From Raillietiella orientalis (lineage: Eukaryota): 64,000 nt of DNA. Of this stretch, positions 1 to 64,000 are shown piece after piece; position 1 is the stretch's first letter, and each line of letters starts with the position of its first letter. A program made the translations under genes and the position numbers. The stretch is from the NCBI GenBank assembly GCA_036172245.1, contig JAYWIR010000008.1:1-64000 (forward strand). The letters run 5' to 3'. A model generated the notes under the pieces. That model had not been told where the DNA came from, made no database searches, and worked only from the letters and a program-made list of their open reading frames with translations.

Positions 1-702
1 CCTGTCGCGCGGATGGATCTCGAGGACACGCGGGCGATGGTCGGACAGCTCGCACGGTAACTTGCCGCGCCTGCCCACGCGAGGGCACAGGTGCTCGTCA
101 AGAAACACGTGGTCAATGCTGTCTTCCATCCCCGTTGCACTGGCCAACAAATTACAGGTGTGCACCGCCATGCACACCTCGTTGACCAGGTCACGCTCGG
201 GATTCTGCCCATCTGGTTTCAGGCGAACGTTGAAATCGCGTGCAACCAGATGGGCATTCCGCACGCCTGCTTCGGTCAGCCAGTCTTGCCAGAGGGCAAG
301 GAAAAACTCTTTTCTCGCCCTCCTGGTCATCAGGTCCGCGCCGCTCGGTGCGTACACGTTCGTGACGATCAGATCGATCGATTCGGACCACCTGAGAGTC
401 AGCTGACCGACACGACCGTGATCGCCGAACCGCACGCCCCGAGAAGCGGCCTCGACGGCTGGCCGAAGCAGGTAGGCGACACCGCAACTTTTCGCTCTCC
501 CACACCTGTACCATAGCCGCCCTCCGGAGATTCGTTCGATCTCTTGCGCTTGTTCTGCAGAGATCACGTGGATCTCCTGCAGCAGCGCACGGTCGTGGGA
601 CTCCAGAAGGGCGGCCATGTCTCGTCTCCTGCCGACGTCTGTCATGCCGTTCACGTTCGAAACGGCGATGCGCAGACGACGGCGGGAGGAGATTCCCGGC
701 AT
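1..702 (-). pseudogene. Tx1/L1-type ORF2 N-terminal APE endonuclease domain (inverted 5' part of element 1), continues off window
   Basis: Minus-strand translation from ATG at 702: MPGISSRRRLRIAVSNVNG...LLQEIH...NVYAP...RDFN; after a frameshift near 125 comes SIDHVF...LSDH. These are the APE/EEP motifs of non-LTR elements. Confidence 0.9.
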
Positions 703-716
703 TACTGCTGGGAAGA

Positions 717-2378
717 TTAAGGTGTGGGGGAGCCCACCTCTTGCGAGGCAGGCGGGATGTCCATGGGGGTTTCGGCCTTCTCAGGAACCTGAGGCACCTG
801 TTCGGCCTCCACCCCCTCCATCCCCTCCGTGTCCGCGCGTGGGAGTCTCTCGGGCGACGGGTCCCGCGAGTTTCCCACGCTCATGGCACCCTCGCTTGCG
901 GAAGCCATCTATTTCCCCTCGACGGGGGAGACGAGCTTCCTCGGCTTTGTGGACTTACGTCCAGCCTTCTTGCGCGGTGCCGTGGAAACGGAGGCTGCGT
1001 TTCCGGCCTCCACCTCGGGGTCGGAAGTGGGGGACTCCTGAGGGGAGACCGGACGTCTTACGGCCTTCTTGCCAGCCCTGGAGGGCTCTGGCTGCAAAGT
1101 GGCAGCCAGTTCCTCCGCGGCTCGCTCGAAGGCTACGTCATCGATGGTGGTGTTGATGACGGACGCCGCCGCCGGCTCGCTCCCCTCGCTGTTGACAGAG
1201 TCAACAGAGGGGAGGTCGTCGGTAGCGGCGAGTTCTTTCTGACAGCGTTCGGCAACATCGAGAACGCGTTCGACAACGACGCTGCACTCTTTAATTATCG
1301 CGCTACCCTGCTCTTTCTTCTTCTGTTGGTAGGCGATTTTTTTTTCCATCCTCCTCTCCTTCTTTGATTTTTTGGCCGTTGCCACTTGCCACCCAGTCTC
1401 CTGACCGGCTCCCTCAACTTTTTCGGCGTTGGTCGCCGGGGTCTCGGGTGCGGCCTGGGTCTTGGGTTTGGGTGGCACAGCCTTCGCGGCAGCTTTCGCC
1501 GCCAGCCTTTTCTGCAAAGGCCGGGCGCGTTTTTTAAGGTTTCTCTTGGAAACCACATGCACTGCTGCTTTAGGGCACACCTCCCTCGTGTGTCCCATGG
1601 TTTTGCATACTTGGCACTGCACGTTGGGACACCTCTTTTTGAGGTGGCCCGACGTATTGCAGAAGCCGCAGTATTTCGGCTTCCCCACATACCAGAGGTC
1701 GACGGTTTCGCCTTCGACCACCAGTTTGTGGGGAAGAGTGCAGCCCTCCCGAACGGTCACGCGCGCAGCCGTGAGGCCGTGCTGCAGCCCCGTGTAGTCC
1801 TCGAAAGGACTAACTTTCGTCGACTGCGCGTGGACCGTTCCAAATTGTTCTAGCGCGGCGCGAACCTGTTCCTTTCGCATCCTTGCGGTAACACCTAACA
1901 GGTGGACCACCATGCTGCGGTCCGCCGTAATAGGGAGGAGCCTGCGCGTCCCCATCAACACGGGGGTTTTAAGCAGTCGTTGGGCCAGCTCTGCTTGTTT
2001 GCAGATGACCTCAACGTACTGACCCCCGCTGCGGATGGTCATAGCGCTGAGCTCCTCCTCTTTCACATCGAGAGCGCGCATGCCCTTCGAGAAAGCGCGC
2101 GCGCTCTCTAAAGAATATAGATTGCCTACCTTGTAGAACAATGAGGGGTTGTACCCCTCCTCTACATAGGCCGACAATTCCGCCGCGTCTGCTGGCGATG
2201 GCGCCGACACAACGGCGCTCCACGCCCGCGCTGCAGCGGGGATCGATTCTGTGGGTGCGGATGCCCCCACCTCCATCGCCTCTGGGGGCGACGTTACCGC
2301 CGCCCCATGGCTCTCCATCGCCTCTGGGGGCGGCGTTGCCGCTGCCACCTGGCCATCCCTGGTGGTCGCGTCAGGCAT
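717..2378 (-). pseudogene. Tx1/L1-type ORF1 (Gag-like, two CCHC zinc knuckles) with one in-frame TAG at 909-911
   Basis: Starts MPDATT at 2378, the same start as the sibling at 6924. Contains CGFCNTSGHLKKRC and CQVCKTMGHTREVC, then a K/R-rich tail. The 717-908 ORF continues in the same frame straight after the TAG, and the sibling at about 9180-9530 aligns through this position. Confidence 0.88.
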
Positions 2379-2475
2379 CGCTGCCTGATCGACCACCGAA
2401 CCACACGACGCTTGCACTGGGGGAGACTTCCTGGCACGAGGAGCACCGAGAAAACACGTCCACCCTGGAGCACGG

Positions 2476-4640
2476 AAGGCGTTCGATTGCGTCGATCAGA
2501 ATCTCCTTCTGGAGCTTCTGAATCGCTTGGGCTTCCCGGCCTCATTAGTGGCCTATTTGCGCTCCTGCTGGCGCGACGCGCTCATCAACTTTACTTTCAG
2601 CGGGCAAACCGTGCACGGCGTGCCGGTGCGGCGTGGGATCCGGCAGGGAGACAGCCTGAGCCCCTTGCTCTTCAGTACCTATTTTGAGTTGGTACTGAGA
2701 GCGTACAGGGAAACTCTGGCGCACCTGCCGCACGATTGTGCCGGTACGCCGGCCGTTTCAGCGTACGCGGACGACCTTTTGCTGCTGCTCCCTATGTCCA
2801 CCCCGGCTGCGGCGGTCGAGTTCTTCGACCTGCTGCATCGGGGAACCGGACTTACGGTGAACAGGGCGAAGTCGTCCTTGATGCCAGTTGGTGCGGTGTG
2901 GGCAGGGCAGCAGGACTGGGTCCGTTTGGGGATCCCCACGGTGAGGTACTTCAAGTACCTTGGTGTGCCGTTGGGGGACTACTCCCCTGCGGAAGCGTGG
3001 TCCGGCTGCCTTCAAAAAGTAGAGACGGCTATCGGCCCGTTCCGAGGCGGCAGTTTTTCCTGCCTGAACGGGCCGCGGTTTGGAACACGTTCGCGGCTCC
3101 TCTTCTCCGCCCCCTGCTTTTTATTTGCCCCCCACAGAGAGGATAAAAGAGCGGACAAAGGACCTTCTACGTATCGCCCTTTGGAGCAACGGGAGGACCC
3201 GAGTCCGCTTAAAGGACTTGTGTGCTCCTCGTTGGGACGGTGGTCTGGGCCTCCTGACGCTGGAGCGGCTGGAGCTTCAGCTCCAGTTTCGAATGTCGGC
3301 ACTTGTACCAGAGTTGTGGTGCACCTGTTGGTGCGTCCCTGCACGTCTCCTTCTCCAGCAGGCCACCGGCAAGACGGGACTGACGTCGTTTCTTGCACTC
3401 CGTCGCCGCGTCAACCGATGCGGACTCCAGCTACGGAGGGTGGCTGCGCTGTACCGGAAAAAAACAGGATTGGTCACCTGTCGCCCTTTGAACGGTAGTG
3501 CCTGGTTGCAGGAAACCGTTCGCACGTGGGGACAGCTCGGCGTGCAACGCTCCCAACAGGAACGAAGGTTCCTGTTTGGGGGTTACAGAAGTTGCACGCT
3601 CCGTGAGATCCTGGAGGATCCCAAGGAGAGAGCGTGGGCAGGAAGAACCCCCCTCGCTGCTGCGCTGCCCTCCCTGATGGAAGATCTGGACAGCGATGTT
3701 GCGGCGAAGTGGGAGGTTACCGTTACAATCTCCGGGAAGGAGAAGAAGGTAGGAGAGTGGAAGACGGGTCAGCTGACTGACGCTGTCACCCTGAGTACGC
3801 CTCCCCATGGACTTCTTCGCTGGGGCGCGCTGCTCGACGTTCCCATTAAACGTTTGAAGTGGCCCGTGGTACTGATGAACACCTCCACCCTCCCCTTAAA
3901 ATGTCAGGAGTCGGCTCTCCTGTTGCAGCACTGGGAACTCCCCTGCAACGCCCTCCGACACCACTGGACCAGGGAAACGGTGGACCCCAATTGCGTCAGG
4001 TGTGGGGAACGGGATTCCCTCCCCCACCTGCTTGTGGATTCTGTTGGTGCAACATGCGGAGCGGTGGAATCGCTTCCGCATTTGCTGTTTGAATGCGGTG
4101 CCCTCCAGGGCTGTCTTCAGCCCCTTTGGTTCCGCTTTGCCACTGCAATCGGAATTCCCTGCGACAACCCTAGGGACGCATTGAAAGCCCTCTTCGTTGC
4201 CGACGCCCTTCGGCCAGCGGCCTCGTTAGCAGCCCTGTGCTGCCTACGCGGGATGTCGCCGCCTGGAGCAAGGCTACGGGAGGACCACACGACCAGTGTG
4301 CCATCGAGCCAGCCTTCCAGTTCCTGAGGAGGGCGTCGCGATGGCCTCACCTGGATCCAAGCATGCGGCAAGAGCTTGCCGGCATTCTGCAAAGGATGCA
4401 ACGGCCCCACCAGCTACAGTGATCCCTTGCCGTACCCTCCCACTTTTTCTTTTCTTTTTTTTGTTTTGTTTTTTGTATTTCCTTCTTCCCCCTGCTGTCG
4501 TGGTGGACCGTACCGGTCTGCGAACCGGTGACCCGGGAGGCTCTATGTTTCTTCGTGCCTGGTTGGAGCAACGGTCCAGCCACTGCGCGTCTTTGTTAAA
4601 GTTTATTAATTAATAAACGCCCCGGCGAAATCCGGGTGAA
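2476..4640 (+). mobile_element. Element 1 sense part: RT (from KAFD) to Zn finger, 3'UTR and terminus
   Basis: KAFDCVDQ, GIRQGDSLSPLLF, YADD, FKYLG, GGLG and CxxC..HL..C motifs. Frameshifts near 3055 and 4255; stop at 4420-4422; T-rich UTR; terminal motif at 4612-4640. Confidence 0.92.
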
Positions 4641-4950
4641 AATCGAACGCCTTGTGGAGGTAGACTGCGACCGCCAAGCCACTCGGTGTTCCCTCCTGCC
4701 GTCGGTGCGTGTTCTTCTTGCCTGCAGCTGTGACTTTCGCCGCGGCCAGGCTTTGCTGCGCCACGACTTCCTTCAGCTGCTTCCAGGAACGTTAGAAAAG
4801 GATGTTCGCCTCAATGGATCGTCCGGGAACCGCGTAAGTTTGTTCCGGGCTCAACACGGATTCCGCGATATTTCTATGCCGCGCGACCCACAGCTTGGAA
4901 AACTTGTCGTCCAAGTTCACCAGGGTGATCGGACGCCAGTTTTTAAGTAT
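4641..4950 (-). mobile_element. Antisense RT fragment (WRPITL...PGRSI...KAFD), flank and apparent target of element 1
   Basis: Minus strand reads NWRPITLVNLDDK..SPEQTYAVPGRSIEANI and then LAVAVYLHKAFD. Confidence 0.85.
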
Positions 4951-5875
4951 AGTGGAGGAGCTGTTGCAAGACCAGGACAAGTGTACCCGCCTAGCTGTTA
5001 CGCCCCTCGCCTCAGCACTGTCCACTTTGATGGTTCGAGACGACAGTGACCTACCGGCGAGGTGGGAGTTCGCTTGCGCTATCGCAGGCAAAACCCGACT
5101 TCTGGGCGGCTCGAGAACCTGCAAGCTGGCAGACGCTGCCACGCCTCGCATTAGTGCCAAGGGACTTCGGTGGAGCGAGCTTCTCGGATTGCCCTCCGAA
5201 GACCTTGTGGTCCCTTTAGCGTGTTTGGACGCGACTGTGTTCCTTCTTCGGTGGAAACAGGACGCTTTTCTGCTGGTGCTTTGAAGTCTGTATTGCAACC
5301 AGCGCGCGCACCTGGTTTCCGGGGAAGTCGCTTCCCCGAACTGTGCAACATGCGGAGCGGTGGAATCGCTTCCGCATTTGCTGTTTGAATGCGGTGCCCT
5401 CCAGGGCTGTCTTCAGCGCTCCTGCATCCCGGACACACCACAATGGATTGGATGAGCCGCTTCTTCACGAGTGGCGGTCTTTCTCTGGGAGCAGTCGTCG
5501 CAATCATCTGCTGCGTCCTCGCCATTGTCAAGGCCCGCCACGTATTGAAGCTGTAAGCGGTCTCAACATCCGTCCCCGACATGGCAGCCTGCAATCTGCA
5601 ACTGGCTGCTGGGTGGCCACACCTTAACGCAGAAGTGAGGTCAGAGGTTGCCGGCATTCACCACCAGGTCTGAGACTACGAACGGATGCAACTGCAGACC
5701 TCTATCCCTACCCTCCCACCATATTTATATATTTATTTTCCCCTCCCTCCGTTTCAAACTCTCAGTGTGCCCGGCCTGCTTGTCGGTAACCCTACTCCCC
5801 ATCTTCTCTTCCCCTTGCCTGGAAACGAGATTGCCAAATGATTTCAATAATAAACGTCCCGACGCAACCGGGTAA
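4951..5875 (+). mobile_element. 5'-truncated element 2 (ORF2 C-terminus, 3'UTR subfamily B, terminus)
   Basis: Homologous to 7860-8949 and 23760-24700. Has the Zn finger and the terminal motif at 5849-5875. Confidence 0.8.
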
Positions 5876-7020
5876 TAAACGACAACTCAGCAACTTTTAA
5901 TTTTTTCGCTGCGCGGTGTTGTTTTGCTCCGTTTCTCGACGTTCTGTGCCTGTTTGGCATTTTTCTTTTTGGAGTTGACCTCATGCCAACCTGGCTCTTG
6001 GCCGTCGCCCTCGACTTTCTCGGCGTTTTCTGCCGGGTCTCGGAGCTGGCCTTCGCCTTGGTGGCGGAGGTTACCTCCTTATCTGCAGCTCGAGCTGCTA
6101 GCTTCTTTCGTTCTTTGCTGCGCGCTTTCTTGCGTTTCGGGCGGACGCGACACGGATTAAATTTTGGGGGCACACACGACGAGTGTGTCCCGCTTGCTTG
6201 CATTGCTGGCACTACGCTCGGACACCGCATTTGTGGTGTCCAAAACTGCTGCATCAGCCGCAGAACTTGGGTTTTCCCACGTAGCACACGTCAACGGATT
6301 CAGCGTGGAAGCACAGTTTGTGGGGAAATCGAACTTCTTGAGAACTGTGACGCGCTGCAGCGAGGCCGCCAAGCACCCCGTTGTAATCCACGAACGGAGT
6401 GGGCTTGCCCCACAGCGCGTGCACAGTGGCGAATTTTTCCATTTCGTTCCGGACGGCCTCCTTAATCATCCGGAACGTTATTTCGGTCAGGTGAACAATC
6501 ACAGACCTGTCCTCCGTTATCAGAAGGAGCCTTTGGCTTCCCATCAGCACAGTGATTCCAAGGATTCTCTGCGCAAGAGTTGCCTCTTTGCAGATGACTT
6601 CCACAAACTGTCCCCCGCTTCTGATGGGCATCGCCAGAAGCTCCTCTTGTTGAACGCCGAGAGCGCGCATCGCCTGCGAAAAGGCACGCGCGTTTTCGGC
6701 TGAATACAAACCACCTAGCTTGTATAGGAGGGGTAAGTTATACCCCTCCTCCAAGTAGGCGCGCATCTCCGCCATAGCCGCCGGCGTTGGTGCGGCAGCC
6801 ACGCGTTCCAAGCCCTGGGTAGGACCGGGGTCGCATCAGTGGGGTCGGGAGCTTCCACTTCCATCTCCTCCGGGGGCGATCAGGTCATCGCCTCCAGATC
6901 CTCACTGGTGGTGGCATCAGGCATTGTTGCCTAAACCACCAACCACACCACACAAAAGCGCAGAGAAAAAGCACGAACTCAGGAGCGACGACAAAACACC
7001 TCCGAACGCGGCTGCGCGGC
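5876..7020 (-). mobile_element. Degenerate ORF1 5' part plus 5'UTR, antisense
   Basis: MPDATT start at 6924; YLEEGYNLPLLYKLG...IRSGGQFVEVICK...VGKPKFCG, homologous to ORF1 of element 1. Confidence 0.85.
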
Positions 7021-8949
7021 GTCAGCGGCGGTTGCTACTGCTGTTGCCCATGTCCACCCCGGCGGCGTCGCTTGAAGATTTCTTTGAGTTGATCCGTCGC
7101 GGAAAGGGCATGAGCGTCAACAGGAGCAAGTGCATGGCTGCTCCGGTGGGAGCGACGTGGGAGGAACAGTTCGATTGGATCCGCCCAGGGATCCCCACGG
7201 GCAGGTACTTGAAGTACTTTGGCGTGCCGTTGGGCGACTTCTGCGTCTCAGAAGCGTGGTCGGACTGCCTTCGGAAGGCAGAGCGTGCACTTGGCCCGTT
7301 CTCCGGAGGCGAGTTCGTCTTGCCGGAACGGGACAGCATATGGAACACCTTCGTTGCCCCCCTCCTCCTCCCCCTGTTTTTTGTTTGCCCACCGCCCCAG
7401 GAAGTCAAGGTCTGGGCACAGAGCATTCTACGCAAAGCGTTGTGGGACGCTGCAAGATGCCGAGTAAGACTTAAAGACTTGGTGGCGCCGCGTCAGGATG
7501 CAGGCTTGCGCATCCTCGACACAAACAGCATCGAACTGCAGGTGCAGTTTCGAATGCTGCGGCTCTGTGCCAAGCTGTGGTGTACGCCGTGGTACCCGCA
7601 CGCCTTGTACTAAGGCGCTGCACGAGAAGTGACAAACTGCTTTCGTTGCTGCCCCACTTTTGGCACATCAGAATAGGGTTTGGCTTCCTGCTGAGGCAGC
7701 TGTCCTCTCTGCTGGAAGTTCAAAGTTGGGTTTTCTGCCGCCCCATGAACATTAATGCATGGCGGAAGAAATCTTTTTCATCGTGGACCGGTTCCGTAGG
7801 AATGCGTCCTGAAGTCGTTTGACGCCTGCGGCTTTTCCTGAGTTATCCATTGTAGGAAGTCATGCAGGACGAGAAGAATTCAGATCTTCTGGCCGCCACA
7901 GCACTCGCCGCAGCGCTGTCTGCTCTAAGGGCAAGCAATGACAGTTGCCTACCGGCAAAATGGGTATTCTTCTGCACAATAGCAGGAGTGAGTAAGCTCT
8001 TTGGCGGATGGACGACAAAGGAGCTGGTGGAAACCTCCACTCCTCGGAATCGGGCGAAAGGCCTGCTTCGGTGGAGTGAACATTTAAGTGTACCCCTCGA
8101 ACAGATAGTGGTCCCCCCCGTTTGTTTGGACAGCTCCGTGTTCCCCTTGAACTGGAAACAGAAGTGCTGCTCTTTTTACACTGGGGATTCCACTGTAATT
8201 GGCAGCGAAGCATCGTTTCCGGGGGAGCTGCTTCGCCAAACTGTTTGAGATGCGGAGAGATCGAGTCTTTTCCGCACCTCTTGCTGGACTGCGGTGACCT
8301 CCGTGGAATGTGGCGAAGGCTGATTTTAGCCATCCTGCCGCAGGGAGGCACTGCAATTGATGTGCTGTGGCGCTTCTTCAGGAGGAATGGATTTTCGGTA
8401 GGCGCGATTGTCGCAACCATGTGTTGCATTCGCGCCATCGTGAAGGCTCGCTACGCCATGGAGTTGTCAGCGCAGCGAAAGGAAGCTCACTTGTTTGCAG
8501 CTGAATCCATGGCGAAGGCTTCAAGGTGACCTCATCTTCGTGACGAGGTGAAGGAGGACATCGCCGGCATCCATCGACGGTTTACAGACTTTTGAGAACG
8601 GCGTAATCCGTTGACCACTGCGACCTGAAGCCCACCCATACCCTTTCCCCGCTCACTCTGCTGAATTCCCGGTACCATTACTTTTATCCCAGTGCCTACC
8701 TGAGCGATCCCAAAGACTCTTGTCCCGACATTCCCGATTAATTGTTTCTCTTTTGTTTTTGTTTGTTTGTGTTCCCCGTTCCCACACACCGTTCCCAATA
8801 CTGTTATTCTGGCCTGCATGCCAGCAATCTTCTCTTTATTTTTGTTCATTCATCGGTTGGGATCCTGCTTCCCAACTGGTTTATTTTATATAATTGAGTT
8901 TTTTCTTGTTTATATCATATGAAATAAACGTCCCGGCGTGACTGGGTGA
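7021..8949 (+). mobile_element. Element 3 sense part: post-YADD RT to Zn finger, 3'UTR B and terminus
   Basis: LLLLLPMST..YLKYFG..WNTFVAP..CLRCGEIESFPHLLLDC; terminal motif at 8923-8949. Confidence 0.85.
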
Positions 8950-10320
8950 GAAATCTCCTGAACGTTTTTCGCGGTGATCACGTGGATCTCCTGCAGCAGT
9001 ACCTGGTCGAGCTCAGGCAGGTTGTCGGCTGTGTGTCGTCTGTTGCCGTCGTCGCGCAGCCCGTTGATGTTCCAACAGGCCACGTGGATCCGACGGCGAC
9101 AGGTGAGTCCAGGTGTTATGTCTGGTAACCTGGCGGTGAAATCTCGCATCCTGTTGGAGTGGGACGCTAGAAGAGGTTGACGTTTCATCCACCAACTCCT
9201 CGTTCTCCTTAGGTGCCGACTTGTCCGCATTTTGATATAATGGTGGTGTTTTGCCTACCTGTACGCCCTCCTCCATGGGTGCGGCTGTTCACGTTCGGCG
9301 GATGCTGATGGCATTGCTCTCACCCTCCTACATTGGAGTCGCCTGCTCGTCGGTTTGGGAACGTGGAAGATTCCCGTCTTGGGCTCCCACGCTGCCGTCC
9401 ATTTCAGCTGCCTCCATTGCATCCCCCTCGCTCGGAGGCGGAATGCACCTTCGGGGTTTCTGGTACTCCCGTCCCGATTTTCGTGAAGGTGCTTCCGCGC
9501 AGGAGGATGCACTTCAGGCATCCCGGTCGGACTCATCTGAGGGTGCGATTTTCGCCGTTGCCGAACGTCCGCGAGGGGTTCTCGCGCTCGGCAAGCGTCG
9601 CCGCAAGCTCCTCCGTAGCCTTCTCGAAGGCTGTGTCCTCGCTGTCGGCGAGCCTGTAGGGCGGCTTATCCTCTGCGCAAGCAGAGGGTGCGGCATCGCG
9701 CTCATCCGTCTCTGCACGAACGGCGATTGAAGGCGTATCGCCTCGGGTGGTTTCGGCGGGAACGTTAATGCGTTCCAGATTCACCGTGCACTCACGGAAA
9801 GCTTCTACGCGCGGCACGGATGGCGCTTTCTATCCGGTCGCGGTTTTCTTCGCTTTTTTTGAGACACTTCTGTCCTTTTTTTACTTTTTTGGCTTTGACA
9901 AGCTGCCAGCCCTCTTCTCCCTCTACGGTTTTGGGAACCTTGTCCTCCGACGCCGGTTTTAAGGATTGGGGTAATGGCAGCTGTTCTCGGCCAATTTCCC
10001 TCATTTGAATTTTCTCTTTCCCCGCGCGTTTCCCTTGCCCTATTTTGGCGGCCGGGGAAATCGGGGTGGGGCGTTTCAGGCACACACGAAGGACGTGGCG
10101 CTTCTCCGCACACATGTAGCACTCGATGTTCCGGCACCTCCTTCGGAGGTGCCCTACTGCATTGCAGTAGCCAGAATACCGGGGCTTCCTTACTTACCAG
10201 AGGTCGACCGACTGTTTTGCGACTCCCAGCTTGTGGGGAGTCCACTATACGCTTATACAAGGTTTCGGCCGAGAACAGAGGGTGTGTCGCAGGTTTTGAA
10301 TCCTTCCGCAAGATGCGGCT
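8950..10320 (-). mobile_element. Antisense ORF1 C-terminal part and APE N-terminus
   Basis: IHVACWNINGL..LLQEIH; knuckle remnants YCNAVGHLRRRC and CYMCAEKRHVLRVC; TAFEKATEELAATL, shared with ORF1. Confidence 0.8.
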
Positions 10321-10329
10321 GGTTAGCCT

Positions 10330-11745
10330 ATTTTATTTTTTTTTCCCACTCGAGCTTGCCACGACGTTTATTCAAAAGAATGTAAACATCTACAATTTTT
10401 TCTTGTTGTACCATTGGTCTGATCGCGTCCTTTCTGTAGATCTAATCTGCCGTGATACCGCTTGGCAGACTAGTGGGTTCTGCCATGACAGCAAAAGGGA
10501 GGGGACAAACGAACAGAAATGGAAACGAAACAATAAGAAACTTTGGGCAGGAAGGGTACGGGAAGGGATCACAGTCTGCTGGGGGCCGTCCCCTCTGCAT
10601 CCTTTGATGGATGCCCGCAACTTCTTGCTTTATATCAATGTACAGGTTGGGCCACCTGATCGCTATCCGTAAAAAGCGAGAAGCGAAGTGGATGGCGTTC
10701 TTGTCTTTGGCTCCTCTGTTAACTTGGCTTCACGATGCCGTCATCCCACGAATTCAGGAGGGCGCTCCAAGGACTGCGCCTGGCTTCAGGGTGTCTCTCA
10801 TAAAGAGGAGCCGTATTATGTCTCTGGAGTTGTCCCCGAGGGTTTCAAGGGTCGCGAAAAAGCGTCCGCAAAGTAGTCAGAGGACAACAAAGTCCACTAG
10901 TAGGCAGGGGAGGAATTCCTGCTTCAAGCAAACTGCACAGATTGGGTCCACACACATTCGTGTTCAATGATGAAGGCGAGTGTTGCACCAGAGACCCCAG
11001 TGCAACAGCATCAGTGCCGACTCCTGCTTCTTTGAGGGGAGGATGAGGGTGTTTATGAGCTCCGGGAACCACTGCAGGTCTACCTTTGGAATGCCAAGTA
11101 GCAAGCTCAAGCTCATTATTTCGCGAAGTCGAGAAAGTGGGATCGCAGCAACGGTGAGCCAGCCTAGTAGCCCTGAACTTTCCTCTTTCCTGAGATTTCC
11201 ACAGTAAGTTTACATTTTGCCGCAACGCTGCTGCCCGTGTGTTCCCCAAGGGAGGGCACCGCGGAGGCGAGGAAGGGTTAGCCCTCCCGCGAACTCTTCA
11301 CGGGGTCGTCCAAAACCTCACGGAGCGTGCAGTTATGTGCGTCAGGAAACCTGTTCCACAATTGGCTTTTGGATCCTCGTCCACATGGACACAGATTTCT
11401 GCAACTGGGAGCAACCGCTTGCGAGGCGGCAAGGGATCCATCCTTTTTTCACGGCCACTGTCACCACCTGACGCAGGTGCAGTCCGCAATGGATGAGATT
11501 GCGTGGGCGGCGCGTAAGGAAAGATGTGCCACGCTGCCGGAGACTTGCTGGACGTGCAGGTTGGCACGAGTTGGCGCCCCAGATGTTTGCGACTATGGCG
11601 AGAGCCCTCCACTGGGGCTGCAGCTCCATTCGCTCCATCGTCAGGACAACTGGCTGGTGTTTTAGCGCGGAGCCCACACATCCTTCAGGCGGACTGGGGA
11701 CCCTCTTTGCTCCAAAGGGCGTTCCGGAAATCGGATGCCTAACTT
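10330..11745 (-). mobile_element. 5'-truncated element, minus strand, with terminus and A-rich tail at 10330-10372
   Basis: Remnants of ERMELQ, PLKEAG and the Zn finger; 3'UTR type A; variant terminal motif followed by an A tract. Confidence 0.75.
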
Positions 11746-11750
11746 GACTA

Positions 11751-12130
11751 GGCTGGATTCGAAACCGATCCTACGGTTTACTTCCATGAAACGAGAAGTA
11801 CTTCGGAGTTGTTAGACTTTAAATGTAAAAAGGGAGGCATTCCATCCCCCTCCCCAAGCGAAGGGACCCAACATGACATTTTATAAAGCTGTGCACCCAC
11901 AGTGTGAAGAGGCGCGCTGCTCTTTTTAGGAGCGACCCTTCCGAAGAACATGGGAAGCGTCCTTTCGGGGTTCTTATCAGAAGGATCAACAAGGTACGGT
12001 TCCCTTCTGGACTCTTTTCGCAGTAGAAATTAGAGGTGACTCCATGCTGATGATCTCTCCGGAGAGAACGGGGAAGAGGTTTCCCTACCAAGAGTTAGGA
12101 CAGTTGAGTTCTTCCCCGTTAGACTTCCTG
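11751..12130 (+). repeat. Unnamed dispersed repeat family, copy 1
   Basis: gggaagcgtcctttcggggttcttatcagaaggatcaacaagg matches the cores at about 28695, 34020 (minus) and 36212. Confidence 0.65.
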
Positions 12131-14357
12131 AATTCACAGGTTGGTCCCCTGTTGGTTGCCCCCTATAACTTGAAGAGTTGCAAATTAATTGTATGCTTGA
12201 TTTTAAAAATACTATTTATATCAAATCTTTAAAGTGAATTAAAATATTCTTTGATTTATATTAAATCACAAATGTTTTTTATAGCAATCATTTATTATTA
12301 ATATATAATATATTACACTTTAATTGAAAATATTTATATTGTTTGACTGCATATAGTGAATATTAATAGAAATTGCTGAATTATATAACTTGTTAGTATT
12401 AGAAAATCTTAATTTTAAATTAATGCTAGTTAAAAGAAAGTTTCGGTGGGTTATAGTAACTGTTTTGTGTAAGGGGATGGTACTTGAGGCTGTAAGAATT
12501 AAGTGTCCTTTTAACGAGTGATAAGAAAATAAGAAAATGTGAGTGGAACATGGTATAAAGAAAATGTTCATAACTATGGATTTATTTAGTGAGTAAGTTT
12601 GCTAGTCCTATAATTTATCTGAGTATTGGAAGATGTGTTTAAGTAAGTAAATACTTTATTGTCTACAAGTTGAGTTGATATTATTTAGTGTCTATTAGGC
12701 TGCCTCGGGCGGAGAGGATGGCGTCGCCGAGCTTCGCGACCTCAACGAACGGAAGCGAACGATTTTTCAGCACTCGTTCAACGGGAAACCTCCTCCCAAA
12801 AAAGACAGAACTACAGGGGAAACGGCGAAACTCCCTCCGAGGATTAACAACGCAAACTCCTTTCCCGCCGTTGAAATTCCTGCGTTTTCCGGGAAAGGCG
12901 ATCGCGTCCGAACTGTGGAATCTCCCCGGGGTTCAATCCAGCAGATGGAACTGGCAAGGCAGGGAGTGTGTTTGGATGCTGAGTTGCTACGCTTGGATGG
13001 ACCAAACGAGAAGGCTCGTGAGGCAGCTCTTCGCAGCAACTCTACGATAGGGCTTTCCCCATCCTAGTTTCACTGATCGCTTGAGAAGCATGCATTTCTG
13101 GAAAGTGTGGAATTCCCGGGAAGCAGAGTCTCCGGAGAGAATTCTCAGGGGAAAACAACACGACCTGGTAAGGAGGAATGGGAGGAGTATGCGAAGACGG
13201 ACGTTTACCAAGTCAAATACCCGGGACGCACTCCACCAGCCGCAAGTGCGGCATCTTGATTGCTGCTGGAAGAGAACTTCCAAGCGTCGATTACAAAGCA
13301 CGGATGAGGAGTGCCGATGTGGGTCGGAGGATCACCACGCAACCAGGGCAGCACCACGGGCGATGGATGATGGATGTGACATGTGTAGTGAGAAATTCCG
13401 CCAGATTTTCCGCCAGGAGGGAAGTCCGGTACCGAGATCTTTCATTTAGGATTCCGGAGGTCTTCTCAGAGACAGCTGCACATCTTTAGATGCTACGTCA
13501 AAGGGCCCCTGCAGAGGCGCATGATTCACGCGACGCAGACTCTCTGAAAGGCTTGCTCCTCATGCATACATCGCGTAGACGAGCTCGCAGACTGTGTTCT
13601 TCAAGTGATTTCAACGATCTTTTATTATCTGAGCAGATGAATCTCAGCTACCAATCTCTTTGTTTTCTTGAGAATTCATTTTTCCTGTGCTGGCAACTCG
13701 AGCTAGTCGTGTGCAAATGTACGTCGTCATGCTCCGTTCCGTGAGAAAATGGCGTTTCCTTGCAATGTACTTCTTACTGGTATCTGCATTTTATTTTGTA
13801 TTCATTTCCATGTTGCCTTCGCAAAAATTCGCTTCAAGTCAGCGACGCTCTATCCAATCGCTTGGGTTGAATGAGGACTGTCGCAAGGAGGCGTACAGTT
13901 CCATTTTACCGATGAAGGGTCGTTGCGAAGGAAATGCTGCTCAGTACGAGGGGAGCTGCAGGTTCTGCCATTATCTACACGCTCTCGTTTGGTGGACCAC
14001 CATCCGCCATGTTATGCCGAACCGTCTCCAAGCCCATCGCAACTACTGAAATGTCGCTGCGGAGTTTTGCAGCCTTTGCGTTAGAGAAGAGTCTTTGTCG
14101 GCTTTGTCGCTTACGGGGTTCATCGTTCCAGTCTAAGGTCTCTAATTTCCTTGAAGTGGTCAAAGTCCTCGAATGGCAGAATGAGAGGTCGTTAGTAATT
14201 TGAAATCATACTCGCGACTTTCTCGTGAGCTGCCGGGATTTCAAGATGAGTTTCTCAGCCGCAGAGTTCCAAGATGCTTTCCTCGCGTTTATGGATCACA
14301 ATGGGAAAAACTTCCCCCCTGGCAACGTCTGCTGTGACTTCACCGTAGTCCGAGATG

Positions 14358-14380
14358 GAGAGAGAGAGAGAGAGAGAGAG
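14358..14380. repeat. (GA)n microsatellite; one unit shorter in copy B near 39637
   Basis: Read directly from the sequence. Confidence 0.9.
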
Positions 14381-15129
14381 AAAGAATCGCTTTTTCCGTG
14401 CGCGCTTGTTAAGCGGTCGTGGACAGCACTCGCCGTTTGGTTTGGATGAGACGACGGCAAGGGCGAAGAGACCGAAGGAAAAGAGTGCCGCCTGCTTTTT
14501 CAAACCAAGAGCTCTTCCACGGAGAAATGAGCGCTTTCTCTGGTTTCGTTTCGTATTCCCAGCCCACGGTGCCGTATGTATTCATTCAGTCGGGAGTGGG
14601 GAGGAACGACTACAAAAACAAAATGTAAAAATCCTGGGGAATAGGGCAAGGGTCTTTGGGTATGCTGAGTGGGCGCCGGGATGTATTCATATAATCCGGT
14701 TAAGGTCCGGAGCGAAAGGGAGAGAGAAATGAGAAAAAACAACAAGTGAAGGGAAGCAAGGGAAAAGGTCCACCGATATCCGCCGTTCCTTCCCTTCAGA
14801 ACCGGTGCCGGATGTCCGTGATCTCCCTCTTGGAGGGGAGGTCACCTTTAAGCCATCCTACTGTCGACGACTTCCATTCCGGTGACCTCCCCTCGCGGTG
14901 TCGCCCTCTCCATGACGTGACGACGAAAGTCGTCGAAGGTGCTCCCGCCGCGAAGAACCGTCGCAGCAGATCGCGAGCAGGGTGTCCTCCTGTTGCAGTC
15001 GCGCTGATCCGAACCTAGAACTTTCGGAGGGTACAGGAGTTCAAAGGCAGGTGCGGCCGTGGACACCACCGACCTACACCAAGAGTACCGTTCTAGCATG
15101 CAATCTCTGCGGAAATGGGGGTGCGTGCT

Positions 15130-15320
15130 CCGGTTGCACTGGAATCCGCAGTGCAGGAAAAGCAGCACAGACTCCTTGCAGGAGATCAGGAACGCAGGGA
15201 CGTCCATGCATCGGGAAGGGACCACAGGATCCTCGGGGAGCAATGCTCGGAAGTGGACTCCACCGAAGGTTTCACGTGGCCAGCGTAAGCAGATTGGCAG
15301 CATCCACCGGCTCGTGGATT
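15130..15320 (-). mobile_element. Small antisense ORF2 C-terminal fragment inside the duplication
   Basis: ISCKESVLLFLHCGFQCN resembles LKCQESALLLQHWELPCN of element 1. Confidence 0.6.
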
Positions 15321-15835
15321 TCCCAGGTTACGCAACGTTAACGTCAGACTACATATCTTTATGAAGCGTAATCTGTCGAATAGTCTCGCGCGGTTAGCAG
15401 CCCACATTCCTCTTCCTCCAGGGCTCCGCCCTCGGTCCATGATGGTCGCTCCTCAGGAGGAAGAGCCTATGGCACGAGAATTCCGCCGACCGCAACTTCG
15501 TTTTCGTTCTTGCCAAGCTGTGGGATCGCACGCGCGTGACGGTGCCCGGGGGCACTTTGGAGCGACTGGGCTCGCTCGCCGCCGTTTGTGCCCAGCGCGA
15601 ATCGCACGGAGGACCGCCACAGGGGCAGAACGGAGTTCCGTTCCCGTTTGCGGAGAGCTCGCGGCGCCCAATTGCAAGAGAAGCAACTCTGACAGGTTTC
15701 TTCCAGACACTATGCTCGGCCTACGAGGACCAAATGCATGACCTGAAGCGACCGGTTCCCGTTGAGAGGAGCACGATTCCTGTAACCACTCCTGAAAACG
15801 TTTCCTTATCCGACCGATTCATCATTCAAACCCTG

Positions 15836-17861
15836 ACGGGAGGCTGCACCCTGAATGCAGCCGTTGGGCAGAATTTCAACACTGCTGTTCTAAGCACTCC
15901 CAATTTCCCAGCCAACTTTCCTGCCAACACACTGTGCGTTCTGGAGCTTCAGGTAAGAGCGTCCTCCCCAACTGAAGACCTGCTGACCTCCTGCCTGAAC
16001 TCAGCCTCAGAACCCATGGGTGTCTCCGGAGAATGTCTTTGGTGTCTTCGCAGCCACTTTCCAGCTCGGAGCGGGTGGCCTGCTCACCCTTGAGGACACT
16101 CTGCGTGTGAGAGAGTGAGGTTCCCCCTACCGCTCTTTCTTTCTTTGGATAGTTAGGGGATTCCGTTGCAAACTAGCAGTTCAAAAGAATCGCTTCCGTA
16201 CGGAAGCCGGAAAACGGGTTTCCCTCTCTTCCAGAGTTCGAGTGAGAGGGGATCTTCCGGGGTTCCCGAACATCGCGCTCTATCTGCCTGCGAGAATCAC
16301 TTTCCAAGGGGTTGTGGCTGCTCAAGGTTTCCAGCTCACCTTGAGCACTGTGAGCAACGCTTACCAAGTCACGTCTGTCTGGAGAACCCATCAGACCACC
16401 ATCAGCGCAAGCATGGTGCAAAGTCTCTCCGGTTCCACAGCAGTTTCTCTCTCTACTGGTCAGGGTACGTTTCCTCAAGAGCGCGTCCCCTCTGGCGCGG
16501 TTGCTTTGGAAACGCGCGTTTCGGGTGAGCGCTGAACAAAACTCCTCGCTGATTTGCTTGGGCAACGTGGGTCAAAACCAAAGACAAAAAACTTCCTCTC
16601 GAGAGCTGCGATCTGCAACTGCAAGCGGTGCCCATCGAAATCCCGAACGCCGAAATCTCCAAAATCGAAGCTTGAAAAGATCATGAAAAATAAACGCAGG
16701 TGCCTATCACATACGTTAACATGTGAATTTCTATACATGTAAATATGTAGAAAAATATATATCAGTAAGATCGTCAGTATACATCATCAAGATTTGCATT
16801 TGTTTATTTGAGCTCGACAGCATATATTGCTCTATCTATTTATCGCTATGTGGATTCACATGTTACCTTATCCAATAAACGCATGTGTTTATTTTTCATA
16901 TCCTTTGCAACATGATATTGGAGATTATATTATATCGTATCTTATTTTATATTAATACGTGTAGATTAGTGTGAAAATTTTTTGTGAAAACACATGTGCT
17001 TATGTTTCATAATCCTTCTTACATATGTTAACAATACATTAATGCAAATTATCATTCATTCTATCGAAACTATGCATGCTGACCAGAATGTGCGCTAAAG
17101 AGATTTTGAATTTGCATGTATACATCAATGCATCCATTAATATACATGAAAAGCACACATTATTCTTTATAGTCTTTGCAGCATACGTTAATCTGTATAT
17201 TAATCTGTATATGAGTGTATGCAAATTGCTACATACAAGAAACACGTGTCATCATTTTCGAGCTCCTGCGGGGTTTCGATCGTTGGAGATTTCGCTGTTT
17301 GGGATTTCGACCCGAATCCGTTTGAGGACCCTGCGTGTCCGTGGTATGGGGTGCTCACCCTGCAAAATGTCCGAGCTGAAAACGACCCACGAGCTTCGTG
17401 GGGTCGACGGTGCACGGAGTGTCGGCACTCGTGGGAACCACGGATCCGAAAAGACGACGCGGTTGGACCACGGTTCCCAGTGCTAGCCACGTCCACGCGC
17501 GAGCAGATCGCGGTTGTGCGCATGCGCGAGCACGTTTGGTCGGCACGGGGTGCCGGTCCGGGCGATCGAATCAGATTCCCTGCTGCATCTTGTCTTTCTG
17601 CAGCCGCGGACCAACTCCTGCTCCAGAGTCCACGCCACCGTGACCAGTTTGAATCTTCTTGCCGGAGAAATGCTTTCAGTTGGGAAAAATGGACAGAATC
17701 TTCCACCCACGGACATTTTCACTATAGTGGGCCCGTCCACTTCGAGCTTCAGCGTGTCATCAAACTCGAATCGAGCCCTCGACTTTTTCTACTACACCGA
17801 TAGTAATGCACGAGGAGTGTCTGGAGGATTCACTGTGTTGCATTACTGTTCCATCTACTGA
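15836..17861 (+). CDS. Spliced gene or pseudogene with two divergent CUB-like domains, copy A (5' end unresolved)
   Basis: GGC..VLSTPNFPANFPANTLCVLELQ|GTAAG (donor after 15952); ..FQGVVAAQGFQL..; terminal exon 17604-17861 after ttgtctttctgcag reads PRTNSCSRVHATVTSLNL..SNSNRALDFFYYTDS..GFTVLHY*, which fits the CUB pattern. Confidence 0.55.
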
Positions 17862-20800
17862 AGCTCGCAATGCTGAGCTCTCGCTTTCAGAGCTGGGAAC
17901 CACAGTTAGGAATTTGTTGGTGTTGCGTCTTCGGTGCCCATAAATATTGGGCAGGTGCATTATTTGTGGGTCCTAAATTTTTCTCGGGGTATAAGTAGAA
18001 GGAAAGAAAGTTTCAACCTATTCGAAGCCACCTCTGCACCCTTGGAGCAGTTGGCATTGTTTTCGATCCTCCGATTGCTGTGAGAAAGAGTCCAGCATCC
18101 GTGGAATACCACTGCTCGACTTTCCAGTCCTCCTCGCGACGATTAAAGGGGAAGGCAACCATCCAAACCACTATGTTTTCTACAAAATGACCAATCGTCT
18201 ACTTTTGCTTAGATCGCTTGCAGTGGCCTCTGGCTCCATCGCGTTGCGCTGCTCACGAATGAGCGCCCTACTAGGATACTCTGACTGTCGGCTTCGTGTG
18301 GTCATTCCAGATTGACTCACGCTCCTCAACGGTGTCGATCCACTCAGCTTTCTCCCTTAAAATCCTTCCAGGGTGATGTTCCATAAATTGTTGATTGGCC
18401 TCCGGGAATCGTTTCCTCTGTCCATTCCTGAGAGGAGGCACTTGTAAAGCAACGCTGCGCTGTCCTTACCCTTTATCTACCTCCACCAGAGCTGCATTCA
18501 GTTGCCATTTCTCGAAGGATCGATCTCGAAGGACACTCTATCCTGGAGCCTACGAAATGCCACTGGCGCAAGAGTGCAGTTGTGAACATTCTGGAAGTCT
18601 TCAGCGAATCCAGGGGATGGTGCAAACTCTGATCTCTTCTTTGGGAGTACTTGCACTATTCGAAGGCAATTACCGTGGTTAAACGGACTTTTGAGACAGA
18701 GGCGTCCCCGAAGATCACACGTGTTGAGTCCGCATGGGGTGCTCACGCTCGAGGAAGAAAACCAACTCCAGCGTGTGTGCGGCTCAACATCGAGTGACAT
18801 CCCTTCTCATAAAAGAGGCCCAAAGGGGAAAAGCTGTCGAAGTTTGGAGGAAAAATTAGAGTTTCGAGTGAACATTTTCTCAGTTGACCAGGATGAGGAG
18901 GACTGTTGGGGAGATCCTACATGAACACCTGTGAATGCAGACTGAAACGGTCAGTTTGAATATGCCCAAAGGACGTGAATACGGAATCTTCTAAATCTGC
19001 GTGAGAGATTCATGTGGGAGTGAACCTGAAGCATGTGTTCGGAAGTAACAGCGCCTCAGTTCGGAGATGTGTCCCTATTAATGTCGTTTCCCAGCCACGA
19101 AGACGCCTTTTTTTTGCTGGGGTGGTAAGAGGCAGTGAAGGTTGGCACATTTGGTAGCCATCATTTTTGCTTACAGGAAAAGGGAACGGTAGGAGGAGGC
19201 AGGATTTCCTGCTGTAAGTTGCTCCTGAAGAGACCACATCGAATTCACTCCTCGTTAGCAATTTTGAAAATAGGAAAAGGAGTTAGCAAACAGCAACATG
19301 CCTCTAGAGAGAAGGAATGGGAAATAGGGAAGTGCGCAGAGAACTCGAATCTTTAATCAATCTGAATGAAGCGTTTGTCCTGCCGAACATTCTTTGATGA
19401 AACGATGATGAAGGCTGAAGATAGCAATCTCGATTCGCTCCTTCAGTCACTATAGAAACCCCGAACGGCCGAAATCTCGAATGTCGAAATCTCGGATGAT
19501 CACAAAAAATAAGCATTACGTGTATTCTATGGTTCGCTGTGTGTAATTAAGATTACGAAAACAATGTGAATGCTCCTATATTTATGTACAGTAGAAGCTA
19601 TGGATTCATTTAAACATGCATTTCATTATTATTTATTTATATGGTTTATTAGTTGTTCATATAGATCATTAGTTCATAACATAGGTGATAGAAAATAAGC
19701 AGATTTGCTTATTTTTTCATACACAGTCAACAGAAATTTAATGGAGGATACAGGAAAAGTGCCTTCCACCCACTCCCACTCTTATTTTGTCAGAGTCCAC
19801 CGTCCTCTTTTACTATACTTCCAGATGAGAAATGGATGCATCCGATGAGAACCCTCAACCGCTCTTGCATCACCGACTCCGTCTTTCAACATCCGAAGCT
19901 CTCTTTACAGCTCAAGTGGTGCCAGAAATCCCCGTGCCAGATATGGAGTGTAGCCAACAGACATCTGAAATCCACGTGGATAGTTCGTAGCTCTTTTTCC
20001 TGCAATGTCGAAAAGCACCCATAGCCGATTGGCCAACCATTCAATGACTACTTGATGACTGCTGCTCCGATTTCACATCACGGCATTCGGTTTTCTTGCC
20101 GCAATACAGCGCTTTGTCTTTGGAAATTCGTTACTGATGATGAATTCAAAAGGCGAGTTAAAGGATCGGAAAGTACCAATATCATTATATTGGTACTTTG
20201 AGGATGCTCAAAGAGAAGGAGAAGGCGAACAGTATAGTTTTTGTAGTACTTTTTCGGCGTGTACAGTCACAGTCACACTTAATGTGCGCTCCGCGTTCTT
20301 CACAGTGGGATTCGGATGAAGTCTTTTGGGAAACCCACGTTTGCTGCCATCCCTGCTGCACAACCAGAACTGACAACAACAAGATGAACGATGATGATTT
20401 CATACAAAGTGAAGTTCCTCAGCATCACGGATGGGATGTTTGAACTGATGGGCGATGCGGTCTTTACCAACAGCACGCATGCACTTTGAAATCCACAGGA
20501 GTGAAGAAAATGTATTTTTTCTAAGAAGCATCCCACGTCGTGAGCAAATTACTAATTCCCGTCAAGCCGTTGTGGTGGATGCAAGCAGACTGAATTTTTC
20601 GAGGTGTTCGCGGTCCTTCGCACATCCTCAAACTCCAAGGATTCTATGCAACGCTCTGTGAGAACCCATTTCCAATGGCATCTCTTCGTTTGTGCATCCA
20701 GGGAATTTCAAATTCCTTATGCATTCTGGGAAAAGAGCTTTGGAATCGTAGGGAGGTTGTTTCCGATTGCAGGATGCTATTTGGAAATTTTCCTCCTCCT

Positions 20801-22849
20801 GCCTTCACAAATAAACTGACGAGTTATGCACGTTGCTATGTACGTCCAATGAAAGATTAGTGACGTCAATCGGCATCAGTCAGGTACAAAGGTTTCTGAT
20901 TGAGTACCACGTTTCAATGCAATCGTTTTTTGCTGCTATTAGGAATACAGTTACACTCTTTGGATGTTAATTCTTTGCCCGGAACAATATTCCATGTAGT
21001 AAACATCCATGTAGCATGATAAAGTAGATGGTGAAGGAAGGAAGGTGGACTGAATGCGCAGTACGCTCACGATTTGAAATTCAGATACGAAAATGCATCT
21101 TCAAAGATACGTCACGCCTCCACCTGCAGCCCATGGTTACGTAGCACCTATCGACATATTGGATACCTACTAACTGCCGTCGTGAAGTCCCTCAAACTCT
21201 TCCTTGCGAAATGTGACATGCCAGAAAAAAAAAAAAACTTATCGCACTTTAAGAAGAGGATGCCGATCATGGGAAACGCGCAGATTGAACCGTATACTAT
21301 GTACAGCCATCGAGCTGTCCGCAGCGTATACTCCGCGATAGAAGCTACATCTTCGTGGCCGATAACAGGGTGGTCTGGATTCTGGCAGACATACCAAGCT
21401 TTTTCATGCAGTCGAAAACAGCATACGTTTGAACACAAAAACAAAACAAAACAGAAGGAGACCAACGTTTTCAACAACCAGCTGCACGCTAATCTATTTT
21501 TGTATTGTGCATGCATACAGAAGATGCACAAGATTCTGTGTTTGCGTACAACGAGGTTGCCAGCTTGTCTGATCAATAGAAGCCTTTCCCCGGTCTGCTT
21601 CCCAGAATTCCAGTTTTGCTGTCACCAATTGGCTTTTGGGCTGGTCAGCGTTAGTCTCTTCTCATGGGGGTCACTGCAACCAGCAAATGCTGTCTTAGAT
21701 AAAGGCTACTGCCGCAATCCTCTTGTAGCGTGCGGACGTCAATGCCTTTCATTTTCCCTTTTGTAGAACCACTTTCTTTCCCTCTCGTACACTCCGGATC
21801 TGGATGTGTTCTGTTTCCTGGTTTCAGTCGTCCCAGCAGTCATTGGTTTTTGGATGCAACTCTCGTTGTACGGAACAGCTTTGATTGCGCCTAAATTTAA
21901 CAGTGAGTTTCTTTCATTTGCGTTCTTCTGGTCCCTTAGGTGGCTGCAAGTCTGCCAGAATGGGAAAAACCGTGCAAAAGCATACACGATCCGTATGTTG
22001 TAGCAAACTTTCTGTTTTCGGCACGCAACACATGAAGTATCTGGAAATGGTCTCATATGGGAAGGACTGAGGGTCTGATCTAAAGACAGATGAAACCGCG
22101 CTGTCCTTCCTACAGAGAATTAATCAAAAACCATTTTATTTACTGTCCTTTTGAGGTTAGCTCAATGAATGGATTTCACCTTAGGATGATTCATTCACCT
22201 GCACGTAGTAAAAGATGCTCAAATGGCTTGCTGATCAAATTTTTCACAGTCAGCTGAGAGGTAAGGAAGAGCAGAGTCAGTGTTGGTCATGAGAAGCATC
22301 GATCTGTTGTACTTGTCTCTCATCGTTGGTCATCTTTACTTAAGCTATGAAGATTCCTCCCGCGGCTCCTCTTGCAAGTAGTTTGCTTCTTCGTCTCCAT
22401 GTCTCAGGCACACAAATAGCAGATGTCTGTATGTAATCGCACAAGGAGGCTGCCAGTGCAAGCACCTAGTGGAAGATGCCTGCCAAATAAGCTTTCAATC
22501 CTTTCAGTTTTCCACCCTTTGAGAGCCACAGTCACTGCAACTGATTTATGTTCGTCAAACAAGAAATGAAGGCACATTCTTGTAGATGATGCTGAATGCT
22601 GCTTTTCCTACTAACAGGAAGACTTCTTGAACGCAAGTATCTCCATGTTGGTGCACAACTGAAAATAAACCACTGTAGGAGTAGATCATAGGTTTTTAGA
22701 TTAAAAGACGTGAAAACAACACGGACCGAATCCATGGTGGAAACAGTTCTATTTCTCTATTGAAGGAGACGCGGCTTTCGAAGTAACGAAGTCATCTCTT
22801 AATTTCTGCAAGAAAGTGTTCTTACCGGCTACACCTGCCCCATGCCAAA

Positions 22850-23726
22850 TGCACAGTAACATCCGTCCTAGCATCTCCTGTTTCTCCACCGGGGTCTCCA
22901 GTGCAACTAGCGTAGGAACCCTGTTTCCGGGGGAGTTTGCACCCCCAAACTGTCTAAGGCGAGGAGAAAATTGAAATCGTTCCCATGGTTGCTGTTGGAC
23001 TTGGACGGTGGCCTCTACGAAGTTTGTCGAAGACCAGCTCCGACACTCCTGCATCCCGAGGACACCGCCAAAGGCTTGCTGAGACGATTCTCCGCGAGAC
23101 GCAGGGTCGCGACATTCGCCGTGATCGCGAGGGAATCCGGAGAATGCGGGCGCTTTCGTTGTTGCATTGGGGTCTACTTTGCAATGAACGCCGCCACCAC
23201 TGGACACGGAGTAGAGTGAATCCAGCCAGCATCAGGTGTGGGGAGCGGGAACAGCTCCCCATCTCACTGTTGATTGTGCTGCCCTCCGACCCCCCTGAGA
23301 TCGCTTGGTACCTCCGTACGTATCCAGGTGGGTAGCCAGCCCAGAGACGTTTTCAGCTTCTGTTCGTGCAAGATGCCCTGAGATCAGCCGCAACCATGGC
23401 AGCAGCACTCTGCGGTAACCGAGCGATTGTGACGTGCTGGAACGAAGTATGAAGAACGAAACACAAGAGGGATGCCGTCGAACTTGCAGTCCTCTACCTG
23501 CATCTTGCGACGGAAGGCCCCACCTGGGAAGTATACGGATGGAACTCGAGGGCATCCTGGAAAGGATGGAACCTCTTCCTAGTGGACAGTGATCCCTTTC
23601 CCACCCTCCCAAATCACTTTTATTTTTTTCTCTCTTTTATTTTCTTTTTGTTTTTCCCCATCCCCTCTCTCTGGCGAGGTGAGACGCGCCGCCATGCGTA
23701 CCGGCGACCCGGCAGGTCTTGTTGTA
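22850..23726 (+). mobile_element. Degenerate ORF2 Zn-finger fragments and 3'UTR A, cut off before the terminus
   Basis: RHHWTRSRVNPASIRCGER; internal UTR hairpin at 23695-23719. Confidence 0.75.
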
Positions 23727-25340
23727 TTTCACTCGGGTGCGCCGGCGCGTTTGTTTCCAGACTACCCAGGAACAGAGTTCCCGGACAAAGGACACAGAAG
23801 AAACGAAGAAGGGCATCACCGACACGCAGGTCAGTAAACCAAAAGTCAGGAATGGGAGGGAAGAGACCAAAAATACACATATAAAAAATAGAAATAAAGA
23901 TATGGGAAGGGGAGGGGACAGGGGTCTTTGGTTTGGCCGTTCCTTTCTTTCGGAACCGCTATGCATGCCGGTGATCTCGCTCCTAACCCCTCTGGAAGAT
24001 GGACGCACTCGGCAGCGGATGACATGTTCACGCCGGCTATTCTGATGGCCTAACGACGAATCGCCAGGTTCTCCAGCTCTTAGAGGGCCTTGTCGATGGC
24101 GCGGGAGCAACAGACCGTTGCGATGACAGCACCTAAGGACAAGCCGCCTGGCGTGGAGAAGCCGCGCATCAAGTATCTTGCGGGGTCCCCCTGGTGCAGG
24201 AGAGCTGAGGCCAGTCTCCGCCACAGTCCTTGGAGGACACCGCAGTCCCAGAGCAGGTGCGGGAGCGTTTCCACGTCTCCGCAAAGTTCACAGTTCGGGG
24301 AGACAACTCCCCCGGAAACACGGTTCGTCCGCTGGTTGGAGTGAAAACCCCAATGCACCAGCATGATGACGTCCTCCTTCCACGAAAGAGGGAACACAGA
24401 AGTGTTGGAACAGAAAGGAGGGACCACAAGTTCTTCGGAGAGCATACTGAAATGTTCGCTCCACCAAAGAAGTCCCTTCGTGATGTTGAGAGGCGTGGCG
24501 GCGTCTGCCAGCTCGGAAGTCCTTCAGCTGCCTGTGGGTCGGGATGCTCAAGTGATGGTGCAGGCGACTTCCCACTTCGCCAATAAGCAGCTGTCGTCAC
24601 TTGCCCTGAGGGCTGACAGCGCGTCGGCGAGGGGCGTGACGGGCAGGCGAGTCTACTTCTCCTGGCTGTTCCAGACCTCATCCACAGTGCAGCAAGGGGA
24701 GAGGTTAGCGCAACGGAGTTCCAAGAGCGAAACATCCAGTTAGTTTGGCCAAGCATGCTACGATTCCTGCAGCCAGGCGTCAAAGTTCGTTGGACGGCAG
24801 GAGATCATTGCTTGGACCACCAGGAGCCTGTACAGGGCTTTCATGGTGAAACCGAAGCTTTTCTTGGCGCGCTCCGTATGTGGCTGGAGCGACAGAAGGC
24901 TATCGCTGCCAACGCAGCGCCGCAGGAGCAGGCGCGCCGGAGCACACCATGGAGTACAACAAAAGTTGGGGCACAGAAGCTGCACCTGAAGCTCAATGCT
25001 CCCCAGAGTCAGGATGCCCAAGCCTGGATCCCGACATGGAGCCGCCAAGTCTTTGAGGCGGATCCTGGACCGGGGGCGGAGAAACAAAAGGCAGGGGGCG
25101 TAAGAGGGGGGCAACCAAGGTGTTCCACACGGTGGCTCGCTCGAGTAGGAGGAACCTGCCAAGAGGGAACGGGCTTAAAGCACTCGTAGCCTGCCAAAGG
25201 CAGTCTGACCACGATTCCACTGGGATAATGTTTCCCAGCGGGATGCCTAAGTACTTGAAAGACGAAGCGGTCGGGATCACCAGGCGGATCCAGTCGAACT
25301 GCTCTTCCCATGTGAAAGTGGGGATGTCCCCAAGTCATTT
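23727..25340 (-). mobile_element. 5'-truncated element (RT C-terminal part, Zn finger, UTR B, terminus at 23727-23756)
   Basis: FKYLGIPLG, WNTLVAP, CELCGDVETLPHLLWDC. Confidence 0.85.
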
Positions 25341-25440
25341 CGGTCAGCTAGAGTACGTCTCCTCCCCAAGGGAGGAGACTTGCGGAACGTTGGCAACTGG
25401 CGTCCCATCACGGTAGAGAGTGAGGACGCGAAGTTGCTGG

Positions 25441-26013
25441 TTGCCACCCGGTCACGCCGGGGCGTTTATTATAAATTCTCTATAATTCGTGGTACGAGGC
25501 CCCACTACGGCGAACTCAACAGGACCTGCCGGGTCGCCGGTACGCAGACCAGCGCGACTCTCCTCGGCAGCGGAAGGGGGTGGGGGGAAAAACAAAAAGA
25601 AAAATAAAACATAAAAAACAAAAAGATTTTGGAGGGTTGGGGAGGGATCACTGACCACTGGGAGGAGGGTCCATCCTTTGCAGGATGCCCTCGAGGTCCG
25701 TCCGTATGGTTCCCAGGAGGGGCCATCTGGTCGCAATCCGCAGGTAGTGGACTGCAAGTACGACTGCATGCCTGTAGTGGCTCGGTCTTCTGACTTCGCT
25801 CCAGCACGTCACAATACCGCGTACGCAGCAAAGCGCAGCCAGGGCGGCGGCTGGTCGCAGGGCATCCTGCACGAACAGAAGCTGAGAAACGTCTCTGGGC
25901 TGGCTGCCCTCCTGGATCCGTACGGAGGCACGAAGACGTTCCCACAGGGGTCGGAGGGCAGCACAATCAACAAGGAGGTGGGAGAGGGTTTCTCGCTCCC
26001 CACACCTGATGCA
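25441..26013 (-). mobile_element. 5'-truncated element inserted antisense into an RT fragment, with 16-bp TSD
   Basis: GACGCGAAGTTGCTGG at 25425-25440 and 26014-26029. The target rejoins as WRPITVESEDAKLL/AKLSAERLG. Confidence 0.9.
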
Positions 26014-26094
26014 GACGCGAAGTTGCTGGCCAAGCTCTCAGCTGAGCGACTGGGACGGGTAGCGGAATTTGTGGTGTATGCATTAGTATGATGC

Positions 26095-26860
26095 GTGGAA
26101 TCGCCTCTTGCCGGCAGTTGCGTATAGCCTGTTGGAATGTCAACTGGCTGTGTAGCGAAGGCAAGAGGCGTAGCGTGGCCGACACCCAGCGACCTTTCGA
26201 CCTGGCACTTCTCCAATAGGTACACCTTCTCAGATGAGATGATGTCCAGGAGATCGAAAGCCTCAAAGGGGTAAGGCTACTTTGGTGATCAGGTGGAGAC
26301 CACTCCCGCGGAGTGGCCTTCCTGCTGAAGTCAGCCGTCGCTAATGCGATGCGCACTGTACAGTTCGACGAGGAAGGTCGAGTTTGGCAACTTGTTCTCA
26401 AGTGGTCCGACTCGATCGACCTCGTGGTCACGAACGTGTACGCGCCCAGCACCAGCCACAGGCACGGGGAACGCACTGCGTTCTTCGAAGGCTTGCGGCG
26501 AGACTGGTTGGCCGAAGCAGACGTGCGGCGTGCGCACCTGATAGCGGGCGACTTCAACGTCCGCCTTCTGTCTGAAGCGCCCGACATAAGAGCACAATTG
26601 GTCAACGAGATGTGTGGGGCGATGCACGCGCGCAATTTGTTGGCCGATGTAGCCGATGTAACGAAGAGAATCGACTACATGTTCCTTGACAACCATCTGT
26701 GCGCGCGGGTGGGGACTCGAGGAGCACTCGCGTCGGAGCTGTCCGATCACCCTCGGCTAGTGCTCAACATCCACTGGACAAGCGGAGCTGTGGGTTCTGC
26801 GTGTGCCAGGTGCGGGGAGCGGTAATCGCTCTCCCACCTCATTGTGGATTGTGGCATGGC
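26095..26860 (+). mobile_element. APE endonuclease fragment fused to a Zn-finger remnant
   Basis: IACWNVN, NVYAP, AGDFN, RIDY, LSDH, then CARCGER. Confidence 0.85.
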
Positions 26861-28329
26861 CGGGAGAGGTGTGAAGAAATGACCAAGGTGTTCATCCTGT
26901 GTATCGAGAGAAACAGGCGATGCCATCGCCTGTCGAGATGGTCTGGACCGAGAGCTTGCCTCCCCGTCACCGGACATCTTCCGCACGGAGCATTCACAGC
27001 GTAGTTCGGTTCGGGAGCCACGGAAAGAATTTCCGTTCCGCGGTTCTGCTTGCAGCAAAGTTAGCTTCATCAGCACCACAAGGAAAAGAACCCCCTTTTC
27101 CCTGACCCCATCTGCATCATCTCTTTTCCATGCAGTCCTTGAGAGAGCGGTCATCCCAAAGGGTCTGCATGCCAAGAAGTGCGCCCCAGTGAGGGACGGA
27201 TTACAATTCGGTTTCCGTCGTGTTCACCAAGTACCATCCTTAAGAAATGGTAGCCGAGCGGCCCAACGCCCCTCAGCAGACACGCGAACCTGCAGCATCG
27301 AAGTCCACCCATATGCGCTTCCGATGCCTGCATGCTGCGAATGAAACCGTTCCCGAGTTCTTCAGTCGAGTGACCGAGTTCTTCCAGCTCCGGAGGAACC
27401 CAAGTGCTCCCGTCGTCTCACGGAACACTTCCATATTCTGGGGCTATCTGCTTAACGCTTTATCGCAACAACAGGCAGAGAATCGCAGCTTCCGATAAGC
27501 AGCTGCTGGCAAACTGAAAAACGAAAATTCCTATTCTCATGTACGATGGGTGCCTCTTAGAAATGTACACTTAATCGGTACATCGATATCGAATTCTCGG
27601 AATATTTTCATCAAAGGATCAGCACCCTCAAAGAACTATGCACGCATAGGTTTCGATACATATCGTTTCAAGCGTCGACATCGCAGGACACGGGCAGCTG
27701 AGGCAAGAAGTGTGGGGCTGCTCGCCAGCAGTTGCGGTTCCCGCCGGTGAGCAACGCGATATCTGCAGCCTTGCGACGGGTAACTCAAAAGATGCGATTC
27801 GTCCCTCTCGGCCTGAATGAAGGGCAGCACCGCGATGTTGCTCACATTCTTCCCGGACTCCACCGTAGATGGAGTACGCCGGCTTCCTGGTGGCGTCATG
27901 CCCTCTCTGGCGATGGTGGTCATAGGGATTTTTGAGTAGCGCGACCGAAGGGGAGTGTCACTTTGGCGCGTGTTTGCACGACGTGCACGAGAGCGGCAGC
28001 GCTAGTCCATTAGCCGACACTGGAAACGGGAGGCCCGGAGAAAGACATGCGACGCTGGTGCGCCCTGAACACGTGCTTTGCGCTCTCTCGAAACTCTCAG
28101 TTGACGGTCGACGGACGCTCTTCTCTCTCGGATGAGGGCGCTTCGATCCAATAGGCGATCAGTACAGCTATCCTCAGCAAAGCCCTCAAGCAGCGCGGAC
28201 ACAATGCGGGCTTTCATCGTTTCTTTCCTTGGTACTTGAAAGGATGAGGAACGAAGGACTGCGGACCCGGCGTTGACCGCTCACGCAAATTTGCCTCGGC
28301 ATACCTCTGGCAACAGCAGCACGACCCGC

Positions 28330-29150
28330 ATCGGAGACTGAGAAGCTGTGGCTTCCTCGCCTGTCGGAATGGGCTGCAGGTTCGAATCCCCCACGTGGAG
28401 GATCGACGTCGAGCAGTGCGTGAGTCTTGATTTTCGAGCTACATCCCAAGTTGACGCTGGTTGCCCAGCCGGATTCGGATGCAGTGACACTGGTGGAGGA
28501 GGCTGGAAACCCCCGGGCACCCCGATGAGCGTTTGGGATGGCAAGTTTATCTTCCGGTGTCCTTCCGGGAACCAAGGTGTCGGTTCCCTTCTGGAATTCC
28601 CTCCGGTTACGCACATGGAGTCGGTAGAGCGATGCCTCTCCAGAATGTGAAGAAGTGCGCTGCTCTTTTCGGGAGCAATCCTCTAGAGAAAACCGGGAAG
28701 CGTCCCTTCGAAGTTCTTCTCAGAGGAGGAAACAAGGAGCGGTTCCGTGACGGGTTCCCTACGGTCAAGAAATTTCAAGAACGGATCCTTTCCGGATACC
28801 CTTGCGTTTTTGGAGAAGAAACGATTTTCCACTCCCCTCTCACACTCGTGCGGAGAATCTGGCTGCTTCCGGATACTTTTTTGTAGATGTCTCCTCTGAC
28901 CTTCAATCCCGAGGCGAGGATCTCAAGATTCCGCTCCACCCGGAATGTCGAGTCCGTCCATGGACGGCACCGCCCTCCCGAATGGATGCATAGGGCGACT
29001 GGAAGATGTCTGAAATTTTTTTCCTTTGCCCCTCTCGCTTTGCCACCATCCTTTGGGAAGTGGTCTCTTTGGATATTCATTCATTTCTTTGCGTTTACCC
29101 GGCTGCCCTCCTTCATTCCGCTGAGGGGAACCCTGGAGGGAAAAATAAAT
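28330..29150 (+). repeat. Unnamed dispersed repeat family, copy 2
   Basis: Blocks reading FESPTWRIDVEQCVSLDF, WDGKFIFRCPSGNQG and GKRPFEVLLRGGNKER. Confidence 0.7.
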
Positions 29151-29699
29151 AAATTTCGCGCATCAACCTAAGTCTAACTCCATATGCGAATACGTATTTC
29201 AAGGAGATAATCGACGCGCATGTATTTATTTCGCATGACCTTCATGACATGCAACAACCAGATTGTGAATTCACGTACCCATTGGCACGATGAACGCATG
29301 CACATATCCCGAAGATCCTTCGGGATTATTATTGGTCGTTCGGGATTCCGGTGCCGAGCCGCTGCGGGCGCGCCCCGCGATCCGCCGGCTCAAAGGTTGC
29401 TCCAGCCGCCACCGTCGCCATCAGCGGACGGACTGCAGATGTTACTTCGGAAAGCCCGTTGCTCTCTCTGACTGTTGGCCGAAGCCGGGAAATCTCTTCC
29501 GCGGCTCCTCTTCTCTTTCCCCTCCCCCTTCCCCCGGTTGGGCAATCCTCGTTGAGCAACACCGCTTGCAACCTGCCGTTCCCCCCATGCGGTGGAGTGG
29601 CACCTGGAGAGAGAGCTTCACTTGAGCCTGGCCTCGTTGCCGGTTTCCGACATGTCCTTCGCCGCCATCCTAGTCTGTCGCAACAGATCATTTATGTCT

Positions 29700-30130
29700 G
29701 ATTGCTGGAGGGACCCATCCGTTGCTGGGGAGTAGGTGAGGCGTCCCCCTCCCCTCATCCCACGTGAGCGACATGTGCCACGTTGCCAGCGCTTCCCACC
29801 CGTCTGGTTCGCACCTCAGGAACCAAGGCTCAACAAAACACTCGGGAGAGGAGCCCCCGAGGAAAGTATCAACCACATCCATTCGTACAACTCGAAAAGA
29901 ACACTGAGGGGAAGCGGCTGCGTGATTTCTGAAAGGACCCCGCAAGGTCGCATTCCAATCCCGGCCCCAGCCAGCGGGAACATGCAGTTTCCAACGCACA
30001 CGCACGCGCATCCCTCCAGCGCGTGGGCTACTAACGCCATCTTGTGGGGGGAGGGACCGAAACTCGAAACCCATGACGCACTGTCCATTTCTAGGGGTCG
30101 CTCCCTTACTTGAGAATTCGCACCCGGAAC
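29700..30130 (-). repeat. Unnamed dispersed repeat family, copy 3 (partial)
   Basis: RDWNATLRGPFRNH block and a cgacccctagaaatgg..gtgcgtc block homologous to 34200-34340 (minus). Confidence 0.6.
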
Positions 30131-30479
30131 TCCGACTGAACACGAGCGCTGAAGCCGCACGGCCGCCACCGCAGACGACGCTGCTCCCGTGGCATTTCCC
30201 GTTTCCACGTGTGGGTCCAGAAGATCCGTAGCTGCACCCATTCAAACAGGAAATGGGATCTTCTGCCTCTTGAGAATTCTCGCGCCGGTGCGAGTTCCCC
30301 AAACATGACCTCGACACCCCACCCCCTACAGTTGGCCTTCCAAGTTCCCATAGATCGCCCCGTCTCCTGCAAGATGGCCTCACCTGGAAGAAAGAGGAAA
30401 GCAGATCGCCGGCATCCACCGCCGGTTGATAAACAGTTAAAAACGACGGACCCCGGTAAACCTTGAAAGCCTCTTCTCA

Positions 30480-30796
30480 CCTTTTATTTATTTTATTTCA
30501 TTTCATTTATTTATTTATTTATGTTGTTTCATTCCCCATCCCCGTTTGCTCCGCAACTCCTCAGGTGTTTTTGTTTTTATCCCAGTGCCTTCCGGAGCAA
30601 ACCCAAAGACCTCGTCCAAACTCACCGCATTGAACTTTCTTCTTGCTGCCCTTGATCCCCCACCCCGTTTCGAACTCCCGTTATCCCAACCTGAGTGCCG
30701 GTGGACTCTCCTTTTTGCTTGTTTTCTCGTGGGTTGGAAACAAAGTTCCCAACCGGTTTATTTTCATGAATCCCTGGCGTGATCGGATGAGAAATC
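30480..30796 (+). mobile_element. Solo 3'UTR (subfamily B) with terminus
   Basis: tttatcccagtgcct..ccaaagac and ttcccaac.ggtttatttt are shared with 8680-8890. Confidence 0.75.
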
Positions 30797-32452
30797 TCCG
30801 TCTCCTGGAAATCGCGAGAACCCCTTCGAGCGTATCGTTGCTAAGGAGGACGCGGGAGGTCTCCCTAGCACCCGTCCCTCCTACCCGCCGTGCGAGAGTC
30901 CCGCCTGCAGGCAGAAGAGCAGCTCCCCAGCCGAAAGACGACGTCCCGGATTTCCAGGCAAGTGCTGTCACTGGTGACACGTCGGCCCTCCATCGCTACT
31001 TCCCCGCTTCTTCCCGTGCCGTCTATCCGCGCCTCCCGTGTCTTAGCTGCGAGTGGGAGACCCTAGCCGTGGGCAAGGATTCCATCTCGGGCGAGGACGG
31101 GTGGCCGGCCGGCGGGGTGCGACGCGCTAGTCTCCTGGGAAGTGGGATGCGGTCTACTGAGTGCGTGGCTGGAGTGTCCCATCCCGAGTGACCCAGCAGC
31201 GCGAGCATGGGTGGGTGGACGACGCCGGATTTGCTTGGCGCTCCGCGGTTCTGCGCGTTTCCTGTGACGACACTTGCGACGAAGGGAGCACTATCATCCC
31301 CGTCAAGGGAGGTGAGCCGGAAGGCAGGAGTGCTGGTGGAGGTTGCAGAACGGTTGCGGCGCTGATTCAGCGTCGCGGTTTCCATGGAGCCACCAGTCAC
31401 ACGAAACTCACGTAGCTTCCTTGATGCACCGAGGGCGCCATCTGTGGGTCTCCAGGGGGATGGATGCCCCCAGCATTCAAGATTCATCCTTCACAAATAT
31501 CTACTTGAGAAAGCGAAAATGCATTCCAGATCTTCGCGTGTTTCTTTTTTTCCTTCCTTTTCCTTCTCGTGTCCTTGGCAACACCACACACGACTGTATC
31601 CGGGAATGTCGCCGTTTTCATTTATAATGAGCTGCAACCTTCAGAAATGCAGTGCGAGCATCTCGTCCCTCGCTAGAAGAGGACCCGAACTCAGGTGACG
31701 CTTCCGAAGACCTCCCTCTTCCCTCTCTCCCGGGACCTGAGCGGACCCCGAAGCGGACCAGACCTTTCGAGAGCTCCCGGCAAACAGGGTCCTGCAGGAC
31801 GCGCTGCCTGCGCCCAGCGCATTTGCTGCTGCCGTCCCGTCGTCGCCTTCCGTCCCAGAACTCCCGTTTTCCCGAATGACTGAGGTTCCTCGCTCCTCCC
31901 CTGTTCCAGGAAGCGCGGCGTAGCCGCTGCTTCCCCACTGGGGCGTGCGCCAAAACGCGCGCTCCGCTCTTCAGTTCGGTCGCGTGCTGGTCGCCCTCCA
32001 CTCCTACCCTTCTCCCCATTTCCGTAGAACGAGCACAACATACGGATCTGCTTTCCAAGCCACACGATGGAGGGGGAGCGAGGGGGGAAGGAACGCTGCG
32101 GACCTTGTCCTGAAACTTCGATGCCGGCTCGAGGCGCTGTCGGAACACCAGGGTAGCGGGTCCGCACGGGCTGGTGGCCTAGTTTCGCGACCCCCCGCGC
32201 AAGCAGCGCGAGCAAGAACGGCGGAGCGTCTCCATCTTGCACGGTCCGCTGCTCCGCGGACGCGCCGTCATCCGCGAGGCTGTCAAAGCCAACGCTACGA
32301 AACTCAGCTGTTCCCTCCACTGCTCGCCTCCTTGGCAACGTCTCTGAGCTCGCGCGCGCTTCCCACGCCCTCCTCTCCGAAACAGACCGACCTTCGCATC
32401 TCCCAGCCAGGAAGCACCCCTACGGCGACCGACCCGCTTGATCCCGCTGCAG

Positions 32453-33363
32453 ATGAGAAGTTTTTCGGCGTCAGCATCGGGCAGTCTTCTGTCCAAGGCC
32501 ATCCTTGCCATCACCATCGCTACGGCCTGTCCAAGGTAAAATGGGAATCCACGAGTCCCGGTGCGCTTCCTGGTCGGTCGTCTCGTGTTCCAGGAGGCAG
32601 CAGCAAAGGGCTTTCAATCCAGGGGAACTCGAGAGGAAGACGCTCAGCGGCAGTGGGGTGGGGCGCAAAGGGGCGCTAGCGGCCTCCTTCACCAACGGCT
32701 TTCATAGTGCCATCGCACAAGCGCCGTCGCCAGGGAGAGAGACCCTTTTCTCCCAGCCCGCGGGAGCGCGTCGTCCTTGGGCGTTCCCTTCTTCTGGATG
32801 TGTGATCACTGTCTGCTCTCTTCCAGATGCATCGAGGCGACCTCCCCGGCGTGGCGGCTGAAGGAGGAGGGATGGACGGGCAGCAGCGTGGCCGTAGAAG
32901 TGTCCCGGACCGTGGATGGGGTGAGGAGGAATCGGCAACTCGCGGGCGTTCACAAGGGGAACGCAACGTGGGCACGGAACCACCTCAGCGGCGACCTCTT
33001 CGAGGGGGTTGGTGCGCAGCGCGCATACCCGGGGAAAGCGGAGCAGCCGACTTCTGGTACAGGGCGGGGCAGCGCCCTCCGCCGCCGACCTGACGTCCGG
33101 AACGCGTCTCCTCCGCCTTGACGCGCGCCACCCCCGTTTCTCCCTCAGGACCTTTCGCGCCGGTCCTGTCCGTATTGAAGAGGCGATCTCGAACGCCGAT
33201 GGCCATGCGTTTGCTTTCGCGCGCGCCGTACTCCGCCCGCAGACTGAACATCCCTGACTGGCGCCACTTGGCGCTGGCGCACGAGTGGCCATCGGACGGC
33301 CTCCTGGAGCTCGAGAGGCTGGGAAAACGAGCCGGACGCTTCTGTGCTCGAGGGAAGGATTGA
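32453..33363 (+). CDS. Candidate 3-exon gene for a 175-aa secreted protein (exons 32453-32535, 32827-33056, 33149-33363)
   Basis: Signal-peptide-like start MRSFSASASGSLLSKAILAITIATAC; GT-AG introns with pyrimidine-rich acceptors; phases match; 528 nt open. No homolog recognised. Confidence 0.4.
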
Positions 33364-33649
33364 AAGGGAGGCGGGTTGCCGGAGAGTTGGTGAACCGCGA
33401 TACCAGGTGTCTTTGTTGGTTGCAGGCACTGCATATCCCGGTGGAAGTGGGGACACCCCCCCAGGCCCTGTCCGTGTCCGTAAACAACCACCAAAACATA
33501 GTGTGGGTGTTGTCAAGTGACTGCGCCGCTCGCACATGCCGTAGGTACGCCCGCCTGGGGGTGAGCACGCGTCAGCCCATCCTTCTTAGGAGGGCGCCAC
33601 AGATACCACGCCGAGCCTTCGGGAAGGATCGTCCCTGGAGAGGACTTTT

Positions 33650-34380
33650 ATTTTGTCGATTACATCATCACGTTCGGAGGATGCACTCTAGAGGGCTCCA
33701 TGGTTAAAGACCAGATTAAGGTAGGAGAGGGGAGGGGGAAACGCAGATGTGCGCGCGCGCGGGTCGCGATATCCAGACGAGTGGGGTCTCCGGATCAGGG
33801 GACGCAGCACTTCGACTCCGGGACGGTAGACGAATCCGTCCACCGTCCCGGAGAACCACCCTATGGATCCAGGGAGGGCTCCGAAGAAAGGAATCCGTCC
33901 CATCCACGCTTGGTAGGGGTCCTCGGAGGGATCATCCTCCTTATTCCTTTCCGGAGGGATCCTCACAGGGGGGCGAGTCTTGTTTCTTCCTCTTCTGAAG
34001 AGGATCTCGAAGGGACGCTTCCCGATTTTCTCTAAAGGTCGCTCCTCAAAGGGAGAAGCCCACTTCTTGCTCTCTGGAGAAATACCAGTTCACCAGCATC
34101 ATGGTACGAGATGCAGGGGGTCTCCCCGAGGAAGGGGAACGGCTCCATTTGCACTATCAGAGGGAGGGAACCACGAAGGACTCCTTGATTCCTGGAAGGA
34201 CCACGGAAGGTCAGCTTCCAATCCCCGACGGTCACCAATGCTCCCCGATCCGGAGCCTGTAGGCCAATCGGAGTCCTCTTGTGAAGGGAATTCAAACTCA
34301 AGACGCACCCATTTCTGGGCGTCGATCCTTCTCCCATGCAGGATTCGAACCCGCGACTCCTCGTGCCGCGCGCACGGAAG
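33650..34380 (-). repeat. Unnamed dispersed repeat family, copy 4, with a 17-bp hairpin at 33816-33853
   Basis: RIDAQKWVRLEF, GDWKLTFRGPSRNQG and KIGKRPFEILFRRG blocks. Confidence 0.7.
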
Positions 34381-34824
34381 CCTTAGCCACGTGGCCTTCC
34401 TTACCCTGAAGGTGCTCTCGCAGTAAACGAACACGGTCGCTGCGGACACGCGGAACCCGCGCCAAGTCTTCGTGCCGGTGCGCGTCCTCCTTAATCCTAC
34501 AATGAAGCCTTCGGAACTCTCGCGAGCAATGAGTGAGGAGGCGTTGCCGCGGAACGCGCGCCCCCGCATACGGGGTTTCGTTTTCCGGGTGGCTACATCT
34601 CGACCTTCCAACCTTCTCACATCGTGAGGACGGAGCGGCCGTTCCTCTCGCCCCAGCTACCCTCCCTCGCCTCGCCCCTACCTCGCTCGCGAGATGGGAA
34701 GGTGTCCCGGAAGGGAAAGAGGAGCGCACTGGCGAGGAGGATTCAGTGGCCTCGCGGCGTCTCCTTTTCCGGAAGCGCCGCCGCCTCGTTATACTGGAGC
34801 GCACCTCTTCACCCATCCTTCCAG

Positions 34825-35871
34825 GTAGGCGGCCTCGTCCTGCCCGCCGTGGAATTCGGGAGCGTCGAGAGGGTCTCTCCCGACCGAGGGATGGTTGCGG
34901 ACGGGATGCTGGGCCTGAACGTCCCCAACCCGGGGGAGCCTTCGTTGCTGCCAATCATCAGGGAAAAGGGGCGCCTCGCCCCGATCTATTCTTTCAGCCT
35001 GCCAAGGTATGGCACGAGCGTCGCGAGCTGCGCGTGCGCTCAAGGGGGGAGGGGGGTTGCGCTGCTCCTCTGCCGCCGCAGCATCTCCGGCGGTGCCTTG
35101 TGTGCCAGCTGGCATGGGCTGGTGGCTGAGCGCGCGGCGGCCGTCGTCTGCCCGGTGAGGAGAAGGGACGCCGAGTGACCTTCCAGGAACACTTCCTCCG
35201 GGGGGCAGCTCCTGTTTGGCGCCACCAACCCCGATCTGCACGAAGGAAAAATCACTTACCATGACGTCATAAACTCCAGTTCCCACTGGCAGCTCAGGAT
35301 GGATAGGTGAGGGCCCATCTTCGCAGCTTCCCTTTACCTCCTCCTCCTCCCCCCTACACACGCACGCTCACACACTTGTGCTAGGGTATCCTTCAACGGG
35401 AAGATTCTGTGCGAAAGGAACTGCCAGGCGCAGGTGATGATCGGGGCCGAGCTCTCGGGCTTCAAGGAGAAAGTGAAAACGGTCGTCAAGGAGCTGGGCT
35501 CGGAGTCGCACGTTTCCCTCTACTCCGACATCGTAAGAGGGGACGGACGGACTCTTGCAATTTACCAACGCGGGCTGTCTCCAAGGTGCCCTGTCGAGAT
35601 GCCTACCCCCGGTTCGAGTTCCACATCGGAGACTCCCTCTACACCTTGGAGGGTGAATACTACATCGAACAGGTAGGTCGGGACGGTCAGCGGGACTCCC
35701 GTTGCTCAGCGACCTCTCCCGGCGAAGGTCGGCAGCGAGTGCTTCTCGCACATAAGGAGAACAGGCGCAAACAAAAACCTGTGGTACCTCGGCGACCAGT
35801 TCCTCCTCAAGTATTACGTCACGTTCAACTACGAAAGCATGACCATCGGTCTGGCTAAACGGAAGGACTGA
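34825..35871 (+). CDS. Pepsin/cathepsin-D family (A1) aspartic protease homolog, last five exons (34825-35006, 35187-35306, 35385-35532, 35586-35672, 35728-35871); second DTG replaced by MIG
   Basis: The spliced frame is open: DGMLGL..IYSFSLPR|..GGQLLFG..WQLRMDR|..CERNCQAQVMIG..|VPC..FHIG..YYIEQ|..WYLGDQFLLKYYVTFNYESMTIGLA*. Intron positions match the classic pepsin-family exon 5-9 layout. No N-terminal exons found. Confidence 0.85.
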
Positions 35872-36189
35872 TGCGCCGTGAGGAAGACCCTCCGGAACTC
35901 CCTCCCTCGGGTGCAAAGGCGGCGAGAAGCAGTCTTCACACCTGGGCCGCTTGCTTGCTCGGCCTCTGTAGGCGCACGAAGGAACAAGAGAAGCGTTCTA
36001 GGCCTTCTGGGTCCTCTCTTTCTGGCTTCGGAACATCGGGGCTCCCGCTCTTACGGGATTTAGGCATCTGCGCTCGGGAACGGTGCCTTTCGGGACGATG
36101 AACCCAACCCGCTTCCGTAAACACAGAAGACGGAAGCGCGGGCGAAGCCCGCGTTGGGGGCCTCGTTCGAGTTTTCCCCTCAAGATGAC

Positions 36190-36580
36190 AATGGCTGGCA
36201 CATGGATTTCAGGAAGCGACCCTTCGAGGTCCTCTTCAGAAAAGGAGGAAACAAGGGGCGGTACGCTTGCGGGTGCCCTGTGGGGAAAACGGGGAAGACG
36301 GTTCTGTTCGGAGACGATCACAATCCATCAGCCCAATCCAACATCCTGCGTTCTTTCTTTTTCCCATCACTTGCTTCCCAGCGTAGAGACCGGCAGAAGA
36401 AATGTGCTAACGGAGAGGAGCCTTCGGGAGGGCGGTGCCGTCCACGGACGGACTCGACATTCCGGGTGGAGCAGAATGCCGAGATCCTCGACGTCGGAGA
36501 GCGACGCCTCGTTGAGGGACGGACGACGTCCCGAAGAAGTCGCGGAGGTTTGAACTCGTTTACGCCGGGATCTTTATTTT
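36190..36580 (+). repeat. Unnamed dispersed repeat family, copy 5
   Basis: RKRPFEVLFRKGGNKGR; 36423-36490 is the reverse complement of 28915-28982. Confidence 0.7.
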
Positions 36581-36660
36581 GAAAAATAAGACCTAATGAA
36601 CTACAAGTTAGAAGGGAAAGGCCGTTTCTCAACAAACAAGAAACGGCCAGAAAAAATAGA

Positions 36661-37500
36661 GTTTCATCCGGGATACACTCGGGCACTTAGGCCGCCTTCG
36701 AAAAACTAAGGAACAAAGCCAGGGGACAATAGATAAATAAAAAAAGACGGGAGGGTCTCCAACGAGAAACATTCTATAATTTTCAGAAGCAACTGTAGAT
36801 GGTGGCGACGTCCCTGGAGACTTCTTTCTGGCAGGTGAGGCCACCTGACTGCTGTCCTCACAAGGACTGCTGTCGCCATGCTCTCTTCGCCGCGAACTCG
36901 ATTCCAACACGTTGCCCGCCCCAATCCGTAGGCCCGCACCTGAAGCACCTCGGGAAGGCAACTCCCTGGAAACCAGACGTGTGCGCTGATAGCATTGCAA
37001 TCTTTCCTGTGCAGAAACAGGAGAGCATCCTGTTACCGGCGTAGCGGGAACACGGAGCTGTCCGCGCAAAGACAAGAGACCACGAGTTCTTCGGGGAGGC
37101 ACATCAAGCAGGTCACCGCCGCCCTCATTGCACGACGGACTTCTCCGGGGACTCGGCATCGAGTAGGCTCTAAGGCTGTTTGCTTGGATCCCTTCGACCG
37201 GAGCCAGCTTGCCCAGTCCACATCAGAGCTCCGGGATCTCGTTGGAGACTTTGCTACCACCGCCAAGACCTGAGCCGACGGCGGCTCGAGACGAGTTCGC
37301 GCCCGCACCCTTCTGCGCGCACCGTCGCGACTTTCCCGCTCGCCGACGAACACGTTGTCCTCCGGAACGCGTCCGGAGGGGATCTGGAACGCCTGTCCCG
37401 GCGGTCGGGAGCAGGCTCGACGCTTGAACGCCATCCATCTTCAGGGCCGATAGGTGAGTCGCTACCGGCGCTCCTTGGAGGATTCCTGCTGCCATGGCCA
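36661..37500 (-). mobile_element. Degenerate ORF2 C-terminus and 3' end with a variant terminus at 36661-36686
   Basis: PEELVVSCLCADSSVFPL resembles PLEQIVVPPVCLDSSVFPL at 8090-8150. Confidence 0.7.
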
Positions 37501-38375
37501 CCGTCCTCCTGTGCATAGCAACCAATACCTCTCCACCTGTTTTCAAAGGAAAAGTGTGCTGGAACAAGCTGCTCTTACGCCGAACATCTGAAGGTTCCCG
37601 CATCCGCCGGCATCACCTTGTGGCTCATGGCACTCTTTCTCCACAGATCCGACAGGGCATTCCATCGTACGATCCCTCATTACTGACTGACTGGTTTGGC
37701 TCACCTTATCCGCTGTAATGATACCTTATTAGTAAAAGTATTTGCATTCGTGGAAAAAAAAAAAAACATCTTTCGTGGGATCTGATGAGTCTAGCATTGG
37801 GCGCCGTAATCCAACGTTTGGTTCCTGCCACAGAGCCAGATCTGCTTACCAAAACGAGCGCCCGTGGATCCGACAGTCCGAGCTGCAGCTTTCAAGCAAG
37901 CCAGACTTCTCACCCATCTCAAGTTCGGGAATAGCTTGAGGTCATCTCGACCTCAAGGCCTCGAATCATTCACTTCTCGGGATAGGAATCCGTTCTTTTT
38001 CTGCTTTTTCCGCGAGCGCCGCCAGCTATCCTGAGGGGAACTTCGGAGAGAACAAGCTACTACTGAGATGGTTTCACTGGGTGGTTGGACTGAGACGGTA
38101 GAGAACGGTAGCCGTTGGTTGCGGGAAACCGTTCGCATATGGGCCAAGAACATCATATCGTGTCCGTGATGGGGCAGCGACTGCCGCACTCTTTCTACAA
38201 CAGCCGTTCGCTAAAGGACTCATCGTTCAGCCAATCACGTGTGCGTGCGCGCAAAGAAATTCCTTAGCCACGGCACTGCTCTCCCTCAGGGAGAAACCGG
38301 GACGTATCCAGACCTCCAAATGCGAGGTCAGTTGTAAAACAGGTCTTCGGACGAAGGAATTTGGTGGTTGGACCT

Positions 38376-41300
38376 GTGTGGAATTCCCGGGAAGCAGAGT
38401 CTCCGGAGAGAATTCTCAGGGGAAAACAACACGACCTGGTAAGGAGGAATGGGAGGAGTATGCGAAGACGGACGTTTACCAAGTGAAATACCCGGGACGC
38501 ACTCCACCAGCCGCAAGTGCAGCATCTTGATTGCTGCTGGAAGAGAGCTTCCAAGCGTCGATTACAAAGCACGGATGAGGAGTGCCGATGTGGGTCGGAA
38601 GATCACCACGCAAACAGGGCAGCACCACAGCGACGGATGATGGGTGTGCCATGTGGAGTGAGAACTCCCTGTATTTTCCGCCAGGAGGGAAATCTGGTAC
38701 CCAGTTCTTTCATTTAGGATTCCGGAGGTGTTCCCAGAGACAGCTGCACATCTTTAGATGCTGCGTCAAAGGCCTCTGCGGAGGCGTATGATTCACTCGA
38801 CTCAGACCTTCTGAAAGGCTTGCTGCTGATGCACACGTCGCGTAGATGAGATCACAGACTTTGTTTTTCAATTTATTTTCCCAATCTTTCATTCCCTGAG
38901 CAGCTGAATCTCTGCTTTCAATCTCTTTGTTTTCTTGGAAGTTCATTTTTCCTGTGCTGGCAACTCGAGCTAGTCGTGTGCAAATGTACGTCGTCATGCT
39001 CCGTTCCGTGAGAAAATGGCCTTTCCTTGCAATGTACTTCTTACTGGTATCTGCATTTTATTTTGTATTCATTTCCATGTTGCCTTTGCAAAAATTCGCT
39101 TCAAGTCAGCGACGCTCTATCCAATCGCTTGGGTTGAATGAGGACTGTCGCAAGGAGGCGTACAGTTCCATTTTACCGATGAAGGGTCGTTGCGAAGGAA
39201 ATGCTGCTCAGTACGAGGGGAGCTGAAGGTTCTGCCATTATCTACACGCTCTCGTTTGGTGGACCACCATCCGCCATGTTATGCCGAACCGTCTCCAAGC
39301 CCATCGCAACTACTGAAATGTCGCTGCGGAGTTTTGCAGCCTTTGCGTTAGAGAAGAGTCTTTGTCGGCTTTGTCGCTTCCGGGGTTCTTCGTTCCAGTC
39401 TAAGGTCTCTAATTTCCCTGAAGTAGAGTCCCTGAAGTTCAAAGTCCTCGAATGGCAGAATGAGAGGTCGTTAGTAATTTGAAATCATACTCGCGACTTT
39501 CTCGTGAGCTGCCGGGATTTCAAGATGAGTTTCTCAGCCGCAGAGTTCCAAGATGCTTTCCTCGCGTTTATGGATCACAATGGGAAAAACTTCCCCCCTG
39601 GCAACGTCTGCTGTGACTTCACCGTAGTCCGAGATGGAGAGAGAGAGAGAGAGAGAGAAAGAATCGCTTTTTCCGTGCGCGCTTGTTAAGCGGTCGTGGA
39701 CAGCACTCGCCGTTTGGTTTGGATGAGACGACGGCGGAGGCGAAGAGACCGAAGGAAAAGAGTGCCGCCTGCTTTTTCAAACCAAGAGCTCTTCCACGGA
39801 GAAATGAGCGCTTTCTCTGGTTTCGTTTCGTATTCCCAGCCCACGGTGCCGTATGTATTCATTCAGTCGGGAGTGGGGAGGAACGACTACAAAAACAAAA
39901 TGTAAAAATCCTGGGGAATAGGGCAAGGGTCTTTGGGTATGCTGAGTGGGCGCCGGGATGTATTCATATAATCCGGTTAAGGTCCGGAGCGAAAGGGAGA
40001 GAGAAATGAGAAAAAACAACAAGTGAAGGGAAGCAAGGGAAAAGGTCCACCGATATCCGCCGTTCCTTCCCTTCAGAACCGGTGCCGGATGTCCGTGATC
40101 TCCCTCTTGGAGGGGAGGTCACCTTTAAGCCATCCTACTGTCGACGACTTCCATTCCGGTGACCTCCCCTCGCGGTGTCGCCCTCTCCATGACGTGACGA
40201 CGAAAGTCGTCGAAGGTGCTCCCGCCGCGAAGAACCGTCGCAGCAGATCGCGAGCAGGGTGTCCTCCTGTTGCAGTCGCGCTGATCCGAACCTAGAACTT
40301 TCGGAGGGTACAGGAGTTCAAAGGCAGGTGCGGCCGTGGACACCACCGACCTACACCAAGAGTACCGTTCTAGCATGCAATCTCTGCGGAAATGGGGGTG
40401 CGTGCTCCGGTTGCACTGGAATCCGCAGTGCAGGAAAAGCAGCACAGACTCCTTGCAGGAGATCAGGAACGCAGGGACGTCCATGCATCGGGAAGGGACC
40501 ACAGGATCCTCGGGGAGCAATGCTCGGAAGTGGACTCCACCGAAGGTTTCACGTGGCCAGCGTAAGCAGATTGGCAGCATCCACCGGCTCGTGGATTTCC
40601 CAGGTTACGCAACGTTAACGTCAGACTACATATCTTTATGAAGCGTAATCTGTCGAATAGTCTCGCGCGGTTAGCAGCCCACATTCCTCTTCCTCCAGGG
40701 CTCCGCCCTCGGTCCATGATGGTCGCTCCTCAGGAGGAAGAGCCTATGGCACGAGAATTCCGCCGACCGCAACTTCGTTTTCGTTCTTGCCAAGCTGTGG
40801 GATCGCACGCGCGTGACGGTGCCCGGGGGCACTTTGGAGCGACTGGGCTCGCTCGCCGCCGTTTGTGCCCAGCGCGAATCGCACGGAGGACCGCCACAGG
40901 GGCAGAACGGAGTTCCGTTCCCGTTTGCGGAGAGCTCGCGGCGCCCAATTGCAAGAGAAGCAACTCTGACAGGTTTCTTCCAGACACTATGCTCGGCCTA
41001 CGAGGACCAAATGCATGACCTGAAGCGACCGGTTCCCGTTGAGAGGAGCACGATTCCTGTAACCACTCCTGAAAACGTTTCCTTATCCGACCGATTCATC
41101 ATTCAAACCCTGACGGGAGGCTGCACCCTGAATGCAGCCGTTGGGCAGAATTTCAACACTGCTGTTCTAAGCACTCCCAATTTCCCAGCCAACTTTCCTG
41201 CCAACACACTGTGCGTTCTGGAGCTTCAGGTAAGAGCGTCCTCCCCAACTGAAGACCTGCTGACCTCCTGCCTGAACTCAGCCTCAGAACCCATGGGTGT

Positions 41301-44076
41301 CTCCGGAGAATGTCTTTGGTGTCTTCGCAGCCACTTTCCAGCTCGGAGCGGGTGGCCTGCTCACCCTTGAGGACACTCTGCGTGTGAGAGAGTGAGGTTC
41401 CCCCTACCGCTCTTTCTTTCTTTGGATAGTTAGGGGATTCCGTTGCAAACTAGCAGTTCAAAAGAATCGCTTCCGTACGGAAGCCGGAAAACGGGTTTCC
41501 CTCTCTTCCAGAGTTCGAGTGAGAGGGGATCTTCCGGGGTTCCCGAACATCGCGCTCTATCTGCCTGCGAGAATCACTTTCCAAGGGGTTGTGGCTGCTC
41601 AAGGTTTCCAGCTCACCTTGAGCACTGTGAGCAACGCTTACCAAGTCACGTCTGTCTGGAGAACCCATCAGACCACCATCAGCGCAAGCATGGTGCAAAG
41701 TCTTCCGGTTCCACAGCAGTTTCTCTCTCTACTGGTCAGGGTACGTTTCCCCTCAAGAGCGCGTCCCTCTGGCGCGGTTGCTTTGGAAACGCGCGTTTCG
41801 CGTGAGCGCTGAACAAAACTCCTCGCTGATTTGCATGGGCAACGTGGGTCAAAGGACACTTCGCTGAAGGGCATCCTCCATCGAAATCCCGAACGCCGAA
41901 ATCTCCAAAATCGAAGCTTGAAAAGATCATGAAAAATAAACGCAGGTGCCTATCACATACGTTAACATGTGAATTTCTATACATGTAAATATGTAGAAAA
42001 ATATATATCAGTAAGATCGTCAGTATACATCATCAAGATTTGCATTTGTTTATTTGAGCTCGACAGCATATATTGCTCTATCTATTTATCGCTATGTGGA
42101 TTCACATGTTACCTTATCCAATAAACGCATGTGTTTATTTTTCATATCCTTTGCAACATGATATTGGAGATTATATTATATCGTATCTTCTTTCATATTG
42201 ATACGTGTAGATTACTGTGAAAATTTTTTGTGAAAACACATGTGCTTATGTTTCATAATCCTTCTTACATATGTTAACAATACATTAATGCAAATTATCA
42301 TTCATTCTATCGAAACTATGCATGCTGACAAGAATGTGCGCTAAAGAGATTTTGAATTTGCATGTATACATCAATGCATCCATTAATATACATGAAAAGC
42401 ACACATTATTCTTTATAGTCTTTGCAGCATACGTTAATCTGTATATTAATCTGTATATGAGTGTATGCAAATTGCTACATACAAGAAACACGTGTCATCA
42501 TTTTCGAGCTCCTGCGGGGTTTCGATCGTTGGAGATTTCGCTGTTTGGGATTTCGGTCCGAATCCGTTTGAGGACCCTGCGTGTCCGTGGTATGGGGTGC
42601 TCACCCTGCAAAATGTCCGAGCTGAAAACGACCCACGAGCTTCGTGGGGTCGACGGTGCACGGAGTGTCGGCACTCGTGGGAACCACGGATCCGGAAAGA
42701 CGACGCGGTTGGACCACGGTTCCCAGTGCTAGCCACGTCCACGCGCGAGCAGATCGCGGTTGTGCGCATGCGCGAGCACGTTTGGTCGGCACGGGGTGCC
42801 GGTCCGGGCGATCGAATCAGATTCCCTGCTGCATCTTGTCTTTCTGCAGCCGCGGACCAACTCCTGCTCCAGAGTCCACGCCACCGTGACCAGTTTGAAT
42901 CTTCTTGCCGGAGAAAAGCTTTCAGTTGGGAAAAATGGACAGAATCTTCCACCCACGGACATTTTCACTATAGTGGGCCCGTCCACTTCGAGCTTCAGCG
43001 TGTCATCAAACTCGAATCGAGCCCTCGACTTTTTCTACTACACCGATAGTAATGCACGAGGAGTGTCTGGAGGATTCACTGTGTTTCATTACTGTTCCAT
43101 CTACTGAAGCTCGCAATGCTGAGCTCTCGCTTTCAGAGCTGGGAACCACAGTTAGGAATTTGTTGGTGTTGCGTCTTCGGTGCCCATAAATATTGGGCAG
43201 GTGCATTATTTGTGGGTCCTAAATTTTTCTTGGGGTATAAGTAGAAGGAAAGAAAGTTTCAACCTATTCGAAGCCACCTCTGCACCCTTGGAGCAGTTGG
43301 CATTGTTTTCGATCCTCCGATTGCTGTGAGAAAGAGTCCAGCATCCGTGGAATACCACTGCTCGACTTTCCAGTCCTCCTCGCGACGATTAAAGGGGAAG
43401 GCAACCATCCAAACCACTATGTTTTCTACAAAATGACCAATCGTCTACTTTCGCTTAGATCGCTTGCAGTGGCCTCTGGCTCCATCGCGTTGCGCTGCTC
43501 ACGAATGAGCGCCCTACTAGGATACTCTGACTGTCGGTTTCGTGTGGTCATTCCAGATTGACTCACGCTCCTCAACGGTATCGATCCACTCAGCTTTCTC
43601 CCTTAAAATCCTACCAGGGTAATGTTCCATAAATTGTTGATTGGCCTCCGGGAATCGTTTCCTCTGTCCATTCCTGAGAGGAGGCACTTGTAAAGCAACG
43701 CTGCGCTGTCCTTACCCTTTCTCTACCTCCACCAGAGCTGCATTCGGTTGCCATTTCTCGAAGGACCGATCTCGAAGGACAGACGATCCTACAGTCTGTG
43801 AAATGCCACTGGCGCAAGAGTGCAATTCTGAATATTCTGGAAGTCGCCAGCGAATCCATGTGGATGCTGCAAACTCGCATCTCTTCTTTGGGGGTACTTG
43901 CACTATTCGAAGGCAATTACCGTGGTTAAACGGACTTTTGAGACAGAGGCGTCCCCGAAGATCACACGTGTTGAGTCCGCATGGGGTGCTCACGCTCGAG
44001 GAAGAAAACCAACTCCAGCGTGTGTGCGGCTCAACATTGAGTGACATCTCTTCTCATAAAAGAGGCCCAAAGGGGA
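38376..44076 (+). repeat. ~5.7 kb direct segmental duplication, copy B
   Basis: See copy A. Confidence 0.97.
41113..43107 (+). CDS. CUB-like gene or pseudogene, copy B
   Basis: Duplicate of 15836-17861; terminal exon 42850-43107. Confidence 0.55.
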
Positions 44077-44479
44077 GGTTCTTCTACAGACAGCATCGAA
44101 GTGTTTTCCATTCAACAAAGAGCACGTACGGTCCTCGGAATGTGGATTCATCCATGCGCCTCCACTCTCTATTCTCCTCGAAGTCGCTGTGTTCATGTAG
44201 CCGGTGCCGAAGATGGAAGAATGAGGTCATGTGTTCAGCAGGTGAGTGAACAACCAGTCGATGAATAGGGAGTGACCTAGATCTAGAGGGCTACCCTAAT
44301 GGACTGGGATTTGATAGTTACCAGTGGGGCCGTCTTGGGACAAACTTAAATATGTGGTGGCTCAAGGCGAAGGAACTCATCGTGAATGTCGCCTGCTTCT
44401 ATGAAGGATCGAGCAAGGCGAAGACAGCAGCACGAGAATCAAGGTCGGGTTGTCGGGCTCTTAGTCACAAGTGGTCACC

Positions 44480-45000
44480 TTGCAGAACTACGTTGCTCCC
44501 AGAGACCCCATCAGGATCCACCCATGCGCTCACTGCTGCCCGCGCGGCCGGGGCACTCAACACCCCACTGGCGGCCAAGATCGACAGCTTGAGACGGAGT
44601 GGAAATGGCAATGCGCCTGCAAAATGGGAAGTATCCTGGAAGATTGCAGGGACAAGGAAGCAGCCGGGATGCTGGACGGCGCGTCAACTGGCTGACGCTT
44701 CCACACCCTTCGCCCTCCACAGAGGTGTTCTTGGCTGGGCGGAGCTCCGGAGCATTCCTCCTGAAGAGGCTAAAGTTCCTCCTGTGCAGCTGCATGCTTC
44801 CTCTGAAGCGTCAGGACTCAGCATTGAAGTTTTTGCATTGGGAGATCCCATGCAACGCGAGAGTCTACCACTGGATAAAGAAGAGTGCAGCCCCAGACTA
44901 TACCAGGAGCGGGAAAAGGGAAACCTTCCCGCGCCTGTTGGATTGCGTTGGCCTCCTGAGTGTAAAGGATTGCTTCTCTGAGGCCGTCCCACCCCCGATG
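44480..45000 (+). mobile_element. ORF2 C-terminal fragment
   Basis: PAKWEVSWKIAG..WTARQLAD..LHWEIPCNARVYHW. Confidence 0.75.
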
Positions 45001-45380
45001 GGCGACGCCAGAGGGGTTTTGCGCAGTTAAGGGAGACGGGCGATGTGTTTTCTTTTTTCTTCTCAGAGAGGATGTGTCTTCTTCTGTCAGGAGACGGCTT
45101 CAGCGATGACCTTGGTGAACTCAGGAGTCAGGTTTGTTCTCGAAGCTGCGATTTGCGCAGCTTGGGAGGATTGCCGAGCCCTCGGTAAACTCAGAGTAGA
45201 CTTACGCTGTTCCCAGGTCGTCCATGGATGCGAACCTTCTTCCGCACGAACGTATCCTTAGCGGCAAGGTTGCGTCGCGCTGAACAACCACCTCTGACGA
45301 CTGCAGACGTGGGAGGAAGCAGCAGGAAACTCCAGTAGCCTTGGCAGTCGCGGTCGATCTTCACACGATGTTCAGTTCGA

Positions 45381-45884
45381 TTTTAACCCGGGTCGCCGGG
45401 GCGTTTATTTAAAAAACAAACTTTAACACGCGCTGTTGCTGGACCAATGATCCAGCCACGCCCGAAGAAACAACACAGAGCCTGCCGGGTCACCAGTTTG
45501 CAGACCGGTGTGGTCCACCACGGCATCAGAGGAAGGGGGGACAAACAAAAAGAACTAAAAAGAAACAAAAGAAAACGTAGGAGGGTGCGGGAAGGGATCA
45601 CTGTCGCTGCTAGGGCCGTTGCATCCTTCGCAGGATGCCAGCGAGCTCTCTCTGAATTGCTGGATCCAGGTGGGACAATCGCGTCGCCCTCTCCAAAAAT
45701 TCGGCAGCGCGCTGGATGGCACCCTTATCGCGAGGTCCTCCCGTTGCCTTGTTCCAAGCGCCGACGATCCCGTGAAGGCAGCACAAGGCTGCTAACGAGG
45801 CCGAAGGGCGTCGGAAACGAAGAGGGCTTTCACAGCGTCCCTGCGGTTGCCGCAGGGGATTCCAATGTACCATGCGTCGACAAC
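45381..45884 (-). mobile_element. 5'-truncated element inserted antisense at the RT 'KAFD' position, with 11-bp TSD
   Basis: GTTCAGTTCGA at 45370-45380 and 45885-45895. The target rejoins as LAVAVDLH../QFDCINYELVWKLL. The 3'UTR closely resembles that of element 1. Confidence 0.88.
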
Positions 45885-47420
45885 GTTCAGTTCGACTGCA
45901 TCAACTACGAGCTGGTTTGGAAGCTCCTGAAACGCGTCGGTCTTCCGACACACCCGCTGTGCCACTTGCGTTCCTGCTGCTGGCGCCTCGAGATCAATAG
46001 CATTTGCTGCAGCGGCTGCTACATATGCGGCGCTCCTGTTCAGCACAGACGTCAGTCAGGGCACCATCTTGGGCGCTCTGCCTTTAAGCATCTTCTCCGA
46101 TTTGGCGCTGAAAGAGAACAGGCTGACGATGGTCACCCACCCCCTTTCGGCTTCTGACTGGGCACGTCGGCCGTAATGGCCTGCGCGGACGACCTGCTTC
46201 TCCTGCTGCCCGTGTCCACTCCGGAGGCCAGGTTTGAGGACTTTTTCGAGCTGGGAAGCGATTGTGAGCGTCAACCAGAACAAGAGCAGGGTGACCATTC
46301 CAGCCGGCTCGACGGGGGAGGAGCGGTCCGAATGGATCTGCCCGGAGATCCCCGTGGGAAGGTTGGCATTCCGTTATGCCACTTCGCCTACTGCAGGGGC
46401 ATGGTCAGACCGTCTCCGAGAATATGGGTTGACTCTCGTTCCGTTCCTTGATGGCTGTTTTGCCTCCTTACCAAAGCGGACTAAATTCTGGAACACATTT
46501 GTGGGGGAAGACTCTTCCGCCCCTGCTTCTTTGTCCTCTCTCTCACGAGGTAAAGCTCCGGGACCAAAGCCTATTGAGAAACGTCGTTTGGGGACCTGCG
46601 AGGTACAGCATGCTCGCTTCAAAGACTTGACATCTCCCCGTCTGGATGTCGATCCTGACCCTGGAGAGAATCGGACTGTAGGCACAGCTCTGAAAGACTG
46701 CAGCACTTTGCTCCAAGCTGTGGGCTTTTCCGTCTTGTGCGCCTGCGCGCCTCATCCTCCGGCGATGCACCATAGAGAAGGACCACTCCCGTTGCTGCCA
46801 CGCTCCCGTTACAGGATGGCAGGGATTGGGCTTCCCCTTGAGGCGACTTGTCTCCCTACTGGATGCCTATCCGTGGATCTCCCGCAGCCTTCTAAACTCC
46901 AATGCTTGGCAACAGGAGGTGTTTGTGTCCCGGGCTGTGTTTCAAGGAACGCCACCCGGTGGAACTTCATCCTCTATGACTCTTCCTCAACCACATTCGT
47001 GAGAGGTGCTGCAGGAGTCGAGGACCCTGGCCTCCACACCTTCTGCCGTAGCACTGTCAGCCCCGAGGGCAAGCGACGACGGTGGTCTACCAATAAGGCA
47101 GGAAATCTGCACCTTTGCAGGAGTGACCAAACCCCTGAGCTGCTGGGCAGCGAGCGAGCCGGCGGACGCCATCCCCCGTCGGTCGCGAGCGAGTGGCTAC
47201 GTCGGCGAGTCCGAGGTTCTGGGTGAGCCTCCCGACGAACTCCCGGTTCCCTCCTCGCGCCCAAGCGCTTCCACGTTCCTCTTGAGCTGGGGACAGGCCG
47301 GGCTGGGGTACCGGTGGAGTCTGCTCCTGAGCATCGTCTCCGGGGAAGCTGCAATCCCCGGACCGTAGTTGCCAGGCACGCGGGTCGGTGGAATCGATGT
47401 CGAACCTCAGCAAATTGCGG
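45885..47420 (+). mobile_element. Degenerate RT-to-Zn-finger region
   Basis: CADDLLLLLP, WNTFV and Zn-finger remnants. Confidence 0.75.
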
Positions 47421-47499
47421 CGAAGGCTGGTTTCAGCGCTTTGGGGGTAGGAGGACACCGTCCGTGCGAGCACTCAGTAGGCTGCTTATCATGCTGGCA

Positions 47500-50400
47500 G
47501 GGTGGCATCTCTCCAACATTCTCTCAGGAGATCGAGGACAGGAACGGGCCATTGACCATGTCTTCATAGACGACCAACTGCACTAACGAGCAGGTAGACT
47601 GGGAAGGATCCCTTCCTAACTCTCGAACCACCCGAGGATTGAGATAAAGCTCAATTTCGAGCGAAGTGCCCTCCCTCCCCTGAATATGTGGAGGATGCCA
47701 TTTTCCTGGCTGGAGCATCCAGATACCAGGGAACTCGTGAGGAACCTCCTCAGGCAGATCCGCATAAAATCCATCCACGACTGGGATTCTTTCAGAAACG
47801 CGATTGGGCGGTTGTGCGAAAGTCAGCCAATCCAAGGCCTGCCGAGAGGCTTTTGGAAGGGAGGGGAACTTTACTCCCTATACCTGCAGACGAGAGACTT
47901 TAACTACCGCATCGATTTCAGGAAGATCGCAGAATACCTGGCCAAAGCGGAGCGCCAAACCTGGCAGTCGGGGGTCATTACTCTGCTGAACGGGAAAGGC
48001 GAAATACTCTCGGACCCAGCAGGCATCACGAAGGAAGTGAGGTGTTTTTACACCTCTCTCTACTCCAGACGTCCTCTGTACCACGGGATCTCTCACCTAC
48101 TCCTTCCCGAAGGAGAACCGATAATTGGAGAAGAGGAGCGAGCGCGACTGAACGAGCCATTTCCTGGCGGAGTTCGCAGCGCTCTGTTATCTTTAAAATC
48201 GAGAAAGGCGCCGGGAGAGGACACTCTGCCCGGAGAATTTTTCAAATGCTTTGCGGAAGACCTGACTCCCTTGGTGCTGAAACTCGATTCGCTGATGCGG
48301 TGCACGGGAGATGTTCCAGGAGGCTATTGAACAGCGAAGATGAGACTCCTCCCGAAAGGGAGGGATTTACGTTTCCTGAATAGCTCGCCAGCTATTCAGG
48401 AAACAAACTCATGAATACGGAAGTCAAACTATTCTCTAAACTGTGGACTGCGCCATTGGGGACAGTAGCGGACCGACTGATTAGCCCGGAGCAATCCTAT
48501 GCGTTGCCTGGGCGATGCATGAAGTTCAACCTCATTTTCGCGCGGTCTTGTTTCAGTCTGCAGCATTTGCTTCGAAAAAGGGGCACCGCAACACCTAAAC
48601 GGATACCCCATGACGGAAGACTGGAGGGAGATCTGGAGATCGCGGTCGATCTGCAGAAAGCGTTCGACTGTTTCGACCAGGACCTCCTCCTACAGCTCAT
48701 GGACAGACTAGGTCTGCTATCCTTCCTATTGCAGTGTCTGCGCGGCTACCTGGCGCTGCGCGCTAACTAATATTTTTTTTAGAGGTTGTCACGTGTATGA
48801 CGTACCCATCAGATGGGGGGTCAGACGAGGGCATAGCCTCAGTCCGCTGCTCTTTGCGATGTACTTTGAGCTGGTACCGAGGGATTACAGAATTGCTCTT
48901 CTTGACCTACCATCCCAATGCGTTTGTGCACCCATGATGTCGGCATACGCCGACGATCTGCTTGTCTTACCCCAATCCACTCCAGCTGAGAGGATAGACT
49001 TGTTTTTTGACCTCATTCAGGAGGGAACGGGCTTAAGAGTAAACAAAGCCAAATCGGCGGTGGTTCCGTCAGACTCATCGTTGGCTGGGCGTTCAGACTG
49101 GACTCGCCTAGGTATCCCAATGCGGAAGCACCTGAGTTACCTGGAGATTTCGCTGGGAGACTTCCCGAAAGAGGAGTTCTGGTCTGAACGCCTCGATTAT
49201 GTAGAAAAGGCGCTGGCACCGTTCAGAGGCGGCAGGTTCTTGCTGCCAGAATTGGTCTTCATCTATAATACGTACGCCGCCCCCTACTACGCCCCCTTTT
49301 GTTCTCATGCCTCCCCACGGAGGAGACTAAGCGGAGGGAAGGCCGCATTATACGGAAGTTATTGTGAGGAAAAGACCGGTCCAGGGTGAGAGTGAAAAAA
49401 TCGGTGCCCCGAAGTGCAAGGCCGGCATGGGCATCAAAACGCTCAGATCCCTGCAGAACGAGGTCCTCTTTCGGTCGCTGATGCAGCACCACCGACGGTA
49501 GAACGATCATTGGTATTTCCCGACAAAAGAACTCCTGAGGAGAACCACGAGCACCCAAGGATTGGCCTCCTTGTGGTCTGCCACACCAACAAGAGACGCC
49601 GGCTATCCCCTCTCACAGCTGCAGAGACTAATCGGCAGATGCAACTGGCTCTCCTGCAAACCCAGGAACTACCAGGCCTGGAGACAGGAATCCCTCAACA
49701 CATGTATCCGGTTAGAGGGCGAACAGAACAGCCTACATCGCCATCCAGTGTTCATGGGAAAAATGCAGCTCGGGGAGCTTATGGTGGCCCAGATTGGTTT
49801 CTATCTTTAGATTATGGCATGGTTTCTTAGTACGAAAGGATTGGAAAGCTGAAATATTTTTTGATCAAAGAAGGATTATAATATGTATTGATGATTGTTC
49901 CATAATGATTGTAGAGTATAGTGGTGTCATATTTAGTATATTGTAATTTTGGTTGAATGCAAGATTGGTGGAATACTATAGTGAAAGGTTAGAAAGAGCA
50001 CTCCGGTGGAGAAACTCTTTCCTGGTTACCTTCTGGCGTGGTCAACGTGCTCAAGAAGACAACCAACAGAAGGCGGAATGGGACACACACTACTGCATCA
50101 ATGACCGGCATGTGCAACTGCTATCACAGAGGACTGGTCAGTTAGCAACGCTTGTAGAGTCCACACAGATGGCCGAAGGACTAAGCCGTTGGGCTAACCT
50201 CCTAGACATCTCCATAGAAAACTTCCAAGTTGCTCAGCGATGTACGGAAGTAGACGCCTGGCAGATTACCGTGATCCCTTCCTCGGTCCCCTCCCCCTTC
50301 TCCGCGTATGAATTTATCTCTCCCGCACTGCCGAAGCGGACCTCGCCGGTGGGTTTTTTCCCGTTGAGTAGTAGCCTGCTTGCAAAATTTTCGTCTATTC

Positions 50401-50765
50401 TCTCAAAGAATATCCAAAAACAAAGTTTTTGCTGGAATTGCAAAATTAAGCAAGAGAGAGCTCTTGCTGGGTATTTTTTATCGGCTAATCCATAGTTAGC
50501 GTTATTAGTCTCTCTCCTTCTACGTTATCAGGTGCCAGGGAATTATAATCATGGTAAGACATCTTATTATAAAAGTGCAGTGTCCACTGACTTTGGAATA
50601 TCATTTAAATTTTTAATATCACCATTTACTATAGCCGGAATTTTCACTTGTCTGCTTACCGGTCTCTCCAGGTTCATTGCGCGTGGTAGAACCACTGGTT
50701 CTACCACAAAAATGTATTTTTGTTACTAACGTAATAAATGCCTCGGGCATAACCGGGTGAGAATC
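47500..50765 (+). mobile_element. Degenerate ORF2 (APE end, linker, RT, partial C-terminus) and terminus at 50733-50765
   Basis: AIDHVF, FYTSLYS, KAPGEDTLPGEFFK, SPEQSYALPGR, VDLQKAFD, SLSPLLF, AYADD. Confidence 0.88.
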
Positions 50766-53700
50766 GTCCTAGGCCAATAGTAACGATCTCCTGGCCTCCG
50801 GCCGGTCTCCTTGGGGACTTATGCGCAGCAGGCACCAGTCAGCACCTGATGAAAAAAGAGGAGGTGGGGAGATTACCAGAACTATGCAAAGGGGGGAAGG
50901 GATAGAAGAGCCCATTCCCCAGTTCTGTTTTTTCTGGATCCTCTCCCAACTCTCCACGAAGAGAGGACCTCCTGCAGCATTTCTTTGTCCGAGACGGACT
51001 TTCGGCGGACACTGTAGTGACGATCCTGTGCTCCTCATCCGCTGTTCGCCTGGCAACAGGATAGAACCCTGCCAACGGGAGAGAGAGGCCGTCCACTAGC
51101 CATCTCCATGCTGTGGAGAGTGACAGCGCGGCCCCGTTCAGAATGACACAGCAAGGGAGCACGTTGGTCCCACTGTGCGAGAAGCATGGGTCTGAAGGGC
51201 AAGATCCCAACCGCCCCTTCCTCACACTTCATTACTCGTTCCTATTTGACTGGAATCTTCTTCCCTTCCCACTCAGGTCTCTTCCACTTGTAGGATCCGC
51301 ATCAACGACTCACACAAGCAGAACCACATAGTCCGCGAATCGCCCTATCGAACCGCCGCGACAATCAAAATGGCGGTGACCTCTCCCCTTTGGTCTGTAG
51401 GTGGTCACGCTGCACCTACCTAAGTAGTTTGTCTTCTGGATTAAGGTGGTATCGTCTTATTGAACTGTTCATCATGAAGTATTCAAACCAAGCATAATTA
51501 TTATTATTTCGTGGACGTTCGAATTTCGAAGAATGCATCAAGAAGGACTGTAGTTTCCCTACCGAAAATCAGGTGGTACTTTGGGAAAACATTTTCAGGT
51601 GAGGCTTAAGGCTTGCTTAGAGAGATCTTCATGTATCATCTAAAAACGAATGCTAGGAGAAAAAGTTCCATAAGGTTGCAAGCTAAAAGGAATGCATGGT
51701 CTCGAATGTGATGCAGAGGATTTTTCATATTTGAGGATGTCGGCTTTACCCCGAAAGTGCAACACGAAACTGCAGGTGATTTGAACGCTGCTGATAAGCA
51801 AAACCCGGAGACCCATCTTCATGAAGGAAAGAACACCGACTGGCGAAAACGGCGCCGTTCAGGAGCTCACGCTAATCCGAGGAACCGGACAGCACCACGG
51901 GTGCATTCTTCTTACATGAGGCATTGCATCTCATCCATCTAAAGAGATAGTGCGGCTGTGAGGCAGTTTCGCAGACAGAATCTGTTCAATGCTCCATTCC
52001 AGAGAAAAAAAGCCCCAGTGCCTTGCCTGAAGTAGAGCTAACGTAAGGCTTTGTGAGTGGATGTATGCAGCACTGTCGATAAGTAAGCACAACACTCATC
52101 TTCTGAAGATCATTTTTTATCGGTAATTGGATTTCCTAGGAAGAATGTTTCAGTGTTTGGGAAAACGAGGAATTCTAAGATTCCCACGGTAATTCCAGAA
52201 CCCTTATAGGACTCTGTTTAAAGTTATGCATTGGTAAAAATGCGAACGAAGATTCAAGAAATATGTAAATGAGAAAATCAATTTAGTATTTGCTTAATTA
52301 TCCACACAGGAATGCAGTGGACGAACAAAGAAAGAAAGAAAGAAAAGAATAAGAATAAGAAAGGATGCATATCCTGTTTAAAACTTCAATGACGTATTTC
52401 TAGCTAGAAATCAACTGAAGATTCGTGATAATGCCTCTAGAATTTCCTCGAATGAGAGAAGCCAAGATTCCACTGAAAACTAATTTGTAGAAATGCCATT
52501 AGGGTAATCTATTTTTGGTGATTGCATAACTAATCGTGTTTTCTGATAAAAACAAGCAAAAACTGAAAAAAGGAAATTCAATTCAACCGTAGGGGTGCTT
52601 TATATCAAATAGACGCCAAAGCAAGTAACCCTTAAAACTCTGTTATGTTCTTCATAGAATAGGATGACCCTTCACAATTTGGCAAGTGTAGTCGTGCATG
52701 TTTTGTTTTTTTTTAAAAAAAGAAAACAGTGAAGGAGTCATTGAGCACAATCTTTTGGAATAAATCCAATCTTCACAATCTTTCCTTCTTTAAAGATTCT
52801 TCACTCTTTTCGGAATTTGATCCCAAACGTTTTTGTTCCTTTAAAAGAAAAATCACTATAACCTACGTGAAAAATGGGTCATATTGACGTTTTATTAACC
52901 GGGACTGCCTACGTTCGGTTCACTTGTGTTGGGTAAGAGAAGCCAACATGGGAACCTGGCATTCGAAAAGAAGTGTTCCGATATAAAAACAATTATGAGA
53001 TTATGGGTGTATTATGTAAACTAGTTGGATGAAAGACAAATTGAAAAATTCATGTTTCCTATATTTTCCTTCGTATTCAAATTTGAACTTTCAACGTCTT
53101 TACGTTATGAACTTGTGGGATTCGAAGTTCGTTTCTGAGAAATCCTGCAAAAGTAAATCACAGATGTTTAAGAAAGAGTCCATATTTCAGCAAAACAGAG
53201 TGTAGAATTAATGGGAGTATGACATCCTGGCACTTTTAAGCTTCCTTAAAAAACAAAAAAGAAAAACAATCAGTCACCTTATTGTTTGCAATTTAAGCAT
53301 GGAAAAAATATGAGTCTCTATTATTGTTCTTCATTAATCCCATCATATTCAAAAGAATGAATTTAGCCTTTTAAAAATTCTACTTTGAATTGAATTTACC
53401 TAATAAACTACTATAAGTGAATACGTGATGATGTGTTTTATTTATTGAAGTTGTATTCAATTATGACTATTACTTACAAAAATGTTTTATATGGATTACT
53501 TTGATGGATATTTTAGATGGACTATAAGTTTTCCGTGTACACGAATTAAGAACTCTTGATGTAGGAGTAAGTCGTCTTGATTTCCGGTAAAGTGTATTCA
53601 TTTTTTTTTTTTTTTTGTTATTGTTGTCATCTGAAGAAACGTTTTTTGTATCCAATGAATTAAGTTTGTAATAAAGAAATGACTTGAGTTTTTGTTTCCG

Positions 53701-54247
53701 ATCCGATGTATGACTTTAAATACATTTCTATTAGTGATTTATTGTTTGTTTATCAATTTCCTCCCTCTTGAATTGACTCGTATAATATAAAAGTATAAAT
53801 TAAGGTTCCACACAATTTTCAACACTATTTCACTATTTTCGTTTGTTCTTTAATTTGCTTGAAAAATTCGTTCAAAATTATTTTAAGTTCATAGATGGTT
53901 CTTTGTTTATGATTTCTCTTTAATTCATATGAAATTTGAAAATCAATGAGATTTATTACATCACGCTTTTAGAGTAAAGTATGCTGTGCACCCTGTGAGT
54001 GCCGATTTAAATACTTGACCACAGTAAAGATTTGAATGCGGAAGCATGACTGGAGTCCATTCGCTGTATCTAATTCACCTTTGGTAATGATTTTTATCCC
54101 TAGTCTACCAGGCTGCCAACTTTCGTATGTTTTGAAGATTCTTCGGTTTTTTTTCGATTTTCCTTTTCTGTTATTTTTTTTTAGAATTTACCGTATGATG
54201 TGATTAAAGAATTTCGACATTTCAAAGAAGGAATTTGAAGTCTTGAA

Positions 54248-57200
54248 ATGCCTTCTTTAACGGGAACAAGTCAGTCAGAATCTCTTGAGATTGCCTCACA
54301 AATACTGGGAAAGTATATCAACAATGAGAAAAATTATCCTACCCTACTCAGTCAGTTAAAAATAAGTGGAGGTGAGTTTATTTTAAAATACATAGATTGA
54401 GTGCCTGTAAATTCAAGTTCTCCGACTGTCTGATGCTCAAGTTGCTAGTTGTAACAAAAAATGCTATCAGATAAAAAGTAAAAACATTGAGTTAAAAAGA
54501 TAAAAAAACTTCAGAGGAACAAATCGAAAATTTGATATTTTGGAAAGTAAAGCCCTTGGAGTAAAGGATAATTTTTAGTATAAAGTTATAACTTACCAGA
54601 GAACAGAACAACAAAACAAAAACAGCCAAATGATGAATTAAAAAAAAGCTTAGAAACCATCTCTTTCAAATGATTGTTGTTTGAACAGTTGCAGTTTTTA
54701 AAAGTCTTTGTAAGTTTTCAAAAGTGGCAACATTTTGGGGATTTTGGAGTTACATTGAGCAAGGAATTTTCATAGATACAGTACATTCTGAACATTCTTA
54801 GAACCACACACGTTATTTGTTTTCTCCATTAGTTATAAAATATGTATTCAAAGAAGGTATTTCATATTCTGAAAGTCAGACTGCCAAAAAATAAGTAGGT
54901 AAGATATGATTAGTAGGCACAAATCTATTGTTGAAATTGCAATTACATGTATGCAGTTAAAAAGTAAATACAAGGAATAATTAAGCAGGATTAGGTAGAT
55001 TGAATGATACAAACATGAACAAGATTGGTTCCAAAGAACAAATGTTGGGCACTTTTCTTTTTGCCTCTGTATCACAATTATGATGTTTGGTCTGGTTAAG
55101 TGTTTTTCCATCAAGGATGAATAGTGTGAGATTTCATTGCCGTATTTTTAATAAAATTTAATCCTTCATGCTTCAAAATTTAGTGGTTTATAAGCAAAGT
55201 AATGGTTTCTTCAGGAAACATCACATTTGTTTCATATACAATGAGTGAGCATTGAGAATGTCCATATTATTACAGATGTTGAAAGTTATTTATCAACAAA
55301 TCTTATAAAAATATCTTTTGAGCTTTAGTTCTAATGGCTGTTAACAAAGTAAACTGGCTTTAGCATAAATTATTTGGAAAAATGATACAAGCAAGAAGTG
55401 AAATCTAATGTGAAAGACAACATGGCTGCTGTGCATTGTGTTTTGCATAAGATTCAAAAGCAATCTAAGCATTCATTCATCACTTTACTATGTAAGGTTA
55501 CACATATATGTATAGGACATTTCCTGGATTTAATCTAGTGCACATGTGTCAGTGAAAGATTACCTGAAGTTGAGAGAGAGTAATCAACAAAAGGCAATTT
55601 CGTTTGAAATTGTAGTATAGTCTTGTCTAAAGAGAAACAAGAGCTTTAAAATTGACATTTAACATCACACAACTTAAATGCTTAAATAAGTCCTAAGTAA
55701 TAATTAATTAATAATCCAGTGAAAATCCTAATTCAGCATGTTTTCTTAAATCAGTATATTTTATGTTTGCTTTTTGAAGTTTAAAGATGTTATTTGTGTG
55801 CAATTAGTTGATATGTTTGCTGTTGTCAATTATTTACCAATATTGCTCTTGTTACTCCATAAATATGATAGCTATAATAACTGCTCTCATTTGCACTTCA
55901 TAGCAGAACTTTAAAGTTAGGGATCCTAAAATTTTATCACATAGTTTAATCAATTTTCATTTCTTTTTGAGGTTTCCTTGTAAATGGACTAATGGAATGT
56001 ATTGACTTTCATTTAATTACAGAAGTGATTCATTGTTGATGTTGCATATCAATGAGAAATGAAAATTGAAGATTCAAACAAAATAAATTGATGAATGCCT
56101 CCATTATGATTCATAATGTTAATTTATTTCTAAAAGCAGGGAAAAAGAGATGTAATATTGATGTTAAAGTTGATGATAGCTGTAGACATTTTATCAAATT
56201 CAAAATTGTAGATGAGCCTAATTCTTGAGTAAACCTTGCAGAGATCAGCTGTAAACTTTCTTTTATATAAGAGTAAAAATACGAGATAATTCACCAACTA
56301 TTGCTTAATGTACTTATTGCTTGTTGTTAATATTTGTAAATGCTTTCAAAAAATTGAACAGTAAAATTGTAAGCATATGTGCAATTTTACTGTTCAATAT
56401 GTTGGCCTAATAAGCAGCTTGTTTCTCTAGGAAGAGTAGATTTACCATTGTCAGAGGAGTCTAAAATGACTAATTATCTTTAAATGTCCAATTAATCAAA
56501 AAATTATATGTTTTCTTGATTTATTGGGAAGATTTGTTGCCACCATGAAGCTACAAGTATGTGAGGAAGTTACTTTTTGTGTATGTTTTTGTTGACTGTT
56601 CCTCAAAATGGGAATTAAGCATTAATTAAATAGTATTGTGTGTGTGTTTTTCATGAAATTAGAGTTTATATTACATAATCAGATGTATTATTTGTAAAAC
56701 AAAAATTGAGTTTCATGTTTTTATTGAGAAATTGGTTAATGCATGTTAATTTTCTAACTTAGAGGGAACATCAGTGAGTGGTTTGCATGAAGCAGACTAT
56801 CCAAACCTTTCGTTGCAAGATATTGGTCTAGCTGGATTGAAACATATATATGAAGAAAAAATAACACCAATACCAGCAGTTCTAATAGAACATCTTGGAA
56901 GTATCCTTTGCAAGCAACAAGGATTTAATTTTTGTGATTCATTAATAATGTGATAGGTCTTGTTTTATGTTTTATTTCAATAACGGATTATTCAATCACT
57001 ACACACCAAAGCAATCCATGGAGGCATTACATGATGGTTATTTTAGATTCAATTATTTAGGGATCCTTTTGAAATGTAAAAGCTGTTTACTTCATGTAAA
57101 TTACAATGAAAAGAAAAAATGTGCATATCTGGGTGTTTATAAACACAGATTTATCATTATTGCTTGCAAACTTTTGAAAGTCATATGACTAAGTCATCGA

Positions 57201-60200
57201 TATAGACTTGTTTAGTAGGTTTGGAAAACAGTATGATTTTCCATTTCTATTAGTTTTCAGATTTTGTAACCTCCATTAGTACCTTTCGACATAAAAAAAA
57301 ATTTTTTTTTTTAGATATCCTTCATGATCTTATTCACTAATCTAATTGTGTGTTAATGAAATCCAAAAATTGTACTTTCATCAGTTACTTTGGTTATTCA
57401 CATAATCAGCGCAAATGAAATTACCCTTAATTGAGAATTCACTTTAACACTTTTAAGAAATTCTCAGTAAAATTGTTGAAAGCAATTAGGCTGAATTATT
57501 TTCATGAAAGTAATGTTTGCTTATTTAATTTTTGCAATTTTTTTTGTGAAGCCAACCTTTTTATTATTCTTAATCACATTAAGATATGCAGTGCAATTGT
57601 ATGCTTGGAATTTTTCCTGAAATTGGTCGAGCTTGGTTAACAGTAGATAGTGATGTTTATCTATGGACATATGAGCATGGGTAAGATTGATTTGATTACA
57701 TATGTTGATGGGAAAATATGTATCGATTTATTTCATTTTTATGTTAATTAAATTCGGTCTTCAGTGTTATTTTTATCCTCTTCCCTTAAATTCAATTGTA
57801 ACTGTTAGTTTTTAGATGCTTAAGAATTCCCTTTCAAATTGTATGTTTATGTTCTTTTTGATACTAATGTGATCATTGAATATTTTTGTTTTATGTGTAT
57901 TCTTTATGATTGTGCTTTATTTGAATATAAAATGGATTTGAACTTGCTGTTCACTGTTAATATAGAATAGAATTTAATGAGTTTAATCATTTCGGTAAAG
58001 CATGCATATAGATTTTTGAAAAGTTTGGACAAACTTATGAGCTCAGAGGATATATGAATTATGTAAGTCCCTTTTAGATCGTAAACTTTGCAGAAAATTA
58101 TTGTTTCCCCTTGCCTACAGTCTTTAATCGGAACTTAAATAATATGGTGCTACTATATTGAAGGATAAATACTGCAGTGAACAAATTTTGTATTGAACAT
58201 TGTGAATTGTGAATATAAGGTCAAACTTGAGTAATTATAAAATTAATAAATGAATTACTGTTTGTTATTTTAAACAAAGAATAAGATTTTGATGTCGCAA
58301 ATTTTCCGATTCATAAAGTAAATACGTTTATTTAAATGGAAACCAGCATCTGTGTTGCAATTGTAATAATATTTCAATTCATCAGCAAATATGATCTGTG
58401 TAAGTAATCTGGATTATCATAAATTTAAGTGGAGATTTGGCGTATTTCGATGGTCTTCATGAAGTTATATTGAGCATCGCCCTAGTGAAGCCCAAAGCCA
58501 AAATTTTCCAAAGCCATGTAAAGTATCTTCTGTGTATTGCAACTCCTCTTGAAATTGTTGTCCTTGGAGTTAGTTTTTCCGTTTCTGTTTGTAAGTAAAA
58601 ATATTATTTTAGAATATACAGTAATATTTATTTTAGCTAACGTAGAAGAGTACAATGAAATGCATTTGCTTCCAGAACCACTTTATTGCCTTTCCTCTGA
58701 TGGTGCTCATATTACAGCCATTGTGGGTACTACTAATGGAAGGATATTTATGGGTGCCAGAGGTGGATGCTTGTATGAACTTGCATATCAGGTAATCAAA
58801 ATCAAAAATCTTATGATAATTTGATGTTGCTATGCATGTATCTGTTAAGATTCAAGGGATCCTCACTTTAAAGATTTATTAAATTAGCATTCTTTTGTTT
58901 AGAATGAATTTTAATGATTTTATGAAAGTGTATTTATTTACTGTAACAAGTTGCATTGTATTTCACTTAATTACTATTTCATTTCGTCTTCGAAAATATT
59001 TTATAAAAGCATATACAAATTGCAAGCCGTATCTGATTTGGGATTCATTCAGATGTCCATTGCAATTTACTACCTTTCTTGTTTGATAAAACTTTTTTTT
59101 TTTTTTTTTTTTTTCTTCTATTCCTTTGTGAATTAGCATTTGATATTCTTCTCTTTCATTCCTGTTTGGATTCATGCTTTTCTGTTTGCATCCTTTACTG
59201 GACTCATAATGAATAGGAGCAACCAAATGGTGACTTATAACTTTTGCAAATTGAATATTTTTTTTCTGGCCGAAAAATATCTTAGTATGATGCTTAGAAT
59301 GTGATCTAATACACTGAGGTTGCTTTTAAAGTAGTCAAACGAGCTAACGATATCTTGAGTCTTTGTGATATAATACTATTGAGTGTTTGTTTTAACTAGA
59401 GAGGGAATGAATTTCTCGAGATCGACTGCTCATATATTGCTGCTCATATTTTCCAACAAATTATTTTGGAGCACCTTCGATTTGAACATAATTTTTTTGT
59501 GTTTCGTTTATTTCATTCAGTCGGACTTGTGTTTGCATTTTTCATTGTTCAATTATTCAGTTACAGTTTTTCTTTTCATAGTGTTTTGGAAAGTTGTTTG
59601 GATGTATATCTTATGAAACTATGTCAAAGTTTTCTGATTTGGCAGGCATGTGATGGATGGTTAACCAAAAAGTGCCATATAATCAATCACTCAAGTAATT
59701 TGCTGTCTTCATTTGTGCCATCATTTTTAAATTTTGCCTTCACCAATGAGGATGGAATTATCCAAATTACCATAGATGATTCAAGAAATATTCTGTACAC
59801 TTGCAGTGAGAAAAGTACAATTAGAGTATTTGATTTGGGTGCTGATGGAAATAGCATCAGAAAAGTTTGTTATTTGAATCAAAGCAACATACTGCAGCAT
59901 GCCATGACCATTACAAGGTATGTCATTGGGGTTGTTGTAAATTTCTTGGAATAATTTCAAGATCAACCTTGGAACTTTAACTGCTAACCTGTAGTTTTTG
60001 TTAATTTCTAAGCCTTGAAAAAATTAATGAGAGCAATAATGGCTATGAACTTATGATTAATTTGTGCCTGTGATTAAAAATGATTATTTTAAAGCTGTTT
60101 GAGTTTTTTATTTATTTTCTTAAAAACTTGGACATTCATTCTACAATTACTTTAATGTTTTTATTTTAGAAATATTGAAAGAACACACTTAAAGAACATA

Positions 60201-63200
60201 ATTAACATTTCGCCAATCAATAAAAATGAATCAGATTATTTGCATTTAGTTGCTGTAACAGAAAGTGGAGTTCGCATGTATTTTACAACAACAAGTCCAT
60301 CTGATCCCTTGAGTAGACCTAGAGCTTTAAAATTGCTCCACATTAGACTACCTCCTGGGTTTTCTGCTACTTCATTTTCCTCAATCCCAAGGAATGTGCA
60401 TTTGGCTTATGTTAAGAAAGGTAAAATTTGGTTAATCTTGAGTGATATCTTTAATTTATTGTTAGATAAACTGCGATTAGAGTATTCAACTACTGATGAT
60501 TACATTGCTGTTGTGCTCTTGATGTATGTTAACCAAAGTTTTTATGAACTTTATATTTTTTTAGGTACTACCCTTATAGCTTCTTCAGACTCTGGTGATA
60601 TAGATCACTTGTTGGTGCTTAACAATTCTTTGTTTTCTTTGTACCCTTCTCTGATGGAAGTTCAGACTGCCTTGAATTTAGATGGCAAAGTATGGGCTAT
60701 TGCAGAGGAATCTCACTTGGCATTTATGCATCCAACTGATGGTGTTATTGAGCAGGATTCTCTTGCTACCCCATTACAAAATAGGGAACTGCCAAGGAGA
60801 ATTGTGCTTATGACCACACAGGTGTGTTGGGTTTGTCTTCATTCAGAGCTTCAATACTTTCTTGGCTGTTTCAGGGTATTATGATTTTAAGGGTTCCAAG
60901 ACCTGTTGATATATTTCAAAGCTTGCTAGAGCATTCTGATAGAACCAGTGATGAGATGATAAAATCATTTTTTCGCCTTACCCATCCTGATGAAGCATGC
61001 ATGATGTGCTTGATGGTTGCCTGTTCATCAAATTTGAAGAAATTAATGGTATTCTGATGTATCGAATTTTCCTTTTTTCCCTAAATTTCAGTTGTTATTT
61101 TGCTTGTAAAAGGCATCTATAATCTTGTTGAACTTCATCTGCAGTTAAACTTAAGGATGTATGTAACGTAATGTTTTTTTAAAGCTTTCAGAGAAAGCAA
61201 CACGGGCTTTTTTTTTGTATGGAGGAGAACCTCAACCCCTAACTGATCATCCATCATCCAAATCTGATGTTGTTATGTCTCCACAGCATACTACAACCCC
61301 TCTTGGTAAGTTTACGGAAATTTGCAAGAGCTCTGTTACATTAGTAGTCATTAACTATTACTTTCTTTGTTGGTTTTTTTGAGTAACCATTTTTTAATAA
61401 TTTTTCATTATATATAATTGTGGATTTTCTTGTATCTGTTGTCAATGGATTAACAGCAGTCAATTGTTTTGTTTCGAATAATTGCAGCTGCTGTAATTAG
61501 GTGTTTGCGAAAATTTAGGAAACTTTTGTTTTATGATATTATACGAAATACAATGAACTAATAGTTTTGATATTGAAAGCGATCTTTATATATTATAGCA
61601 TTTATTATTATAGCATTTATTATTATAGCATTTTTAATGTCAAAACCATTAGCTCAGAAAACTGATTTTTTATTGCATTTAATAAAAGCTTATCCAAGCA
61701 AACTAAATACACCATATATTGCTACATCAGTTATGTTTACATCAGAAAATCATGGTTTATCATACCTGTTCATGATTTTCATTTAATAAGCAACAAATTG
61801 AATGTTTGCATATGTTGCTTGTGTTTTCATAGGTAGCACAAAACTATTTGTCATTAACATAGCTCATCTACAAGGGAAATTTCTAGTGGTTAAATGTAAA
61901 CGTTTTTGATATCACTGGTCATTAATTAATCCCATACATTTATTGCTTATGTTATTACTTTTCTATCTTTGATGGTTTGAGTTATACTACAATTAAGTTG
62001 CCAATGTTCGAAATTCTTTTATTTATTGATTCCATAAGCAAAAATTATAGACAGAGAAAAGTTTGTAGCCCTTGAATGCAAGTGCTTTTATGTTTTCAGT
62101 CAAGTTTTTGTTTCCTAAGGTTTTACTCCAGTCCAGACTTCAACCCCCCAGCGTGGCTATGCATTGGAGTCATTAGCAAGTCCATGTTTCAAACTTCCTG
62201 GTACTTCTGTAGTTTCTCCTCTACTTGGAATGAAAAATGTGAACCCCGAGAGTTCATGCAGTGTCAATCCATTTGTTCAGTTTTCTTCAAAGCACAATGG
62301 CTTGTATTTGTATTTTTGGCAAATAGTGCGCCCAATCTGGTTTGCAAAATTAGTAGAAACTGTTTATTCATCTCCAACATTTCACCACAGCTATGTAAGT
62401 AACTATCTCATTAAAAACCCTTGATCAACTACAAATTTTCCTAAAAATGCTAGCTTACATGTGTGATCAAAAACGCTGATTTAGCTTGGACTATTGAACA
62501 GCTGCAGTTGCTGAAAGACTTTATGGAGAAACAAGCAAATTTTTTATCTCCTTTAACTTCTGAAAAGTAAGCAATTACTAATAGTAATAGCATTCTTATT
62601 TTATGTAGTATTGACGTAGCACAGCAAAAGTGGAATCAGGAACTGATGCATAATGTTTCCATCCAGTACAAAGCACAATTAACAGAAAGACATTCTGTTC
62701 TAAATTTAAAGCAGTTGCTCGATGTTACCATACAAGTTCTGAGTCTTTGGAAAATGCTATGTGACCACCAGTTTCATATAATTGCCGAGTGCCTGGTAAA
62801 AGTAAGTTTCGTTTGTCTGGATATTAAGCCTGTTTTCATAATTCGTGTAATAACTATTTATAAAGGATGTTTTTATAATTTTTTAGGAAAATTATTTATT
62901 TTCAGCATGGGTTAATGCAATACCTTTTCTTTAGTCTTGCTAGTATTGACAGTGAATCAAAATTTCTCGTAGAAACAATCTGTAAATTAGAAATTAGTGG
63001 GTACATTTTAGCCAGGGGATATTTAAATTGCTTTTCATGAAACACATTTTGGAGGGCATGCTTGTGCAAATTATTTGTTAAATTGTAGTAAAAAAAAATT
63101 TGCATGCTTGTTTTCGGGATTTAGTCTGCAGACTTGAAAAATCTATGTAATTAATTTTTCAATGGAAGTGATGCCTTTCTTGAAATAATTTCGTAAATCG

Positions 63201-64000
63201 CATTTTTTTTTGACTACAAAAATTAAATAAACAGTTGTCAGATTCAAAAAGAAAACTAGCAGAAACCATTCTTAGGATTCCAAATTAAGTTTTTGATTAC
63301 TTTGTGTTGGATATCAACCTACCCAGGTTTTCAGTGTTCAGTGGAATTGCCCATGTAAACAAAATTTCGTAATTTTCTTTTTGTAATTGCAGATGTTAAA
63401 GAACCAATTCAGTTTTCTTGGCACAGCTTATTTCCAAATGCTTAATTAAACATTTTTTGTGGTTATAGTTTCTAAGTATGTTCAATTTTTTTTTATTTTG
63501 GTGATAGGATGGAAGTTACAGCTTAAAATTACAAAGAAAAATTTTTCTATTTTTGTGTAGTTTAAGTCATAATGCTTCCGCTTCTTCTCTCAGATAACTG
63601 TTCTTAATCATCAATGTTTTGTTTTTGTTTTTCAGTGTATGCAAGGTCTTCTTATGTATTCATAAATGTATAATACCATTTCATTACTAACTCCATTGCA
63701 AAATAATGTTTATGCTAGTGATTTTAAGAGATTTCAACTTGAAGTTGACTGTTTTTTGGATGTACTTGTTTGTTATTTTTGTTTTATTTTTTTCTCCTAA
63801 GGATGACTTTTCAGGTCATGTTTAGAGCTGTTCAAAATCCTGAATAGCCACCTGTGTGTGTATTCTGTGTTGATTGTTCTTAATTTTTATATATGATTGT
63901 TGTTGATGTTTACATGGAAGAAAAAGACATTTGTATGTATTTGTTTTATTAGGAAACCCAAAATCAATTGCAAGGAATGCAGTTTGTTGACTTGATTGTT
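54248..64000 (+). CDS. Nup155: Nuclear pore complex protein Nup155, 5' part; exons 54248-54371, 56763-56900, 57584-57680, 58430-58590, 58637-58791, 59646-59917, 60170-60420, 60565-60821, 60875-61048, 61185-61305, 62120-62394, 62454-62566, 62609-62801, 63953->64000
   Basis: The spliced frame is open and matches Nup155 motifs recalled from known sequences: [100 protein letters not shown]. Confidence 0.95.
56353..56398. repeat. Perfect 17-bp inverted repeat in Nup155 intron 1
   Basis: ATTGAACAGTAAAATTG-12nt-CAATTTTACTGTTCAAT. Confidence 0.85.
56901..57583 (+). other. U12-type (minor spliceosome) GT-AG intron in Nup155
   Basis: 5' site GTATCCTTT; branch-like TTCTTAAT at 57567-57574, close to the AG at 57582-57583; no polypyrimidine tract. 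Confidence 0.88.

Follow-up and report, generated by a model that had tools for sequence, protein, structure and literature searches.

Twin priming of mammalian L1, reportedly described originally by Ostertag and Kazazian (2001), yields an inverted 5' segment lying head-to-head with a sense 3' segment that ends at the target-primed junction. The locus reported here is like it in this layout, and here too the end of the top strand could prime internally on the RNA. R1 and R2 in rDNA, and Tx1L in Tx1D, reuse one nucleotide of a multicopy target with a defined nick spacing. Self-insertion has been described for human Alu and L1, in which younger elements enter older ones at particular sites and with an orientation preference, including at a single-nucleotide hotspot; the favoured orientation is sense, which is explained by an A-rich target (Levy, Schwartz and Ast 2010, PMC2836564). 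Zepp and Zepp-like L1 LINEs of green algae form nested clusters in which insertion targets existing copies, and these clusters are described as tandem arrays of mostly 3' ends (PMC3446292, PMC8226300).

The window analysed here is a 64,000-nucleotide stretch of Raillietiella orientalis DNA (contig JAYWIR010000008.1, positions 1 to 64,000). In its first 12 kb, copies of one kind of element are arranged on alternating strands, not in tandem (Table 1). An earlier note on this DNA had proposed that the head-to-head junction at 2475/2476 is a 5' inversion made by homology-driven twin priming, with a breakpoint equal to the element's own target sequence. The junction is real, and it is most simply read as the result of repeated opposite-orientation insertions at one reverse transcriptase (RT) site; a single twin-primed inversion at 2475/2476 is possible.

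Table 1. Element copies and junction features in the window.
Feature	Position	Strand	Basis or remark
N' ORF2 start with AP-endonuclease	1-702	-	Pfam PF03372, E 2.4e-5; frame 1-780 open past left edge
N' ORF1, 487 codons, uninterrupted, two CCHC knuckles	909-2370	-	ORF list
N' 5'UTR up to end of Z homology	2371-2461	-	alignment with Z 5'UTR
14 nt between conserved N' 5' end and KAFD site	2462-2475	.	beyond N'/Z 5'UTR homology
S: RT from (R)KAFD, C-terminal zinc finger, 3'UTR, 3' terminus	2473-4642	+	P0001 homology
AAGGCGTTCGA, first nt of S	2476-2486	+	aligns column by column with H2 16-nt duplication
S 3' terminus AATAAACG: 5-bp hairpin (CCCGG/CCGGG), then TGAAAA	4612-4642	+	conserved 3' motif
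X: older diverged RT N-terminus, ends at KAFD codons	4643-4947	-	45.7% aa identity to P0001 residues 133-234
Y: another copy, C-terminal part with 3' end	4952-5877	+	3' end adjoins antisense Z ORF1
Z: partial ORF1 and 5'UTR	5878-7003	-	reaches N' 5' end
W: RT from just after YADD to 3' end	7029-8948	+	P0001 residues 336-517 at 7047-7592; 3' motif 8923
V: endonuclease N-terminus, target of W 3' end	8949-9113	-	N' 539-699 matches 8953-9113
R: antisense insertion in RT copy Q	25441-26013	-	perfect 16-bp duplication 25425-25440 / 26014-26029
H2 left half: RT N-terminus to KAFD-equivalent codons	45027-45380	+	left duplication copy 45365-45380
ins45: 5'-truncated S-lineage copy	45381-45866	-	78.5% identity to S over 498 bp
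H2 right half: RT resumes from KAFD	45880-47305	+	right duplication copy 45880-45895

Judged from its coding features, the element is an endonuclease-type (L1-like) non-LTR retrotransposon: ORF2 has a PF03372 AP-endonuclease upstream of a PF00078 RT, a 487-codon ORF1 is separate, and insertions carry 16-nt duplications. Outside the lineage, the closest RTs in the database show 26-37% identity, many of them carrying PF13966 zinc fingers as in plant L1, and the 7 loci recovered in a metagenome scan with protein P0001 are all distant, with 22-61% identity across short segments. In a Pfam scan of six proteins, the minus strand of 1-780 matched Exo_endo_phos (E 2.4e-5) and the plus strand from 2476 matched RVT_1 (PF00078) from profile position 77 (E 8.2e-13); the other four of the six had no family match. 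Among 14 other long frames the sole Pfam match was Nup133-like, in two of them.

The head-to-head layout is as the earlier note had described it, with a minus-strand 5'UTR, ORF1 and endonuclease (copy N') to the left of 2476 and a plus-strand RT (copy S) from 2476 onwards. The minus-strand frame 909-2495 of N' is open over 528 codons, with the ORF1 ATG at 2370; its CCHC knuckles were read from the translation by eye and are not a Pfam match. ORF1 of N' is 55% identical to that of Z (6119-6856) over 249 amino acids, corresponding to residues 77-324 of the 528-residue frame, and the 5'UTR region 2356-2409 is 79.6% identical to 6902-6951 of Z by blastn. N' leaves the window within its endonuclease domain, about 1 kb short of KAFD, and a protein search for longer proteins carrying this endonuclease found none; an exact 30-mer taken at the start of the window likewise had no match in a genome contig collection.

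S is 79% identical in amino acid sequence to residues 230-425 of P0001, with matches in three frames. The antisense sequence on its right, 4642-4947, matches the N-terminal RT residues 133-234 of P0001 and stops with the D of KAFD, the KAFD codons of X being TCGAACGCCTT at 4643-4653; X has an in-frame stop between frames 4606-4791 and 4792-5412. The difference in identity to P0001 (79% for S, 46% for X) shows that S is an insertion and not the inverted tail of X, so a local inversion of one copy is ruled out. A 75-bp patch of S (4047-4121) is 100% identical to 5343-5417 of Y, in copies that are otherwise about 65% similar. At its right end, S carries the 3' motif, the hairpin and an A4 tail, and meets the antisense RT at about 4642/4643. 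This junction was made when an S-lineage copy entered the old antisense copy X by target-primed reverse transcription, and the proposal of a target-primed junction at the KAFD codons of an antisense RT copy thus holds. The 3'-end motif has 9 matches in the window (1.25 expected); compensatory changes were found in none of the five pairs of the hairpin.

The two arms differ in condition: N' has no coding disruption in 2163 nt and S has three frame changes (the C-terminal one at about 4258) and a 54-bp insertion in approximately 1945 nt, a comparison between arms that do not overlap and in which two of the S frame changes lie at homopolymer runs (T5 and C6) and may be assembly errors. An intact N' beside a disrupted S fits N' being the younger of the two. 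The argument from age is weak: by our own estimate, the probability that 3-4 disruptions scattered at random over N' and S together would all land in S is about 0.05-0.1. Run X1, with a share of 0.14 of the stretch, is made up of short Logan contigs whose source copies are 90-99% similar; these contigs cover N' and S, while X and Y are barely covered. Neither 2476 nor 4641 was bridged by any of the 8 contig pieces among the matches listed (8 of 120).

The inverted pair of 13-mers that had been claimed is present: AAGGCGTTCGATT has two exact copies in the window, at 2476-2488 (+) and 4641-4653 (-), where approximately 0.09 matches are expected and none of 100 shuffles reached two. The identity of the 13-mers is in itself unsurprising, as both copies encode one conserved RT motif; the coincidence that needs explanation is that two breakpoints fall on the one homologous site. 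By analogy with a second locus near 45 kb, we assign the two A's that open the right-hand 13-mer (4641-4642) to the A4 tail of S: the junctions compare as GGGTT+AAAA+TCGAAC at the 45-kb locus and GGGTG+AAAA+TCGAAC at S. On that analogy, the host-derived sequence common to both 13-mers would be 11 nt, AAGGCGTTCGA, once the A4 tail is removed. S may start at 2473, where CGG would encode the arginine that precedes KAFD in P0001 (RKAFD). The 14-nt stretch 2462-2475 may be a 5' extension of N', filler or, in the last 3-5 nt, S-host sequence. The 45-kb insertion has a comparable 13-nt filler (45867-45879) where its 5' end joins the host.

The 45-kb locus is an ordinary insertion of a 5'-truncated S-lineage copy (ins45) in a sense RT copy (H2), with a duplication and host sequence on both sides. 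The duplication, ACGATGTTCAGTTCGA on one side and ACAACGTTCAGTTCGA on the other, is 16 nt long, with 14 of 16 positions identical (11 perfect). The host RT resumes across the insert, with matches to P0001 residues 145-262 on the left, of which true host sequence stops at KAFD (residue 234), and to residues 233-401 on the right (45891-46388). Ins45 lies antisense in H2, at the nucleotide equivalent to the site at which S entered X: the junctions read ...AAGGCGTTCGA+TTTT+CACCCGG for S into X and ...GTTCAGTTCGA+TTTT+AACCCGG for ins45 into H2, sharing TTCGA+TTTT before CACCCGG (S/X) or AACCCGG (ins45/H2). These are independent insertions at one nucleotide and in one orientation (host GTTCGA, then TTTT, then the reverse complement of GGGT(G/T)), since the inserts differ in length (2.17 kb and about 0.49 kb) and share 78.5% identity, against 67.6% between the hosts. 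Derivation of both KAFD junctions from one ancestral composite is ruled out by the insert lengths, the resumption of the host and the unequal divergences. The 5' junction of ins45 also has the topology of 2475/2476: an antisense 5' end, a short filler, the duplication and then host RT from KAFD.

The KAFD site is a recurrent antisense self-target of this lineage. Four RT copies in the window (X, H2, S and H3) retain the KAFD codons, and three of the four are broken exactly there. Six of the nine 3'-motif matches adjoin antisense family sequence and one adjoins sense, with the other two unassigned. A second site is also reused, in the antisense endonuclease at N' position 539, where the 3' end of W lies and where a run X1 contig has a 3' end joining antisense endonuclease at the same position. 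Two antisense self-insertions are fully visible with 16-nt duplications, ins45 in H2 (14/16) and R in Q (16/16). No common nick-site motif was found by eye among the four reconstructed sites. The head-to-head junction between copies T and Q (25313/25314), at which the 3' end of T lies in the 3'UTR of another copy, is not accounted for by simple nesting, so other rearrangements do occur in these clusters. Near position 26774 an endonuclease domain is fused directly to a zinc finger, and approximately 25 nt (7004-7028) lie between Z and W.

We put at somewhat better than even (roughly 0.55) the reading that the left part of the window is a Russian doll, in which a copy carrying S (the S-host) entered X and an intact, full-length N' then entered the S-host at the same site. 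The first 12 kb would be a pile of L1-like copies inserted in older copies of their own kind, mostly antisense and with certain nucleotides reused. At the KAFD target, the sense strand of the host would be nicked after ...GTTCGA, with the second nick 11-16 nt upstream. The S-host would later have been struck at its own KAFD, in antisense, by the younger and still open N'. The junction at 2475/2476 would then be the 5' junction of N', and AAGGCGTTCGA at 2476-2486 the right-hand copy of its target-site duplication; the inverted 13-mers would be one target used twice and not one inversion. The N' RT and 3' end, the 5' part of the S-host and the 3' part of X are predicted to lie left of the window, with the N' 3' terminus, the left duplication copy and the S-host 5' part about 3.2 kb left of position 1. 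Against the nested reading, these defining features of N' (its 3' end, the left duplication copy and the S-host 5' part) are all off-window, and positions 1-9 kb need six successive insertions, every one of them antisense and into its predecessor.

Homology-driven twin priming would instead have one RNA enter the antisense copy X at KAFD: a nick in the bottom strand would prime S, the top-strand end (antisense RT) would anneal to the RNA at KAFD and prime N' to the 5' end, and the two cDNAs would be joined head to head. Its geometry is workable as had been claimed, since an antisense target has a top strand complementary to the RNA of the element. It would also need one event instead of two, and the sense arm does run to the 3' terminus of the element and a target-primed junction. 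In the RT sequence, the start of S falls within 0-3 nt of the point at which X stops, and N' extends to the 5' end of the family, as does Z. N' and S both belong to abundant young lineages by their run X1 coverage, unlike X and Y, and the T/Q junction is a head-to-head structure beyond simple nesting in this family. However, reuse of the KAFD site (45365-45895) accounts for the coincidence of breakpoints without twin priming, and the earlier conclusion that the junction is direct support for RNA-target pairing was too strong. Both of the visible antisense self-insertions are resolved as ordinary 5'-truncated ones, one of them at KAFD itself, and S is disrupted while N' is not. The equality of breakpoint and target fails as a general rule: W starts after YADD and not at its target position, and in the composite of Z and W the 3' end lies in antisense endonuclease while the sense arm starts about 2 kb away in element coordinates. 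No defining feature of twin priming (duplications bounding the composite, one RNA, an inverted arm that ends where the sense arm starts) is seen, and we regard this explanation as rather unlikely. Quite improbable, in our view, is a further reading in which RNA-genome pairing guides the lineage to defined nucleotides of its own antisense copies and N'/S is a true homology-driven twin-priming product. Such pairing would form an R-loop and expose the host sense strand, which would then be nicked and used as primer, and the second target end would have annealed to the RNA along a full homologous stretch; homing would account for the antisense bias and for the repeated use of both the KAFD site and the endonuclease site.

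Another kind of rearrangement might have set the 5' end of N' next to S in a decaying repeat cluster: classical twin priming whose breakpoint fell there by chance, or else a deletion, an inversion or the repair of a double-strand break at a later time. Features that simple nesting leaves unexplained do exist in these clusters (the T/Q junction, the fusion near 26774 and the 75-bp patch shared by S and Y). We consider these routes very unlikely here: for an element of approximately 6 kb, the chance of a random breakpoint lying only a few nt from KAFD is of the order of 1 in 1000 (our own estimate), and N' stops at the natural 5' end of the family. An assembly chimera between repeat copies at 2475/2476 is the least probable explanation. 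The region is dense in repeats, the 75-bp stretch of 100% identity joins copies otherwise about 65% similar, and two frame changes lie at homopolymer runs; however, the junction shares only 11-13 nt, which is too short to mislead an assembler, a like junction with a duplication is found at 45880, and the window is without N.

If nested insertion is the correct reading, this is a retrotransposon lineage that repeatedly lands in its own RT gene, on the opposite strand and at one nucleotide. Every new insertion would destroy an older copy, making the site harmless to the host genome and producing dense clusters of alternating strand, and an antisense self-target in coding sequence would be added to the known targets of site-preferring LINEs. 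Apparent 5' inversions would then arise without twin priming, which calls for caution with catalogues of twin-primed insertions. If homology-driven twin priming is correct, the locus would be a natural case of extended RNA-target pairing directing second-strand priming.

The locus differs from L1 twin priming in several respects: the inverted arm would extend over about 3.4 kb to the 5' end, the primer would pair over the full homologous target and not a few nt, and neither bounding duplications nor an origin of both arms from one RNA is seen within the window. In contrast to the Alu and L1 hotspots, the preference here is for antisense, at 6 of the 7 assignable 3' junctions, and no A-rich tract is present at the reused sites, which fall in coding sequence. 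As with Zepp, clusters are built by insertion into the element's own copies (here, six of nine 3' ends antisense and one of nine sense), but the nesting alternates in strand at defined nucleotides and is not tandem, a comparison made by arrangement. Zepp ends in a poly(A) tail, whereas the 3' end here is a hairpin with a short A run. Like R1, R2 and Tx1L, this lineage reuses one position of a multicopy target; unlike them, its target is its own RT gene on the opposite strand, and its specificity is partial, with other copies of the wider family inserting elsewhere.

The first 12 kb of the window were mapped by tblastn, using ORF1, endonuclease and reverse transcriptase (RT) pieces taken from the window itself together with a 619-aa database protein, P0001, whose RT runs uninterrupted from its N-terminus through the KAFD motif (residues 231-234). 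Strands alternate across seven pieces of this map, and the family 3' terminus closes every plus-strand piece. The head-to-head layout of N' and S described in the earlier note is real, as judged from open frames and Pfam scans: a minus-strand frame at 1-780 matches AP-type endonucleases (PF03372, E 2.4e-5), a minus-strand frame at 909-2495 (528 open codons) contains an ORF1 of 487 codons with its ATG at 2370, and the plus strand from 2476 gives an RVT_1 match beginning at profile position 77 (E 8.2e-13). The remaining four of the six proteins scanned matched no Pfam family.

Non-LTR retrotransposon pieces in the 1-12 kb region
Piece	Position	Strand	Content
N'	1-2461	-	endonuclease, ORF1, 5'UTR
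14 nt separating N' from S	2462-2475		no piece assigned
S	2473/2476 to ~4642	+	(R)KAFD of RT through 3' terminus
X	4643-4947	-	RT residues 133-234, end at KAFD
Y	4952-5877	+	C-terminal part through 3' end
Z	5878-7003	-	partial ORF1 and 5'UTR; 5' end same as N'
W	7029-8948	+	RT, start just past YADD, through 3' end
V	8949-10320	-	endonuclease N-terminus, ORF1
U	~10325-11647	-	RT C-terminal part through 3' end

The 13-mer AAGGCGTTCGATT at 2476-2488 (plus strand) has its reverse complement at 4641-4653. These are its only two matches in the window, with no others at up to one mismatch (approximately 0.09 expected; two reached in 0 of 100 shuffles). The earlier note took the second as an exact reverse complement flanking the 3' end of S; the match itself stands, but two of the 13 nt, 4641-4642, most likely belong to the S tail, since the last bases of S read ...CCGGGTG+AAAA and the next ones TCGAACGCCTT, which is AAGGCGTTCGA in reverse complement. 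Identity to P0001 is 79% for S against 46% for X, which also has an in-frame stop; S therefore inserted more recently, into an antisense copy that was already old. On the same grounds, we rejected the idea that S is X's own tail turned round.

The 3' motif AATAAACGYCCCGRCG has nine matches in the window at up to three mismatches (approximately 1.25 expected; nine reached in 0 of 100 shuffles); a 5-bp hairpin and then a short A-rich tail come after it. The hairpin is conserved, though compensatory changes were found in none of its five pairs. At 4612-4642 and eight other sites, the conserved terminus consists of AATAAACG, the hairpin and the tail, with no long poly(A); the tail at the 3' end of U (~10325-10372) is longer than usual.

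A second insertion at the KAFD codons is found in H2, a plus-strand RT copy at 45.0-47.3 kb that is approximately 31-33% identical to P0001. H2 is interrupted by ins45, a 0.49-kb antisense, 5'-truncated insert that is 78.5% identical to the 3' part of S. The 3' junction of ins45 reads ...GTTCAGTTCGA + TTTT + AACCCGG and the X|S junction, on the same strand, ...AAGGCGTTCGA + TTTT + CACCCGG; both insertions thus come right after the same GTTCGA. Past a 13-nt filler, H2 restarts with ACAACGTTCAGTTCGA, the left side being ACGATGTTCAGTTCGA; the resulting 16-nt target-site duplication (14 of 16 positions identical, 11 perfect) shares columns with AAGGCGTTCGA at the start of S (alignment A3). The insertions into X and H2 are independent events: S is 2.17 kb long, against 0.49 kb for ins45, and the hosts are 67.6% identical, against 78.5% for the inserts. 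The KAFD codons are retained in four RT copies of the window (X, H2, S and H3); three of these are broken exactly there, and H3 (48.4-49.3 kb) alone is intact. Recurrent antisense self-targeting at these codons is a more robust finding than twin priming.

Self-nesting extends across the window. Six of the nine 3'-motif matches adjoin antisense family sequence (S/X, Y/Z, W/V, T in the 3'UTR of O, R/Q and ins45/H2) and one adjoins sense sequence (U into V), while two have no assigned neighbour. R (25441-26013, minus strand) lies inside the RT copy Q, flanked by a 16-bp duplication without mismatches. The 3' end of W meets V at 8945-8950, on the nucleotide that corresponds to N' position 539, where a contig at least 90% similar to N' also has a 3' terminus; this contig comes from X1, the one sequencing run containing part of the stretch, which gave short contigs of related copies. 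The junction reads ...GGGTGAGAA + ATCTC..., and this position in the antisense endonuclease coding region is a second reused target site. No joints are listed in the X1 contigs, looking for longer proteins that carry the N' endonuclease gave none, a metagenome scan returned seven loci, all distant, and the exact 30-mer from the window start had no match in genome_contigs.

Three of four examined antisense-copy 5' junctions carry 13-25 extra nt between element and host (2462-2475, 7004-7028 and 45867-45879), and R|Q carries none; untemplated addition, variable transcription start and template switching are candidate origins. T, a 5'-truncated antisense copy, has its own 3' end (~23728) inside the 3'UTR of the plus-strand copy O, and at 25313/25314 it adjoins, head to head, the start of the plus-strand RT fragment Q (P0001 residue 108). 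This topology resembles twin priming but lacks the expected right flank, and simple nesting fails to account for it because of where the T 3' end sits. In a plus-strand copy at 26089-26853, the endonuclease domain (residues 1-230) is joined straight to the C-terminal zinc-finger region, with the entire RT deleted; repeat sequence stops at ~26853.

We favour nesting for the N'/S arrangement, at a probability of about 0.55. The KAFD site of X would first have received the copy carrying S, and a full-length N' would later have inserted antisense into that copy at the same site. Positions 2476-2486 would then be the right-hand duplication of the N' insertion and 2475/2476 an ordinary 5' junction, comparable to 45866-45895 except that the insert is full-length. 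The earlier note proposed homology-driven twin priming, in which one RNA is primed from both target ends and the inversion breakpoint equals the element's own target sequence. Both models predict the visible window sequence and diverge only leftward. Within the window, none of the three marks of twin priming can be seen: target duplications around the composite as a whole, two arms from a single RNA, and an inverted arm that stops where the sense arm starts.

Reuse of the KAFD site is demonstrated in the window, and both fully visible antisense self-insertions resolved as ordinary insertions; each point favours nesting over twin priming. So does the Z+W unit, in which the sense arm begins past YADD despite a target in the endonuclease region, so that "breakpoint equals target" is no rule. 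N' is undisrupted across 2163 coding nt, whereas S has three frame changes (~3051-3057, ~3110-3134 and ~4258) and a 54-bp insertion. This also favours nesting, but the age argument is weak: by our estimate, all disruptions would land in S by chance with a probability of approximately 0.05-0.1, and two of the frame changes, which sit in T5 and C6 homopolymers, could be errors of the assembly. Counting against nesting, the model requires six antisense insertions in a row, each into the most recent copy. Twin priming draws support from the T|Q junction and from X1 contig depth, which is similar over N' and S and near nil over X and Y, so that N' and S could be one young lineage; we regard it as possible, unproven and rather unlikely. 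Some other rearrangement producing the 2475/2476 junction is a still more doubtful explanation, and an assembly chimera at that point is very improbable.

A 75-bp stretch of S (4047-4121) is 100% identical to Y (5343-5417), 1.3 kb downstream, and outside it the two are too diverged for a blastn match. As a result, part of the C-terminal zinc finger (54 bp) is duplicated in S (CVRCGERDSLPHLLVD... then ATCGAVESLPHLLFECGALQGC). The stretch has the look of a brief tract of ectopic repair or conversion, though it may also be an artefact of assembly or polishing. Elsewhere, a direct repeat of ~5.7 kb (13105-18829 and 38376-44076; 97.6-98.2% identity, copies ~25 kb apart) has no Pfam family in its long frames and may be another element or a segmental duplication. 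From 52000 to 64000, G+C drops to ~30% from 50-62%, so the retroelement clusters are much GC-richer than the adjoining host gene region, where plus-strand frames at 59400-59951 (E 7e-16) and 60156-60881 (E 2e-13) match the Nup133 N-terminal domain.

A non-exhaustive literature search found no case of antisense self-insertion reusing coding-sequence nucleotides. Position-specific, orientation-biased nesting of transposable elements is described for the human genome, including single-nucleotide self-insertion hotspots, with a bias towards sense orientation (PMC2836564). In green algae, Zepp and Zepp-like L1 elements build LINE clusters by inserting into copies already present, and these clusters are described as tandem arrays made of 3' ends (PMC3446292, PMC8226300). 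The insertions seen here are similar in kind but, unlike those as so described, are antisense, with the reused nucleotides within RT and endonuclease coding sequence.
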